This document shows, piece after piece, positions 1-64,000 of a DNA stretch of 64,000 nt. Position numbers and translations under genes: made by a program. The stretch's first letter is position 1, and each line of letters starts with the position of its first letter. This stretch comes from Candidatus Iainarchaeum sp. (GTDB lineage Archaea > Iainarchaeota > Iainarchaeia > Iainarchaeales > JAFCCW01), in contig JAFCCW010000004.1 in NCBI GenBank assembly GCA_017609985.1, forward strand, positions 1 through 64,000. The letters run 5' to 3'. A model generated the notes under the pieces. That model was not told the DNA's origin and ran no database searches. It saw only the letters and a list, made by a program, of their open reading frames with translations.

Positions 1-8
1 CATAATGC

Positions 9-95
9 TTATCCAAAAGGGTTTGGCATCTCTGGAACAAAGTCTTCCATCTCGTCTCCGAAAGGAGAAAATTCACGTTCAAACTTTTCAATCAT
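9..95 (-). CDS. putative 28-aa small acidic protein (MIEKFEREFSPFGDEMEDFVPEMPNPFG)
   Basis: Manual translation, ATG at 95 to TAA at 9-11. Divergent from the HTH gene; another ATG follows at 3-1. Not in the ORF track. Confidence 0.35.
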   Translation of the reverse strand: MIEKFEREFSPFGDEMEDFVPEMPNPFG

Positions 96-148
96 TATCA
101 ATAATCTTTAAACAAATGTTTTTATTTGTTTCCCAGTCTTTTTTGTTT

Positions 149-568
149 ATGGAGCGAAGGGAATCTTTCAAGATTGTGATTAGGCGGGTTGAAAAGCCTC
201 TTGAAAAAAGTTTTGAGAAAGATTTTGACTGGATATGCAGGTCTCTTGGTTTTTTTGAACAAATTGATAAGGAAAAAACTGCTTCTATTGTGCTCAGGGA
301 AGTTGTCAGAGCTGCCTGCAAGGGAAAACCAATTACTTCTTCTAGTCTTGCGGAAAGAATTGAAATGTCCCGTGGTTCAGTAATAAATCATTTGAATAAT
401 CTAATCAAATCAGGCCTTATTGTCAAAGACGGCAGATTTTATTATCCGAGGAGCAGAAGCATTTACCGCACTATCCAAGAAATAGAAGAGGATGTTGACA
501 GAATTTTTAGAAGAATGGAAGAAACAGCAAAGCGAATCGACAAAAAATTCGGAATTGGTGTGGAATAA
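149..568 (+). CDS. winged helix-turn-helix (ArsR/MarR-like) transcriptional regulator
   Basis: TSSSLAERIEMSRGSVINHLNNLIKSGLIVKDG wHTH pattern. Probable start is the ATG at 149 rather than 5. Confidence 0.75.
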   Translation: MERRESFKIVIRRVEKPLEKSFEKDFDWICRSLGFFEQIDKEKTASIVLREVVRAACKGKPITSSSLAERIEMSRGSVINHLNNLIKSGLIVKDGRFYYPRSRSIYRTIQEIEEDVDRIFRRMEETAKRIDKKFGIGVE

Positions 569-640
569 TTGCTTAAAAAATTGTTTAAAAAATTGCTTAA
601 AATAACTTAATAATTCTCTAAAAAATAGCTTAATAATTCA
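567..640. repeat. imperfect ~13-bp tandem repeat (AATTGCTTAAAAA-like)
   Basis: aattgcttaaaa-aattgtttaaaa-aattgcttaaaa, followed by degenerate copies. Confidence 0.5.
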
Positions 641-710
641 GTAAATTTTTGTAAATCTCTTGACAACCGCTCCGCAAAGATTTTATATTCCTTAACTTAT
701 TATTTAAAGC

Positions 711-1241
711 ATGATTGAAGAAAACCAAGAGAGCAAAAGCGTAAAAATTCCTTCTGCTCTTTTATTGATTGAATTTTTTCTTATTGCAATGGCTGTTCTT
801 CTCGTTTTCAGTGTAACTGGTTTAAACACCAGCAAGGGAACAATTTCTTTTTTGCCTTCGTCTGATCCAGTGGAATATTTGATGCTGGTTCTTTCAGTTG
901 CTTTGTTTATTGTGATTTATTTTTCTCTTAAAAGAAAAGAGCCTGTTTTTTTTCAAAAACAAAAGGATGTTTCAAAGGACATGAAGGAAATGCTAAAATT
1001 TGAGGTTGGAAAAGCAAAGTCTGATCCCCGAGTTTCCGCTTTGATGCTTATTCAGCTTGCATTTATTTTTGCAATTGTGATGGTTATTGCAGCTTATCTT
1101 GATCCTGACTGGCAGATTGTTAACTGGGCAGTGTATGGCTTGCAGGAACCATTTATCACAATAGTGAATTCAGTGCTTTTCATTATTGCTGCGGGCTCTT
1201 TTTTTGTTTTGTACAAATTTACTTATGATTACAGAAAATAG
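711..1241 (+). CDS. hypothetical 4-TM membrane protein with internal duplication
   Basis: Four hydrophobic segments; the two halves begin SALLLIEFF and SALMLIQLA. Confidence 0.75.
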   Translation: MIEENQESKSVKIPSALLLIEFFLIAMAVLLVFSVTGLNTSKGTISFLPSSDPVEYLMLVLSVALFIVIYFSLKRKEPVFFQKQKDVSKDMKEMLKFEVGKAKSDPRVSALMLIQLAFIFAIVMVIAAYLDPDWQIVNWAVYGLQEPFITIVNSVLFIIAAGSFFVLYKFTYDYRK

Positions 1242-1308
1242 GTTTTTACATCAGGGGTAATTGTTTATGCGGAAAATACTTGTTTGTAGCGGGAGATAAT
1301 TGTTTTTT

Positions 1309-2727
1309 ATGAAACCTACTTTGCAGGCAGAGAACCAAAAAAGCATTCTTCCAGCACTCAAAAAAGAAATCGGTCTTTTTGAAGTAATTGTCTACGGCGT
1401 AGGAATAATTCTTGGTGCAGGAATTTACACTCTTATTGGAAAAACTGCTGGAATTGCAGGAAATTCTCTTTGGCTTGCTTTTATGGTTGCCGCTATTACT
1501 GCTTCATTTACTGCATTAAGCTATGCTGAACTCTCTTCCAGATTTCCAAAGGAAGCAGCAGAAATGGTTTATGCAAAAAATGCGTTTAGGAGTAATTTTC
1601 TTGCATTCCTGGTCGGATATTTTGCCTTGTTTTCAATGATTGTTGGAATACCTGTTGTAGCTCTTGGATTTGCAGGTTATCTGATTGCTTTTTTGCAGGG
1701 TTTAGGATTTGTTTTTACTTTTTTATCAGGTTCTGCAATTATGGCTTTGTTTGCTATTAGCATAATTGTTTTAATGTCTGCTTTGAATCTGTTCGGCTTG
1801 AAGGAGTCAGCAAAATTCAATCTTGTTTCAACTATTATTGAAGCAGGCGGTCTTATTTTAATAGTTATCATAAGCATTCCATTTCTTGGAAGCGTGAACT
1901 ATTTTGAGGTTCCGCCTGGTTCAACTGATTTTGTTGCTCCGATAGCTGCTGCTGCAGCTCTAATCTTTTTTGCATACATTGGCTTTGAAGATCTTGCAAA
2001 CATTGCTGAAGAAGTAAAAGATGCTGAAAAAAATATTCCAAAGGCAATGATTATAGCCATGATTTTGACAACACTGCTTTACATTGCAGTATCGTTTGCT
2101 GCTGTTAGTGTTGTAAGCTGGCGGGAGCTTGCGGAGAGTGCGTCTCCAATAGAACTTATTGCATCTCATGCTTTTGGCGGTCAAGCAGGTCTTCTTCTTT
2201 CAGCTGTTGCCTTGTTTGCAACCGCGAACACGGTTCTTATTCTTTTGATTGTTTCTTCAAGAATGATTTGTGGAATGGCTCGGGAACAGGCTCTTCCTGA
2301 TTTTCTTGGCAGAATAAACACAAAGACAAGCACTCCATTTTATGCAATAGTTCTCACAATGCTTGTTGCAATTTCTGCTCTTTTCTTTTCAGAAATAGAC
2401 AATATTGCCAGACTGACAAACGCAGGAATATTCCTTGTTTTTTTTGCAGTGAATGCTTCCCTGATTGCAATACGGGCAAGAGAGTTTAGAGAAAAAGACT
2501 GTAAAAACAAGGCAGGTTTCAGAGTTCCAATCAATTTTGCAAATATTCCTTTGCTTTCGGTTGCAGGCGCCTTGTTCTGTGTGATGATGCTTTTCCAGTT
2601 TACTGCTCCTATAACAATTTATGGTTTTACTCTGCCCTTGCTTGGATTTGCATTACTTTTTCTTCTGACTGGGATTCCGGTTTATTTGCTGTTTGCAAAA
2701 AGAAAAAACTGGTCTGTTGGTCGTTAA
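1309..2727 (+). CDS. APC-family amino acid permease
   Basis: GVGIILGAGIY (TM1), YAELSSRFP, FFAYIGFE (TM6); about 12 TMs. Alternative TTG start at 1300. Confidence 0.92.
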   Translation: MKPTLQAENQKSILPALKKEIGLFEVIVYGVGIILGAGIYTLIGKTAGIAGNSLWLAFMVAAITASFTALSYAELSSRFPKEAAEMVYAKNAFRSNFLAFLVGYFALFSMIVGIPVVALGFAGYLIAFLQGLGFVFTFLSGSAIMALFAISIIVLMSALNLFGLKESAKFNLVSTIIEAGGLILIVIISIPFLGSVNYFEVPPGSTDFVAPIAAAAALIFFAYIGFEDLANIAEEVKDAEKNIPKAMIIAMILTTLLYIAVSFAAVSVVSWRELAESASPIELIASHAFGGQAGLLLSAVALFATANTVLILLIVSSRMICGMAREQALPDFLGRINTKTSTPFYAIVLTMLVAISALFFSEIDNIARLTNAGIFLVFFAVNASLIAIRAREFREKDCKNKAGFRVPINFANIPLLSVAGALFCVMMLFQFTAPITIYGFTLPLLGFALLFLLTGIPVYLLFAKRKNWSVGR

Positions 2728-2778
2728 ATTATTTGGATTGTTTTTATTTGCCTACTTTTTATTTGCTTATTTCACAAT

Positions 2779-3786
2779 TTATTTCGCAAAATCAGCATAC
2801 TTAACCCATACTGCATCAACATCGTCTGTTCTCTGCTTTGGCAAAACAATTGATTCACCCAGGCTTGTTTCAAGTTTGTTCTCGCGCATTACTAATCCAA
2901 GCCAGGCAATCATTGCTGCATTATCAACGCAGACGCTTCTTTCTGGGACAAAACATTCTGCATTTCTTTCCTCACACATTTTTGTCATCATTTGCTGGAG
3001 TGCTTTTGAAGCTGCTACTCCACCGGTTAACAGAACTTCTTTTTTTTCTGTGTGGGCAAGAGCTCTTTCTGTGATTTCAGTAAGCATAGCAAAAGCATTA
3101 TGTAGAAGTGAGTATGCCATGTCTTCTTTTTTTTCTGTTTTTGCCTTGTTTTTTGCAGCAGTTAACAATCCTGAAAAAACAAGATCCATCCCCTTTACTG
3201 AGTAAGGCAATTCAACTAATTTCTTTCCCTTAAAATACATCTCGTCAAGAACTGGTCCTGCTGGAAAACCTATCCCTTGAGAGCGCCCATAAGTGTCAAG
3301 CAGATTTCCTATTCCCGTGTCCAGTGTTTCTCCATAAACTCGATATCTTCCATTTTCAAAACCAATAATCTGGGTATTTGCTCCTGAAGCATAACAAACT
3401 ATTGGGTTTTTTGAATTAGTCAGTGCTTTTCCTATTTCCACGTGGGCAATACAATGATTTACCCCAATTAATGGTTTGTCTAGTGCAAGGGAAATTGCGC
3501 GCGCTGTAACAGCCCCTACTTTCAAGCAAGGTCCTAATCCTGGGCCCTGGGAAAAAGCAACTGCTTCAATTTCTTTGCTCTTTATTCCTGCTGTTTCAAC
3601 AGCTCTTTTAACAACTTCTTCTGCATTCTCAAAATGATGGTCTGCTGCTTTTGAAGGATGTATGCCTCCTTCTTCTGTCACAAAACTTGCTTTCTCATTT
3701 GCAAGAATCTTGCACTCTCCTTTTTTTCCGCTGACTATCCCGCATCCAAATGTGTGAGCAGTGCTTTCAATCCCCAGAACAATCAT
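2779..3786 (-). CDS. kae1: tRNA N6-adenosine threonylcarbamoyltransferase Kae1 (KEOPS), not fused to Bud32
   Basis: LGIESTAHT, GPGLGPCL, VNHCIAHVEIG, ASGANTQ, GETLD, DNAAMIAW. Confidence 0.96.
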   Translation of the reverse strand: MIVLGIESTAHTFGCGIVSGKKGECKILANEKASFVTEEGGIHPSKAADHHFENAEEVVKRAVETAGIKSKEIEAVAFSQGPGLGPCLKVGAVTARAISLALDKPLIGVNHCIAHVEIGKALTNSKNPIVCYASGANTQIIGFENGRYRVYGETLDTGIGNLLDTYGRSQGIGFPAGPVLDEMYFKGKKLVELPYSVKGMDLVFSGLLTAAKNKAKTEKKEDMAYSLLHNAFAMLTEITERALAHTEKKEVLLTGGVAASKALQQMMTKMCEERNAECFVPERSVCVDNAAMIAWLGLVMRENKLETSLGESIVLPKQRTDDVDAVWVKYADFAK

Positions 3787-4411
3787 TCAAACACACCTCT
3801 ATTTCTTTCAAGCTTACTTCTCCTTCTCTGACAATTTTCTTGTTTATTGCATCATAAACTGTGCTTGGCTTGTTTTCTTCAAGTTCTCCGCGGTTAATTA
3901 CAACATCAACTTTGTCGGAAAATTCTTCAACAACTTTTTTTCCTGAATAAATTTCTTTTTCTCCTGACTGGTTTGCGCTTGTTGCAAAAACAGGCTCTTG
4001 TGCAATCTCGGAAATCTTTCTCGCAATCTCATTTCCTGAAATCCTGAAAGCAATGCTTTCTCCTTTTTTTTCTTCTCCTTCTTTGTCTTTTTCTTTCACA
4101 ATCAAGCTGAGTGCTCCAGGCATAAACTCTTTCATTAGCTTTCTTGCAGTTTCATTGAGTTCAAAGAATCTCTCTGCCATTCTCCTGTCCGAAACAATAA
4201 CAAGCATTTTTTTGTTTAGATTTCTTCCCTTTATCTTGTAAATTCTCTCAGTTCCTTTTTTGCTTGACAGCCTACACCCCAGCCCATAACAGGTTTCAGT
4301 AGGATAAACAATTACTAAATCAGGCTCTTTTCTGAATTCTTTGCCAATCCCACTGATTTTTTCAGTTATTTTTTCTTTGCTGCCGTCTGAAATATCAACT
4401 ATTACTGCCAT
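3767..4411 (-). CDS. tsaC: threonylcarbamoyl-AMP synthase, TsaC/YrdC-type (no SUA5 C-terminal domain)
   Basis: YPTETCYGLG, IYKIKGR, PGALSLI, TSANQSG, PSTV. Confidence 0.92.
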   Translation of the reverse strand: MAVIVDISDGSKEKITEKISGIGKEFRKEPDLVIVYPTETCYGLGCRLSSKKGTERIYKIKGRNLNKKMLVIVSDRRMAERFFELNETARKLMKEFMPGALSLIVKEKDKEGEEKKGESIAFRISGNEIARKISEIAQEPVFATSANQSGEKEIYSGKKVVEEFSDKVDVVINRGELEENKPSTVYDAINKKIVREGEVSLKEIEVCLNDCSGD

Positions 4412-4414
4412 AAA

Positions 4415-4963
4415 TTACACTCCTTGTGCCAAGAATATTAAAAAATTGAATCCTTGGTGGGCGATAATATTCGGGAAAATATTTTGGTTTTTTTGGAAAA
4501 AATAAGCTAAAACAAGACCTAGAACAAAAGCGCTTGCAAATTCTGCAATTGAAAAATAGCCTATGTGAAAAAAAGCAAAAACAAGGCTTGACCAGTAAAT
4601 TCCTGCTCTTGGAACAAGATAGCCACGAAAAAAGATTTCTTCAACTATCCCTCCCACAAAGAAAAGATATGCTATTTGCAGAGCAGTTACTCCGCTGAAT
4701 GCTTGTTCAACTTTTTCCAAATCATTAAATCCTGTTATTGTAAAAACAATGCCTAGAACAATAAGCAAACCAAAAAGTGAGAAAAGAATAACAATAGTTT
4801 TTTCAATAAACTGACCGAGCTCAATCTTTCTAAAACCTAATTCGCCAAAAAGAGTTTTTGCAGTCTTAAAACTGAGTTTAGTATTTTTTTCCTTTGCAAC
4901 AAAAAATAAGGGAATTAAAACAAGAGCTGCATGAAAGAAAAGGAAAGAAAATATTTTTTTCAC
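4415..4963 (-). CDS. CPBP/Abi (CAAX type II) intramembrane metalloprotease
   Basis: EEIFFRG, FAFFH and AHQGFN motifs; multi-TM. Confidence 0.9.
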   Translation of the reverse strand: MKKIFSFLFFHAALVLIPLFFVAKEKNTKLSFKTAKTLFGELGFRKIELGQFIEKTIVILFSLFGLLIVLGIVFTITGFNDLEKVEQAFSGVTALQIAYLFFVGGIVEEIFFRGYLVPRAGIYWSSLVFAFFHIGYFSIAEFASAFVLGLVLAYFFQKNQNIFPNIIAHQGFNFLIFLAQGV

Positions 4964-5163
4964 CCTTTCTTTTCAGCATAACCGCATTTTCCACAGCTTA
5001 ATCTATCGCTGTGACCTGCGAGAAATATTCCTGGGCCGCACTTTGGGCAGAATTTGTTTTTTCTCTCAACTTTTTCTCCGCTCAAATCATATAAAGTGCT
5101 TTTAAGCTTTTTTTCTTTCTTTGGTTTTTCAACCTTCCCTGCTTGCTTTTCTTCTTCAGCCAT
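4960..5163 (-). CDS. rps27ae: ribosomal protein S27ae (eS31)
   Basis: CPKCGPGIFLAGHSDRLSCGKCGY zinc finger. Confidence 0.96.
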   Translation of the reverse strand: MAEEEKQAGKVEKPKKEKKLKSTLYDLSGEKVERKNKFCPKCGPGIFLAGHSDRLSCGKCGYAEKKG

Positions 5164-5171
5164 TCAAATCA

Positions 5172-5630
5172 CTATTCCTTTTTTTCTTCCTTTTTATCAG
5201 AATCAGTTTTAGGTTTTTCATCTTTTTTTTCTTCATTGCCTGCTTTTTTCTCTTCTTTACTGTCTTCCTTTCCAACATCTTTTTCTTTCTCTTTTGCTTT
5301 TTCTTCTTTCACTGGGCTTGATTCTTTTCCTGCTGCTTCTTCTTTTTTAACATTCTTTTTTCCAGTGTTTCTTGCAATCACATATTCAAGCTCTACTTTC
5401 TTGAACATTTCTTCAGAATTATAAATTTTTGCATAACCCACTGCCTTGTGTGCACCATACAATTGCTTCACGCTTCTTATTGCAACAAGCTCTTTTTTTG
5501 ACCCGTTTTTTGAAGCAATTTCTTTCCTTAACTCTTTAAGTGAAGGAGTCTTTTGTGTTTCTATTTCAAACTCTATCTCTTCCCTCTGGAGCAGAGGATT
5601 GTCTTTCTTTTTCACAATTTTCAAGTTCAT
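5172..5630 (-). CDS. rps24e: ribosomal protein S24e with ~55-aa K/E-rich C-terminal tail
   Basis: NPLLQREEI, TPS, GYAKIY; conserved synteny. Confidence 0.95.
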   Translation of the reverse strand: MNLKIVKKKDNPLLQREEIEFEIETQKTPSLKELRKEIASKNGSKKELVAIRSVKQLYGAHKAVGYAKIYNSEEMFKKVELEYVIARNTGKKNVKKEEAAGKESSPVKEEKAKEKEKDVGKEDSKEEKKAGNEEKKDEKPKTDSDKKEEKKE

Positions 5631-5715
5631 TTTCTCACCAAAAAAAGTTGATTCAATTCAAATAAGGCATAAACATCACTACCTAAAAACATTTATAAAC
5701 CATGCCTCACCTCAA

Positions 5716-5910
5716 CTATCTGCTTAGTTGCAATGCATATTTTCCTGGTTTTTCAATACCCATCTTTTTTGCAATCTCTGAGTTTTCAGGATCGGAAATA
5801 AATACATATCCTCTCCAGAAAGTTGTGAAAGTTTCACCCTCACAAATAGGGCATTTGTCTGCATCCACAACAACTCTTCTGCAGGATCTGCATGCCTTTT
5901 CTCTCGTCAT
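5716..5910 (-). CDS. spt4: transcription elongation factor Spt4 (RpoE'')
   Basis: KACRSC...CPIC...WRG...PGKYAL. Confidence 0.95.
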   Translation of the reverse strand: MTREKACRSCRRVVVDADKCPICEGETFTTFWRGYVFISDPENSEIAKKMGIEKPGKYALQLSR

Positions 5911-6566
5911 TTCTTTCCCTCTTTTTCTTTTTTATCTGTTTTATCTTTTTTTTCAGAATCTGCTTTTTTATCCTTTTTTTCTTCTTTTGCTTTACCCTTG
6001 CTTTCAGCAGAAGGCTTTTTTGCCTGTTTTTCATCTGAAAAAATCCATTCATCTTTTCCAAGGAATGGCTGTCTCATTGTAAGTCCGATTTTTGAAGATG
6101 AAATAGTTCCCTTTAAACTTACTGTAACAACTCTTGCAGTAACTGTATCCTCAGCACTAATTTTTCTGTTAGTTTTCTTTCCAACAAAAGATTTTGATTT
6201 TGCATCGTGATTAATGTAATCATCCAATATTTGGCTGACATGCACTAATCCTTCAATAGGGCCGATTCTTACAAAAGCGCCAAATTCAGTTATTTCTGAA
6301 ACAGAGCCTTCAACAATTTCTTGAACCTCTGGCTTGTAAAACAGTGCCTTAAAGTCTGCCTTATAGTATGCTCCGCCGTCTCCTGGAATAACCTTTCCTG
6401 AGCCAACTTCGTTCACAGAGTTTACTGAAACAACAACTCCAAGATCTTCATCAACTAATCCTTCATATTCTTCCTGAAGAAGCCCTAGAATAGACTTTTT
6501 CAGTTGTCCTCCAAATTCAGTTGGAGGAACTCTCACAGTGTCTGAAAGCGTGTGCATTGTATACAT
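5907..6566 (-). CDS. rpoE: RNA polymerase subunit Rpo7 (RpoE') with K/E tail
   Basis: VRVPP, GDGGAY, S1 domain FGAFVRIGPIEGLVHVSQI, IGLTMRQPFLGK. Confidence 0.96.
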   Translation of the reverse strand: MYTMHTLSDTVRVPPTEFGGQLKKSILGLLQEEYEGLVDEDLGVVVSVNSVNEVGSGKVIPGDGGAYYKADFKALFYKPEVQEIVEGSVSEITEFGAFVRIGPIEGLVHVSQILDDYINHDAKSKSFVGKKTNRKISAEDTVTARVVTVSLKGTISSSKIGLTMRQPFLGKDEWIFSDEKQAKKPSAESKGKAKEEKKDKKADSEKKDKTDKKEKEGKK

Positions 6567-6586
6567 TTTTCTCAACTCCTTTCTCC

Positions 6587-6976
6587 TTAGTCAATCTCTA
6601 AAAACTTTTTTTTCCTTAAATAAATTACTTTTCCGTTAACAATCTTAATTCTTTTTTTAAGTTTCTTGTCATTGGTTGCAATAAAATAATCCTTCGCAAG
6701 CTTTTCAAGAGCATTGTCTGCTCCAACAGCTTCAACTTCAATAACTTTTGTTTCGTTTTCTTTTAAAACTTTCCTCAATACCTCTACTTTTCGTTCAAAT
6801 GTTTTTCCCTCTTTAGCAAGCTTTTCAAGCTCTTCCAAAACCTGTTTTGGAACAACAATTTCCTTGCCCCCTATAATCATTTTTAATTCTTCAAAAACTC
6901 TTATTCCATGATCAGTTATTGCAAAAAGCATGTTTGTATCAACTGCAACTCCTTTTAATTCACTTGCAGATACCAA
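6587..6976 (-). CDS. PIN-domain protein (Fcf1/Utp24-like)
   Basis: VDTNML, VLEELEKL, ADN, IATNDKKL; usual position after aIF2g. Confidence 0.88.
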   Translation of the reverse strand: MVSASELKGVAVDTNMLFAITDHGIRVFEELKMIIGGKEIVVPKQVLEELEKLAKEGKTFERKVEVLRKVLKENETKVIEVEAVGADNALEKLAKDYFIATNDKKLKKRIKIVNGKVIYLRKKKFLEID

Positions 6977-8198
6977 ATGCCACCAGCCTCCACTGCATAT
7001 TGTCCATCTTGCTCAACGCAATTCTCTGTCCTTTCTCAATCACTGCAGGTAGCTTGAAAACAAACTCCATTGAATTCTTGCCTGTTTTCTTTACAGCTGT
7101 TCCCACAGTAGTCATTGTTCCAATACTAAACATTAGGGAATCATTTACTTTTATTTCCTTGACTCCGTCTGCAACAATTCTCTTAATCAACTGAATTTCA
7201 AACTCTGCTTTTGTCACAGGGTCTGGAATGCTTCCAGGTTTTGCAACAATTTGTCCTCTCATTCTGTCATTTTGCGCAATTGCTGGATCAAGTTCTGTTC
7301 CCAAAGCAATTAATCCCCCTGGTTTTCCTTCTTCAAGCAATCCATTCTCTGTTCCAACACTAACAACAGTTGTTTCAAACACGCCTGATTCAAATCCTGG
7401 AGAAACAATTATTTTGTCTCCTTTTTTTACTTTTCCCTGTACAATCGTGCCTCCAATAACTCCGCCCTTCAACTTATCTGGCTTGGTTCCGGGCTTGTTT
7501 ATGTCAAAGCTTCTTGCAACATACATCTTGAGAGGAACACTCAAGTCAAAGTCTGGAGTAGGAATATGCTCTTCAATTGTCTGAATCAACACATCAATGT
7601 TTGAACCAAAACTTGCTGCAGTTGGAACAACAGGAGCATTTTCAAAACCTTGTTCTTTGAGGAATTCTTTTATCTGCAAATAATTCTTTTTTGCATCTTC
7701 CTTGCTTACTAAATCAACCTTGTTTTGTGCTACCACGAGGTTTTCCACGCCTGAAAGCCTTAACGCCATCAGATGTTCAACAGTTCTTGGTTGAGGGCAT
7801 TCTTCGTTTGCTGCAATCACAAGCACTGCCCCATGCATCAGAGCAGCTCCTGAAAGCATTGTAGCCATCAATGTTTCATGTCCTGGTGCATCCACAAAGG
7901 AAACCTTTCTCAGTTTTTCTGCTTTTCCATTGCATGCCTTGCATTCTGGTGTAGAAGAAAAAGCTTGGGCTCCCTTGCATTTCTTGCACTTATAAAAAAC
8001 TGTGTCTGCGTAGCCAAGCCTTATGGAAATTCCTCTCTTCAATTCTTCTGAATGAGTGTCAGTCCACTTGCCAGAAAGAGCCTCAGTAAGCGATGTCTTT
8101 CCATGGTCAACATGTCCAACCATGCCTATGTTGACAACAGCTTGTTCGCCCTTTGCCTTTACAGCCTCTTTCTTGCTTTTTTGTTTCTTCTCAACCAT
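6960..8198 (-). CDS. eif2g: translation initiation factor aIF2 gamma
   Basis: GHVDHGKT, RGISIRLGYA, DAPGHE, NKVD; zinc knuckle. Confidence 0.97.
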   Translation of the reverse strand: MVEKKQKSKKEAVKAKGEQAVVNIGMVGHVDHGKTSLTEALSGKWTDTHSEELKRGISIRLGYADTVFYKCKKCKGAQAFSSTPECKACNGKAEKLRKVSFVDAPGHETLMATMLSGAALMHGAVLVIAANEECPQPRTVEHLMALRLSGVENLVVAQNKVDLVSKEDAKKNYLQIKEFLKEQGFENAPVVPTAASFGSNIDVLIQTIEEHIPTPDFDLSVPLKMYVARSFDINKPGTKPDKLKGGVIGGTIVQGKVKKGDKIIVSPGFESGVFETTVVSVGTENGLLEEGKPGGLIALGTELDPAIAQNDRMRGQIVAKPGSIPDPVTKAEFEIQLIKRIVADGVKEIKVNDSLMFSIGTMTTVGTAVKKTGKNSMEFVFKLPAVIEKGQRIALSKMDNMQWRLVAFGICK

Positions 8199-8210
8199 TT
8201 TTTCACCTAA

Positions 8211-8765
8211 TTATTTTGCAACATCTGCTATGAGGTCAGCAACGCCTTTTTCAGCTTCAGCTTTTTTTGCTTCTTCTTTTTCGCGTTGCTTTTTTTCTTC
8301 CTTTGATTCTACTGCTTTAGCTTCTTCTTCACGTTTCTTTGCAGCTTCTTCTTTCTTGCTTTCTCCTTTTTTGGCTTCTTTCTTTTCTTCTTCTGCGCCA
8401 GGCTCTGCTTTTAGAAGTTCTTCAAGCTTTTTCTTTCCTGCTTCAATAATCACAAGATTAAGCTGGTTTATTTCAGGGCTGATTATGTTTCCCCTGACAC
8501 TCTTCTTCGTTCGCTCTCCCTTTCTGGTTGGATTAAATCCAGGGCCACCGCTTATGAAAATCTTTTTTCTTCCAGTTCCCCCAATATTTTTTCTCATAGG
8601 AAACCCATTCTTGTCGCTTCCGCCAGAAATTTTTGCCTTGTAATCTGCAAGACCTATTTCTCCAAGATCAACAGTGTCCCCTATTTTCTTTCCAAGAAAA
8701 ACTGGCTGTTCTGTTTTCTTAGAATAAGCTTTTCCTGTATCTGACTCTGACAAAACAATATTCAT
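8211..8765 (-). CDS. rps6e: ribosomal protein S6e with K/E/A-rich tail
   Basis: ISGGSDKNGFPMR, GERTKKSVRGN, QLNL. Confidence 0.96.
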   Translation of the reverse strand: MNIVLSESDTGKAYSKKTEQPVFLGKKIGDTVDLGEIGLADYKAKISGGSDKNGFPMRKNIGGTGRKKIFISGGPGFNPTRKGERTKKSVRGNIISPEINQLNLVIIEAGKKKLEELLKAEPGAEEEKKEAKKGESKKEEAAKKREEEAKAVESKEEKKQREKEEAKKAEAEKGVADLIADVAK

Positions 8766-10534
8766 TACAATTCCTCCTCTAAGTCTTTTTCAACAATATT
8801 TTTTTCAATGCTTTGAATTTCTTCAAGCAATTCCAATTCTTCAGAATTAAGTATTCCATCTTTTTTCAGCTCTTCAAACTGGTCTTCGGGAACAAAAGAA
8901 TAGAGCACATTACCCTCTTCCAAATTTCTTCCAAACACAGCTTTGTCAATCGAAACAGCAATTTCTTCTCCTTTTTTTCCTTCACTAATTGACTCGTTTT
9001 CTTTTTGAAGCCCAGTAATTTTTCCAACAATAATTTTATTGGTCATAACAGTTGTTCCTGGCTTTATTTTTCCTTCTGAAACCTTTACTCCAACTACTGC
9101 TGGCTTGCTGTTTCTGAATACGAATCCAGGAATTAGCTCGAGTCTTGCAGGCATTGTAAGAAGTTCAAGCTTTTCCTTTTTCTTAGCATCTCTTTTATCA
9201 TTAACCCATTTTTCATAATCCTCAATTAGCTTGTAAATAACATCTCCTTTGAAAATCTTTATTTTATGCAGTTTAGCTTCTTCCTTTGCATTATCATCAA
9301 CACTCACATTGAATGCAAACAATACTCCCATAAGCTCGTCCTTTTTCTTTACAGTCAAAGCCTCCATAACATCTCTCTTTGAAACATTTCCAATATCTGC
9401 AGTCTTAACCTTGAAATTACTTCCTTCAAGCAATTTAATACAAGCCTCTAAGGAACCCAAAGTATCTGCTTTTACAACAGGGCCAATTTCTTGTTCCAAA
9501 TCAATCTTAACATTCTTAATTTCTTCCTCAATTTCTTTTTCTTCTTCCCCTGTTTTAATAACTGAAATAGGAGAACCAGCAAGAGCATTTTCAAGGTCTG
9601 GAGCAGCAATTTTTAATCCTGAAGCAGCTCCAACCTGTTTGAAGTGATTAAATTTTTCTTTTGGGTCTCTGATTTCCTCCATTGGCTTTGGCTTAAGCAA
9701 TGCTCTGACCTTTGTCTTAATTATTCCTCTGCTTCCGCCAAGAACTATTTCATCTCCAACATTTATTACTCCATCGTAAAGAATAACATCAACTGTCTTT
9801 CCAAGACCTCGTTCTTCCTTAACCTCTAGCACTGTTCCCTTTCCTGCTGAATTTTCGTGAATTTCCAGATTTTTTTCAAGAAACTTTTGAGACAATCCTG
9901 AAAGAAGCATTAAGAGTTCAGGAATTCCCTCTCCAGTCATTGCAGAAACAGGAACAATACTGATTTGTTTACTGAAATCATTGCATCTGTCAAATCTCTC
10001 ACTCAAAATTCCTTTCTCGTGCAATTGTCCAACAAGCCTGTAAATTTTTTCATCAAGCTCTTTTTCTCCCTTTTCATTCTGGTTTTTTAGATTTTCAAGA
10101 AATGACCCTTCTTTGCTATCCCAAGATTGAATTAAATCAATCTTGTTTGCTGCGACAATAAATGGTGTTTTGAAAGATTTAAGAATTTCAATTGCTTCAA
10201 TTGTCTGGGGTTGGGCAAGTTGAGTAATATCAATTGCAAGCACTGCAAGATCAGCAATACTCCCTCCTCTTGTTCTCAAGCTAGTGAATGCTTCGTGTCC
10301 AGGAGTATCAATAAAAAGCAGTCCAGGAATTTTCACATCAAACCCAAACTGTTTCATTAACTTTCCTGAAAGATTTTCAATTACCTGAATTGGAACCTCT
10401 GTTGCACCAATGTGCTGAGTGATTGCACCAGCTTCTTTTTCAGCAATGCCTGTGCCCCTAATTCTGTCCAGCAACTTTGTCTTGCCATGGTCAACATGTC
10501 CAAGAACAGTTATTATGGGCTGGCGAATAACCAC
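8765..10534 (-). CDS. infB: translation initiation factor aIF5B (IF-2)
   Basis: RQPIITVLGHVDHGKT, GAITQHIGA, IDTPGHEAF, ADTLGSLEA. Confidence 0.97.
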   Translation of the reverse strand: MVIRQPIITVLGHVDHGKTKLLDRIRGTGIAEKEAGAITQHIGATEVPIQVIENLSGKLMKQFGFDVKIPGLLFIDTPGHEAFTSLRTRGGSIADLAVLAIDITQLAQPQTIEAIEILKSFKTPFIVAANKIDLIQSWDSKEGSFLENLKNQNEKGEKELDEKIYRLVGQLHEKGILSERFDRCNDFSKQISIVPVSAMTGEGIPELLMLLSGLSQKFLEKNLEIHENSAGKGTVLEVKEERGLGKTVDVILYDGVINVGDEIVLGGSRGIIKTKVRALLKPKPMEEIRDPKEKFNHFKQVGAASGLKIAAPDLENALAGSPISVIKTGEEEKEIEEEIKNVKIDLEQEIGPVVKADTLGSLEACIKLLEGSNFKVKTADIGNVSKRDVMEALTVKKKDELMGVLFAFNVSVDDNAKEEAKLHKIKIFKGDVIYKLIEDYEKWVNDKRDAKKKEKLELLTMPARLELIPGFVFRNSKPAVVGVKVSEGKIKPGTTVMTNKIIVGKITGLQKENESISEGKKGEEIAVSIDKAVFGRNLEEGNVLYSFVPEDQFEELKKDGILNSEELELLEEIQSIEKNIVEKDLEEEL

Positions 10535-11091
10535 TAGTTTTCACCGTCCGATTTTTCATTGCTTTTGCTTTCTTCTTTTTTGGCATTTTCTTTAACCCCA
10601 AGATTCTGATGAATTCCATCATAGGTGTTCTCTGAGTCTTCTTCAAGTTCAATAAACACAAGCTGCATTACTCTTGCATTTTTCTTGATTATGAGTCCTG
10701 CTGGGTTTTTTACAACAAGAAGAGACTCACTCTTTCCCTTAAACCCTGGGTCCCAGAGAGCTGTTTCAACAAAAGCACCCATCCTCAGCAAAGAAGACCT
10801 TGAAAGACCAAAAGCTGTTGCATTTGCAGGAATGCTTACTACTTCATTAAATCTGACTTTGTAGCATCCTTTCTCAAGCTTTATTTTGTCATTTTCAAAG
10901 TCAAGCTCTTTTTCTTCTGGAAACTTTCTTTCTTCATTGCTGAAATCAATTGTTCCGGCTCCCTCAAGAGCAAATATTTTTTCAACAGTCATATCTATTC
11001 CAGACTGTTGTATTTGCTCTTCAAGGTCTATTGAACTTTCAACAAGTCCTTTTTCAGCAAGCTTTTTTATTTTCTGGTGTGTAAAAATCAA
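10534..11091 (-). CDS. dut: trimeric dUTPase (dUTPase/dCTP deaminase family)
   Basis: SRSSLLRMG, ALWDPGFKG, ARVMQLVF, YDGIHQ. Probable TTG start at 11091, inside the ndk 3' end. Confidence 0.82.
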   Translation of the reverse strand: MIFTHQKIKKLAEKGLVESSIDLEEQIQQSGIDMTVEKIFALEGAGTIDFSNEERKFPEEKELDFENDKIKLEKGCYKVRFNEVVSIPANATAFGLSRSSLLRMGAFVETALWDPGFKGKSESLLVVKNPAGLIIKKNARVMQLVFIELEEDSENTYDGIHQNLGVKENAKKEESKSNEKSDGEN

Positions 11092-11470
11092 AAAAATGTT
11101 CTGCAATTTCCACATTCTCTGAAGCATGCACTACATTGCACTGGTTGCTGACAGAATAGTCTCCCCTGATTGTTCCAGGTTCAGCTTCTCTGCCAAGAGT
11201 ACTTCCAACCATTTTTCTGACAACAGCACAAGCCGCTTTTCCTTCAAGCACAAGCAATATTGATGGCACGCTTGACATGAAGTTGATTAATTCTTCATAG
11301 AATGCCTTGTCCTTGTGGTGGGCATAATGTTCTTTTAGAGTACATGCTTCTAAATGAGCCATTTTCATTCCCGCGATTTTCAGTCCTTTTTTTTCAAATC
11401 TCTGGATTACTTCTCCAGCCAAGTCCCTATTTATCGCATCAGGTTTTATGATTACAAGAGTTCTCTCCAT
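11054..11470 (-). CDS. ndk: nucleoside diphosphate kinase, C-terminus aberrant or truncated
   Basis: ERTLVIIKPDA, HYAHH, PGTIRGDY, NVVHAS; the conserved C-terminal E(I)xxFF helix is missing. Confidence 0.88.
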   Translation of the reverse strand: MERTLVIIKPDAINRDLAGEVIQRFEKKGLKIAGMKMAHLEACTLKEHYAHHKDKAFYEELINFMSSVPSILLVLEGKAACAVVRKMVGSTLGREAEPGTIRGDYSVSNQCNVVHASENVEIAEHFFDFYTPENKKAC

Positions 11471-11471
11471 T

Positions 11472-11816
11472 CTATGCCCCTCCTTTTTTCTTTGCTTTAA
11501 TTGCAGTTCTCTTCTTGCTTCTTTTCAGCTTTTTCTTTGACTTTTTCTGCTTCTTTTCCTTTACTTTTTCATTTTCTTGTTTCTGCTTCTTTTCTTTTTT
11601 TACTTCTTCTTTCTTTTCTTGCTTTTCCTTTTTTGGTTTTGCCTTGTGTGACTGGTAATCAGAAGTCCACTTAGTTTTTCTTGGATTTCTCTTAAGCTTC
11701 AACTGATTCATTTCACACTTTCTAGAACAAAGAGCAAGAGCTGTTCCATCCTTTTTTACAAAGATTTTTCCCCTGCCTTCATCAATTTCTTCTCCACAAA
11801 ATGAGCATTCAACCAT
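11472..11816 (-). CDS. rpl24e: ribosomal protein L24e with Lys-rich tail
   Basis: CSFCG...GRG...CSRKC...RNPRKTKWT. Confidence 0.96.
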   Translation of the reverse strand: MVECSFCGEEIDEGRGKIFVKKDGTALALCSRKCEMNQLKLKRNPRKTKWTSDYQSHKAKPKKEKQEKKEEVKKEKKQKQENEKVKEKKQKKSKKKLKRSKKRTAIKAKKKGGA

Positions 11817-11827
11817 TAAACCACCTT

Positions 11828-12046
11828 TTAACGAGCTTTGATTTCCTTTGCTTCTCTTTCAGTGTTCAGCAGAATTACAACATCACCTTTTCTGATAAGG
11901 CCTTTTACGTTTCTTCTCTTAACACGCCCTTGTTCTGGGCCATTAAGAATTCTGCATAGCACTTGAATTATTTCTCCATGAACACCGGTTCTTTTGACTA
12001 TTTCAACAACCTCTGCAGGTGTTCCCCTTTCAGTGCCTTCAGCCAT
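11828..12046 (-). CDS. rps28e: ribosomal protein S28e
   Basis: PAEVVEI, RTGVHGE, RNVKG, TEREA. Confidence 0.96.
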
Positions 12047-12047
12047 T

Positions 12048-12419
12048 TTATTCACCCTTGTTCAGCTTTGTTAGATTTTCTGTAATTTCTTTTAATTCTT
12101 TTTTTGCTTCGCCTTCGTCCATTATTGCAATTGAAGCAGTTCCAACTTCAATTCCTGCTTTTTCTCCAAGTTCTTTCTTGGTTGGCAAGTAACTGAAAGG
12201 AATTCTCTTTTCATTGCAGATTAAAGGCAAGTGCATCACAATTTCTGGAGGAGAAACATCCTGTGCAATAAACACAATCTTTGCTTTTCCTCGCTCAACT
12301 GCCTTTGTAACTTCGTTTACTCCAATTTTTATTTTACCGTTCTTTTTTACCTTTTCGAGAAGTGAAAGCTGCTTTTCGTTAAGCTTGGCTGGCACTTCAA
12401 ACTTTACTAAGTCTGCCAT
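12048..12419 (-). CDS. rpl7ae: ribosomal protein L7Ae
   Basis: [36 protein letters not shown]. Confidence 0.97.
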
Positions 12420-12437
12420 ATGAATTACACCTCCGTA

Positions 12438-12475
12438 CAGGAACTCAATCCCCGCAGGGACATCATCATTACCTG
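12438..12475 (-). promoter_or_regulatory. putative kink-turn (box C/D-like) in the rpl7ae 5' UTR
   Basis: mRNA reads CAGG-UA-AUGAUGA-UG-UCCC-UGC-GGGGA-UUGA-GUU-CCUG, 3 nt upstream of SD GGAGGUG. Confidence 0.7.
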
Positions 12476-12561
12476 CTTTTCATTGGCGAAAAACAGAATA
12501 AGTTCCTAATATAAAATGCCCAAGAAAACCTTTAAAAAGGCTTACTTGTGGGTAAAAGTGT

Positions 12562-12816
12562 CTAAATTTTTTTGTATGCCTTCTTTCTGTGAGAAACACT
12601 CAGCAAAATTATTTCCTTTTTCATTGTTAAAATTTTTGAGATGACTCTGTATTTTCCAATCCTTAGCTTGAACAAAGGAAATCCATGCAGTCTTTCAAAA
12701 GTGTGAAAAGGGTCTTTTGAAGAAATTAATAGTTTTTCTTTGATTCTTTCCCGCTCATTTTTTTCAAGCTTCTTTAATGATCTGGCAAACTTTTCAGTAA
12801 CAATTAATTCAAACAA
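12562..12816 (-). CDS. relE: RelE/ParE-family type II toxin
   Basis: 84 aa, basic; FKLRIGKYRVI and HRKKAYK motifs. Confidence 0.88.
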   Translation of the reverse strand: MFELIVTEKFARSLKKLEKNERERIKEKLLISSKDPFHTFERLHGFPLFKLRIGKYRVISKILTMKKEIILLSVSHRKKAYKKI

Positions 12817-13050
12817 TTATATTCCCCATTTTTCTTCAGCTTCTTTAAGCGAAAGAACCCTGCCCTTTTTTATGTCTTCCAGAGACTCTTCAATCTGATT
12901 TATTTCCTCTTTTGAAAGACTTTCCTCATTTTCGCTAATTTTTATTAATCTTACTATTACCTTCTGATAGCTCTCTTCCTCAAAGTTTTTGAAGTTATCA
13001 AGCCTGTTTTTTATTTCACTATCTATTCTAATGGTTGTGGTTTCACCCAA
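12817..13050 (-). CDS. cognate antitoxin (RHH-like N-terminus, acidic C-terminus)
   Basis: TTTIRID...ESYQKVIVRLI; IEESLEDIKKGRVLSLKE; abuts the toxin gene. Confidence 0.85.
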   Translation of the reverse strand: MGETTTIRIDSEIKNRLDNFKNFEEESYQKVIVRLIKISENEESLSKEEINQIEESLEDIKKGRVLSLKEAEEKWGI

Positions 13051-13062
13051 AACGAATCACCA

Positions 13063-13088
13063 ATATACTTGTGTATACAGTAGTATAT
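13063..13088. promoter_or_regulatory. 26-bp imperfect palindrome, likely TA operator
   Basis: ATATACTTGTGTATACAGTAGTATAT, 22/26 self-complementary, overlapping the TATA-like box and running up to SD GGTGA. Confidence 0.6.
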
Positions 13089-13096
13089 AAAACTAT

Positions 13097-14776
13097 TTAT
13101 TCGTGGGTAAAATACAGCAAAATTCTGCCGTCTTTTTTCTCATCTATTCTAGCATCCCCAAACTTGTCTAAACTAACCACGGTTCCTTCTTCAACTTCAG
13201 CAAGCCTTTCTCCAGCAAGCCCAATTTCTTTGCTGTTGTCCGGCATTACAACAACTGCATCAACTCCCTGCAAAACCCAACCTGCAACAGGCAAGCCATC
13301 AGACTCAAGACCCGTGAAATCAGCTTCTGCATCCATCTCGTCTAGTCTCTTCAGTTTGACATTGTATGCATTTCTCAACCTAATGCTCTTGCTCTTTTCT
13401 CTCCACGCCTTCTCCAAATCCTGCCTTGCAACAATAAATTTCTGTTCTCCTTCCTCTAATTCAATCTTTGCACCATCAACATCTGCTGCTGATTCAGGAC
13501 AGTAATTTACACTTAATTGAACAGGGTCTCTGACAAAAGGAATTCTCTCCACTTCTCCCAATACCTCTTTGTTAAGCGAGTTCAGATTCTTTTTCCCAAT
13601 GCTTGTATCTGAAGATTTAATTCCAATTCCAATAATTGCTTTTCTAAGAGCTTCTGCCTGAAAACCACGCTTTCTCAAAGCTCTGATTGTTCCCAGTCTT
13701 GGGTCATCCCAGCCAGTGTACTCTCCGTCCTCGATTCCCTTCTTTATCTTGCTTGTGCTCAACACCATTCCTTCAAGGCTGACTCTGCCAAAGTGAATCA
13801 GGTGAGGGTAATCCCATTCAAAATATTCATACAAAAACTTCTGCTTTGTTGCATTCTGCTCGTGCTCCTGCCCTCTGATAATCAGTGTTACTCCCAGCTC
13901 GTGGTCGTCTATTGCAGAAGCAAAATTATAGCTTGGCCAGACATGCACATTCTTTGCATTCTCATTAGGATGCTCTACTTCGTTAACAATCTTTGCAGCC
14001 CACCAGTCCCTGATGCTTGGGTCCTTGTGCTTCAAATCTGTCTTGATTCTAAGAACAGCTTCTCCTTCTGCGAACTTGTGCTCTATCATATCCTCAAATC
14101 TTGCAAGATTCACTTCTTTTCCCAGGCTCCTGCAGGCACACTCTTCACCTTGCTTCACAAGCTCTCTCCACTTATCCGGCTCGCAAGTGCACACGTAAGC
14201 TTTTTCAAGCATTATTGCTGTTCGCATAAACCTGTGGTATGTCTCCAGCCTATCGCTAGCAAAAAAAGTTTCATCAACCTTGCAACCAAGCCAGTTAAGG
14301 TCTTCTTTGAAAATTTCTTCAGCATTCTCTATTGGCTTCTTAACCTTTGGGTCAGTATCATCAAACCTAAGCAAGAATCTGCCATTGTACTTCTTTGCAT
14401 ATTCGTGGCTGATAATAACTGCTCGTGCGTTTCCAAGATGAAAAGGCCCGTTTGGATTCGGAGCATACCTGGTTACAACCTCTTCTTCACCAGCCTCAGC
14501 CCACTCAAGGAGTGGAAGACCCTCTGCCTTTTCCTGTGGCTTTAATTCATATCCTTCCTCTTCAAATTTGTTGTACTCTTCTCCAATCTCTTCCTGCTTC
14601 ATTCCATTAACTTTTTTCACTGCTTCAGTTATTGCAGGCATTGCTTCTCTGATGTCAAGCTCTTTGTCAAGAGCCTTCATCTTGCCCACGATTGCTCCAA
14701 CATCAGCGCGACCGTTATGTAGAAAAGCATTCTTTATTGCGTAACGGTAAGCGTCTTTTTCAAGATTCACTGCCAT
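13097..14776 (-). CDS. gltX: glutamyl-tRNA synthetase (archaeal type)
   Basis: RYAPNPNGPFHLGN, LRFDDTDP, IIRGQEH, LSTSK, GWDDPRLGT. Confidence 0.97.
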   Translation of the reverse strand: MAVNLEKDAYRYAIKNAFLHNGRADVGAIVGKMKALDKELDIREAMPAITEAVKKVNGMKQEEIGEEYNKFEEEGYELKPQEKAEGLPLLEWAEAGEEEVVTRYAPNPNGPFHLGNARAVIISHEYAKKYNGRFLLRFDDTDPKVKKPIENAEEIFKEDLNWLGCKVDETFFASDRLETYHRFMRTAIMLEKAYVCTCEPDKWRELVKQGEECACRSLGKEVNLARFEDMIEHKFAEGEAVLRIKTDLKHKDPSIRDWWAAKIVNEVEHPNENAKNVHVWPSYNFASAIDDHELGVTLIIRGQEHEQNATKQKFLYEYFEWDYPHLIHFGRVSLEGMVLSTSKIKKGIEDGEYTGWDDPRLGTIRALRKRGFQAEALRKAIIGIGIKSSDTSIGKKNLNSLNKEVLGEVERIPFVRDPVQLSVNYCPESAADVDGAKIELEEGEQKFIVARQDLEKAWREKSKSIRLRNAYNVKLKRLDEMDAEADFTGLESDGLPVAGWVLQGVDAVVVMPDNSKEIGLAGERLAEVEEGTVVSLDKFGDARIDEKKDGRILLYFTHE

Positions 14777-14819
14777 AAAACCACAATACAATTAGCAGGA
14801 AAACAATTAAAAAATAGAT

Positions 14820-15575
14820 TTAGATGTTTTTTCCTCTTTCCCAGACTTTGTCAAAATAGTGTGTCAGGGCAGAGTTCAATCCCTTGTTGTCGTTCCATAT
14901 CATGAAATGATATTCTGGTTTTTCTTCATTGAAGTTGTTCAATGCAAGAATAACTTTTTTGTCGTCAATCAAATAAGCATCCAGCCCGTGGGAAAAATGT
15001 TTCATGTCCACGCCGTGCTTTGTAAGTCGCTTTGCTGCCTCGCTTGGAAAATGATTCACGACCTTGAAAGCCACGTTTTTTTCCCTTGCCTTTTTTACTG
15101 CGGGTTCCAGATGGGTAGCATCGTCTTTGAGGGAAGTAAATGCAACAACCTGATTTTCTGCTTTTTCAAGCTCTTGTGCCAGAATCTTGTTGAAATCCCG
15201 CCTGTCCTTTACTCTCATGACTTTCTCCCCTGACTTTTCTGCTTCTTCTCCAAGTCCGGAAACATAGTCCTTGAGCTTTGAAGCTCTCTCTTCCAGCTGA
15301 ACAATTTCCTGCTTTTTGCTGCTTAACAGCAAATCAATTGCTTCTGATGGCTCTATAACCCTGTATCTCTTTGGTCTTCCGCTAATCTCAATAATTAACC
15401 CTCGTTCAATAAGCTTGTCTAATACATCATAAACCCTTGTTTTTGGCACTTGCGCTGTCCTACTAACCTCTGGAGCCTCGCTTTCTTTAAGGTTAAACAG
15501 AGTTGAGAGAGTCTTGCTTTCATACTCTGTTAAGCCAAGCTCTTCAAGTAATAAGCTTATTTTTGTTCCATTCAT
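14820..15575 (-). CDS. TrmB-family transcriptional regulator
   Basis: LGLTEYESK, VPKTRVYDVLDKLIERG, GRPKRY; PLD-like effector domain. Confidence 0.92.
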   Translation of the reverse strand: MNGTKISLLLEELGLTEYESKTLSTLFNLKESEAPEVSRTAQVPKTRVYDVLDKLIERGLIIEISGRPKRYRVIEPSEAIDLLLSSKKQEIVQLEERASKLKDYVSGLGEEAEKSGEKVMRVKDRRDFNKILAQELEKAENQVVAFTSLKDDATHLEPAVKKAREKNVAFKVVNHFPSEAAKRLTKHGVDMKHFSHGLDAYLIDDKKVILALNNFNEEKPEYHFMIWNDNKGLNSALTHYFDKVWERGKNI

Positions 15576-15590
15576 TTATTCACACCATAT

Positions 15591-15688
15591 TCGTTTAATT
15601 TTACTATATTATAATATCGTTTCATTTTTCCTAAGTTTCCTTTTTTAATTAAGTAAATCGTTTAATTTTACTATATTATAATATCGTT
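15591..15688. repeat. two exact 31-bp direct repeats (15591-15621, 15658-15688) upstream of the trmB-like gene
   Basis: TCGTTTAATTTTACTATATTATAATATCGTT twice, 36-bp spacer; each contains the palindrome ATATTATAATAT. Confidence 0.85.
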
Positions 15689-15736
15689 AGGAGTATATAA
15701 ATTTACTGTGCAGAGTTAATTTGGGGTTGTTTGCAA

Positions 15737-16549
15737 TCATTGAAAAGCTATTGCAGCATATCCTACAACGCTTTCTTCCTCGCCAGTAACATCGCCCGAG
15801 TTTGCATAATTAAGTAATTCTCCTTTTTTCAATCCAATTTCTTTTCCAAAGCCAATTCCTGCAACTATTGCTCCTGCGCCGCATACGCTGATTTTGTTGT
15901 TCAAAACATATTCATAAAATCCAGTTGAATCCATCTTCTCCAGAAAAGCAATTGCCTTCAAATCCTTTTCTCTGGCTTGCTCTGCCGGCTCATAGTGAGT
16001 AAAATCACTGCTTATAATTACACTTGTCTTTTTTTCAAGATTTCCAATTAATTTTCCCAGCGTCTCGAGCTCTCCTTGGCTTTGCTCTGCAAGCGTTATA
16101 GGCACAATCTTTGCATTTTTTGCAGTCCCACCTATTTTTTCTTGCAAAAATTGCAAAAAAGGAAGCTGTACTTCAAGTGAATGTTCTTGCAAGTGCGCTG
16201 ACTCGTCAAATTCTGCATTGATTTCCTCTACAATCTTTTCCGCCAGCTCTCTGTCAACCTGCAATCTTCCAAGCGGTGTTTCCCATTGCTTTGCCTCTGT
16301 AATAGATACTGGTGAGCCAAATCCAGTGTGGTTTGGCCCAAGCAAAACATAACTCTCTGCCTTCGCAAGCCTTGAGAATGCAAGCGCAGCAAGCCTTCCG
16401 GAATAGGTGTAGCCAGCGTGCGGTGAAATAATAAGCCTTGAATTCTGTTTCAGTTTCAGACCAGAGAAAAACTCTTCAAGTTCCTGCCAAAGCTCTTCTC
16501 TGCCTTCAGGATAAAACCTGCCTGCTACTGCTGCCTGCCTTGCTGCCAT
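15737..16549 (-). CDS. amrB: MEMO1-family protein (AmmeMemoRadiSam protein B)
   Basis: AVAGRFYP, SPHAGYTYSG, GPNHTG, EHSLEVQLPFL, SSDFTHY, VCG, VVGYAA. Confidence 0.93.
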   Translation of the reverse strand: MAARQAAVAGRFYPEGREELWQELEEFFSGLKLKQNSRLIISPHAGYTYSGRLAALAFSRLAKAESYVLLGPNHTGFGSPVSITEAKQWETPLGRLQVDRELAEKIVEEINAEFDESAHLQEHSLEVQLPFLQFLQEKIGGTAKNAKIVPITLAEQSQGELETLGKLIGNLEKKTSVIISSDFTHYEPAEQAREKDLKAIAFLEKMDSTGFYEYVLNNKISVCGAGAIVAGIGFGKEIGLKKGELLNYANSGDVTGEEESVVGYAAIAFQ

Positions 16550-17748
16550 CAGTCTGCACCCGCTGAGAGCAAATCATTCAATGCAATTATTGACTCTGCA
16601 ACATTGTTTCTCAGAACTTCAAGCTCTTCTCCTGAAAATCGCTTTGTTCTCATATAAGGGAGTGGTGTATCATGCTCATGTCTGACTGGTGCCTTTCCTG
16701 CTTCTTCAACCAATCCCCATTTTTGCATAACTTTTGGAACATCAATAGAGTTGTAGCCTGGAAAAGTTCTTGCAAGCGCAAGAGTGCTCATTGAAGTGCT
16801 GTCTTGCGGAGATTCATATAATTCCATTGGCACTACAACAACGCGCCTCCCATCTCCCTTCCACCAGTCGCACCATTTTCTTTCAATATAATCCGGCTGG
16901 AAAAGAATAGTGTATACGATCTCTGCAGACCTATCAGTGTCTCTAAGCAATCCTATTTCCCTAAGTCTTCTGTCAATTGCATATAGTTCCGAATTAAGTT
17001 TGCTTGTTTCTTCATTATAGCCCTGAGTTTTTTCTTCAATTTCTTGGTATGCTCTTAGTCTTTCCCGGTTTCCAGGGCGCTCCAAGAACATCTGCACATA
17101 TCTTCCATTCCTGTAGGAAGGGGTTGCTCTGTTGTTGACTGCGTGAATGCTCACAGACCTTGTCTGCCCCCCTGTTGAAAACAAATAGATGTGCGGGGCT
17201 GGAATGCATTTTCTGTCAAAAATTATCCTGACATGCGAACCATCTTTTGGTTCTATTCCTGTTATCTTGCAGGCTGGCTGCTTGTCATATTCAATCGAGA
17301 TGTTTGCGCTATTTACACTAAAATATGTTCTTGTTGAATTAAGCTTGACTCTTACAACTTCTTTAGCTGTTTTTTTCCTGCTTTCCCCGCTGTCACCGTA
17401 GTATACAATGCCTTTCTTTTTTCCTTCCTCTAGCTTCAGCGTATAAGTTGAAGTTTTTGGGGTGCTGTTTCCAATCCTGCTTTGCTTTCTTACTTCCACT
17501 GTTGCGCTTCTTGGACCAACTTCTTTAACAAGAAAGCTTATTCTCTGAGTCTCGCCAAAAAGCCAATCTTTTTCAATTTCCTCGTTTGGAATGATGTAAG
17601 AGTTTTCTTTTGCTATGCCAATTTCTGTCTTTGAAAAAAAATAAGGTGACTTTGAAACAGTCAGACTTGAATGCAATGCAAAGCAGTTTCCCACAATAAT
17701 CAAGAGGGCTAATGCAATCAGCAAAATCCTTTTGTTAGGCAATGGCAT
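16549..17748 (-). CDS. hypothetical secreted protein
   Basis: N-terminal signal peptide; 399-aa ORF with a TGATG overlap onto amrB; no recognised domain. Confidence 0.7.
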   Translation of the reverse strand: MPLPNKRILLIALALLIIVGNCFALHSSLTVSKSPYFFSKTEIGIAKENSYIIPNEEIEKDWLFGETQRISFLVKEVGPRSATVEVRKQSRIGNSTPKTSTYTLKLEEGKKKGIVYYGDSGESRKKTAKEVVRVKLNSTRTYFSVNSANISIEYDKQPACKITGIEPKDGSHVRIIFDRKCIPAPHIYLFSTGGQTRSVSIHAVNNRATPSYRNGRYVQMFLERPGNRERLRAYQEIEEKTQGYNEETSKLNSELYAIDRRLREIGLLRDTDRSAEIVYTILFQPDYIERKWCDWWKGDGRRVVVVPMELYESPQDSTSMSTLALARTFPGYNSIDVPKVMQKWGLVEEAGKAPVRHEHDTPLPYMRTKRFSGEELEVLRNNVAESIIALNDLLSAGAD

Positions 17749-17808
17749 AAGTAAAATTAAGGTCTTCTAATATATATATTATTTATCGAATTAGTAATAT
17801 ATCAATAT

Positions 17809-18408
17809 TCAGCAAATTGCTTCTACAAGCTCTCCCGCTTCTTTTATCTGTTCTGAGCTGTCTTCAAGAGTTCCAAGATTAACCTTTATTTTTTCAATCT
17901 CAAGGCTTTCAGCCAGGTCTGGATAGTTTTCTTCAAGCAGTTCAATTGACAGATTCAATTCTTCTGATTTTGATACAATCTGCTCTGAAAGTGAAACAAT
18001 TTCTTTAAGCAAGCCTGCTTGTGAACAAATATTTTCTTCACTTAATTCCTGTTCTTCAAGTTCAGTTGTTTTTTCCTCTAGCCCAAGGCTTAATTCAAGC
18101 AATTCAAGCCAGGAAAGATATGTTTCTGAAGCATCTATTGCTGAATCCCGCGCATTGCTTTTTGCATAGCCTGCTAGCTCTTGGTTAAGCTTCTTCATTT
18201 CCTGCTTTGCCTGTTCAATCCTGCTTTTTTCAGGCAGGCTTCCACTGTTCAGCTCTTCAAACTTAATTCCGCTTGATTCAAAAACAGTTGTAATCTTCAA
18301 ATAGGCTTGTTCCTCACTAAGTTCCTGTTTTGGAAAAAGAAAAATAATTGATACAACAAGAACTGCAACAACCACAATTATTGCAATATGCATCTTATTT
18401 AATGCCAT
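17809..18408 (-). CDS. hypothetical membrane-anchored helical protein
   Basis: N-terminal TM; acidic heptad-like body with two Cys. Confidence 0.72.
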   Translation of the reverse strand: MALNKMHIAIIVVVAVLVVSIIFLFPKQELSEEQAYLKITTVFESSGIKFEELNSGSLPEKSRIEQAKQEMKKLNQELAGYAKSNARDSAIDASETYLSWLELLELSLGLEEKTTELEEQELSEENICSQAGLLKEIVSLSEQIVSKSEELNLSIELLEENYPDLAESLEIEKIKVNLGTLEDSSEQIKEAGELVEAIC

Positions 18409-18449
18409 GATTTTAATACGCTACACTGGAATAAAAAGCTTTTCTTAAG

Positions 18450-19136
18450 TTATCTGTAGCTTCTGCGCCTGTCTCCGTCGTCTCTGCGGTTAAATCTTCG
18501 CCCAGTTTGTTCAGGTTTTTCTTCTCTCTCGCCTTCCTGTATCTGGTGCTCGTAATCCTCAACTGTTTCCTTAAAGTCTTCGTTGCTTTTTATTGCTCCT
18601 TTTTCTTTAAGTATTTCTCGTGACAAAAGCCAGAAAACAAGAGCAAGGCTTTTTCTTCCCTTGTTGTTAACTGGAATAATCAAGTCAACATTGCTGATAG
18701 AATTGTTTGTGCTTGCAAGTGCTATAACCGGAATCTTTAACTTTGCTGCTTCTTTTACTGCCTGAAAGTCGGTTTCAGGTTCTGAAATAACAAGAACTTT
18801 TGGTTCAATAAACTTTTTGCCTGAAGGATTTGTGAATGTACCTGGAACAAATCTGCCTGTTAATGCTTTTGCGCCAATTGCTTTTGCAAATTTTTCAACC
18901 GGAGTTTTGCTGTAAAGCTTTCTTGCAACAATTACTATTCCGTCTGATTCATATCCTGACAAGAATTTTGCAACTGTTGTTATTCTTGAATCAATTGTTT
19001 CAACATCCAAAACATTTAACTGGTCTGGTCTTTTTTTGAAAATAAACCTAGCCATGTGTCCATGTTTGAATTTTGTTCCGATATGGGACCCGGTTTTTAA
19101 ATATCGCTCGCTTTCTACCAGCATGTTTTCAACCAT
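18450..19136 (-). CDS. rps2: ribosomal protein S2 (uS2)
   Basis: GSHIGTK, GRFVPGTFTNP, PVNNKGRKSLALVFWLLSRE. Confidence 0.97.
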   Translation of the reverse strand: MVENMLVESERYLKTGSHIGTKFKHGHMARFIFKKRPDQLNVLDVETIDSRITTVAKFLSGYESDGIVIVARKLYSKTPVEKFAKAIGAKALTGRFVPGTFTNPSGKKFIEPKVLVISEPETDFQAVKEAAKLKIPVIALASTNNSISNVDLIIPVNNKGRKSLALVFWLLSREILKEKGAIKSNEDFKETVEDYEHQIQEGEREEKPEQTGRRFNRRDDGDRRRSYR

Positions 19137-19144
19137 TCAATCAC

Positions 19145-19339
19145 CTAAACATTGTATTTCATAAAATCATCAATTAAGTCTGCTTGAGAAAAAATCATTC
19201 TTCTACAGCAATATCTTGTAATCTTAAGATCGTCCAGTACTTTTTCTGCTTTTTCTCCTTTTTTTACTCTTTCCAAAAACTCTTCGTATGCCTGCCCTAT
19301 TGCTTTTCCACAACTGAAACAACGTACTGGAACCATCAT
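19145..19339 (-). CDS. rpoN: RNA polymerase subunit Rpo10 (RpoN)
   Basis: [12 protein letters not shown]...[13 protein letters not shown]. Confidence 0.96.
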
Positions 19340-19346
19340 CTTTGAA

Positions 19347-19769
19347 TCACCTTTTACTGCTTTGTTTTTTCTTTCTTGCTTTCTTTCCCAACGGCTTTTT
19401 TGGTTCAACTCTTCTTGGATCGTCAACCAGCAAAAGCCTGTCATATTCAATCATTTTTACTTTTAATTTTTCATCTTTTGAAAATGTAACCAGTGCTTTG
19501 GCAATAGCACTTCTTGAAGCAACAGCCTGTCCCATGAATCCACCGCCCTGAACTGTCACATCAATATCAATTCCGCCTGCTACATTTTCTGCAAGCTCAA
19601 TTGGTTCTTGAATCATTCTCTTAACCTGAACAGGAGTAATTGTTGAAATTGAACGATTGTTAATCTTTATTTTTCCGTCTCCAGCGCTTGCTGTAGCTCT
19701 TGCAATGCTTTCTTTTTTCTTTGCTTTAACCTGAATTGTTTTTTTCTTTGTTTTTCTTATTTTTGCCAT
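19347..19769 (-). CDS. rps9: ribosomal protein S9 (uS9)
   Basis: [30 protein letters not shown]. Confidence 0.96.
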
Positions 19770-19774
19770 TTTAT

Positions 19775-20191
19775 TCACCTTGCACCAAGAGTTTTGCTTA
19801 CTTCTTCAAGTGTCATAAATCTTTTCTGTTCATGATTTTTTGCCTGTTCTGGTCTTTCAAATTCTTCTATTTTTTCTCCTTCTGGAAGTCCAATAAAAAC
19901 CTTCACAAGAGATAATGCTTCCCGTCCTCTTTTACTATTTGTTGGAAGCATTCCTTTCACAGCATTTCTCAACATCCTGTCAGACATTTTGGAATATTTT
20001 GGGCCCTTCAGTGGGTTTCCTTTTGCAGCTCTGTTCATTCTGGTTCTGTATTTTCCAATTATTCCATTTCTTGTTCCAACAACAACAGCTTTTTCTGCAT
20101 TCACAATAATAACAGTTTCTCCTTCAAGAGCTTTTTTTGCAGTAAGAGACGCAAGTCTGCCCATCACAAGATTTTCAGCATTGATTTTCAT
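19775..20191 (-). CDS. rpl13: ribosomal protein L13 (uL13)
   Basis: GRLAS, VNAEKAVVVG, VKGMLP. Confidence 0.96.
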   Translation of the reverse strand: MKINAENLVMGRLASLTAKKALEGETVIIVNAEKAVVVGTRNGIIGKYRTRMNRAAKGNPLKGPKYSKMSDRMLRNAVKGMLPTNSKRGREALSLVKVFIGLPEGEKIEEFERPEQAKNHEQKRFMTLEEVSKTLGAR

Positions 20192-20547
20192 CCAATAATC
20201 ACCATTTCACTTGGTTTTGTTTCTGATTCAACAAGCTCTTTTAGTGTCATAAACTTTCCTTTTTTTTCAATTTCTTTTTTTGCTCTTTCGCTAAATCCAA
20301 AAGCAGCAATAGTAATTTCGGAAGTAAGCTCTCCCTTTCCAAGAACTTTTCCAGGCACAATAACTGTTTTTCCTTTTAGCTTCTCTGCCATAGTGTCAAG
20401 TTTCCAAAGATTAATTTTTATTTCTCCTCTTCTTCTCTTCTTCAGCCTTTCAGCTAAATCAAGCCATATTTTTTGCTTGGATTGCCTTCCTTTTTTTTCA
20501 AGAACAGCAATTGTATTTCTTGCATAGTTTCCTTTTTCTGAAATCAT
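20188..20547 (-). CDS. rpl18e: ribosomal protein L18e
   Basis: IWLDLAERL, INLWKL, VPGKVLGKG, FSERA. Confidence 0.95.
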   Translation of the reverse strand: MISEKGNYARNTIAVLEKKGRQSKQKIWLDLAERLKKRRRGEIKINLWKLDTMAEKLKGKTVIVPGKVLGKGELTSEITIAAFGFSERAKKEIEKKGKFMTLKELVESETKPSEMVIIG

Positions 20548-20591
20548 TCAAACACCATTTTTCTTTGTTTCTTTTTTTCTTCTTGCTGAAT

Positions 20592-20714
20592 TGCAGGGGG
20601 GGAGATTCGAACTCCCGAAGGCACTAAGCCACAGGATTTCTCAAACCCTTGCAATAAAAACACTAATTCAAGGCATCTTAAGTCCTGCCCGTTTGACCGC
20701 TTCGGTACTCCTGC
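20592..20714 (-). tRNA. tRNA-Leu(TAA) with 39-nt intron at 37/38 (20638-20676)
   Basis: GCAGGAG...CAGGA CT TAA G|intron|A TCCTG; long variable arm; GGGAG TTCGAAT CTCCC; conserved rpoD-tRNA-Leu-L18e position. Confidence 0.93.
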
Positions 20715-20759
20715 GATATAAACAATCTCCCAGTATTGTTTTTTTAAACCACTCGGGGA

Positions 20760-21512
20760 TTAGCTTAACTTTTTCACCTCTTTTTTGAAATCATTTACTT
20801 TTGCTTCAAGTACTTCAATTGAATTCTTAATAATTTCTGCTGTTGAAAGAGAACCAGTTGACTCAATTGACAAAACAAATGAATCTTTCTCTGGCAAAAT
20901 CTCCAAAGCATTCTTTTTGCACACATCTCTGCATTCTCCACAGAGAGTGCATTCAATACTATCTTTTAGAATAATTTTTCCTGATTTTTCTTCAATTAAT
21001 CCTTTTGGACAAGCTTTAATGCATTCCTTGCAAAGATTGCAGTCCTTTGTAGTGGTCAATGCTGCTGTCTGCTTGAATCCAATTATTGCTGACTGCCATT
21101 TAACATGTTCTCTTCCGGTTTCCATTATTGCTGTTGCTTCAAGTTTTATTTTATCTCCTTTCTTAAGTTTAACAATTGGAATTTTTTTGTCACTAACCTC
21201 TATCTTGGGATCAGTACTTTCAAGGTCTCCGCTGTACACTGTTCCAGGCCCTTCTTTTTCAAGCAAGAGCTTCATGCTGTCTCCCTGCTTGTAAGACTTT
21301 GAATCAGTCTTCAGAGGAATCATTGCAAGCCTGTGAGCAACCATTTCATCAAACATTACTGAATCATTGTCGTAGAATGAAACAGTCTCTATTGCAAGAA
21401 CAGGCACAGAGTTCATTGAAATTCTTCTAATTGCATTAATCAAAGCAGGAGTTGTTCCTGTGACAAAAAATCTTTCCGAGTTTCCAATCGGGGCAATTTT
21501 TTTCATGTTCAT
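20760..21512 (-). CDS. rpoD: RNA polymerase subunit Rpo3 (RpoD) with ferredoxin-like Fe-S domain
   Basis: NAIRR, VPVLAI, DEMVAHRLAMIP, HVKWQ; CNLCKECIKACP and CTLCGECRDVC. Confidence 0.96.
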   Translation of the reverse strand: MNMKKIAPIGNSERFFVTGTTPALINAIRRISMNSVPVLAIETVSFYDNDSVMFDEMVAHRLAMIPLKTDSKSYKQGDSMKLLLEKEGPGTVYSGDLESTDPKIEVSDKKIPIVKLKKGDKIKLEATAIMETGREHVKWQSAIIGFKQTAALTTTKDCNLCKECIKACPKGLIEEKSGKIILKDSIECTLCGECRDVCKKNALEILPEKDSFVLSIESTGSLSTAEIIKNSIEVLEAKVNDFKKEVKKLS

Positions 21513-22090
21513 TTTCTTTTCCCCCTGAATCTTTTCTTTTTTCTGCAGCCATCATGTGGCATTGGCGTAACATTTTTAATTGTAATAATTCTTAAACCAT
21601 TCCTTGTTAGGCTTCTGATTGCTGCTTCACTTCCCTGTCCAGGAGAATTACTCTTGTTTCCCCCAGGTCCTCGCACACGCACTTCAACTTCAAAGATTCC
21701 TTTTTCTCTTGCTTCGTTTGCAATATTTTCTGCAATCTTCAAAGCAGCATATGGTGAACCTTCTTTGTGCTGGCTTTTAACAACCTTTCCTCCTGAAGAG
21801 TTTGCGATTGTTTCAGCACCAGTCATGTCAGTAAGTAAAATATTAGTGTTATTGTGTGAAGCAAAAATATGAATAATTCCTCTCTTTCTTTGGGTTCCTG
21901 TTTGAGAAGGAGCTGGTTGACGTTCAGGGGATTTTTCTTCAGGTGCTTTCTCAGCAACAACAGGCTTTTTCTCAACAGCTTCAGGCTTTTTTTCAGCAAC
22001 AGCTTTTTCTGCTATTGACTTGTCTGTTTTTTTGTCTTTCTTTTCAACTGCCTGTTTTGTGACTTTAGTTTTTTCTTTTTCTTCACTCAT
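21509..22090 (-). CDS. rps11: ribosomal protein S11 with ~65-aa N-terminal K/E/P extension
   Basis: HIFASHNNT, TDMTGAET, SPYAA, PGQGSEAAIRSL, VTPMPHDGCR. Confidence 0.96.
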   Translation of the reverse strand: MSEEKEKTKVTKQAVEKKDKKTDKSIAEKAVAEKKPEAVEKKPVVAEKAPEEKSPERQPAPSQTGTQRKRGIIHIFASHNNTNILLTDMTGAETIANSSGGKVVKSQHKEGSPYAALKIAENIANEAREKGIFEVEVRVRGPGGNKSNSPGQGSEAAIRSLTRNGLRIITIKNVTPMPHDGCRKKKRFRGKRK

Positions 22091-22886
22091 TTGCGTCACC
22101 TTTTTTGTCCTCTGTATCTACTTTTTCTTCTTTCTTTTCTTTTTTCTCTTCAGTTTTTTGCACAGGCTTTATTTCTTTTTCTGCTTTTTTTTTCTTGTCT
22201 GTTTCTGGTTTCTCTTTTTCTTCTTTCTTTTCAGAACCAGTTTTTTCCTGCTTGACTTCCTTTTCCTTTTTTTCAACTTCTTTCTCGCTTGTTTCTTTTT
22301 CAACAGTCTTTGCTACTGTTTCTTCTTTTTGTTCTTCGTCAGGAAGAGCTTCTTTGAATTCTTCTTCCCCTGTCTTTTTTGTTTTTACTGGTTCTGGCTG
22401 TTCCAAAACCATTTTATCTTTCCAGTAGTTAATGCTTTTTTCGTCCTCTCGTTTCACGAGCAAACTAGGAGCATCAACTTTTCTTCCGTTAATTGCAATA
22501 TGGCCGTGTGTAATAAACTGTCTTGCCTGTATTGGGGTAAGAGCAAGCCCTTTTCTCCAAACAATTGTCTGAAGTCTTCTTTCCAAAACGCTTTCAACAG
22601 ACAATGACAACACATCATCAAGTTTTGCATCCTTTTCAAGTATTCCCATCGTATACAGGCTTCCCAAAAGTTCTTTTTCTCTTTGAAGTCTGATTTCAAG
22701 TTTAAGAGCAAGCAATTTTCTTGCATTGTTTCTTTTCTTTCTAAGAATTGTTTCAGTTCTCCACAATTCTTTCTTATTTTTCAAGCCATAAAGCTTTTTC
22801 AGCGCCTTCTCTGACTCAAGCCTTGTTTTTTCCCAAGGCTTTTTAGGCCCTTCATAATGTTTTTGAGTCTTTCTCGGATCTCCCAC
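22083..22886 (-). CDS. rps4: ribosomal protein S4 with ~100-aa K/E tail
   Basis: MGDPRK, YGLKNKKELW, LERRLQT, ARQFITHGHI. Confidence 0.97.
   Translation of the reverse strand: MGDPRKTQKHYEGPKKPWEKTRLESEKALKKLYGLKNKKELWRTETILRKKRNNARKLLALKLEIRLQREKELLGSLYTMGILEKDAKLDDVLSLSVESVLERRLQTIVWRKGLALTPIQARQFITHGHIAINGRKVDAPSLLVKREDEKSINYWKDKMVLEQPEPVKTKKTGEEEFKEALPDEEQKEETVAKTVEKETSEKEVEKKEKEVKQEKTGSEKKEEKEKPETDKKKKAEKEIKPVQKTEEKKEKKEEKVDTEDKKGDANE
22173..22337. repeat. copy 1 of tail-module repeat (in rps4)
   Basis: Core 22194-22329 matches 34613-34748 at 135/136 nt. Confidence 0.92.
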
Positions 22887-22898
22887 TATATCTCACCT

Positions 22899-23456
22899 TT
22901 ATTTTTTTGTTTTTCCTGCTTGCTTTGTAGCCTGTTGTGAAGCTGATTGTTCTTTTGCTTTTCCGCCACCGCCGCCTTTTGCATCTCTCTTATGGACACC
23001 AACAACTCTTCCCTTTCCTCTAAAACTGCTTCTGGTTCTCTGTCCTCTTACAGTCAAACCCCAACTGTGTCTTAGACCGCGATAGCTTTTGATTTCATTA
23101 AGTCTTTTAATATTTTGTCTTAATCCAAATTCCAAGTCTCCCATAACCCAGTGCTGGTCTTTTCCGGATTCTCTTTCATTTCTCTGATTAATCATCCATT
23201 CAGGAATTCCGTGCTTTCCAGGGTTTAAAACAATATCTTCCAAAATCTTGTCCTGGTCTTCTGGAACCTTTCCAAGTCTCGCATCTGCTTTAGTACCAGA
23301 CTCTTTTTCAAACTTTGACGCAACAACTCCCGCATATCTGTGGCTTACACCTCTTATTCCGCGCAATGCCTGAATTATTGGCTTGTTACCGTCCAAGTCC
23401 TTTCCTGCAATTCTAACAATATATCTTATTTCTTCTTTTTGTTCTTGTTCCGCCAT
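22899..23456 (-). CDS. rps13: ribosomal protein S13
   Basis: IVRIAGKDLDG, IPEWMIN, SYRGLRH, VRGQRTR. Confidence 0.97.
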   Translation of the reverse strand: MAEQEQKEEIRYIVRIAGKDLDGNKPIIQALRGIRGVSHRYAGVVASKFEKESGTKADARLGKVPEDQDKILEDIVLNPGKHGIPEWMINQRNERESGKDQHWVMGDLEFGLRQNIKRLNEIKSYRGLRHSWGLTVRGQRTRSSFRGKGRVVGVHKRDAKGGGGGKAKEQSASQQATKQAGKTKK

Positions 23457-23460
23457 AAAA

Positions 23461-23685
23461 TCACTTCAGTGCTTCTACAATCTCCTCGTGCTTTGTTCCT
23501 TTTTTAATGTCTATTTTTTCTCCAGTAAAAAACAAGTGTCTCATATTGCACTTTTTCTTTTTCATTCCGTCGCCGTCAATTACTGCAGTCAATGTTTTTT
23601 CATCAATCTCAATAACTACTGCTTTTTGTCCAGCATTTTTTCCAGCAAGTTTGTAACATACTGCTCCAGTTTTTATTCCACTCAT
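23461..23685 (-). CDS. rpl14e: ribosomal protein L14e
   Basis: GAVCYKLAGKNAGQKAVV, KKCNMRHL; synteny. Confidence 0.9.
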   Translation of the reverse strand: MSGIKTGAVCYKLAGKNAGQKAVVIEIDEKTLTAVIDGDGMKKKKCNMRHLFFTGEKIDIKKGTKHEEIVEALK

Positions 23686-24161
23686 TTCAATTCACCTAAA
23701 CTCTTTTTTACCAAAGCAATTGCTCCATCATCTTTTATTTTTTCAAGACTAACCACAAGATCGTATCTGCTCAAATCAAAAACATCAATTCCCTTTGCTT
23801 CAAGCATTGCATTTCCAATATTTTCTTCAAGTTCTTCCAGCATTGAAACTGCTTCCACTTCACTAATATTTTTTGAGATCGCGAGATTCTTTGCTCTGTT
23901 CTTTTCTGAGGAAAGCAAAAACACGCTTAATTCCGGTTTAACTATTGCTGGAGCAATAATTCCTTCCACTAATTTTCCTTTTTGAATTTTTTCTTTAATA
24001 ATTTCCTCCATTTTCTCAGCGGATTCCTTGTCTGAAACAATCACGTTGCTTTCTTTTCCAAGTTCTTCCTCTGAAACAAAGTTTAATCCAAGTTCTAGTG
24101 AAAGAGCTTTTCCAAGCTTTTTTGTATGAGTTCCAGGATAACCGCTAAGAGTAATAATCAT
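23682..24161 (-). CDS. cmk: cytidylate kinase-like protein with degenerate P-loop
   Basis: MIITLSGYPG..., LVEG, GIDVFDLSRYDLVV; occupies the cmk position between L34e and L14e; Walker A GKT missing. Confidence 0.75.
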   Translation of the reverse strand: MIITLSGYPGTHTKKLGKALSLELGLNFVSEEELGKESNVIVSDKESAEKMEEIIKEKIQKGKLVEGIIAPAIVKPELSVFLLSSEKNRAKNLAISKNISEVEAVSMLEELEENIGNAMLEAKGIDVFDLSRYDLVVSLEKIKDDGAIALVKKSLGELK

Positions 24162-24493
24162 TTCTTTTCACCCTTAACCATGTATTTTCTAATCTTAATG
24201 CTCACGTCTTCAACACTTTTTGCTTTTGAAACAACTTTTGCTGTTTCCTCTGCAAGATTTCTTCTGCATTCTCCGCACAGCACTCCGCCATGCTTTGCAG
24301 TAGGCCTCTTTTCTGATTTTGAAAGCTTCAAAATATCACTTTTTGGCTTGTGGTTAGGTACTCCGTGAAGTGGCTTTCCACACAGTCCGCACGATTGCTT
24401 TCCAGGTGTTCCTCTTTCAAAGACTCTTTTACTTTTTCCCTTAGTAGTCTTCCTGAACTTTTTCTTTTTTGTTCTGTCGCCTGGTTTAACCAT
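24158..24493 (-). CDS. rpl34e: ribosomal protein L34e
   Basis: CGLCGKPLHGVP, KSEKRP, GGVLCGEC. Confidence 0.95.
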   Translation of the reverse strand: MVKPGDRTKKKKFRKTTKGKSKRVFERGTPGKQSCGLCGKPLHGVPNHKPKSDILKLSKSEKRPTAKHGGVLCGECRRNLAEETAKVVSKAKSVEDVSIKIRKYMVKGEKK

Positions 24494-24986
24494 TCTGAAC
24501 ACCTTTTGCTTTTTCAAATATCTTTAAACCAATGCCCACGAGAATATTCATTGTAAGATAACTCACAAAATACCATCCAAACCAACTGGTTTCACTATAA
24601 AATGTAAATGCAAAGAATCCTTGTTCTGCAAACCAAGGCAATGCAACAGGCAAGGCAAATGGTTCAAATTGAGTATAAAACATTCCCAGCAAATAAAATG
24701 CTATGAGAAACACTGGCAATGAAATCATCATATATCTCATGCTTGTCTGCATACTCTTCTGCATTGTCTCCATCATTTCCTTGTTTATCTGTTCAATCTC
24801 CTGCTTGCTTTTTTCATCATCCTTACCCATAAGTTCTTTAACACGATTTTGCTGTGTCTTCATTGTTTCTCTATCTTGCTTCATCTGAGCCTTGTTCATA
24901 AATTTTGACTGCATTACTTTGGAAACAATTACTAATACGGCAGATATCATAACGATATCAATGCTTGGTGAAATAAACGGAATCAT
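24486..24986 (-). CDS. DUF106 / EMC3-TMCO1 family (Oxa1 superfamily) insertase
   Basis: TM, coiled coil, Met-rich TM, WFGWYF motif; downstream of secY. Confidence 0.88.
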   Translation of the reverse strand: MIPFISPSIDIVMISAVLVIVSKVMQSKFMNKAQMKQDRETMKTQQNRVKELMGKDDEKSKQEIEQINKEMMETMQKSMQTSMRYMMISLPVFLIAFYLLGMFYTQFEPFALPVALPWFAEQGFFAFTFYSETSWFGWYFVSYLTMNILVGIGLKIFEKAKGVQNG

Positions 24987-25098
24987 CTTTATCCCTCTAA
25001 AACCATTTCCAAAAAGTTGGAGCCCAAAAAGCAGGTTTTGTGGCTATAACTATTATTTCCGCATGGAATACTATATAAATGCTTTGTTGTCATCTCAT

Positions 25099-26508
25099 TC
25101 ACCCTAACAGTTTTCCCAGCATTGGATGCATTTCTGCTAACTGGCTCCTTGCAAGTTCTTCATAAAGTCTGTAAACTATTCCAACTGTAAGCAAAATTCC
25201 CATTCCACTCACTAGTGTTCCAAGAGACATGTCTCCCAAGCCAGCTAAAAGTCCAACAAAAACTGAACCCAAAATTGTTATTGTCGGAATATATCTGTCA
25301 AGAATTCCCTTAATTATTCTCTTGTCTCGTCTGAATCCAGGAATATACATTCCGCTACTCTGCAACTGCTCTGAAATTGCTTCCGGACCCTGTCCACCCA
25401 TTTGAACCCAGAATTTTCCAAACACAATACATGCTGAAATAAGTATTGCTAAATAAACAAGTGCGTGTCCAAGAGCAGGAGCCATAATCATTAAACCATT
25501 AATTGGTCCTTCAGCAATAACCCTTAGTACAAGATCCTGAATTAAATTATAAGGAGATGTAGTGGCCCAGGCAAGGAATCCAAGAATTCCCCCAGTATCT
25601 GGTGCTGCTGGAAGAAACTCTAGTCCGTTTCCAATTATTGGAATTCCTGCAGTCATCATGCTCCAAATTCTCACGTTTGCAAAAAGTGCTGCTGCAAGAA
25701 TAACCGGCATGTTAGAAACGTAAAGCAGTTTAACTGGAAATCTGCCCCCAGTTCCGCGTCTTCCCATAGTAATTGGAATATTTACATGCATTCCCTCTGC
25801 GAAAACAATTATTATAAAAATTGCCAAAGCAATAATTACTGGAATAAGTGAAATAAAGTCAGCGCTTCCTGAAGCAATGCTCGAGATAAATCTTGAAATA
25901 ATTCCTCCCTGAATTCCAGCAAGAGCTCCAACTGGCGGGGCAAAAACCTGCCAAAAGAATGCTCCTGAAACTCCGCCTGCAATAAACAATCCTACTCCTG
26001 AGCCAATCCCGTGCTTTGAAACAAGTTCATCTAAATAAAGCAGTATAAGCGAACCAAGAGCAACCTGTAGCACTATCACGAGAAGCATTCCCTCCATTGG
26101 CTGAAGAAGACCTGATGCAGTGTAAACAAATGCTTCAAAAAAGCAAAGCACTATTGCGAAAAGCTTTTGAAGCCCCTGAAATCTTGCCTTGTCTTTTGGA
26201 TTTGACAAATCAATGTCAAGAATTTTTCCACCGACAAGAAGCTGCAAAATGATTGATGCAAGAACAATTGGGCCAATTCCAGCACTAATTAAGGAACCTG
26301 TATTGCTTGCAAGAATAGTCTGCATTTGAGCAAGAACAGCTCCTCTCTCTGCTGAAAGACCTATTAGTTCAATGTTTCCCATTATGAAAAACAACAACAG
26401 TGCAAGAGAACTCCATACTAATTTTTTCTTGATGCTTGGCTCTGTTTCAGGCGCCTTTATTTCTGGCAACACACTGTAAACAGGTTCCAAAATATCAAGA
26501 ATTCCCAT
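25099..26508 (-). CDS. secY: preprotein translocase SecY
   Basis: GIGPIVLASIILQLL, GIGSGVGLFIA, PVKLLYVSNMPVIL, IPGFRRD. Confidence 0.98.
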   Translation of the reverse strand: MGILDILEPVYSVLPEIKAPETEPSIKKKLVWSSLALLLFFIMGNIELIGLSAERGAVLAQMQTILASNTGSLISAGIGPIVLASIILQLLVGGKILDIDLSNPKDKARFQGLQKLFAIVLCFFEAFVYTASGLLQPMEGMLLVIVLQVALGSLILLYLDELVSKHGIGSGVGLFIAGGVSGAFFWQVFAPPVGALAGIQGGIISRFISSIASGSADFISLIPVIIALAIFIIIVFAEGMHVNIPITMGRRGTGGRFPVKLLYVSNMPVILAAALFANVRIWSMMTAGIPIIGNGLEFLPAAPDTGGILGFLAWATTSPYNLIQDLVLRVIAEGPINGLMIMAPALGHALVYLAILISACIVFGKFWVQMGGQGPEAISEQLQSSGMYIPGFRRDKRIIKGILDRYIPTITILGSVFVGLLAGLGDMSLGTLVSGMGILLTVGIVYRLYEELARSQLAEMHPMLGKLLG

Positions 26509-26519
26509 GCTCTAACACC

Positions 26520-27098
26520 TTAAGCTTTCTTTTCCTCTTTGCCTTTGTTATCTTTACTATCTTTACTTTCAGTTTTACTTTCTTTAACTGCCTTTGCAGG
26601 CTCTTCTTTTTCTTCAATTGCTTGTTCTTCATTGATTTCAGCAGAAGTTTCTTCTTCAAACTCTTCCAGTTCTTCTTCTGCTTCTTCTCCTGCGTCTCCA
26701 CCAGCTTCCAAAATCTTTTCAATAGCAGACTTGCTTGCTTTAATGTTAACAAGTTTTACAGGCACTGTGATTTTTCCTTTTCCAAGAATCTTATCAATGT
26801 CTGTTTTTATTCCATCAAAGACATACATTTTTCCATGCTTTTCAATTTCTTTGGATTTTTCAAGCTTTTCAATAATCGAAGAAATATCTTCAACATTAAT
26901 AGTTTTTTCAGTATTCTTTGGCTTCAATGCTGGTTCTTTTCCAAAGCTATCATAGTACTTGCTGTACTTGTGCTTGTGTGATCCAGCTCTTCCTCTTCCG
27001 CCTCGGCAACCTGCTCCGCGTTTATTCTTTGTATCACCTTTTCCATGCGATCTATTTCCACGAAGCTTGTTTTTCTTTCTAATCCTTCTTGTTACCAT
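26520..27098 (-). CDS. rpl15: ribosomal protein L15 with acidic/K tail
   Basis: RGNRSHGKG, RGAGCRGGRGRAG, KILGKG, SKSAIEKILEAGG. Confidence 0.96.
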   Translation of the reverse strand: MVTRRIRKKNKLRGNRSHGKGDTKNKRGAGCRGGRGRAGSHKHKYSKYYDSFGKEPALKPKNTEKTINVEDISSIIEKLEKSKEIEKHGKMYVFDGIKTDIDKILGKGKITVPVKLVNIKASKSAIEKILEAGGDAGEEAEEELEEFEEETSAEINEEQAIEEKEEPAKAVKESKTESKDSKDNKGKEEKKA

Positions 27099-27107
27099 AA
27101 AACTCAC

Positions 27108-27566
27108 CTAAATCATTTTCTTTATCAGCAGGTTTATGTCTGAAGCCCTGTATCCAAGTGCTCCTCCAACTGTATAACTTTTCTTTATTCCTGCTCTTTC
27201 ATAACCTTTTTTTGGAGGCCTTAATCTGAACACAGGTTTTATTCCAAGTTCCTTAAGCTTTTTTCCAGCAATTACTGTTTCAGCTAATTCTTTGAAATCT
27301 TTAATCTTGCTTTCTTTGAAGAATTCTTCTCCAATTTTTTTGTTTCCCGCTAGTCTTCCTCTTTTTTCAAGAACTGCTGCAAGAGTTTCTGCAGTAATTT
27401 CACCAAAAGTAACATAGTTTTCTGTTTTTCTCAGCATGCTTCTGTTTTGTTTGTTTTCTTCAGAAACAACAAGATGATTTACTCTTGTTAAACGGAGCAA
27501 TTCCATTGTCTTTTTTATGTCAGGTTTTATGTTAACATTTCCTCTGACTCTAACAACTGCGTACAT
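27108..27566 (-). CDS. rpl30: ribosomal protein L30 (archaeal uL30)
   Basis: AVVRVRG, PVFRLRPPKKG, GGALGYR. Confidence 0.96.
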   Translation of the reverse strand: MYAVVRVRGNVNIKPDIKKTMELLRLTRVNHLVVSEENKQNRSMLRKTENYVTFGEITAETLAAVLEKRGRLAGNKKIGEEFFKESKIKDFKELAETVIAGKKLKELGIKPVFRLRPPKKGYERAGIKKSYTVGGALGYRASDINLLIKKMI

Positions 27567-27572
27567 CTTTTA

Positions 27573-28289
27573 TCACTCTTTCCTTCCTGTTGAAAACTTT
27601 TTTGAAATATCTTCTGAAATTCTCATTTTTGCTGTTTTTGAAAGTGCATCAATTGCAGCTATTGCAAAATTAATTGTTGTTTTTGTTGCGCCAGAAGTAT
27701 TGCTCCAAACATCTTGGATTCCTGCAAACTCTAAAACCTTTTTTATATTGTCTCCTGCGACAAGTCCAATTCCTTTTGGCGCAGGGATAAGTGTTACGCG
27801 AACTGAAGCGCATTTTCCCTCTACTTTGAAAGGAACTGAATGCTGATCATTGCATGGGCACTCCCAGCTTCCACAGCCTCTTTTTATTCTAACCAAATTT
27901 AATCTTGCTTTTCTTTTAGCTTTGTCTATTGCAGGCCATTTGTCTGTATCCTTTGCAGTTCCAAGCCCCACAAGACCGTTTTTGTTTCCAATAAGCACTG
28001 ATGTTCTGAAAGCAAATTTTCTTCCAGCTCTCACAACTCGAGAAGTTTTCTTAATATCAATTATTTCTTCTTGCATTTCCACTAGATAATCAACTATTTC
28101 TGGTTCAAGAATTGAAATATTCTTTTCAAATATTTCATCAATGGAAGTAATTTCTCCATTTTTAACTTTTTTTCCCAAGCTTGTTTTTGGAACCCAGTTG
28201 GTGAGCATAGCTTCCTTGTTCTTTTCATCTTGCTCTCTTCTGCTTTCTTTTCTTCTCGCTTCTCTTTTTGTTTTGTCATTCTCAGTCAA
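27573..28289 (-). CDS. rps5: ribosomal protein S5
   Basis: WVPKTSLG, RGCGSWEC, HSVPFKVEGK, PAPKGIGL. TTG start chosen from the SD; alternative ATG at 28301. Confidence 0.96.
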   Translation of the reverse strand: MTENDKTKREARRKESRREQDEKNKEAMLTNWVPKTSLGKKVKNGEITSIDEIFEKNISILEPEIVDYLVEMQEEIIDIKKTSRVVRAGRKFAFRTSVLIGNKNGLVGLGTAKDTDKWPAIDKAKRKARLNLVRIKRGCGSWECPCNDQHSVPFKVEGKCASVRVTLIPAPKGIGLVAGDNIKKVLEFAGIQDVWSNTSGATKTTINFAIAAIDALSKTAKMRISEDISKKFSTGRKE

Positions 28290-28294
28290 CTGAA

Positions 28295-28873
28295 TCACCA
28301 TTTTTTATTTGAAATCTTTTCCTTTACTTCTTCAAATTTTTTTGAGATATTCTTCACGTCAAAACCTTCTTTTACATAGCGTGAAAATCTTTTATTAAAC
28401 TCTTCTTCCCCAAGCTTTTCCACATATTCTTCAATATGCTTGCCTGAAACCCTGTTTGGATCAGCCAATGCTTTTTCGTCGTGCGGAATATTCATTCCAG
28501 CGTCAATTGCTCCCTTTAATGCTGCAAAAGGGATACTTCCGTGAACCGGTGCTCGAAAGCCAAGGTCAAATACTGCTTCTTTTGCATTATTCTTGATTGC
28601 AATAAATCCGCAAGCAAAACCTGTCAGATAAGCACTTGGAATATTTCTTGAACCAACCCATCCGAATTCATCAAGCTTTTTTGAATTAAATTCTGCAACA
28701 ATCTTATCCCCGTGTTTTTGCATTTCAATAGCCTGAACCTTTACTCCAGTATTTGAGTCTCTGACAACAAGTCTTATTTTTCCAGACTTCACAAGAGCTA
28801 GTCTCTTCTTATAATTTGTTTTTCCCTCTCTTCTTCTTCTGAATTTTACACTAAACGTTGCCTTGTTTGCCAT
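28295..28873 (-). CDS. rpl18: ribosomal protein L18 (uL18)
   Basis: RRRREGKTNY, RLVVR, NIPSAYLTG, GAIDAG. Confidence 0.96.
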   Translation of the reverse strand: MANKATFSVKFRRRREGKTNYKKRLALVKSGKIRLVVRDSNTGVKVQAIEMQKHGDKIVAEFNSKKLDEFGWVGSRNIPSAYLTGFACGFIAIKNNAKEAVFDLGFRAPVHGSIPFAALKGAIDAGMNIPHDEKALADPNRVSGKHIEEYVEKLGEEEFNKRFSRYVKEGFDVKNISKKFEEVKEKISNKKW

Positions 28874-28881
28874 AAAAACAC

Positions 28882-29325
28882 CTACTTATTTCCTTTCACA
28901 TAAGATTCAACATATTTTTTTCCTCTGAAGAACCCGCCTTTAATTTTTCTGTACACATTTGAATAACCTGCTTTTTCAACATCTTCAGGACTTTCTGCTC
29001 TTAATTCTCTTAATTTTCTTCTCTGAGCTCTTACATTTTTTATCCAAGTCTTCTTTTTGTTAGTTCTTGCTTTTTTTGTTCCCTTTCTTTTTCCAGGGCC
29101 TTTCTTTCTTCCTGCTGCTTTTTTGACCTGAAGTTTTCTTGCTCTTGACCTGCTTTGCCCGTTAACTTCCTTTTTCTTTATTGCTCCTTCTTTAATCAGT
29201 TCTCGAATGTCATCTTTTGTAATGACTTCGCTGATTTTTTCTCCCTGTACTGGGTCAAGCCATATTCTGTTTCTTCCTGTCTTCAGCACTCGGGCTGCAA
29301 TGCTTTTAACTTTGTCCAGATCCAT
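28882..29325 (-). CDS. rpl19e: ribosomal protein L19e
   Basis: RIWLDP, GPGKRKG, WIKNVRAQR, YRKIKGGFF. Confidence 0.96.
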   Translation of the reverse strand: MDLDKVKSIAARVLKTGRNRIWLDPVQGEKISEVITKDDIRELIKEGAIKKKEVNGQSRSRARKLQVKKAAGRKKGPGKRKGTKKARTNKKKTWIKNVRAQRRKLRELRAESPEDVEKAGYSNVYRKIKGGFFRGKKYVESYVKGNK

Positions 29326-29329
29326 AAAC

Positions 29330-29878
29330 TCACCTATTTAGTACAACAATTCCTTTTTTTCCAGCTTCTTTTACGATTCCAATTCTTTTCTTTTTTCCAA
29401 CAGTTCCGCTAATTCTTGCAGCTTCTCCTTCCTTCAAAGCAACAAGTTCTTTTGGGTTGTTAACTAATACTTCCCTGTAACCAGACGGGTGCAAGCCTCT
29501 AACTTCTTTTGCAGTTCTATAACCTGTTTTTGGCATTGCTCCATCCTCTTTTCTGTTAAGCACGTCAATTCCTCTTGGCTTTCTCCACTTCTGCCACTTC
29601 TTATTGCTCTTTCTTCTAAACTGTTTTTTTCCAAATCTTCCTCTAAAAATTGGAAGTTTTTTCTTTTTCTTAATCTTTGTTTGAAGTTTTTTAACTGATT
29701 CTGGTTTTTTAATCTTTTTTGATTTTGGCTTTTCTAAAGTTTTCTCAGTTTTCATAGGTGCTTGTTTTTCAGTTTTTGGACTAGCCACTGTCTTTGAAAC
29801 AGGCTCTTTTTCCATTTTGGAAATTGTTTTCTTGGTTACTGCTATTTTATTATCTTTTGATGGCTTGTCTTTACTCAT
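29330..29878 (-). CDS. rpl32e: ribosomal protein L32e with ~65-aa N-terminal extension
   Basis: WRKPRGID, GYRT, RGLHPSGY, VGKKKR. Confidence 0.95.
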   Translation of the reverse strand: MSKDKPSKDNKIAVTKKTISKMEKEPVSKTVASPKTEKQAPMKTEKTLEKPKSKKIKKPESVKKLQTKIKKKKKLPIFRGRFGKKQFRRKSNKKWQKWRKPRGIDVLNRKEDGAMPKTGYRTAKEVRGLHPSGYREVLVNNPKELVALKEGEAARISGTVGKKKRIGIVKEAGKKGIVVLNR

Positions 29879-30443
29879 TGTCTTCACCCTTTGTTTCTTC
29901 TTCGTTCTTCAAAAATCCTTTTTCAACAAGATATATACCGTCCTGAAAAATTCTAGTATCCCTATTTTTTATCCTTGTAGCCTGTTCAAGATTTGCTGAA
30001 GTCTGGCTTACACGTTCCTTATTGATTCCTGAAACAGTGATGTCCTTCCCCTTAATTTCAACCTTGACTCCTGGCCTGATTTTTGCAATTCTTGGCTTTT
30101 TTTCTCCTGCAAAATTGTTTATTTCAACATTTTCTCCCTGCACTACAATGTTCATTGGAAAGTGAGAAAAAACAACTGAAAGCTTGTATTGAAATCCTTT
30201 CTCAAGACCGTCAATAAGATTGGTAACATGCGTTTTGAAAGTTTTTACAAGAGCTCTTACTCCCCTGGTATCCGGTTTTCCTCTGATTGCGATTGAGTTC
30301 TTTTCAGGAACAAGCATAACATTTGCTGATTCAAACACATAGCAGTTTTCTTCTCCGCCTTTCTTCAGGCAGAGCTTTTTGCCATGTATTTCAAATTCTA
30401 TTCCTTCAGGAATCTCAATTTTTTCTTCGTAAATCTCAATCAT
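29871..30443 (-). CDS. rpl6: ribosomal protein L6
   Basis: SHFPM, NFAGEK, QTSANLEQ, RDTRIFQDGIY. Confidence 0.96.
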   Translation of the reverse strand: MIEIYEEKIEIPEGIEFEIHGKKLCLKKGGEENCYVFESANVMLVPEKNSIAIRGKPDTRGVRALVKTFKTHVTNLIDGLEKGFQYKLSVVFSHFPMNIVVQGENVEINNFAGEKKPRIAKIRPGVKVEIKGKDITVSGINKERVSQTSANLEQATRIKNRDTRIFQDGIYLVEKGFLKNEEETKGEDNE

Positions 30444-30452
30444 TTTATTCAC

Positions 30453-30845
30453 CTAGTAAACAAACGCAAGAAGTCTTCCTCCAACGCCGTTTTCTTTTGC
30501 CTGCTTGTGAGTAAAAACTCCTTTAGGAGTTGTTACTATGATGATTCCAACATCCTTTGAAGGAAGATATCTTTTTTCATATTTTTCAAATTCGTCTTTC
30601 TTAACAGCATATCTTGGCTTGATTGCCTTGCATGCATTAATTGTTCCGTTAAGTTCAACCGTGAAAAAACCTTCTCTTCCGTCTTCCACAAACTTGAAAT
30701 CTCCCACATATTTTTCTTCTTTCATGACATTAAGGATTTCTCCAAAGAGCTTGGACGCAGGCCTACAAATACATTCTTTTTTTGAAGCAAGGTCACTGTT
30801 CTTAATGTTCACAAGTGCATCTGATATTGGATCAACTAAAGTCAT
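30453..30845 (-). CDS. rps8: ribosomal protein S8
   Basis: DPISDAL, AIKPRY, EKRYLP, TTPKG, GGRLLAFVY. Confidence 0.97.
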   Translation of the reverse strand: MTLVDPISDALVNIKNSDLASKKECICRPASKLFGEILNVMKEEKYVGDFKFVEDGREGFFTVELNGTINACKAIKPRYAVKKDEFEKYEKRYLPSKDVGIIIVTTPKGVFTHKQAKENGVGGRLLAFVY

Positions 30846-30854
30846 TCTGTCACC

Positions 30855-31004
30855 TCACCCAAACTTCCTGAAGCCAAGATCTATTGCTATTTCTTTAAAA
30901 CATCTTCTGCAGATTTTCAGACCATATTTGCTGATGACTCCTCTTTTAGTCTTGCAAATTCTGCACTCTGATGGCTTCTTTTTCCCAGTCTCTTTTTCAG
31001 TCAT
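30855..31004 (-). CDS. rps14: ribosomal protein S14 (zinc-binding type; not in ORF track)
   Basis: Manual translation MTEKETGKKKPSECRICKTKRGVISKYGLKICRRCFKEIAIDLGFRKFG; between L5 and S8. Confidence 0.95.
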   Translation of the reverse strand: MTEKETGKKKPSECRICKTKRGVISKYGLKICRRCFKEIAIDLGFRKFG

Positions 31005-31498
31005 GCAATTTCAACTCCAAACTTTTCTGTAATAAACTCAATTGCTTCTTCTCGTGAAACACAATGCTTTCTTCCAACTTTTTTCTTTCCTATTTTTCTT
31101 TTCTTAATTCTGTATCCTGCTCTCTCAAGAGAAACAAGAACATCAAATCCCTTTATCCCAAGCTCTGGTTCATACTTAATGTTTGGAAGATCAATATACT
31201 CTTTGATTCCAAATCCGAAATTTCCATTTCTGTCAAAATTTTTTCCCGCAAGCATGTTTTCTTTTGCAAGAAAAGCTTGTTTCAAAAATTCAACAGCATC
31301 AGTTCCTCTGAGAGTAACCTTTGCTCCAATCGGAAGACCAGGCCTGATATTTAAAGTTGGAGCCTTTACTTTGCAGAGAGTCTGAATAGGCTTTTTTCCA
31401 GTGATTTTTTTCAAAATCTTGATTGCTTTTTTCAGCTCTTCACCGCTTTCGCCAACACCCATGTTGACTGTGATTTTTCCAACTTTAATGTCTTTCAC
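31001..31498 (-). CDS. rpl5: ribosomal protein L5
   Basis: KITVNMGVGESG, PIGAKVTLRG, FDRNGNFGFGI. Confidence 0.97.
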   Translation of the reverse strand: MKDIKVGKITVNMGVGESGEELKKAIKILKKITGKKPIQTLCKVKAPTLNIRPGLPIGAKVTLRGTDAVEFLKQAFLAKENMLAGKNFDRNGNFGFGIKEYIDLPNIKYEPELGIKGFDVLVSLERAGYRIKKRKIGKKKVGRKHCVSREEAIEFITEKFGVEIA

Positions 31499-31500
31499 TT

Positions 31501-32238
31501 TTACTCACCTTTTGTCTCCAGTCCCTTTAATTCAACACTTTTTTCTCCAACAATAAAAATTTTATCCTTTACTGTCAAAAACTCGTCTCCATCCTTTGGT
31601 TTCAAGGAAATAAGTGGAGGTCGCTTCATTGTTCCAGTCTGCACCCGCAAAACAGTTCCTATTGTTGAAACACGTCTTCCCCCTGTTACAATAGCTGTGT
31701 TTCCCTCAACAAGCTTGAAAATTTTTACAATTTTTTGGTTTGGAAGCTCTATCTTTAGCACGTCTCCTGTTGAAATTTCATTCTTGTCATCTGAAAATAT
31801 TCTTCCATCCTGGCTCTCAACAACAATCTTGTTTTTTGCGACTGTTTTTTTGCCAGTTATCTTGCATAGTTTGGATGACTTTTCTTTGAAATCCAATTCT
31901 CTTACTTCAAATCGTCCGAGTTTGTCAAGTGCAAGTAGATATTTTTTCTTTATTTTTTCAATTGTAATTATGTCAAAAAGACCAACCGGAAACCTGTAAT
32001 CTTTTCTTACAACTTCATCAACTTTGACTTCCTGATTTTTAAGCACAATTCTTGTTTCTCTTAGATTATCTGTCAACCCAAGCAAGTTTCTGACAACAAA
32101 TCCTAATGGCACGCTTTCTTCTCTAGAGTGCGGTCCTGGATTTGAACGAATTGTCCAAGTACTTTGTTTTCTTTCAATCTTTCTGGACTTACTTGTACTA
32201 AGAGTTTTTTCCGCTGTTTTTCCGCCTTTTTTACCCAT
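31501..32238 (-). CDS. rps4e: ribosomal protein S4e
   Basis: PGPH, PVGLFD, DGR, VTGG. Confidence 0.95.
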   Translation of the reverse strand: MGKKGGKTAEKTLSTSKSRKIERKQSTWTIRSNPGPHSREESVPLGFVVRNLLGLTDNLRETRIVLKNQEVKVDEVVRKDYRFPVGLFDIITIEKIKKKYLLALDKLGRFEVRELDFKEKSSKLCKITGKKTVAKNKIVVESQDGRIFSDDKNEISTGDVLKIELPNQKIVKIFKLVEGNTAIVTGGRRVSTIGTVLRVQTGTMKRPPLISLKPKDGDEFLTVKDKIFIVGEKSVELKGLETKGE

Positions 32239-32243
32239 AAATA

Positions 32244-32732
32244 TCACGCCTTCTTCTTTTTGCCTGAGTTTTCCTTTTTTGTTTCAGTTTTCTTTTCAGT
32301 CTTTGCTTCAGGTTTTTTTGCTTTCTTTTCAGTATTTTTCTCTACTTTTTCAGATTTTTTTTCAATACTCTTTTTTGAAATCTTCTTTCCTCTCTTAAAT
32401 CTTTTATCATCATCTCTTTCAATTTCCAAAACAACAATATTTGAAGGATTTATTGGAACAAGAATTTCTGTTCCGTCTGATTTCTTTCTGATAATTTTTT
32501 CAATATAAATTCTTGCTCTTTCCCTGTTAATTCTTGAAATTTTTCCCTCTTTACCTTTTTTGCTTCCCCGCACAATCTTTACTTTATCTCCTTTTCTAAG
32601 CGCTATGCTTCTTTTTTCAAGTTCTTTTCTCAATTCTTTTGACAAATGGCCTGAAACTCTGCTGGTTTGATGGTGCAGAGGCATGTTGTAAAATACTTTT
32701 CTCTGTTTTGAAGGTTTGCTACTTTTCATCAT
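32244..32732 (-). CDS. rpl24: ribosomal protein L24 (uL24) with K/E tail
   Basis: SSKPSKQRK, LSKELR, RKGDKVKIVRG, INPSN. Confidence 0.96.
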   Translation of the reverse strand: MMKSSKPSKQRKVFYNMPLHHQTSRVSGHLSKELRKELEKRSIALRKGDKVKIVRGSKKGKEGKISRINRERARIYIEKIIRKKSDGTEILVPINPSNIVVLEIERDDDKRFKRGKKISKKSIEKKSEKVEKNTEKKAKKPEAKTEKKTETKKENSGKKKKA

Positions 32733-32738
32733 AAACAC

Positions 32739-33137
32739 CTAAACTATTGACGAGGCAAGACCTGCTATTTTTGGCCATCTTTCTCCAACCTCTTTTGCTA
32801 CAGCTCCTTTTATTTCAGATGCTTTTGGAAGACCTTTTTCATCCACTAGCACAACTGCATTGTCTGAAAATTTTATTCTGGTTCCATTAGCTCTCTTAAA
32901 TTCTTTTTTTGCTCGAATAATAATTGCTCTTTCAACTTTTTTTCTCATTTCAGGTTTTCCCTTTTTTACAACAACATTAACTACATCGCCGATTCCTGCT
33001 TTTGGATTCATTCTTCTCTTTCCCCTAAATCCGAAAACTGAAATAATCTCAACTTCCTTGGCTCCGGAATTATCTGAACAGACACATCTGCTTTTTTGAG
33101 TCAAGCTTTTTGCTACTGACGCGCTTATTGCTTTCAT
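32739..33137 (-). CDS. rpl14: ribosomal protein L14
   Basis: DNSGAK, KKGKPEMRK, FSDNAVV, GAVAKE. Confidence 0.97.
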   Translation of the reverse strand: MKAISASVAKSLTQKSRCVCSDNSGAKEVEIISVFGFRGKRRMNPKAGIGDVVNVVVKKGKPEMRKKVERAIIIRAKKEFKRANGTRIKFSDNAVVLVDEKGLPKASEIKGAVAKEVGERWPKIAGLASSIV

Positions 33138-33186
33138 TTTTTATCGCCCTTTTTTTCTTCGATTTTTTCTTTTTTTACTTCTTCTT

Positions 33187-33552
33187 TTATTGAGTCTTTA
33201 TTTCAGGCACTGACTCGGATTTTTTTTCCTTCATTTTTTCTTCCTTTACTTTATCTACTTTTTCTGCTTTTTTCTCAATTGACATAACAACAAAGCTTTT
33301 TGTCTTGCTAAGCCTTCTTGTTTCACCAACAGTTACAATGTCACCCTCGCCTGCAGCAATGCATTCAGGGTTATGAGCATAAATTTTTGAAGTGAATTTT
33401 TTGTATCTTTCATACTTTGGAATCTGTCTTATAAGTGTTCTTGTAATCACTACAGTGCGATGTGGCTTTGCGCTGACAACTGTTCCAGTAAACATATTGC
33501 CTCTTATTTTTAGTCCGCCATGCACGGGACATTTTTTGTCATTGCATTCCAT
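33187..33552 (-). CDS. rps17: ribosomal protein S17
   Basis: CNDKKCPVHG, IPKYERY, AHNPEC, ETRRLSKTKSF. Confidence 0.96.
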   Translation of the reverse strand: MECNDKKCPVHGGLKIRGNMFTGTVVSAKPHRTVVITRTLIRQIPKYERYKKFTSKIYAHNPECIAAGEGDIVTVGETRRLSKTKSFVVMSIEKKAEKVDKVKEEKMKEKKSESVPEIKTQ

Positions 33553-33847
33553 TTTTTTTCCTCCAAAATTCCTTAATCCTGTTTTCTGGTTTTTCTTCAA
33601 TAAACTTTCCATCAATCCTAACTCTTTCTTTTCCCAATAAAAACTCTATTACAACTTCCCTTTTTGGAATAATTTTTTCGCCTGAACCTGTTTCAACAAC
33701 AAGAGTGTTTTTTGTTTCATCAACAACTCTTCCGCACAACCCTTTTCTTGAGCTTTCCTTGCTTTCCAAGACCTTTACTTCAAGTCCGATAAGCTCGTGT
33801 GCTCCAAGGTTTTCTTTTGTTATGCGATATTGCTGTGATTCAAGCAT
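33539..33847 (-). CDS. rnp1: ribonuclease P protein Rpp29/Pop4
   Basis: HELIGLEVKV, GRVVDETKNTL, IPK, PENR. Confidence 0.93.
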   Translation of the reverse strand: MLESQQYRITKENLGAHELIGLEVKVLESKESSRKGLCGRVVDETKNTLVVETGSGEKIIPKREVVIEFLLGKERVRIDGKFIEEKPENRIKEFWRKKNGMQ

Positions 33848-34142
33848 CAATCAATTCCTCCTTAAATCCTTTTTTTATCAGGAAATCTTTAACTTTTTTC
33901 AGATGGTTTCCCTGCAGTTCAATTTCATCATCTTTTATTGTTCCTCCACAAGCAAACTGCCTTTTCATTTCCTTTCCAAGCTCCTGAATGTTTGCATCTT
34001 TTTCTATTCCATTTACCGTAGTGACAATTTTTCCAAATCGTCTTCTTACTGTTCTAACTTTTATTTTTGTCGATTCTTTTGCGATTTCACTGCAGACACA
34101 AAGCGACTGCGGCATTCCACATTTTTGGCAAACTCCACTCAT
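33840..34142 (-). CDS. sui1: translation initiation factor aIF1 (SUI1)
   Basis: CQKCGMPQSLCVC, RRFGK, FACGGT, IELQGNH. Confidence 0.95.
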   Translation of the reverse strand: MSGVCQKCGMPQSLCVCSEIAKESTKIKVRTVRRRFGKIVTTVNGIEKDANIQELGKEMKRQFACGGTIKDDEIELQGNHLKKVKDFLIKKGFKEELIDA

Positions 34143-34372
34143 TCGCTTTTACTCACCTCTGGTTTTTTCTTTATTTCAATTTCATTAAGAATTGTAAGCG
34201 TTCTGGCAATTTCTCTCCTATTTTTTCTGATAATTCCCGGATTCTCCGGCCTGGTTCCTGAAGAAATCAGAGCACGTTCCTTTGAGAGTTCTTGCTTAAT
34301 TGTCACTATTCTCTCCTTAAGCTCTTCTTCGCTCATTGCTCTCAAATCTTTTGGTTTAATCTTTTTTGCCAT
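34139..34372 (-). CDS. rpl29: ribosomal protein L29
   Basis: DLRAMS, PENPG, RREIARTLT. Confidence 0.95.
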   Translation of the reverse strand: MAKKIKPKDLRAMSEEELKERIVTIKQELSKERALISSGTRPENPGIIRKNRREIARTLTILNEIEIKKKPEVSKSE

Positions 34373-34378
34373 TCAAAA

Positions 34379-35359
34379 TCACTCTTTTTTATCTTCTTTC
34401 TTGTCTGTTTTCTTTTCTTCTTTTGCTTTTTCTTCGTTCACTATTTTATTTTCTTTCTTTGTTTCTTCTTTTTTCTCGTTCTTTTTTTCCTTTGCAGGCT
34501 CAGACTTCTCTTTTTTTACTTCTTCTTTTTTTGGCTCTTCTTCTTTCTCATTTTCCTTTTTCTTCTCTTTCTTTTCTTTGTTTTTATTGTCTTCTTTTCC
34601 TGCTTTTTTTTCCTTGTCTGTTTCTGGTTTCTCTTTTTCTTCTTTCTTTTCAGAACCAGTTTTTTCCTGCTTGACTTCCTTTTCCTTTTTTTCAACTTCT
34701 TTCCCGCTTGTTTCTTTTTCAACAGTCTTTGCTACTGTTTCTTCTTTTGGTTCCTCTTTAGACATTACATCTGCAATATTAACCTTGTCAGGAAACACTA
34801 CTTCTGGTCTGATAATCCTAAGTTTTATTCCAATAGCGCCTGCTTTTGGATAAGCTGATGCTTTTGCATAATCAACTAATTCAGTTTGAGCTCCAACTTT
34901 TTTCATATAACCGCTTGCGATTCTGTGTTTTCTTTTTCTTCCGCCTTTTCCAGCAAGCTTTCCTGAAAATACTAATTCTATTCCCTGTGCCCCTGCACTC
35001 TGAATATCTCTGACTGATCTGAAAGCAACACTTCTCCAAGAGAAACCTCTCTCAATCAGGGAAGTCATTTTGTCAACCATTGCTTTTGCATTAAGCTCTG
35101 GATTCTCGATTTCTTTTATTTCCAACTGTGGGTTTTCAAATCCAAATTGTTCTCCTATTTCTTCAGTCAAGCGTCTGATATTCTTTCCGCCTTTTCCAAT
35201 TGCAAGGCCAGGGTGAGTAACATTAAGCACAATTCTTGTAACAAGCGGAGTTTTCACTATGTCAAGGTGAGTGAAGCCCGCTCCATCAAGCTCTTTCTTA
35301 AGGTATCTTTCAAGTTCAACCTTTTTGATTCCTTGTTTTATAAAAACTCTTTCAATCAC
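34379..35359 (-). CDS. rps3: ribosomal protein S3 with ~130-aa K/E tail
   Basis: KH domain PGLAIGKGGKNI, PELNA, GIELVFSGKL, GAIGIKLRI. Confidence 0.97.
   Translation of the reverse strand: MIERVFIKQGIKKVELERYLKKELDGAGFTHLDIVKTPLVTRIVLNVTHPGLAIGKGGKNIRRLTEEIGEQFGFENPQLEIKEIENPELNAKAMVDKMTSLIERGFSWRSVAFRSVRDIQSAGAQGIELVFSGKLAGKGGRKRKHRIASGYMKKVGAQTELVDYAKASAYPKAGAIGIKLRIIRPEVVFPDKVNIADVMSKEEPKEETVAKTVEKETSGKEVEKKEKEVKQEKTGSEKKEEKEKPETDKEKKAGKEDNKNKEKKEKKKENEKEEEPKKEEVKKEKSEPAKEKKNEKKEETKKENKIVNEEKAKEEKKTDKKEDKKE
34592..34756. repeat. copy 2 of tail-module repeat (in rps3)
   Basis: Direct repeat of 22173-22337, offset 12419 bp. Confidence 0.92.
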
Positions 35360-35367
35360 TTTACCAC

Positions 35368-35838
35368 CTATGCTGCCTCCATAACGACGATTTCGATATG
35401 GGTACTTTTCTTTTTTCTTCTTTTTCCTGCGATTCTTCCTTTTGACTGATAAGAATTTCTTCTAAATCCCTCTGAAGCAAAAGCATGAATTATGAGAAGT
35501 TTTTCTGCATCAAGCCCCTTAAAGTCAGCATTTGCTTTTACACTTTCTAAAATGTCAAGAAAAGCCTTGCATGTGTTTTCAGGATATCTTCCTGACTTAA
35601 CTCCACTCTTGCTATCTCCTTTTCTGTGACCAACTTTCTTGTTGTATTTTTTCAAAGGAATAAAATCCTTGTGTTCAATTACTCTCTTCAAATAATCTTC
35701 AATTTTTGAAACTGGTTTTCCCTTTATTTCTCTGCAAATTTCAGTAGCGTACTTGGTTGAAACAGGCTTGTTCTTTCCGATCGCTCGAGCAGTCTTCTCA
35801 TGAGATTCCTGCATTGCCTGATAATTTTTCTTTACCAT
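35368..35838 (-). CDS. rpl22: ribosomal protein L22
   Basis: EICREIKG, VGHRKG, GRYP, NADFKGLD, THIEIV. Confidence 0.96.
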   Translation of the reverse strand: MVKKNYQAMQESHEKTARAIGKNKPVSTKYATEICREIKGKPVSKIEDYLKRVIEHKDFIPLKKYNKKVGHRKGDSKSGVKSGRYPENTCKAFLDILESVKANADFKGLDAEKLLIIHAFASEGFRRNSYQSKGRIAGKRRKKKSTHIEIVVMEAA

Positions 35839-35847
35839 AAAATCACG

Positions 35848-36255
35848 CTATCCTCTTGCTGTTGCAATTGCTGTTGAAGATCTTGTAGCTCCAATTCCTG
35901 CTTTTCCATGTGAAAGCTTTTTTCTTGTGAGTGCAAACTCTCCAAGATAGTGCCCGAGCATTTCCGGCATTACTTCAACATTAACAAACTCATTTCCTTT
36001 ATGAACTGCAAATTTTGCTCCAATCATTGCAGGAATCACAATAATATCTCTCCTGTGTGTTCTGATTACTTTTGGTTCAGTTTCCGGGCCAGATACTTTC
36101 TTTGCATTTTCAAGCTTTTGCATAATTTTCTTATTAACTCCTCGCTTAAGTGTTCTTCTTGCTCTTGAGTCAACAAGCTCTGCAAACTGTTCGATAGTCA
36201 TGCTCTGCAATTCTTCCAAAGTTTTTCCCTTGAATGTAAATATTTTCTTTGCCAT
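35848..36255 (-). CDS. rps19: ribosomal protein S19
   Basis: RARRTLKRG, IRTHRRD, PEMLGHYLGEFALTRK, GATRSS. Confidence 0.97.
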   Translation of the reverse strand: MAKKIFTFKGKTLEELQSMTIEQFAELVDSRARRTLKRGVNKKIMQKLENAKKVSGPETEPKVIRTHRRDIIVIPAMIGAKFAVHKGNEFVNVEVMPEMLGHYLGEFALTRKKLSHGKAGIGATRSSTAIATARG

Positions 36256-36267
36256 AGTCAATCACCG

Positions 36268-36975
36268 CTATTTTTTCTTTCGCCCAGTTCTTTTTGACGC
36301 TATTGCTCCAACCTTTCTTCCCGGAGATGCATGTCTTGAAGTGCTTTTACTCTTTCCAGCATGATGTTGTTCTCCACCAAATGGATGGTCTGAAGCGTTC
36401 ATTGCAACACCTCTGACTCTGGGCCATTTTCTGCTTTTTGCCTTCATAAACTTAAATTTTGCTCCAGCTTTAACCATTGGCTTTTCTTTTCTTCCGCCCC
36501 CGGAGCAACAACCAATGCTTGCTCTTGAAACAAGAGGAATATTTTTGATGTTACCGCTTGGCAACTTAATTCTGGCATAAGTCTTCTCTTTTGAAACAAG
36601 GATAGCATACATTCCGCTTCCCCTAACAAGCTTTCCACCGTCTCCGTTCACAAGCTCTATATTAAACACAGGACATCCTTCTGGAATTCCTGACAAAGGC
36701 AGAGTATTTCCAATGCTTATTTCAGAATCTAGCCCCATTGAAACTTTTTGTCCCACGGAAAGTCCTTCTGCTGCAATAACTGTTTCTTTGTTTCCATTGT
36801 TAAATTCTATATTCGCCATAACTGTGCTTCCACCATTATCTTTTTCAAGATTCATAACTTCTCCTGCCACAGTTTTGTCTGCATCAGAAGAACAGTATTT
36901 AGAGCAGATTCCTTTCTTTTTTGCTCTGAACACAGATGTTCCGCGCCCTCTTCTCTGTAGCATCAGTTTAGCCAT
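36268..36975 (-). CDS. rpl2: ribosomal protein L2
   Basis: QRRGRG, DGGKLVR, WPRVRGVAMNASDHPFGG, PGRKVG. Confidence 0.97.
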   Translation of the reverse strand: MAKLMLQRRGRGTSVFRAKKKGICSKYCSSDADKTVAGEVMNLEKDNGGSTVMANIEFNNGNKETVIAAEGLSVGQKVSMGLDSEISIGNTLPLSGIPEGCPVFNIELVNGDGGKLVRGSGMYAILVSKEKTYARIKLPSGNIKNIPLVSRASIGCCSGGGRKEKPMVKAGAKFKFMKAKSRKWPRVRGVAMNASDHPFGGEQHHAGKSKSTSRHASPGRKVGAIASKRTGRKKK

Positions 36976-36985
36976 ATTAATTCAC

Positions 36986-37252
36986 CTAAATAACTCCAAG
37001 CTTGGTTGCAAGTTCCTCTGCTTTAAATTCCTTGCCAAGCTTTACAATTGCTTTTTTTCTTCCCTTTGTATCGTTAATAACCTTTATTCCTTCAACCTTA
37101 ACTTTGTGAACTGTTTCAACAGCATTTTTTATCTCTGGCTTTGTTGCTAACTTATTGACAACAAATGAAATCTTGTTTTCTCGCTCAATCATTCCGACTG
37201 CTTTTTCAGTAATAAGCGGGAACAAAATTATTTCATCAATCCTTAAAGTCAT
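36986..37252 (-). CDS. rpl23: ribosomal protein L23
   Basis: PLITEKA, ATKPEIK, GRKKAIVKL. Confidence 0.96.
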   Translation of the reverse strand: MTLRIDEIILFPLITEKAVGMIERENKISFVVNKLATKPEIKNAVETVHKVKVEGIKVINDTKGRKKAIVKLGKEFKAEELATKLGVI

Positions 37253-38061
37253 GCAACCACTCTCTTTTCAGCCTTAAGACCTTCGATTGCGGTTTCTGTC
37301 CAGACAGTCAATCTTCCTGGCATGCAACCAGGAGCAAGCTTCTCTGCACTAATGCTTGAAACAGTTGAAATATCCACTCCTTCAAGATTTCTTGCTGCTT
37401 TGTAAATTTCTGCCTTATCCCCAGTAACAATCAAAATACTCTTTTTTCTCTTATGAACTCTTCCCCTCTTCTTTCCCTTGCCAGCTCTTCTCTTTTTCTT
37501 GCTTTTTGCGCTTTCAATATCTTCATAAATTCCAATCTTGCTAAGCACATCAACAATCTGTTTTGTTTTTGCAAATTTTTCAAAATCACTTTCAATAATA
37601 ACTGGAAGCACTATGTTTCCAAGAATATGTCTTTTTGAAACAAGGTCTTTGTTTGCAGTTGCAGCAATTGCTGAAGCAATAGCCTTTGCTTTTTCCTTTT
37701 TGTTAACTTTTTCTTTTATAACCTGCTCGACTTTCGGAGCGTGTGCTTTTGGCCCTCCAACAGCCTGTGAAACAGCTGCAACTCTTCCTGAAAGAAGACC
37801 GCGTCTGTTCTTCATTCTTGGAAGTCTTGCTTTTCCAACATTAATTGTTCTTGCATGCTGTGGCAGGCTTCTTGAACCGCGGTATTCAGCAGTATTGTCT
37901 CTTCCAGCCTTTGGTTTAACTCCTTTTGGCTGTTTTCTTGCAGATTGTCCTGCAAGCACTGCTCTCTTAATCAATCCGGGCTCGTAAGCCGAACTAAAAA
38001 CTTTTGGCAAGTCAATAGACTTAAGTTTTTTTCCTTCAACTGAAAAAACATCTGCTTTCAT
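37249..38061 (-). CDS. rpl4: ribosomal protein L4
   Basis: LIKRAV, AVGGPKAHAPK, RAGKGKKRGR, LAPGCMPGRLTVWT. Confidence 0.97.
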   Translation of the reverse strand: MKADVFSVEGKKLKSIDLPKVFSSAYEPGLIKRAVLAGQSARKQPKGVKPKAGRDNTAEYRGSRSLPQHARTINVGKARLPRMKNRRGLLSGRVAAVSQAVGGPKAHAPKVEQVIKEKVNKKEKAKAIASAIAATANKDLVSKRHILGNIVLPVIIESDFEKFAKTKQIVDVLSKIGIYEDIESAKSKKKRRAGKGKKRGRVHKRKKSILIVTGDKAEIYKAARNLEGVDISTVSSISAEKLAPGCMPGRLTVWTETAIEGLKAEKRVVA

Positions 38062-38078
38062 AACACATCACATTTAAT

Positions 38079-39125
38079 CTAATTAACAATCTTTTCGATT
38101 TCCTCTAGTTTAATTTTTTCAGTAATTCCTTTTCTCATGTTTGTTCTAAGCGCAATTAATCTTTTTCTTGGACCCGGCACTGAACCTGCAAGCAGTACAA
38201 AAGAGTTTTTGACAACCCCATAATTTGTAAAACCAGCTTTTGGATTTATTTCGTTTACATCACTCCCAAGCTTTAAAATCTTCTTGTTGTATTCTGTTCT
38301 GCACTGGTATCCGAGCTGGCCTGGTCTTGCAACAGTCCACATTACAGTAGCTGGATGCCATGGTCCAATACTTCCCATAACTCTCTTGTGCTTTGCTTTG
38401 GGTCTGTGAATCTTGACACCAGCTCTTTTAACAACTCCCTGAAAACCTTTTCCTTTTGTAACAGCTTTTACGTCAACAAATTGTTTTTCCTTGAAAACTT
38501 CTTCTATTGAAAGCTCTTTTCCAAGTTTTTCTTTTGCGTAAGCAAGCTGTTCTTCACTGTTTCCAGACAGCATTATTTCAACAATTTCTGGCTTCTTTTT
38601 TCCAGTTCCAGTAATTGCCGGCTGAGAATGTGCAAGAAGTCTTATTCCAACAATTCGCTCCAAATCCTTTTCTAAATCAGAAACAGTTGTCTTCTTTGCA
38701 CTTTCTTTCTCCTCTTCTTTCTTTTCTTCTTTTGCCCCACTTCCTTTGCCTTTCTTTTGTTTCTTTTCCCGGAATGCTTTAATTTTTCTCAAAAGATGCT
38801 TGTCTGCTTTCTCAGCTAAGACATCTCCCAAAACCTTTAATCCATAAGCGTCTTTTTTGTAAGCCCTGATTCCAAAAATTTTTATTGGGGGAGTCTCAAT
38901 AACTGTTGCTGCCTGTGAAGTGCTCATTCCATAGCTTGGGCTTTTCTCATGCATATTCTTTCCAATCACGTGAGACATTCCTGCTTTGTAACCAACAAAG
39001 TTAAGTGGAACACAAGTTTCTTGCTCAGCCAGCCCTGCATTGCTGAAGCTTGGTGTTTCTTTCTTTGCTCTTTTCTTTGGATAGAAAGCAAGACTTCCAG
39101 ACCTTGGCTTGTGTTTTTGACCCAT
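38079..39125 (-). CDS. rpl3: ribosomal protein L3 (internal K/E insertion)
   Basis: PRSGSLAFYPKKRA, GYKAGM, TKGKGFQGVVKR, GSIGPWHP, GSVPGP. Confidence 0.97.
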   Translation of the reverse strand: MGQKHKPRSGSLAFYPKKRAKKETPSFSNAGLAEQETCVPLNFVGYKAGMSHVIGKNMHEKSPSYGMSTSQAATVIETPPIKIFGIRAYKKDAYGLKVLGDVLAEKADKHLLRKIKAFREKKQKKGKGSGAKEEKKEEEKESAKKTTVSDLEKDLERIVGIRLLAHSQPAITGTGKKKPEIVEIMLSGNSEEQLAYAKEKLGKELSIEEVFKEKQFVDVKAVTKGKGFQGVVKRAGVKIHRPKAKHKRVMGSIGPWHPATVMWTVARPGQLGYQCRTEYNKKILKLGSDVNEINPKAGFTNYGVVKNSFVLLAGSVPGPRKRLIALRTNMRKGITEKIKLEEIEKIVN

Positions 39126-39150
39126 TCTTACACCATCTTATTCAAAAAAA

Positions 39151-39259
39151 GCACAGTCTTGTCTCTCCCAAGTTTCAGATGAATTTCCCTTCAATTGAGG
39201 GCAGCCAAACAAACAGTTGGCATTTATATCCGACCCGGTTTGGGCAAGACACAGTGTGC
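39151..39259 (-). ncRNA. putative structured leader RNA of the L3-L4 (S10-type) operon
   Basis: Nested complementary pairs in the mRNA: GCACA/UGUGC, GUCUUG/CAAGAC, CCCAA/UUGGG, UCGGAU/AUCUGA; hairpins GCCAA/UUGGC and CCCU/AGGG. Confidence 0.55.
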
Positions 39260-39312
39260 TCTATTATTCTATATTCTATATTTTCTATACAGTAAGCTTT
39301 AAAAATGCAACT

Positions 39313-41394
39313 TTATTCAATCCATTCTTCTTTTCCTTCTGCTTCAGCCCAGGGCTCTTCTGGCTGTTCTCTTCCAATTACTATGAAGACAGCAATAATT
39401 AAAATCGCGATTACTACAAGCGCAATCCAGAAGCTTTCAACAAATGAAAACAAAGCTGCTCCAAGATTAAAACCTGTTTCTTGTTCAGTTGCGTCTCCTT
39501 CTTCAGCAGGTGTTTCTTCAACAATCTCTTCTTCTGAGTTGTCAGCCTGCTTTTTTACAACCTGAACAGTGTGTTCTCCTGCGCTTGTTCCTTCAAGGTC
39601 AACAGAAAACTTTATTTCTCCTGTTCCATTTGTTTCAATATTTGCATAAAAAATTTCTTCCATTTTGTTAGGAACTGAAATAACTCTTGGCTGAACTTTT
39701 GCATTGACTGCACTCAAAGCAATATTTGCTCTTTTTCCTGAAAAATTGCTGACTCTGAAAACAAGTATGCCCTTGCCATTCTCAAGCTCTTTAAAGGAGG
39801 CTGTGCTCAGATTAAATCCTGAAATATCTGCTTCCTGTTCGTTTTCCCTGCTTGCTTGATTTCTTGTTGAATTCTTTTCAGAGGGCAAAACAAGAACACT
39901 AAATCTCTTTGAAAGATGGTTTTCATAGCAGTTTTTTCCTGAAGCAAAATGCCCTCTCACTTTCAAAAACCCGGTTGGGTCAACTGCTTTGCCAATTGAT
40001 GAAACTTTAACAATTATTTCTCCCTTGCTGCCTGGTTCAATCACACGCTCTCTAGAGTGCTCTTCAGTTATTATGTCGTCACTCAAGTCATAGGCATAAA
40101 CCCAGTCAACATAGAATACTTCGCTTGAATGATTCCAAAGGAAAAAAGAAGCATAAACACTTTCATCTTCGTAAAGTGAAACATTATTTCCTGAAATAGA
40201 GAGCGCTGAGCAGCTTGAATCATTTGAAGCAAAATATGCATAATCTTTGCTTTCTTGCTCTGTTCCATTCATTGTTGTTGTTTCATTTTCTGTGTTTCCT
40301 GCGCTGTTTTCAAGAGTCAACGGAGTAAATGAATTAGTTTTAACAATATGTGCTGTTTCTTCAAATTCAAAAGAATCCTCAATTGTTATGTAGAAAGGTC
40401 TGTTTGTTTTCCTGCATTCTATTCCGCTTTCAAAGTGGCCTTCAAGGCTTGCGTATCCTGTACCTCTCTCTTGCCCGATAATTTCTCCAGAGTAAACCTT
40501 AACCTTAATTTTTGCTGTCCCGTATGGCTCAATGTAACTTGGTTGGTGCACAGCTTCTGCTTCGAACCTGTCGTTGTAATCTCTTACTTCAAGTCCGTCA
40601 ATATAAAATGCTTTTCCTGAAGTATTGTAAACAGTAAAATTCTTTTCCTGTGCACTGTTTTCTTCCAGCTCAAAATCTGCTGTGCTGAATCTTATTTCTG
40701 AACAGTCTGCTTTCGGCTCCTGAAATTGCTCAATATAACTCTGGTTTGTATTAAACTGGTTTTGCTCTTTTCCTGTTTCTTTGTATTCTGGTTCTGTCTC
40801 TTCTGCTTTTTTCCAGTTAGTGACCTGTACATAAGCATTCTCGCTGTCATATGAATTTTTTCCAGCAATGCTTGTCTTGATGCTTATTTTGTATTCTTCA
40901 AATTCTCCTGCTGTGAAAGCATTCCTGAATTCAAAAAATTTTGTTGAAAAACCATGCTTTGTCCAGCTCTGGAAATAAGATCCAGTGCTTGCATAGCCAT
41001 ATCCACACCATGGCTCAAAATAGCCCATTATTGTGCTATATGTGCTTCCGCTGTCCATGTAATTGTAAGTATCATAACCATATCCCTTTGGATAAACATA
41101 ATCATATTCTGCTGGCAGAGTCTTTACTTGCTTCCAGACTCCGTCTTCGTTGCCATAAACAGTTGCTTCTGCCTTGACTTCGTAATATGGCTCATAGCCC
41201 TTGTCAAGGAAAATACTTGCATGAATATCTATTCTGTCGCCTGTGCTTGCTTTTGCGTGGTGCAGCCACTCGCCCCCGTCAGCTCTTGCTTCAGCAAAAT
41301 TTATTTTTACATGTGCTGTGTTGCTGCTGGCTACTGCAAAAGAACACAAAAAAGCCAGAGCGATGAATGCGTAGAATAGCTTTGAAAAAGTCAT
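39313..41394 (-). CDS. large cell-surface protein (signal peptide, duplicated Cys-bracketed beta domain, C-terminal TM)
   Basis: Signal peptide, many N-x-S/T sequons, acidic linker, C-terminal TM anchor. Confidence 0.8.
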   Translation of the reverse strand: MTFSKLFYAFIALAFLCSFAVASSNTAHVKINFAEARADGGEWLHHAKASTGDRIDIHASIFLDKGYEPYYEVKAEATVYGNEDGVWKQVKTLPAEYDYVYPKGYGYDTYNYMDSGSTYSTIMGYFEPWCGYGYASTGSYFQSWTKHGFSTKFFEFRNAFTAGEFEEYKISIKTSIAGKNSYDSENAYVQVTNWKKAEETEPEYKETGKEQNQFNTNQSYIEQFQEPKADCSEIRFSTADFELEENSAQEKNFTVYNTSGKAFYIDGLEVRDYNDRFEAEAVHQPSYIEPYGTAKIKVKVYSGEIIGQERGTGYASLEGHFESGIECRKTNRPFYITIEDSFEFEETAHIVKTNSFTPLTLENSAGNTENETTTMNGTEQESKDYAYFASNDSSCSALSISGNNVSLYEDESVYASFFLWNHSSEVFYVDWVYAYDLSDDIITEEHSRERVIEPGSKGEIIVKVSSIGKAVDPTGFLKVRGHFASGKNCYENHLSKRFSVLVLPSEKNSTRNQASRENEQEADISGFNLSTASFKELENGKGILVFRVSNFSGKRANIALSAVNAKVQPRVISVPNKMEEIFYANIETNGTGEIKFSVDLEGTSAGEHTVQVVKKQADNSEEEIVEETPAEEGDATEQETGFNLGAALFSFVESFWIALVVIAILIIAVFIVIGREQPEEPWAEAEGKEEWIE

Positions 41395-41460
41395 GTATAT
41401 ATTTGCTGTTGAACCAGTATTTAAATGTTCCTAATTAACGGGAATTGGTTAATTAGGTTA

Positions 41461-42912
41461 TTATCCCTTTATGCAAACAACAGGTTTCAATCCAACAACT
41501 TTTTCCGTAATTCCTGCCTTGTGCATTACTTCAACAACATCAACAACATCTTTGTATGCGTCCGGGGCCTCTTCTGCAATCCCTTTGATTGAACGTGCTT
41601 TGATTATTATTCCTTTTTCTTTGAGTTTTCTGACTACTTCCTCTCCCTTCCATTTCTTTGTTGCTGCTGTTCTTGACATGCTTCTTCCCGCTCCGTGGAT
41701 AGTGCTTCCAAAAGTCTCATCCATTCCTTTTTCTGTGCCCTTAAGAAGATATGAAGACGTGCCCATCGTGCCCCCAACAATCACTGGCTGGCCTATACTC
41801 CTGTATTTCTCTGGAACTTCCTCTCTTCCAGGTCCGAATCCTCTTGTGCTCCCCTTTCTCTGCACTAAAACATTCTTTCCTTTACCTAAAATCTTATGTT
41901 TCTCTATTTTTGCGGTATTATGTCCTATATCATAAACCTGCTTGATTTCCTTTTCTCCAACTCCAAAAACCTCGGCAAACGCTTGTCTTGCAAGATGTGC
42001 AATAACCTGGCGGTTAGCAAAAGCAGTATTTATTCCTGCTTTTACTGCTGAAAAAAATTCCTGTCCTTCTTCGCTTTCAATCGGAGCACAAACAAGTTCT
42101 CTTTCAGCAATCTCTATTCCATACTTTTTTCTTGCGCTATCTAGTTTTCCAAGATAGTCTGTTCCAATCTGGTGACCGAGAGCACGGGAACCACAGTGAA
42201 TGCTTATCAAAGTCTGTTCTTTCTCCAACCCATAGGTTTTTGCTGCTTCTTCATCAAAAATTTCTTCAACAAACTGAACTTCAGCATAGTGATTTCCACT
42301 TCCAAGAGTACCAATCTGCTTGAAAGCACGTTTTTTTGCCTTTTGAGACACGTGCTCTGGCCCAGCCCCCTTTATTTTTCCGCCTTCCTCTGTAAACTGC
42401 AAATCCTCTTTTAATCCATATCCTTGTTTTACTACATACTCTGCTCCATTCACAATTACTTCATCAAGCTCTGCTTCATTCAATCTAAGCTTTCCAGTGC
42501 TTCCAAGTCCTGCTGGGATGTGTTTGAACAATGCATCTGCAAGTTCTTCTTTTTTCTTTTTCACTTCCTGCTTCGTAAACGGAGTTGCAAGAGTTCTTAC
42601 TCCACAATTAATGTCAAAGCCAACTGCTCCGAAGGTAATTACTCCTTCTTGCAGGTCTGAAGCAATCACTCCTCCTATTGGGGCTCCGTAGCCTGGATGC
42701 ACATCGGCAAGAGCAAGAGAATATTTTTCCACTCCTGGAAGCATTGCAACATTCTTTATCTGTCTTAACGCACTCCAAGCCTCTGGTCTTGACTCTTCTT
42801 CCACGAGCTGTTCCATTATTTGCTTGTTTCCATAGAACCTGCCTGGAACAGTCATCTTTCCTTGTTTGGGAATTTCCCAGACAAACTCTTCGATTTGCTT
42901 TAATTCAGTCAT
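41461..42912 (-). CDS. rtcB: RNA-splicing ligase RtcB
   Basis: DVHPGYGAPIGGV, VGFDINCGVR, GTLGSGNHY, HCGSR, HNTAK, GGTMG, HGAGR, EEAPDAYK. Confidence 0.97.
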   Translation of the reverse strand: MTELKQIEEFVWEIPKQGKMTVPGRFYGNKQIMEQLVEEESRPEAWSALRQIKNVAMLPGVEKYSLALADVHPGYGAPIGGVIASDLQEGVITFGAVGFDINCGVRTLATPFTKQEVKKKKEELADALFKHIPAGLGSTGKLRLNEAELDEVIVNGAEYVVKQGYGLKEDLQFTEEGGKIKGAGPEHVSQKAKKRAFKQIGTLGSGNHYAEVQFVEEIFDEEAAKTYGLEKEQTLISIHCGSRALGHQIGTDYLGKLDSARKKYGIEIAERELVCAPIESEEGQEFFSAVKAGINTAFANRQVIAHLARQAFAEVFGVGEKEIKQVYDIGHNTAKIEKHKILGKGKNVLVQRKGSTRGFGPGREEVPEKYRSIGQPVIVGGTMGTSSYLLKGTEKGMDETFGSTIHGAGRSMSRTAATKKWKGEEVVRKLKEKGIIIKARSIKGIAEEAPDAYKDVVDVVEVMHKAGITEKVVGLKPVVCIKG

Positions 42913-42965
42913 TTTATCACTCAAAAAAATAGTCTAACAAAAACCTTAATAGTATACATCAAATA

Positions 42966-43385
42966 CTAGACATCCACAATACACTGTGCTTTCCAGATAA
43001 TATCTTCTCTCTCCACTCTCAACCCCGAGTAGGTTGCTGCTTTTACTTCAGTTTTGACTTCCTGCGCATCATTCATTTTTTCACCAAAAACTTTTCCGTT
43101 TAACTCATATCCTTTTCTTTTCTTTTTTATTTCCTTAATCTCAAAACCAGAGAAAAACATGCTGTGCACATCCTTTAAGTAAAGCAGTTCATTAAGCCAT
43201 TCAACAAGCAGTTGTTCTAAATCATAGCTTGTAACTATAACTTCTTTTTCTTCTTTCTTCTCAATCTGCTCCAAATCAATCATTATTGAAAACATTGCTT
43301 TTGCACACTCAGAAAAAGCTTCTTCTCTACTTTTTCCAACACCCCTAATTCCCATATCTGCCTTGTGCTCAAAAGTCTCAAACAT
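42966..43385 (-). CDS. archease
   Basis: EHKAD, LVEWLNELL, EVKAATY, C-terminal DV; adjacent to rtcB. Confidence 0.94.
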   Translation of the reverse strand: MFETFEHKADMGIRGVGKSREEAFSECAKAMFSIMIDLEQIEKKEEKEVIVTSYDLEQLLVEWLNELLYLKDVHSMFFSGFEIKEIKKKRKGYELNGKVFGEKMNDAQEVKTEVKAATYSGLRVEREDIIWKAQCIVDV

Positions 43386-43395
43386 TTTTTACTCT

Positions 43396-43845
43396 TCACT
43401 CCAAATCCATTATCTTGTCAACGCGCCTTTTGTGCCTTTCCCCATCTGGCTTGTTTCCATCAAACTCTGCGTCAAAAAATGCAGCAAGACAGGTTTTAGC
43501 AGTCTCAAGCTCAAGAACCCGGGCTCCGACACAAACAAGGTTTGCGTTGTTATGTTCTTTTGCAGCTCTGCCAGTAAATTCGTTATGTATAACTGCCGCT
43601 CTGATTCCCTTAATTTTTCCGGAAGCCATGCTCATTCCAATTCCTGTTCCACACACAAGCACTCCATAGTCTGCTTTTCCACCTGCTACTGTTCTTGCAA
43701 CTTTTTCTGCATAATCAGGATAGTCTACGCTTTCTTCATTGTCTGGCCCAGCATCTTCTACTTCATAGCCTCTTTCTTTCAAGAATTCTTTCAAACCTTT
43801 TTTGTATTCTACTCCTGCATGATCGCTTCCAATAACAACTTTCAT
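43396..43845 (-). CDS. rpiB: ribose-5-phosphate isomerase B
   Basis: GSDHAG, VDYPDYA, CGTGIG, EHNNAN, GAR, RHKRR. Confidence 0.95.
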   Translation of the reverse strand: MKVVIGSDHAGVEYKKGLKEFLKERGYEVEDAGPDNEESVDYPDYAEKVARTVAGGKADYGVLVCGTGIGMSMASGKIKGIRAAVIHNEFTGRAAKEHNNANLVCVGARVLELETAKTCLAAFFDAEFDGNKPDGERHKRRVDKIMDLE

Positions 43846-44468
43846 TATATCACGTCCTCTGACTTGCACTCTCCCAATCTATCAAGACAGTCTTCCTTTA
43901 TTTCTTCATCTACTTCAGTACAAAGCTGTTCCAGTTTACTTAATTGGTCACAAACCTCTTGAGAAACAATATTTCTCAAAACAGTCTTATAACAGCCCTG
44001 CTTGTTTGCTTCGATTGAAATATTTTCACAAACAAATGGATTGTCTGTGTAAATAGCCACGCTGTAAAAACAGAATCTCTGATCGTCTATTGGAAGACTT
44101 TTGCATAGGGAAGCATCTTCTAAAATTGACGCAATTCCTGAAACACAATCAAGTCTAGTATATTCATCTTCAATGCTGTTGCAATAGCTTATGTTTTCTT
44201 CTTCAAGTGAAAGCTCTTTGTAACAATAGTCCCTTGAAACTCCTTCTTCTCGCTCAGCACACTCTGGACTTTGTTTAATCTGCCAGTCCTCTAGTTCTGG
44301 TTCTGGCACGTCATCAGGAGTCAGGTTTTCGAATTCTTGATTGCTTATTTCCGCAAGATTAAGACTGTCTTTTTCTTCCACAGTCTTTTTACTCGCTGGA
44401 GAAAATAGTGTAATTGCTAAAAATACTAGTGCAAGTGCAATCACTGCGTGCTTCCAGTTTAAGTCCAT
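43845..44468 (-). CDS. membrane-anchored protein with ~26-aa Cys repeats
   Basis: N-terminal TM; repeated C-x2-I-x5-R-x2-C-x13 units. Confidence 0.78.
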   Translation of the reverse strand: MDLNWKHAVIALALVFLAITLFSPASKKTVEEKDSLNLAEISNQEFENLTPDDVPEPELEDWQIKQSPECAEREEGVSRDYCYKELSLEEENISYCNSIEDEYTRLDCVSGIASILEDASLCKSLPIDDQRFCFYSVAIYTDNPFVCENISIEANKQGCYKTVLRNIVSQEVCDQLSKLEQLCTEVDEEIKEDCLDRLGECKSEDVI

Positions 44469-44578
44469 TCAAACCATTAGAAGATAGTTCTTTGAATTTA
44501 AATAGTTTTCTAAAAAACTTTTCTACAATGTTTAGTTGCTTTACTTCTTTGATTTCAAAAAGTTTTCTAAAAAAGGTT

Positions 44579-44887
44579 CTAGTCTCTTAGCTCAATTTCT
44601 ACATGCACGTCTTCTGGAATTTCAACACGCATAATTCTTCTAAGCGTACTTTCGTCTGCTTTGATGTCAATTAGCCTTTTGTGAATTCGCATTTCCCATT
44701 TTTCATAGGTTTCTGTTCCGCCACCGCAAGGACTCTTTCGGGTTGGAATAACGAGTTTTTTTGTTGGCAATGGCACTGGACCAGAGTACTTAGCACCTGT
44801 TCGCTCAGCTACTGCAATCACCTGTCTGGCGATTTCATCAACGCGCTCGAAACTTTTCGAACTCAGTTTTACTCTAGCTTTCTGCAT
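44579..44887 (-). CDS. rps10: ribosomal protein S10
   Basis: [28 protein letters not shown]. Confidence 0.97.
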
Positions 44888-44956
44888 AACCAATCAACTC
44901 AATTAAAAGCAATTAAGCCTTTTTTCCCTAAAAATAAAAAAAATAGGGAAAGAACA

Positions 44957-46225
44957 TCACTCTTTTGGAGTGATGCCTGTTACCATTCCTGCAGCTACTG
45001 TCTGGCCCATATCTCTGATTGCGAACCTTCCAAGCTGTGGGAATGCCTTGTATTCCTCTACAACAACTGGTCGAGTTGGAACAATCTTTACGATTGCTGC
45101 ATCTCCTGTTTTGAGGAATTTTGGATTCTCTTCCTTGACGTTTCCTGTTTTAGGATCAAGAGATTTTTGCAATTCTGTCAAAGTACAGCTGAGCTGTTCT
45201 GTGTGCATATGGAACACTGGAGTGTATCCTGCAGGAATTGCAGTAGGATGACTTAACACAACAATCTGTGCAGTGAACTCTTTTGCCACTGAAGGCGGAT
45301 TGTTTGTGTGACCAAGCACGTGTCCTCTTTTGACCTGTGTCTTGTCAAGTCCTCTTACATTGAATCCAATATTGTCACCTGGCACTGCTTGTGGCAACTG
45401 TTCGTGGTGCATTTCAACAGTTTTTACTTCTCCTGTTGCACCTGATGGTTGCACAATAATTTGGTCTCCAGGCTTAATTATTCCTGTTTCCACTCTGCCG
45501 ACAGGAACCATTCCAACACCCTTTATGTTGTAGACATCCTGAATTGGAAGTCTCAGTGGTTTGTCTGTTGGTGGCTCTGGTGCAATAAGGTCGTCTAAAG
45601 CATCAATTAGGGTTGGCCCAGAATACCAAGGCATTTTTTCTGTCTTTTTTGCAACATTATCGCCTTCCCACGCTGAAACAGGGATATATTTGACTGTTTC
45701 TGCCTTGAATCCGATTCCGCCAAGCAATTTTTCCATTTCACCCTTGATTTCCTTGAACTTGCCTTCTTCATAGCCGACTTCATCCATCTTGTTAATGGCT
45801 ATAGTAAGCTGCTTTATTCCCATTACCTGGGAAAGAAATGCATGTTCTTTTGTCTGAGGCTTTACTCCCTCTTTTGCAGCAACAACCAGTACAGCAGCGT
45901 CTGCCTGACTTGTTCCTGTAATCATGTTCTTTACAAAATCTTTATGTCCAGGAGCGTCAATTATTGTAAAGTCGTTCTTTTTTCCTTCAAACTTCTTGTA
46001 AGCAACATCAATTGTTACTCCGCGCTCTCTTTCCTCTTTTAGATTGTCCATTGCATAAGCAAAGGCAAAAGTTCCTTTTCCTTTTTCCTTAGCTTCTGCT
46101 TCCAGCTTTCTGTACTCCTGCTCACTCAAAGAGCCAGAGTCGTACAACAGCCTTCCGACAAGTGTAGACTTTCCATGGTCAACGTGACCAATGAAAACCA
46201 AATTCAAGTGTGGTTTATCTGCCAT
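44957..46225 (-). CDS. tuf: elongation factor aEF-1 alpha
   Basis: [43 protein letters not shown]. Confidence 0.98.
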
Positions 46226-46360
46226 AAAATCCCTCCAATTTATTGATGCTTTAGCGTAAACAATTCTTAATCGAAAGTATTAAAAAACTAAATTCAAGCG
46301 AAATTCCGCTAAATCACTAACTTATATGGCCTCACAATGTTTTAAAATCTATTGATATTT

Positions 46361-48553
46361 TTACTCCAGGAAGAAGTTGAATGCTTTGACTGATTCAGAC
46401 ATTCCCTTTCTTAATCTAATTTCCTTGATTGTTTTCTCCTGCAGTTCGTAAGGCAAAAGCTCGTAGCCAGCATACTCTGCTGTCCAGATAGCTCTTCCCT
46501 GTGTAGCAGAACGCATGTCTCCTGCAAATCCAATTAATTCTTTTACTGGGGCTTTTGCAATAATTATTGAACTGTCTCCCTCTTGCCTCATTTCGTTAAT
46601 TTGAGTTCTTCTCTGTCCTAATTCTTTTGAAACTGCTCCCATATAATCCTGTGGCACAGTAATTGTAAGAGTTTGCTTTGGTTCAAACAATTTTGTTCCA
46701 GCCTGCAACATACAAGCATAAATTCCTCTTGTGATTGCTGGCAAGACCTGTGCTGGTCCTCTGTGAATTGCATCCTCATGCAAGGTTGCATCTTCTAACA
46801 ATAACATAACTCCAAAACATTTTTCTTTTGCAAGTGGTCCAGCATCCATTGCATCCTGAAAACCCTGTATTACAAGTTCTCTAATCTCGTGCAATGCATC
46901 AATTCCTCTGGTTGAATCAATCAACACATTGTTGTTGTGCACACACCAGATTTTCTTTGAAACATCAGTTTCAAAACCAATTTCCTGGAATTTTGCAATC
47001 ATTTCCTTGTCTTTTGCTTTTACTTTTTGGTTAATCTTTTTCTCTATAAGTTTTTCAAGAATTGCTTCAGAAATAGGCTTTACACTAATCTTGAATTTAT
47101 TATGCTTGTTTGGACTTTTTGCTTCAAGTGTCTCGCTGTTATTGTCAATTGTTTCTCTGTACACAACAATTGGTGGAGAAACCTCTATTGGAATTCCATG
47201 ATGCTTCTCAATCCTGTACTGTGTAATTTCAAGATGTAATTCTCCCATTCCGCTCAACAGATGTTCTCCTGTTTCCTGATTGAGTGTTGCTTTTATGTTT
47301 GGATCCTCTTTTGTAATCTGTCTAATAACCTCGATAAGCTTTGGAAGATCCTTTGTTTCCTTTGCTTCAACAGAAATTGTAATCACTGGCTCTGCATCTG
47401 ACTTAAAGCTTTCAAATTCAGCTATTTCTTGTTCAGAAACAGTTTCTCCAGTATAAACTTCTCTTAATCCAACAAGTGCAGCAATGTTTCCCGCAGGAAC
47501 TTTGTCTGTTTCAACAAAATCCGGGCCCATAAAAACACCAACTTTTTGAAGTACAGCATCTTTTTTTGCTCCAATCAATTTGATTGGATTTCCCTTTTTT
47601 GCAGTTCCGCTGTAAATTCTGCCTGTTGCAATATCTCCTGCGTGCTTGTCAACACTCACATCAGTAACCATCATTGCAAATGGAGCATTTTCATCACATT
47701 CAATCATTCCCTTTCCAACCTTGCTTTCAGAATCTCCTGCCCAGATTTCTTTTGATCTGTATTTTTGTGCAGAAAGCGGATTTGGAAGATGGTCCACAAT
47801 CATATTAAGAACTGCTGTTGAAAGCGGAGACTTTTTTGCAAGCTCATCCTGCTTTTCATCTTTCATAAAATTGTAAACTTCCTTGAAAGAAATTCCTGTT
47901 TTCTGCATTGTTGGAACTGAAACAGCCCATTTGTGATATGCAGAACCAAAAGTAACTGAACCATTCTTTACATCCACAATCCAGTCTTCTAGATATTGTT
48001 TAGGCGCATTCTTTTTGATTAACTTGTTTACCTGTGAAATAACCTTGACAAACTTTTCCTGCATCTGCTCTTCTGTAACCTGCAATTCATTAATCAGTCT
48101 GTCCACCTTGTTAATGAACAAAACAGGTTTTGCCATTTCCTTCAGAGCCTGTCTAATAACTGTTTCTGTTTGAGGCATTACTCCCTCTACAGCGTCAACT
48201 ACAAGAACAACTCCGTCAACAGCTCTCATTGCTCTTATAACGTCTCCTCCAAAATCAACATGCCCTGGAGTGTCAATAACATTAATCAAGTGTTCTACTT
48301 CATCTTTTTTGTAAAGCAATGAAATATTTGCAGCATTAATTGTAATTCCTCTCTCTTGCTCCTGGTCTTCTGAATCCATAAACAATTGTTTTCCCGCAAG
48401 CTCTTCACTCATTAGCCCTGATGCAGCAATAAGTGAATCAGTCATAGTGGTTTTTCCATGGTCTATGTGAGCAACTATTCCTATGTTTCTTATGTTTTCT
48501 CTGTTTTCCATAAGCTTTTCAGCCAGCTTCACAATATCTTCTTTTTTTGCCAT
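46361..48553 (-). CDS. fusA: elongation factor aEF-2
   Basis: AHIDHGKTT, RGITI, DTPGHVDF, GMGELHLE, diphthamide loop HEDAIHRG. Confidence 0.98.
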   Translation of the reverse strand: MAKKEDIVKLAEKLMENRENIRNIGIVAHIDHGKTTMTDSLIAASGLMSEELAGKQLFMDSEDQEQERGITINAANISLLYKKDEVEHLINVIDTPGHVDFGGDVIRAMRAVDGVVLVVDAVEGVMPQTETVIRQALKEMAKPVLFINKVDRLINELQVTEEQMQEKFVKVISQVNKLIKKNAPKQYLEDWIVDVKNGSVTFGSAYHKWAVSVPTMQKTGISFKEVYNFMKDEKQDELAKKSPLSTAVLNMIVDHLPNPLSAQKYRSKEIWAGDSESKVGKGMIECDENAPFAMMVTDVSVDKHAGDIATGRIYSGTAKKGNPIKLIGAKKDAVLQKVGVFMGPDFVETDKVPAGNIAALVGLREVYTGETVSEQEIAEFESFKSDAEPVITISVEAKETKDLPKLIEVIRQITKEDPNIKATLNQETGEHLLSGMGELHLEITQYRIEKHHGIPIEVSPPIVVYRETIDNNSETLEAKSPNKHNKFKISVKPISEAILEKLIEKKINQKVKAKDKEMIAKFQEIGFETDVSKKIWCVHNNNVLIDSTRGIDALHEIRELVIQGFQDAMDAGPLAKEKCFGVMLLLEDATLHEDAIHRGPAQVLPAITRGIYACMLQAGTKLFEPKQTLTITVPQDYMGAVSKELGQRRTQINEMRQEGDSSIIIAKAPVKELIGFAGDMRSATQGRAIWTAEYAGYELLPYELQEKTIKEIRLRKGMSESVKAFNFFLE

Positions 48554-48597
48554 AAACACCACGTCCATTCATAAATGCATTTAATCAATAACTCTAA

Positions 48598-49200
48598 TTA
48601 CCTGCTTGCTTTTGCAATTCTTTCAACTTCATCTCTTCTCTTCACAGAAAAGCTTTTTTTGTCCTCGTCTGCTGCAAGAATAAGCTCGTTTGCAAGAGCA
48701 TCCTCTGCACTTGTTTTATTGTTGAACGAAGAAGAGAATCCTGCAAGTGCAATATTTTTAACAGCTTCATCAACTCTTTTCAGTGGAGCAATATCAACTG
48801 CCTGTGAATAAGAAATTCCCCCTCTTTTAATTCTGGTTATGTCCTCTCTTGGAGCTGCATTTTCTATTGCAGTAATCAAAACCTGAACAGGATTTTTCTT
48901 TGTTTTTTGTTCAACTATTTCGAAAGCGTTTTCTACAATTCTCATTGCCTGAAGTTTTTTTCCGCAGCTTCCTCTGCCTCGGATGTATTTTCCGCTAAGT
49001 TTTCTTTTTCCCTGTCCGCTTCTCATAATCTTGTTAATTAGTCTTTCAACAATAGCAATATTTGCTTTTTCAAATTTCTTTGTAGTATTTTGTCCAAAAC
49101 TATGAGGAATAGTTTTTGACTCAAGATTTATATATCTTGCAAGACCTGAATCTCTTACCTTAATTTCTTTTGTGTCCCATCTGTCGAAAATCAGCGTCAT
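48598..49200 (-). CDS. rps7: ribosomal protein S7
   Basis: IVERLINK, NPVQVL, NAAPRE, ERIAKASR. Confidence 0.97.
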   Translation of the reverse strand: MTLIFDRWDTKEIKVRDSGLARYINLESKTIPHSFGQNTTKKFEKANIAIVERLINKIMRSGQGKRKLSGKYIRGRGSCGKKLQAMRIVENAFEIVEQKTKKNPVQVLITAIENAAPREDITRIKRGGISYSQAVDIAPLKRVDEAVKNIALAGFSSSFNNKTSAEDALANELILAADEDKKSFSVKRRDEVERIAKASR

Positions 49201-49209
49201 TCAACTCAC

Positions 49210-49632
49210 CTATCGCTTAACCTTTTCTTTTCTTCCAGATCTCAGCATTTCAAGACTCTGGTTATTAACCTTTATAACTTTGTATTTAACTCCCCAAAGA
49301 TCTCCTGGAGCACCGCCTTTTCTTCCTCCAAGACCCTCCACGATAACTTCATCGTGTTCATCAATATACTTTATTGCCCCATCTTTTGGAGCAAAAGCTG
49401 TTAATTCTCTTCCATTCTTTATAAGCTGAACTCTTACACATTTTCTGATTCCTGAATTTGGCTGTCTTGCAGTAACTCCTCTTTTTTCAATTACAAGACC
49501 TCTTCCCTGCGGGCTTCCTTCAAGCAAGTCAGATTTTTTCTTCTTATGTCTCTTTTTTTGGCGAGGATCCTTATGTTTCCATTTCTTTCGCTTTTTTTCA
49601 AGTTGTCTTGCTGAAAATTCACCTTTAGCCAT
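49210..49632 (-). CDS. rps12: ribosomal protein S12 (uS12)
   Basis: [36 protein letters not shown]. Confidence 0.97.
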
Positions 49633-49636
49633 AAAT

Positions 49637-50050
49637 TCACCTAATCATCATGTTTCCTATGTTATAATTTCTTTCGGCAATCATTTTAACTCTTTTTAAT
49701 TTTCTTCCTCTTTCCCTGATTTTTATCTTGCTTTCTGGCGAAAGAGAAACAATTGCTTCCTTACTGCCATTTTCTTCAACAACATTAACTTTGTCAAAAT
49801 TTATTTCACTCATTGCTGCTTTTAGAAAAGAACCAAAATCCTGATTGTATGACAGAATTTCAATCTTTTTTCCAAGTGCATCATTGAGTTTTTTAACATT
49901 CACCGCCTTTTTTCCAATTGCTTTTCCAACATCCTTCGGGGGCACGAGAAAAGAAACTATTTCTCGGTCAACCACACAGTCTCTTGCACTCACACCAGAT
50001 ATTGATTCAAGTGCGTTAATCATTCTTATCTGGTCTTCATCAATTTTCAT
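49637..50050 (-). CDS. nusA: archaeal NusA (KH domains)
   Basis: [26 protein letters not shown]; synteny. Confidence 0.92.
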
Positions 50051-50361
50051 GCATTCCCCTTTCCCTTGACTAAGTCAAGCACTTTGCTTTTTCCAACATT
50101 TTCTATAGTAAGAGCGGAAATTACAAATGGTTTTCCACAAATGCTTCCCAATGCAGAAGCAGGTTCTCCAAATTCATAATGTGGAATTCCTGCAACTTTT
50201 CCAAGCTGTATAAGTTTTTCTTTAACATTTTCAACTGTATTAGAGCTAAACACAATAAGTTTTGCACTTCCAGTTAACAGAGCTTTCTCACTCTGTCTGA
50301 CACCAAAAAGCACTTTGCCAGTGTCAACAGCTCTTCTGATTTCACGTTTTTCATCAACCAT
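50047..50361 (-). CDS. rpl30e: ribosomal protein L30e
   Basis: AVDTGKVLFG, LGSICGKPF, GKS. Confidence 0.95.
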   Translation of the reverse strand: MVDEKREIRRAVDTGKVLFGVRQSEKALLTGSAKLIVFSSNTVENVKEKLIQLGKVAGIPHYEFGEPASALGSICGKPFVISALTIENVGKSKVLDLVKGKGNA

Positions 50362-50479
50362 TCAGGCCACTCTCAAGTATTCAAATCAAAAAACCACTAG
50401 AGAAAAAGTATTTGAAACGCCTTCACATTTTTTCTCCAGCGTTAACATATTTCCCAAGCTAATGTTTTTAAATGAAATG

Positions 50480-51715
<1,236 letters not shown>

Positions 51716-54319
51716 CTACAAGTCCTTTTCTATTGATTTTTTAACATTCATACTTTTTCCCTTAATTGACTTCATTGGGAAAATTCCGTCTTCTCCGTAA
51801 GAATACTGCACAAGATTCTTTGACGCAGTTCTCACTGTTCTGTCTGTTTCAACAAACAAGTCTTTCAGAGAATTTGCCAGACGCCTGTAAAGATATCCTG
51901 ACACTTTTGTGGACACTCCAGTGTCAACTTCTCCCTGTCTTCCGCCCATTGAATGATAGAAGTATTCTTTTCCCTTCATTCCATCCATAAAGTTCTGGTT
52001 GATAAATCCGCCAGTAATAAGGCCAACATCATCTTTTTCATTAAGGGTAATAAGCCTGTTTTTGAAACCGCGTTTTGGTCTTCCTTCTCTTACCGAAGCC
52101 TGCCCCCAGAATCCAGCAATATTCATCAGGTTTGTACTGCTTCCTCTGCTTCCACTTAAAATCATAACCGTAGTGTTAAGTTCTGGATTTTTTCCAAGAA
52201 CTTTTTGGACTTTTTCACTCATAATCATTTTTTCAATCTCTTCTTTTGTTTCTGCTGAAAGTCGCATCATTCCAATTTCAAAACTTTCTTGCAGTGTTTT
52301 TCCGGGAATAATATCAAGAGTCTTGTTTTCGTATTTTTTCACAAGCTTGGTTCCTTCCTTTAAAGCATTTTCTATTGAAGACTCGGAAGCCTTCTTTATC
52401 TTGTCACTCATTTCGTATTCGTCAAGTCCTGCAGTCATTCCCTTTTTTGTAAGAAGATCTGAAACCACTCTGTTAACCATGTTGTAAAATTTTTCAATTA
52501 CGTCGCTGCTGTATTGTCTTGCAAGAGTGTCTATTAAGATTCCCTTTGCTTCTCCCAAACTTGAACTGTCAATAACTCCTGTTTCAAGCACGCCATCCTT
52601 TATTTTGACATAAGCTCCGTAAGGACATTTGTCTCCCTTACAAGCACTAGTGCAGACACCTGTCTTTTTCAATACCTTGCAAGTGTTTGAAGTGTATTCA
52701 AGGTTAAGGTCGTCTGGAAGCATTTGACTGAAAATAAGTTTTCCTGAATAATTCTTTCCCTTGTCTGGTTTTGGAAGCTCTTTAATTCCCATTTCATAAA
52801 AATACTTCATTGCTTCGTCTTTTGAAAATTCTGTACTGTCAAGTGTTAAAATATATACTCCGCTTACTCCGTCTTCTTCAAGCACTACAACTGGTGCTCC
52901 GTATCTTGGACTAATAACATTGTTTTGCACATACATTAACTCTTGCGCTTCACTCTTTCCTTCTTCTGTTTGTGGGACATGAATATTCATTTCGTCTCCA
53001 TCAAAGTCTGCATTGTATGGCTTGCAAACAACTGGATTAATTCTCAAAGTCTTGCCATCCATTATTCTTACCTTGTGTGCCATCATACTCAGTCTGTGGA
53101 GTGAAGGCTGTCTGTTAAAAAGAACAATATCTCCGTTCTGCAAGCTTCTTTCAATCTTAAATCCTGGTTCAATTTCTTCAAGAATAAGGTCTCTTGTTTC
53201 ATCAGTAATTTTTCTTCTCTGCCCGTTTGGTCTTGCAACATATTGAATTTCATCAGTTTCCTTGATTTTTTTCTTGATTGCGTCAATTGTTGCCTCAGTA
53301 ATTGGCTCAGGCAAAGTTAAATCATTTGCAATATCTTGCGGAATCCCAATTTCGTTAATTGAAATAAATGAGTCTGGACTCACAGTAGATCGTGCAGCAA
53401 AATTAACTCTTTTTCCGGTTAGATTGTGTCTGAATCTTCCCTTTTTTCCCTTAAGTCTCTGAACAAGAGTTCTCAAAGCTCTTCCAGACCTGTGTTTCGC
53501 TGGGGGAACGCCAGCAGTATTATTGTTATAGTACGTTGTCACGTGATACTGAAGCAAATCCCATAAGTCCTCAATAATAAGCTGTGGTGCTCCTGCATCA
53601 ATATTGTCGTTAAGTCTCAGGTTAACCCTGATTATATCAACAAGCTTGTGAGTTAAGTCATCTTCACTTTTGACCCCGCTTTCAAGTGTAATAGATGGGC
53701 GTACAGTTATTGGTGGAACTGGCAACACTGAAGTGATAAACCATTCAGGTTTTGTAATTTCCAAATCATATCCTAAAAGTTTCAAATCCATTTCTGGAAT
53801 TTTTTCAATCCATTCTCTTATTTCTGTCGGATAAATTCTTTCCTTTCCAAGGAAGAAATTTGTTGGTTTGTCAAGCAGAATTTTTTCTTTTGGTGCCTTG
53901 CAATGCTCACATTCTTTTGCAGTTTTTGCTTTTCTCACAATTTTTGTAGGAACCTCTAAATCTCCTTTCTCCAGTTTTGATTCATACATTTTAAGCTTGT
54001 CATCTGGAAGATTTAGTCTGCCACATTCTTGACAGGTTGACTGCATTATAAGCTCAAGCTTTTTGCTGAATTCAGGATGCAAAACAGGTCTTACAAATTC
54101 AATGCTTCCAAAGTGACCTGGACAGTCCTTCATTTTTTGACCGCAAGTCTTGCATCTAAGACCAGGATTTATTACTCCAAGATGTGGATCCATTAATCCC
54201 CCATCCATTGGATAACCATCTTTGTCATAAGTATCAGGTGTCTTTATTTCTATCGCAGACATTTTTCTGATTGTTTTAGGATCAAGAACACGAAAATCAA
54301 TGCTGTGAATTTTCTTCAT
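51716..54319 (-). CDS. rpoA1: RNA polymerase subunit Rpo1N (A')
   Basis: CPGHFG, GKRVNFAAR, NRQPSLH, YNADFDGDEMN. Confidence 0.98.
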   Translation of the reverse strand: MKKIHSIDFRVLDPKTIRKMSAIEIKTPDTYDKDGYPMDGGLMDPHLGVINPGLRCKTCGQKMKDCPGHFGSIEFVRPVLHPEFSKKLELIMQSTCQECGRLNLPDDKLKMYESKLEKGDLEVPTKIVRKAKTAKECEHCKAPKEKILLDKPTNFFLGKERIYPTEIREWIEKIPEMDLKLLGYDLEITKPEWFITSVLPVPPITVRPSITLESGVKSEDDLTHKLVDIIRVNLRLNDNIDAGAPQLIIEDLWDLLQYHVTTYYNNNTAGVPPAKHRSGRALRTLVQRLKGKKGRFRHNLTGKRVNFAARSTVSPDSFISINEIGIPQDIANDLTLPEPITEATIDAIKKKIKETDEIQYVARPNGQRRKITDETRDLILEEIEPGFKIERSLQNGDIVLFNRQPSLHRLSMMAHKVRIMDGKTLRINPVVCKPYNADFDGDEMNIHVPQTEEGKSEAQELMYVQNNVISPRYGAPVVVLEEDGVSGVYILTLDSTEFSKDEAMKYFYEMGIKELPKPDKGKNYSGKLIFSQMLPDDLNLEYTSNTCKVLKKTGVCTSACKGDKCPYGAYVKIKDGVLETGVIDSSSLGEAKGILIDTLARQYSSDVIEKFYNMVNRVVSDLLTKKGMTAGLDEYEMSDKIKKASESSIENALKEGTKLVKKYENKTLDIIPGKTLQESFEIGMMRLSAETKEEIEKMIMSEKVQKVLGKNPELNTTVMILSGSRGSSTNLMNIAGFWGQASVREGRPKRGFKNRLITLNEKDDVGLITGGFINQNFMDGMKGKEYFYHSMGGRQGEVDTGVSTKVSGYLYRRLANSLKDLFVETDRTVRTASKNLVQYSYGEDGIFPMKSIKGKSMNVKKSIEKDL

Positions 54320-54338
54320 AAACAACTTTTAACACCTA

Positions 54339-56150
54339 CTAAACCTTGTCTCCAATATTAAGTTTTGGCATGACTCCAAGAGCTTTTAGCTCATCAAGCA
54401 AAAGCTTGAAACCATAACTCATTTCAACAGGATAAACCTTTGAACTGTCACAAATTGGACAAAATTTTCTCTTTCTAATATTGTCTTCTACAGCTATTAC
54501 TCCGCATTTTTCACAAACAAGCTGTACAACCCTGTCACTGTCTTCTATAAGTTTTTCCTGCAAAAGCATTGCTGCTCCGTGCCCAACCAGTGTTTCTGTT
54601 TCCATCTCTCCAAATCTTAAGCCGCCTTCTTTTTCCTTTCCTTCAGTTGGCTGTCTTGTGAGAATCTGCACTGGTCCTCTTGACCTTGCCTGCATTTTGT
54701 GGGATACAAGGTGGAACAATCTTCTGTAAGAAACAATTCCATTAAAAATTTCTCCTTCAAGTTTTTCTCCACTTATTCCGTCGTAGAAAACCTCTTTTCC
54801 ATCTCCTCTAAAACCATGCTTTTTCATCATTTCTTCTAATTGTGCCTGTGGCTCTGAATTGAATGGTGTTCCATCAATAGTTTCTCCTTCAAGAGAAGAA
54901 GCTTTTCCTGCTAGCATTTCAAGCAAGTGGCCCACAGTCATTCGGCTTGGAATTGAATGTGGATTAAGAATCAAGTCAGGTTTTATTCCATCTTCAGTAA
55001 ACGGCATATCTTCTTCTGGAATTATTGCTCCAATAATTCCTTTCTGCCCATGTCTTGAACTAAATTTGTCTCCAACTTCCGGGATTGTTTCACTTCTAAC
55101 CTTAATCTTTGCAAGCTTGTTTCCATCTTCACTCTCTGTAATCATTACCTGGTCAACCCAGCCTTCTTTTCCTCTTCTTGCAAGCATTGAACTCTCTCTT
55201 CTCTTTTCCTTAACAATTCCAAATTCTGAAATTTCTTCAAGAAATCTTGGGGGTGAGGTTCTTCCAATAATAATTCCCTTGTCTCCAACATAGCTCTCAA
55301 TATTTACAATTCCGTCTTCTCCAATATTTTTGTAAGCGTCTTCTCCAAGATATCCCACTGTGTCCTCGTCTGGAATTTCAAACTTGTCTTTTTGTCCTCC
55401 AGGATATCTCTGCTGTGTTGCTTCGTACATTCTGTAATAACCGCTTCTTCCAAGCCCTCTTTCAACAGCTCCCTTGTTGAGCACAAGAGCATCGAGAACA
55501 TTGAATCCATAGTATGGAAGAATTGCAACAACAAAATTCTGACTCTGTGGTCTTTTGTCCAGTCCAATTAAATCCATTGTCTTTGTTTTAACAATGTTCT
55601 TTTGAGGATAGTGAAGCAGGTAACTTTCTGTATCAGTTCTTAGCTTGAAATTAATTCCGCTTATTCCAAGAGCCTGTTTGAACATTTTTGCTCCGTGAAG
55701 AGCTTTTCCAGCCATGTCATGCTGAATATAAGGAATCATTGAAGAAATAACACTAAGCATTCCAATTGCATCAATTTCAAGATGGGTGTGCTCTGCAGTT
55801 AATTCTTCTTCACTAAGTGCAACAAGAGCATTTTCTTCTTCTTCTGCGTCAAGATATTCAATAATTCCCTTGTCAATAAGATCTTTCCAACCTAATTTTC
55901 CTGATTTAACTTTTGCTAAAGTTTCGTCTGAAAGCTTGCTTTTTCCATTCTCAACAACTATTACTGGTCTCTGTACTCTTCCAGAATCAGTGTTAATATA
56001 AATTTCATTTGTTTCTTCATTAAATGCTATGTTCACGCCTGACTCAATCTTTCCGTCTCTTCTTGACTGTTTTAGGTCTTTCACAAGCTTGTCAGAGCTT
56101 TGGTGAAATCCAATAAGCCTTCCGTTGATGTAAACCTTTGCCTTTTCCAT
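54339..56150 (-). CDS. rpoB1: RNA polymerase subunit Rpo2C (B')
   Basis: GDKFSSRHGQKG, NPHSIPSRMT, RQPTEG, GGLRFGEME; C-terminal zinc finger. Confidence 0.97.
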   Translation of the reverse strand: MEKAKVYINGRLIGFHQSSDKLVKDLKQSRRDGKIESGVNIAFNEETNEIYINTDSGRVQRPVIVVENGKSKLSDETLAKVKSGKLGWKDLIDKGIIEYLDAEEEENALVALSEEELTAEHTHLEIDAIGMLSVISSMIPYIQHDMAGKALHGAKMFKQALGISGINFKLRTDTESYLLHYPQKNIVKTKTMDLIGLDKRPQSQNFVVAILPYYGFNVLDALVLNKGAVERGLGRSGYYRMYEATQQRYPGGQKDKFEIPDEDTVGYLGEDAYKNIGEDGIVNIESYVGDKGIIIGRTSPPRFLEEISEFGIVKEKRRESSMLARRGKEGWVDQVMITESEDGNKLAKIKVRSETIPEVGDKFSSRHGQKGIIGAIIPEEDMPFTEDGIKPDLILNPHSIPSRMTVGHLLEMLAGKASSLEGETIDGTPFNSEPQAQLEEMMKKHGFRGDGKEVFYDGISGEKLEGEIFNGIVSYRRLFHLVSHKMQARSRGPVQILTRQPTEGKEKEGGLRFGEMETETLVGHGAAMLLQEKLIEDSDRVVQLVCEKCGVIAVEDNIRKRKFCPICDSSKVYPVEMSYGFKLLLDELKALGVMPKLNIGDKV

Positions 56151-56165
56151 TCAAACACCCAGCAC

Positions 56166-57626
56166 TTATTTAAGTGAAACTCCTTTCGATTTGAGCAATT
56201 CTTCAATTGGCTCTTCATCTGATTCAGTTGTAACTTCTGCAAGCATTGAAAGATTCTTTACAAGTCCGCACTGTGGCCCATCAGGAGTTTCAATTGGTCC
56301 AAGTCTTCCCCAGTGAGTTCCATGAACATCTCGTGCTTCGTAAAGCTCTCTGTTTTTGTTCAATGGGCTCTTAACCTTTCTCAAGTCAGTTAATGGTGAG
56401 AGATAATTTACTCTGTCCATAAACTTGCTTACTCCAGTTGCTCTGCCAATCCAGTTTCCAGTACTCATTGCAAATCTTATTCTTTCAGTAATTGCCCCTG
56501 GCCTTACAACTGTTGCAATATTCAATTTTCTTCTTCTAGTAATTGTTCTGTCAATCTGGAATCTTAAATCTTTTATAAAATACTTGAAAGCATATCTGAA
56601 CAAGTGCTCCATAAGTTTTCCGCTTAACTCAAGTCTCTTGTTTCCGTAATGGTCTTTGTCATCCTCACCTCTTAGGTTATGGAATCTTTCAATTGCCTTT
56701 GTTGCCATCATTCCAAGATAGTAAGCTTTTGCAAGCCTGTTTTCCTTTTCCTGTCCAATGTGTGGCAGAAGGAAAGCATCAATAACTTCCTGTGCTCTCT
56801 TGAGCCTGTAATCAATAACCTGGCCTGGAGCAACATATTTTCCTATTTTGTCAATTGCTTCTTCTTCAGTTTTTATTTCACAATTTTGCCAGTTAAGCAG
56901 TATGTCGTTCTGAATTTCAACACTTTCACCAAAAGCATTTGAAATCTCTTTAAGGCTTCCAAGTCCAAGAGCTTTTAACAACACGAACAAATTAAGCTTT
57001 CTTGGAGACGAAGGAAATGTGACAGAAAGCATTCCGTCTTTTCTTCTTCCAATTCTTACTCTTCCCTTAAAAGCACCCTTTGTAGAAATTACTTCTGAAG
57101 TAACGTCTCCGCTTCTTTCTGAAATCATAACTCTGTCTGATGCGAGAACTTCCTGAGTCATCAATGCTTTTTCAGAGCCATTAATTACAAAATAGCCTCC
57201 AAAGTCCATTGGGTCTTCGCCCATTTCAATAAGCTCTTCTTCTGTCTTGCCATTAAGCCAGCAAAGATTACTTTTCAGCATTATTGGCAATTCTCCAATA
57301 TAAGTTCTTTTGATGTCCTGTTCTACATCTCTTCTAAGCAGTCGCATTGTAAGAAAAACAGGTCCAGAATAAGTTCTGTTTCTAAGTCTTGCTTCCATTG
57401 GAAAAAAGTTCTCTCTTGGAGAACCATCTGCTTCAAGAATTCTTGGATGCAAGACCTCTATTTCTGAAAGTTCAAGTTTTACTTCCTCAATTTTTGGAAT
57501 TATTTCATCATTTTCTTCAACAACTTCTGGAATTTTTTGTTCCACAAATTGATTGAATGAAGCAACTTCCATGTCGGCAAAATTTTTACCATCAAAATAA
57601 GAGTTTATAACAGGCCATTTGTTCAT
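56166..57626 (-). CDS. rpoB2: RNA polymerase subunit Rpo2N (B'')
   Basis: PMEARLRNRTY, GGYFVINGSEK, DDKDHYGNKRL, TGNW, CGLVKNL. Confidence 0.97.
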   Translation of the reverse strand: MNKWPVINSYFDGKNFADMEVASFNQFVEQKIPEVVEENDEIIPKIEEVKLELSEIEVLHPRILEADGSPRENFFPMEARLRNRTYSGPVFLTMRLLRRDVEQDIKRTYIGELPIMLKSNLCWLNGKTEEELIEMGEDPMDFGGYFVINGSEKALMTQEVLASDRVMISERSGDVTSEVISTKGAFKGRVRIGRRKDGMLSVTFPSSPRKLNLFVLLKALGLGSLKEISNAFGESVEIQNDILLNWQNCEIKTEEEAIDKIGKYVAPGQVIDYRLKRAQEVIDAFLLPHIGQEKENRLAKAYYLGMMATKAIERFHNLRGEDDKDHYGNKRLELSGKLMEHLFRYAFKYFIKDLRFQIDRTITRRRKLNIATVVRPGAITERIRFAMSTGNWIGRATGVSKFMDRVNYLSPLTDLRKVKSPLNKNRELYEARDVHGTHWGRLGPIETPDGPQCGLVKNLSMLAEVTTESDEEPIEELLKSKGVSLK

Positions 57627-57636
57627 TTAATCACGC

Positions 57637-57867
57637 TCAGTCCACAATCCTATAATAGGTAGTTTTTCCTGCTGTTGGAGAATAACGATTTATTTTGACT
57701 ATGTCCCCCTTTTTTGGCTTAAATTCCTTTATTGCTGGGTCGCCTTTTGGGATTTTTGGAAGTTTTGATTTGTCAATTCCAAGTTCAGAAATAATTTGTT
57801 CAACGCTATCGCTGTCAAGAAGAGAATGCCTTGGAACCAGAAAGTGTTCTTTTACGTCAAATGCCAC
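57637..57867 (-). CDS. rpoH: RNA polymerase subunit Rpo5 (RpoH)
   Basis: HFLVPRH, LPKI, DP, GDIVKINRYSPTAG, YYR. Confidence 0.96.
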   Translation of the reverse strand: MAFDVKEHFLVPRHSLLDSDSVEQIISELGIDKSKLPKIPKGDPAIKEFKPKKGDIVKINRYSPTAGKTTYYRIVD

Positions 57868-57886
57868 GCTTGTCTCACCAATTTAA

Positions 57887-57964
57887 CGCGGATTTTTGAA
57901 GGATTTTGAAATAATTGCTTAAAGCACCAGTTAAAGCCTTGTCATCATATCCAAAAAAACCGCG
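57887..57964 (-). promoter_or_regulatory. candidate long hairpin in the rpoH operon leader
   Basis: CGCGG..U-run..GGAU pairs with AUCC..AAAAA.UCCGCG; inner GCUU/AAGC; ends about 8 nt before SD GGUGA. Confidence 0.4.
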
Positions 57965-58043
57965 AGCAGAAATACATCTAATAAACTTTTATCAAATTTT
58001 ATACGGAAACTATTAAAAAGCTTTGTTCAAAAGTCTTGTTTAT

Positions 58044-59099
58044 ATGCTTGAATTTCTTTCACAACAGTATTTTGGAAACAATCTTTTACAGTATTCTTTA
58101 TTCTTCGGAACACTTATAATTTCTTTGATAGTTGGAAAAATACTTTCTTTTATTATCAAAAACTATGCTCAAAAACTTGCTGACAAAACCAAGAGCAAGA
58201 TAGATGACATGCTACTTGACATAATTGAGAAACCAATTCTTGTAATTCTTGTTCTATTGGGTGCTGGTGTTGGTTTTCAGTTTTTGAATTCTCCAAACAG
58301 CTTTGCTGATTTTTTTTATAATTCATTAAGTATTGTTGGGGTAATCATCTTTGCCTGGTTTTTAATCAGGCTTGTTGATGCTTTCATTGAAGAAGTTGTA
58401 AAACCTGGTTTTGACAAAACAGAGTCAAAACTTGATGACCAGCTTCTTCCCATAATCTCGAGAGGAGTTAAAGCTTCAATCATAATAATTGCTTTTGTAG
58501 TAATTCTTTCCTCTTTCGGATATGATGTTACTGCATTGGTTGCAGGTCTTGGAATCGGAGGTCTTGCTTTTGCTTTTGCTGCAAAGGAAACAATCTCTGA
58601 CGCATTTGGGGGGTTAAGCATTTTCACAAGCAAACCATTTGTTGTTGGCGACTGGGTTCAAATAGACAAAGTTGTTGGGGTTGTTGAAGAAGTTGGCTTA
58701 AGGTTCACGAGAATAAGAAACCTTGACAAGCGACTTGTTACAATTCCAAACAGCAAGGTTGCAAAAGGAATAATCGAAAATATTTCTTCTGCTCCAAAAA
58801 GAAAAATAGTGCTTAACCTTGGTCTTACTTATGGAACATCCTCTGCAAAGCTGGAGAAAGCAAAAAAGATGCTGTCAGACATCATAAACAAACATCCTGA
58901 GTGTGAGGATAATCCTCATATTTCTTTTTCTGAATTTAAGGACTCCTCCTTGAACTTGTTTGTAATCTATTATATTCTTCCCGGCGAAAAAAGCTGGCTT
59001 GAAGTCAGAGGGGAAATAAACGATGAAATCAAAAAACAGTTTGATAAGGCAAAGCTTGATTTTGCTTTTCCGAGCCAGTCAATTTATTTAGAAAAATAA
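58044..59099 (+). CDS. small-conductance mechanosensitive channel (MscS family)
   Basis: AGLGIGGLAFAFAAKETI, KPFVVGDWV, GLRFTRIR, IPNS, FAFPSQ. Confidence 0.95.
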   Translation: MLEFLSQQYFGNNLLQYSLFFGTLIISLIVGKILSFIIKNYAQKLADKTKSKIDDMLLDIIEKPILVILVLLGAGVGFQFLNSPNSFADFFYNSLSIVGVIIFAWFLIRLVDAFIEEVVKPGFDKTESKLDDQLLPIISRGVKASIIIIAFVVILSSFGYDVTALVAGLGIGGLAFAFAAKETISDAFGGLSIFTSKPFVVGDWVQIDKVVGVVEEVGLRFTRIRNLDKRLVTIPNSKVAKGIIENISSAPKRKIVLNLGLTYGTSSAKLEKAKKMLSDIINKHPECEDNPHISFSEFKDSSLNLFVIYYILPGEKSWLEVRGEINDEIKKQFDKAKLDFAFPSQSIYLEK

Positions 59100-59135
59100 T
59101 AGCAGTTTTTTAAATATCTGTTTCCTAACTAGTTA

Positions 59136-59705
59136 ATGCTTGCAAAATCAAATATCTCAAAGTCAAACATTTCAAAGCCAAATATTCGGGAAGCAGACAT
59201 CTTGGAAAAAATACTTCCTTATGTAGAAGATGGCGAGCGTCTTTTAGATGTTGGTTGTGGAAAAGGCAAAATTGCAAAAATAATTTCTCAGAAAAAAGAT
59301 GTTCTTGTTGTTGGAGCAGAAATTTATGATTCCAATTGCTGTATTGACTGCAAGCGGTTTGATGGTTGCAATCTTCCGTTTAAAGATTCTTCTTTTAATA
59401 CTGTTGTTGTTGTAGATGTTATTCATCATGCAGACGATGGTTTGAAGCTCCTTAACGAGCTCTGCAGAGTTGCGTCAAAAAAAGTCATAATTCGAGATCA
59501 TTATTATTCAAGCTGGCTGGGCCTCTTATTTCTCAAATTTGTTGACTGGACAACAAACATAATTCATGGAGTCAGCACTCCGTTTAATTTTAGGACAAAA
59601 AAAGAATGGGAAAAAGACCTTGCTTCTTTGCCCGCAAAAAACTTAAAAATTGAGTATTATCCTAAATTTGGGATAAAAAACATTGTTGCAGTTCTTTTTC
59701 TCTAA
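59136..59705 (+). CDS. class I SAM-dependent methyltransferase
   Basis: LLDVGCGKG, LPFKDSSFN, DVIHH, ELCRV; N-terminus has 3x15-bp KSNIS repeat. Confidence 0.88.
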   Translation: MLAKSNISKSNISKPNIREADILEKILPYVEDGERLLDVGCGKGKIAKIISQKKDVLVVGAEIYDSNCCIDCKRFDGCNLPFKDSSFNTVVVVDVIHHADDGLKLLNELCRVASKKVIIRDHYYSSWLGLLFLKFVDWTTNIIHGVSTPFNFRTKKEWEKDLASLPAKNLKIEYYPKFGIKNIVAVLFL

Positions 59706-59758
59706 TCGTTTTTTGATTGTCTTTTTCTTTAAAATAATTAGTTCGATAAACAGCTAAC

Positions 59759-59805
59759 AAGAAATACTTTTAATAAGAAATACTTTTTTTAATAAGAAAT
59801 ACTTT
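59759..59805. repeat. 3x AAGAAATACTTT(T)nAAT tandem repeat between convergent genes
   Basis: Direct reading; T-tracts may act as terminators. Confidence 0.65.
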
Positions 59806-59863
59806 ATTTCTTTTATTAATATTCTATATATTAAAACCACAATTTACTTCTTTAATAACTTCT

Positions 59864-62557
59864 TTATTTCTTTTTCTTCTTTTTTTCAAATTTCAACAGA
59901 GCCTTGTATGCGTTTTCTTCAGGAATATTCTCCATTTCAAAGCCTCTTGCCTTGCACACATCCACCATTATCCTGTTTTCCTTCATTATTGTGCCGTAAA
60001 CCTGCTTTAATCCTCTTTTTCTTGCAATCTCAAGAATATAATCCATCATTTCGCTTCCCAGTCCCTTGCCCTGCCATGGATCCCCCACAACTATTGCAAA
60101 CTCTGCACTCTCATTGTTTGGGTCGTGAATAAGCCTTACTACTCCGAGCATTTTTTTCTCACCTTTTTCTTCAGCTTCTGCAATAATTCCTATTTCTCGG
60201 TCATAGTCATTGTGAGTATATCTGACAAGCAAATCATGGGTTACCTCTTTGATTATCCTAAAAAATCTGTACTTCATGGTTTTCTCGCTAAATGTCTTGA
60301 ACATTTCTGCTTCCATTGGCTCGTACTCTGGTCTGTTTGGCTTTAGCATGATTTTTTTTCCATCAACATTAATTTCTTTAATCAATTCCTTTGGATAAGG
60401 TCTTATTGCAAGATGTGAATAGGTTTCATCTTTTTCCTTTGGCTCGCTTTCAAGAATAATTCTTGCATCAAGCACAACAGCACCCTGTTCATCAACTAAA
60501 ACAGGATTCATATCAACCTCTTTTATTTCCGGAAAGTCAGCAAGCAAATAAGAAAACCTAATAAGCATGTTTTCCAGCTCACGAATATTCGCAGGCTTCT
60601 TGTGCCGGTAACCCTTCATTGCATCAAACACTTTTGTTTCCTCCATAAGCCTTCTTGCAAGAGTCTGTGTTAGGGGTGGCAATGCAATATTTCTGTCCTT
60701 CATAACCTCAACTGCTGTTCCCCCTGCCCCAAAAACAATAACTGAACCAAACAAGCTGTCCTTTTTGGAACCAATCAATACCTCATAACCCTCTTTATTA
60801 ATCATTCTTTGAACAGTGACTCCCTCTACTTTTGCATCTGGATTTGCTTTCTTCACATTCTCCATTATTGTTGTAAAAGCAGTTTCAACTCCTTTTGTTG
60901 ACTGCAGGTTAAGAATTACTCCTCCAACATCGCTCTTGTGAGTAACCTCTTTTGAATCAATCTTGAGCACAACAGGAAATCCAATTTTTTCAGCTGCCTT
61001 TCCCGCTTCCAACCCATTCTCTGCCTTAACTGTTTCAACTGAATGAATTCCATACTCTTTCATAAAATTCTTGCTCTCTGCCTCTGTCAAAATCATTCTC
61101 TTTTCCCTGCACGCTCCGGAAATTATTCTTTTCAGTTCTTTCTTGTCTGGATTAATTCCTGAAACAACTGCTTCCGGTGTCTCGTAAAGAAGCTCTACAT
61201 TGTGCTTGTATCTATACATGTTCATGAAAGTGCTCACAGCATCTTCCGGGGTAAAATAATTTGGAATATTGTTACTGTGAAGAGTATTTACTGCTTCTCT
61301 CACTGAAGTCTCCCCAATAAAAGACGCAAACACTGGCTTATCTGTAAGCTTTGCATTTTCAATAATTGCCTTTGCGCTACCGGTTGCATCACTGCCATCC
61401 TGTGGAGTAAAGATTGCAAGAATTCCGTCAGCATCAGATTTTTTTGCGCAAACCCTTAGTGCTGAATCATATCTCTCTGCCTTTGCATCTCCCAAGATAT
61501 CAACTGGATTGCTTCTGCTCCAACACTTTGGAAGAACCGCATCAAGCTCTTTTACTCCCTTACTGTTAAGCGAAGCAAGCTCTCCACCCTTTTCAATTAA
61601 TTCATCAGTAGCCATTACTCCTGGTCCGCCTGCGTTTGTAATAATGCAGAGTTTTTTTCCTGAAGGACGGGGCTGCATTCCAAGAACCTGTGCACAGTTG
61701 AACAAGTCTTCAATATCATAAACACGAAGCACTCCAGCTCTCTTGAAAGCAGCATCATATATTGCATCTTCCCCTGCCAAAGCACCAGTGTGGGAAGCAG
61801 CAGCCTCTGCACTCTCCGCAAACCTGCCGCTCTTAACAACAATTATTGGCTTGCTTCTGGCAAAACCTGAAGCAGCAGACATGAAAGATCGCGCATCCTT
61901 TATTGACTCAATATACAAAATAATACTGTGAGTGTGACTGTCTTCTCCAAAATAATCAATCAAATCACCAAAGTCAACGTCAAGCATTGAACCAATCGAA
62001 ACAAAGTTGCTGAAACCAATGTTGTTGTAAGTAGCCCAGTCAATAACTGAAGTGCAGAGCGCACCAGACTGGCTTACAAAAGCAACACTTCCTTCCAACG
62101 GCATCATCGGAGCAAAGCTTGCATTAAGATTCAGTGGAGGCCGAATTATTCCAAGACAATTTGGTCCAATAAGCCTCATGTTCTTTTTTCTGGCAGTTTC
62201 TGCAATATTTTGCTCTAGCTTTTTTCCCTCTTCATCCAACTCTCCAAATCCTGCTGAAACAATTACTGCACCGCCAACGTCTGAATCAGCACATTCTTGA
62301 ATCACGCCTGGAACAAACTTTGCAGGAACAGCTACTACTGCTAAATCAATTTCTGCAGGCACTTCTTTTATTGAAGTATACGAGTGTATTCCCTGAACAC
62401 TTTTATGGTTTGGATTAACTGGGTAAACAGTTCCCTCAAAACCTCTTCCAATCATGTTTTTGAGAAGAGAATAACCAACCGAACCCTGCTTTGAACTGGC
62501 TCCAACCACAGCAATATTCTTGGGAGAAAAAATCTTGTCCAAGTTCTTCGTACTCAA
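59864..62557 (-). CDS. acetate-CoA ligase (ADP-forming)-like / GNAT fusion, Pat/YfiQ-type lysine acetyltransferase
   Basis: IAVVGAS, GPNCLG, SQSGA, SHTGALAG, NAGGPG, NPVD, HKSDVGGV, DMNP; C-terminal GNAT RFF...AEFAIVVGDPWQGKGLG. Confidence 0.93.
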   Translation of the reverse strand: MSTKNLDKIFSPKNIAVVGASSKQGSVGYSLLKNMIGRGFEGTVYPVNPNHKSVQGIHSYTSIKEVPAEIDLAVVAVPAKFVPGVIQECADSDVGGAVIVSAGFGELDEEGKKLEQNIAETARKKNMRLIGPNCLGIIRPPLNLNASFAPMMPLEGSVAFVSQSGALCTSVIDWATYNNIGFSNFVSIGSMLDVDFGDLIDYFGEDSHTHSIILYIESIKDARSFMSAASGFARSKPIIVVKSGRFAESAEAAASHTGALAGEDAIYDAAFKRAGVLRVYDIEDLFNCAQVLGMQPRPSGKKLCIITNAGGPGVMATDELIEKGGELASLNSKGVKELDAVLPKCWSRSNPVDILGDAKAERYDSALRVCAKKSDADGILAIFTPQDGSDATGSAKAIIENAKLTDKPVFASFIGETSVREAVNTLHSNNIPNYFTPEDAVSTFMNMYRYKHNVELLYETPEAVVSGINPDKKELKRIISGACREKRMILTEAESKNFMKEYGIHSVETVKAENGLEAGKAAEKIGFPVVLKIDSKEVTHKSDVGGVILNLQSTKGVETAFTTIMENVKKANPDAKVEGVTVQRMINKEGYEVLIGSKKDSLFGSVIVFGAGGTAVEVMKDRNIALPPLTQTLARRLMEETKVFDAMKGYRHKKPANIRELENMLIRFSYLLADFPEIKEVDMNPVLVDEQGAVVLDARIILESEPKEKDETYSHLAIRPYPKELIKEINVDGKKIMLKPNRPEYEPMEAEMFKTFSEKTMKYRFFRIIKEVTHDLLVRYTHNDYDREIGIIAEAEEKGEKKMLGVVRLIHDPNNESAEFAIVVGDPWQGKGLGSEMMDYILEIARKRGLKQVYGTIMKENRIMVDVCKARGFEMENIPEENAYKALLKFEKKKKKK

Positions 62558-62773
62558 TAAATCACCCTTTGTTCATCAAATCTTTCTTAACTCAAAATAA
62601 AAAATAAAGAAAAAAAGCTATTAATATAGTTTGCGAGAAAAAATATTAATAAATCTATTTGATTGTTTGTTCTGGAAAAATTCTTGGTCAATTTCCTCTT
62701 GCTCACTGTTCACACAAGAAAGCAAAAGAATTTAAAACAAAACGCAGACCAAATTAATAGTAATGCGATTTTT

Positions 62774-62845
62774 GCCCCTGTAGTCTAATGGTTAGGATAC
62801 AGCCCTGTCAAGGCTGTGATTCGGGTTCGAACCCCGGCGGGGGCG
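62774..62845 (+). tRNA. tRNA-Asp(GTC)
   Basis: GCCCCTG...CAGCC CT GTC AA GGCTG...TCGGG TTCGAAC CCCGG CGGGGGC G; no encoded CCA. Confidence 0.95.
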
Positions 62846-62857
62846 CTTTAATCCTTC

Positions 62858-63298
62858 TCATTCTTCCAAAATTCTTTTTTCAAAAAACCAGGCAAGCCCT
62901 ATTCCTGCTAATGGAAGTTCTATCAGGGGAGCAAAAGCCCAGCTTGCAACAATTGCGAGAGGATAGTTCATTGAAGTAAGCACAAGAAACTGCCCGGGCA
63001 CTGTTGCAACAATCCAGACAAGAAAGCCAAACACTAATCCTTTTTTGACAAATCCCCTGGCTTTAACACAGTCTCCAAGCTGTGAATAAACTCCAGCCAT
63101 TGCTAAACCGTAAACAAATGGGTGAAGAAAAAACAAAAGCATCATTGGGTCGTCCCAAGCCCTCATTCCTGGTTGTCCAGCCAGCCACTCTCCATAATCT
63201 GGAATCATTGCTTCAAATGCAAAATTCATCATAATCATTATTAAAAAAATTATTACTCCTGCAACAAGACCTGCTCCAACAATCTTTTTCAAATTCAA
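62858..63298 (-). CDS. hypothetical 4-TM membrane protein
   Basis: Four hydrophobic helices; KGLVFG motif. Confidence 0.75.
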   Translation of the reverse strand: MNLKKIVGAGLVAGVIIFLIMIMMNFAFEAMIPDYGEWLAGQPGMRAWDDPMMLLFFLHPFVYGLAMAGVYSQLGDCVKARGFVKKGLVFGFLVWIVATVPGQFLVLTSMNYPLAIVASWAFAPLIELPLAGIGLAWFFEKRILEE

Positions 63299-63307
63299 TT
63301 AATCACC

Positions 63308-64000
63308 TCATAAAAAAATCTGCTTTACGCTAATAATGTTTTCAATGTTTTTTAATTTATCCATAACTTCTTCGCTGAGTGCAGAGTCAAGATTTATTAT
63401 CGCAAGAGCTTTTTCTCCCTTGCTTTTTCTGCCAAGATGCCATTCTCCGATATTTATTTTGTTTTCTCCAAGCAGGGTTCCCACTGCTCCAATTACTCCT
63501 GGCTTGTCGTAATTTTCCATGAGCAAAATTGTCCCAGCAGGGATAAAATCAGTATTGAATTCTTTAAGCTGGACAATTCTTTGCTTTTTTCCTTCAAGAA
63601 TCGCTCCCTTTAAAACCTCGCTCTTGCTTCCATTGGATTTAACAGTTATCATGTTTGTGTAGTCTTCTTCTTCAAAACTTTTAGCCTGCTTTACTATGAT
63701 GCCGTGCTTTGCCGCAATGACTGGGGAATTAACATAGTTTACTCCGTCTCTTATTCTGGAAAGCAATCCCTTGAGAAACGCAACAGTAACAAGTTTTATT
63801 CTTCCCTCCATTTCTCCCCGCGCCTCTATTTCAATTCCCTTGCCTGCATCCTCAAGCTGAGAATGCAGGTTTCCCATTGCCTCGGCAAGCTCAAGAAACG
63901 GTCTTAGCTTTATATAGTCCTCTCCTTCAAACGGCAGGTTTACAACATTTCTATAGCTTTTTTCTTTCAGTGCATCAGCAACCTGTTCTGCAAGCTGAAT
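63308..64000 (-). CDS. serA: D-3-phosphoglycerate dehydrogenase, C-terminal part (ASB + ACT), truncated by window edge
   Basis: Frame open to 64000 (IQLAEQV...NVVNLP); LKGLL, VNYVN; ACT DKPGVIGAVGTLLGENKINI. Confidence 0.92.
   Translation of the reverse strand: MQLAEQVADALKEKSYRNVVNLPFEGEDYIKLRPFLELAEAMGNLHSQLEDAGKGIEIEARGEMEGRIKLVTVAFLKGLLSRIRDGVNYVNSPVIAAKHGIIVKQAKSFEEEDYTNMITVKSNGSKSEVLKGAILEGKKQRIVQLKEFNTDFIPAGTILLMENYDKPGVIGAVGTLLGENKINIGEWHLGRKSKGEKALAIINLDSALSEEVMDKLKNIENIISVKQIFL

Follow-up and report, generated by a model that had tools for sequence, protein, structure and literature searches.

Two ribosomal-protein genes on the minus strand of the analysed window (the whole 64,000-nt stretch) share a stretch of nearly identical coding DNA. 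The first, rps4 (22083..22886), encodes a uS4 of 267 residues with a Pfam S4 domain at residues 103–149 (E 2.7e-14), a core reaching to about residue 170 and then a 97-residue K/E-rich tail. At its stop the gene overlaps the beginning of rps11 (21509..22099, minus strand), whose product uS11 has a 73-residue K/E/A-rich N-terminal extension before its Ribosomal_S11 domain (residues 74–192). The second, rps3 (34379..35359), encodes a uS3 of 326 residues, in which a KH_2 (4.1e-14) and Ribosomal_S3_C (1.7e-14) core to about residue 200 is followed by a 126-residue K/E-rich tail, and the gene stops 6 nt ahead of the uL29 start. With uS13 and uS11 next to uS4, and uL22 and uL29 next to uS3, both genes lie in the conserved archaeal ribosomal-protein cluster. 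All 41 genomes compared (40 relatives and this one) have a match to uS4 and a match to uS3, about 11–12 kb apart in all 33 relatives with both matches on one contig.

Each gene carries one copy of a 55-codon segment, located by a repeat search and a base-by-base comparison. Copy A occupies 22173..22337 (minus strand; residues 184–238 of the 267 in uS4) and copy B 34592..34756 (minus strand; residues 202–256 of the 326 in uS3). The 165-nt direct repeat has five differences, the number that the earlier note had given for its extended match of about 165 bp, and our count likewise reproduces the 135 identical positions of 136 in the core (22194–22329 against 34613–34748). The repeat search drew the two-copy family slightly wider, at 22173–22342 and 34592–34761 (170 nt, 96% identity, spacing 12,419 nt), with seven mismatches at 22180, 22193, 22285, 22330, 22335, 22338 and 22340; the longest exact runs are 91, 44 and 12 nt. 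Both copies are in frame, in genes unrelated in domain content (S4 against KH_2 and S3_C), and encode EE(Q/P)KEETVAKTVEKETS(E/G)KEVEKKEKEVKQEKTGSEKKEEKEKPETDK(K/E)KKA(E/G)KE. The description of the module as appended to both proteins holds insofar as it lies in both tails; it is internal to longer tails rather than at their ends.

The interval between the copies (22338..34591) holds 22 genes named by Pfam, all on the minus strand: uS13, a KOW protein, a cytidylate-kinase-like protein, eL34, an EMC3/TMCO1-like membrane protein, SecY, uL15, uL30, uS5, uL18, eL19, eL32, uL6, uS8, uL5, eS4, uL24, uL14, uS17, RNase P p29, aIF1/SUI1 and uL29. Eighteen of the 22 were counted as ribosomal proteins, alongside SecY, RNase P p29, aIF1/SUI1 and the EMC3/TMCO1-like protein. 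It is a sound inference that essential genes would be lost if the two direct repeats recombined. Between 20000 and 37000, a tRNA at 20592–20714 is the sole Rfam match above the gathering score.

The edges of the repeat are sharp, with flank identity falling at once to 67–71%, no more than any pair of purine-rich stretches in this DNA gives and the best that the tails reach beyond the 165 nt. A blastn extension to 220 nt (89%, gapped) was discarded, its added part being no better than off-diagonal low-complexity alignments. Since four of the five differences sit no more than 21 nt from an edge, the tract proper may be the 136-nt core alone; a stretch matching at 19 of 21 nt at one edge could be compositional, the estimated chance of such a match being about 3% where background identity is 70%. 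The match as a whole exceeds chance, as had been claimed: across the 1.16-Mb genome the next best match reaches 74% identity over 91 nt, and the longest peptide common to the uS3 and uS4 tails is 30 residues here. The repeat is the largest in the genome not touching a contig end, and near-identical copies of the segment number two only in this 86.6%-complete assembly.

Long tails are general among the relatives examined, but the shared segment is absent from them. Tails rich in K, E and A are present on uS3 in 29 of 29 order-level relatives examined for that protein (26–163 residues) and on uS4 in 29 of 29 examined for it (22–111 residues); they vary freely in length and sequence while composition is kept. 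None of the 26 relatives with both tails shares a peptide of more than 7 residues between them; a cross-genome control of 702 pairs of uS3 and uS4 tails gave a mean of 4.0 and a maximum of 9 residues. We also compared the ribosomal-protein cluster with itself in 34 regions (33 relatives and this genome, 672 kb), counting repeats of at least 45 nt and at least 88% identity between two ribosomal-protein genes. A coding repeat was found in this genome only, and with 0 of 33 relatives showing such a process in the cluster, it is rare in this order. Four repeat rows of at least 45 nt in relatives' clusters were non-coding or beside a run of N and were set aside as not shared tails: in L068 a non-coding element is present three times, L075 has a duplicate next to a run of N, and the repeats in L072 are hairpin-like and separated by 141 nt.

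Pattern searches for relatives of the segment gave 586 matches in metagenome_contigs and 599 in genome_contigs, none confirmed. Among 5.8 billion proteins we found no further uS4 or uS3 carrying the segment; the uS3 and uS4 clusters are each given as having two member sequences, so that a near-identical second sequence may exist. The best other uS4 was 66% identical over the core region only, and the best other match to the uS3 tail region scored 99 bits against 232 for self. With uS3 residues 170–280 as query, 803 candidates were scored for short protein fragments bearing the segment, none at E <= 0.001, and a position-anchored comparison with 114 uS3 and 74 uS4 tails showed no outlier.

We considered whether the segment truly resides at one locus, the assembler having threaded the other copy into the contig by way of strain mixing or of low-complexity k-mers in common. 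The assembly is of metagenome type, in 37 contigs with 2.97% contamination, and the tails have many short purine-rich words in common. Nevertheless, reading frame, gene order and the conserved downstream neighbours (uS4–uS11, uS3–uL29) are intact at both loci, and the copies differ at 5–7 positions. At eight pairs of contig ends the overlap measures exactly 114 nt with 100% identity, which suggests a final assembly k of about 115; since the longest exact run between the copies is 91 nt, the two paths would be distinct in the assembly graph. A search of sequencing runs returned three, all of DNA and from a single study; none was of RNA. In the first (X1, Logan contigs) there is a related strain, with about 4–8% other letters in long pieces and a word share of 0.18. 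One of its contigs joins sequence unique to uS4 (substitutions at 22347 and 22367) to the segment, across a 12-nt deletion at 22320, and the contigs of this run give no clear match for the uS3 copy. Run X2 had no piece matching the stretch, and X3 only short low-complexity pieces. Independent support thus covers one of four junctions, on the uS4 side, and comes from a related strain. Together these observations make misassembly of the shared segment unlikely.

The earlier note had raised the possibility of a functional docking tag, under which the identity of the peptide in uS3 and uS4 would be maintained by its binding to a common, putative partner or to RNA. The proteins are neighbours lining the mRNA entry channel, the copies are in frame and nearly identical, and long tails occur on both proteins throughout the order. 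Conservation across orthologues, by which a docking motif is recognised, is however absent: the peptide is in no relative's uS3 or uS4, nor elsewhere in the two contig collections. The divergence ratio of the copies is neutral-looking as well. One of the five differences is synonymous and four alter residues; over 28.7 synonymous and 136.3 non-synonymous sites this gives pS 0.035, pN 0.029 and pN/pS 0.84, although a test built on five substitutions has little power. Similar pS and pN suggest that the copies are alike through recency and not through selection on the peptide.

Structure prediction and the spread of similar tails also argue against such a tag. In an AlphaFold2 model of uS4 (40-sequence alignment) the core has pLDDT above 90, whereas values from residue 170 on are 37–57, falling below 50 at residues 184–238, and the tail has no secondary structure. 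For uS3 the single-sequence model has low confidence along its whole length (mean pLDDT 45); it shows the tail as coil and was used only for the absence of predicted tail structure. The shared segment is thus predicted to be disordered. K/E/A-rich extensions are a habit of this genome: K/E-rich tails are also present on uS11, uL15, eL32, uL24 and uS17, and 36 stop-to-stop frames genome-wide are K/E-rich, so such tails are not confined to proteins of the mRNA entry site. PMC7005279 does not mention uS3, uS4 or the entry channel. We regard a selected tag as improbable, and the proposal as unsupported by conservation, selection or predicted fold.

The segment could also be an in-frame mobile repeat. 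Rickettsia palindromic elements and intragenic REP-like hairpins are short DNA in frame inside essential genes, including those for ribosomal proteins, and our segment resembles the Rickettsia elements as an in-frame piece in essential genes that adds a tolerated peptide. Unlike them, it is no palindrome, has two copies rather than many per genome, and occurs neither between genes nor in other genomes or the metagenomes of the two contig collections. Its purine-rich coding strand folds weakly (-7.6 kcal/mol over 165 nt, z -2.15, with a single 6-bp stem; 5 of 200 shuffled sequences reach the same stability) and so lacks a hairpin core, and no Rfam family falls on either copy. We consider a mobile repeat very improbable.

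Combining these observations, we propose, with a probability of roughly three in four, that the pair arose by a recent ectopic copy or gene conversion between the low-complexity tail-coding DNA of rps3 and rps4, evolving neutrally. Recent copy-paste or conversion of a disordered-tail cassette had been suggested before, and the sharp edges, the similar pS and pN, the absence from relatives and the predicted disorder all agree with it. Under this reading, 136–165 bp encoding part of a disordered K/E-rich C-terminal tail would have been copied between the 3' parts of the two genes. The copying would be non-allelic, between same-strand genes 12.4 kb apart, through ectopic gene conversion or through template switching, the latter perhaps at GAA/AAA-rich microhomologies flanking the tract; we infer this recombination mechanism from the form of the repeat. 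Afterwards the copies would have gained five substitutions at a neutral-looking ratio. The tails are probably translated and would form flexible polyampholyte chains reaching out from the small subunit, with composition and length likely to matter and exact sequence not.

The tail lengths of the relatives overlap both scenarios for the copying, insertion of the segment and replacement of an older stretch. The tail start of the nearest uS3 (P0122; 75% identical over 218 aa) resembles the segment start with a score of 16, but this is background level, since 119 uS3 tails gave scores with a mean of 11.3 and a maximum of 18, and P0122 ranks 8 of 114 in a position-anchored test, which is not significant. 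The nearest uS4 (P0002) scores 10, also not significant, and neither was kept as a hint to the donor. If the uS4 of the related strain already has the segment, the copy predates the 4–8% strain split; a copy older than that split, together with a copy divergence of 0.7–3%, would imply repeated conversion or uS4 as donor.

More tentatively, the disordered K/E tails of DPANN ribosomal proteins might form a shared pool, in which ectopic recombination time and again swaps pieces of tail-coding DNA among non-homologous ribosomal-protein genes, so that the tails evolve in concert and only composition and length are selected. We think this doubtful though possible. The uS3/uS4 pair would then be one large and recent case, in which repeated conversion may have maintained the likeness from a time before the related strain of run X1 split off.

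The pair offers a dated, clean example of the growth of disordered extensions on essential and otherwise very conserved proteins, and suggests that besides local slippage such extensions can gain length when low-complexity coding DNA already present in another gene is copied into them. DPANN archaea combine very small genomes with charged tails of unusual length on many of their ribosomal proteins. Copying of this kind, if common in DPANN, would explain a tail composition that is conserved without conserved sequence, and would caution against taking shared tail peptides for functional motifs. Such repeats are also traps for assembly, and for concatenated ribosomal-protein phylogenies with untrimmed tails. 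Terminal extensions of ribosomal proteins have been reviewed (PMC11764897), with passages on structured or rRNA-contacting extensions and on eukaryote-type networks. These extensions resemble ours as long termini on universal ribosomal proteins and differ in that structure and setting; the review does not mention DPANN, glutamate or uS4. In full-text searches outside the subscription journals, we found neither K/E-rich tails on DPANN ribosomal proteins nor an exchange of tails among ribosomal-protein genes described.

Low-complexity and intrinsically disordered regions evolve by slippage, which acts locally. Like slippage-driven regions, the tails are made of degenerate short tandem repeats (periods 6–36 nt) and change freely in length and sequence at constant composition; unlike the products of slippage, a piece of 136–165 nt has moved 12.4 kb into another gene. 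The closer parallel is gene conversion, with the tufA/tufB genes and the rRNA operons as cases of conversion and concerted evolution in prokaryotes. Ectopic, that is non-allelic, conversion and concerted evolution of duplicated prokaryotic genes are treated in PMC6053082. As in ectopic gene conversion, the two copies of our tract match each other far better than they match the orthologous places of relatives, and the tract ends sharply within non-homologous flanks and shows equal synonymous and non-synonymous identity, the last at low power. Classical conversion, in contrast, joins paralogues homologous along their length, whereas uS3 and uS4 are unrelated in fold and sequence. Their sole prior likeness is purine-rich low-complexity DNA, and the event therefore has more in common with a template switch, or a segmental copy, from one disordered-tail region to another.

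The genes for uS4 (22083-22886, minus strand; 267 aa, S4 domain by Pfam) and uS3 (34379-35359, minus strand; 326 aa, KH_2 and Ribosomal_S3_C by Pfam) have in common a nearly identical 55-codon segment. A repeat search of the window returned it as a two-copy direct repeat of 170 nt at 96% identity, 22173-22342 against 34592-34761. Base-by-base comparison placed the seven mismatches at 22180, 22193, 22285, 22330, 22335, 22338 and 22340 (uS4 copy). The same comparison bore out the earlier note, which had claimed a 135/136 core and five mismatches over about 165 bp: positions 22194-22329 are identical at 135 of 136 nt, and the 55 codons (22173-22337) carry five differences. The segment is in frame in both genes, as also claimed, covering uS4 residues 184-238 and uS3 residues 202-256. 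It was said to be appended as a tail; instead, it sits within longer tails and not at their ends. Identity falls off at once on either side of the tract, and outside it the two tails align at 67-71%, the same as any two purine-rich stretches here. A search of the whole genome, which the note had called for, found just two near-identical copies, with the next best match at 74% over 91 nt. Apart from repeats that reach a contig end, it is the largest in the genome.

Both copies lie in an archaeal ribosomal-protein supercluster whose genes are all on the minus strand. By Pfam, those between uS4 and uS3 encode uS13, a KOW protein, a cytidylate-kinase-like protein, eL34, an EMC3/TMCO1-like protein, SecY, uL15, uL30, uS5, uL18, eL19, eL32, uL6, uS8, uL5, eS4, uL24, uL14, uS17, RNase P p29, aIF1/SUI1 and uL29. 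Within the cluster, uL29 and RNase P subunit p29 flank the aIF1/SUI1 gene (33840-34142, minus strand; Pfam SUI1, 2.9e-22). Downstream, the stop of uS4 overlaps the start of uS11, the uS3 stop falls 6 nt before uL29, and the uS4-uS3 distance is about 11-12 kb in all 33 relatives with both matches on one contig. Further along, residues 148-204 of RNA polymerase subunit D (Rpb3-like; 20760-21512, minus strand) form a 4Fe-4S dicluster domain, which is ordinary for many archaea. Between the subunit D gene and an ORF at 20188-20547 is a tRNA match (20592-20714, minus strand; Rfam RF00005, 39.7 bits); it covers 123 nt where the model has 71 positions, and an intron in the tRNA gene is therefore probable.

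The genome (1.16 Mb, 86.6% complete, 38.8% G+C; 37 contigs, of which the window is C34) belongs to a DPANN archaeon, because its uS3 and uS4 have their named relatives in MAGs of 'Candidatus Diapherotrites', 'Micrarchaeota' and 'Iainarchaeum'. Relatives in the genome set compared are at the order level only, and in a set of 5.8 billion proteins the closest other uS4 shows 66% identity, confined to the core.

Lysine/glutamate-rich tails are general in these organisms. With the tail counted from the position aligned to residue 200 of uS3 or residue 170 of uS4, all 29 relatives whose uS3 locus was retrieved have one (26-163 aa), as do all 29 with a uS4 locus (22-111 aa); K and E, and often A, are abundant in these tails. 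In an alignment of 40 uS4 sequences, the conserved core is followed by a short KKEFEEAxP-like motif, after which the charged tails cannot be aligned. Degenerate short tandem repeats make up both tails here. The composition extends to other proteins: 36 stop-to-stop frames of the genome reach at least 55% K+E in a window of 40 aa, including those of five further ribosomal proteins of the minus strand, each with an extension outside its Pfam domain. These are uS11 (21509-22099; 73 aa, N-terminal), uL15 (26520-27107; C-terminal), eL32 (29330-29887; about 85 aa, N-terminal), uL24 and uS17 (32244-32738 and 33187-33615; C-terminal).

Tails occur throughout the relatives examined, and among the genomes compared a segment common to uS3 and uS4 occurs in this one alone. 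The longest peptide common to the two tails is 30 aa here versus 2-7 aa in the 26 relatives that have both, which is the level seen for 702 cross-genome tail pairs (mean 4.0, maximum 9). Self-comparison of 34 cluster regions (33 relatives plus this genome, 672 kb) found two ribosomal-protein genes sharing a coding repeat in this genome only. Pattern matches to the segment numbered 586 in metagenome_contigs and 599 in genome_contigs, with none confirmed in either; a tail-focused search of other uS3 proteins and a search of short protein fragments found none.

Four repeat rows from the relatives' clusters were non-coding repeats or lay beside a run of N. One cluster, L068, comes from G011, the relative with the top score for uS3 and for uS4; it has a 50-68-nt non-coding element in three copies 88-92% alike (2907-2974, 5762-5812 and 10795-10855), one just upstream of the uL2 start. 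The element could be a small repeat, or serve as a promoter or leader. In another relative's cluster (L075, 1425-1634), where the uS11 gene starts, a run of N is bracketed by an exact 55-nt duplicate, probably a product of scaffolding or masking without biological meaning.

At the mRNA entry site uS3 and uS4 are neighbours, and the earlier note had suggested that the segment might be a functional docking tag. A tag under selection at that site is not supported: the peptide is conserved nowhere among the relatives or databases searched, selection is not visible, and comparable tails occur on many proteins away from the mRNA entry site. The five differences comprise one synonymous and four non-synonymous changes over 28.7 and 136.3 sites, giving pS 0.035, pN 0.029 and a ratio of 0.84, a figure of little power with five changes only. 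At that low power, the ratio agrees with neutral drift following a recent copy and is the opposite of what a conserved peptide tag would give.

The AlphaFold2 model of uS4, built from the 40-sequence alignment, has pLDDT above 90 in the core and 37-57 in the tail from residue 170 on, with no secondary structure at residues 184-238; a single-sequence model of uS3 was poor overall, with the tail as coil. The segment has little tendency to fold as single-stranded DNA (-7.6 kcal/mol, one 6-bp stem, z -2.15), and it matches no Rfam family. A Rickettsia-type in-frame mobile palindrome was considered and fails on copy number (two), hairpin (the single 6-bp stem) and distribution (none confirmed in the two contig collections).

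Misassembly as the source of the repeat is possible at a low level. Against it, the reading frame and the conserved downstream neighbours (uS4-uS11, uS3-uL29) are intact in both genes. Eight contig-end pairs overlap by exactly 114 nt at 100% (for example, C34:1-114 and C18:70366-70479); many contigs could therefore be joined, and the final k of the assembly is likely to have been around 115. The longest exact run common to both copies is 91 nt, shorter than this k, so every k-mer of about 115 crossing the repeat would be locus-specific. Independent support comes from a public sequencing run that holds a related strain (share of sampled words 0.18, Logan contigs). One of its contigs (depth 8.7) is substituted at 22347 and 22367, positions in uS4-unique sequence that lie 52 and 72 letters from the contig end, and has a 12-nt deletion at 22320; it therefore leaves unique uS4 sequence and continues about 25-37 nt into the segment. 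The contig supports one uS4-copy junction of the four, in another strain.

Combining these observations, we find support for the recent copy-paste or gene conversion proposed in the earlier note: pS is close to pN, the tract edges are sharp, and the segment is absent from relatives. An ectopic copy, by gene conversion or template switching, probably passed between two co-oriented, purine-rich, low-complexity coding regions; GAA/AAA microhomology is seen at the tract end points. The copied peptide would be tolerated because it is composition, and not sequence, that is constrained in these tails. Direct-repeat recombination would delete the roughly 12.4 kb of essential genes that the copies bracket, a risk already raised, so only outcomes of the gene-conversion type would be expected to survive.

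The relatives' tail lengths are compatible with either uS3 or uS4 as donor, and the segment start resembles the uS3 tail of P0122, the nearest uS3 found, within background. If the related strain's uS4 already has the segment, copying took place before a strain split of about 4-8%, against which the two copies here differ by 0.7-3%. A segment older than the split would fit uS4 as the donor and recent copying into uS3, or homogenisation that has occurred repeatedly.

No second case of a shared tail segment was found among the 33 relatives in this order, and a full-text search, with most subscription journals outside it, found no paper on K/E-rich DPANN ribosomal-protein tails or on tail-segment exchange between ribosomal-protein genes. 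Ectopic gene conversion between dispersed repeats is known for prokaryotic paralogues (PMC6053082), and copying of the segment would work in the same way. Unlike those paralogues, uS3 and uS4 are non-homologous and alike only in the low-complexity DNA of their tails.
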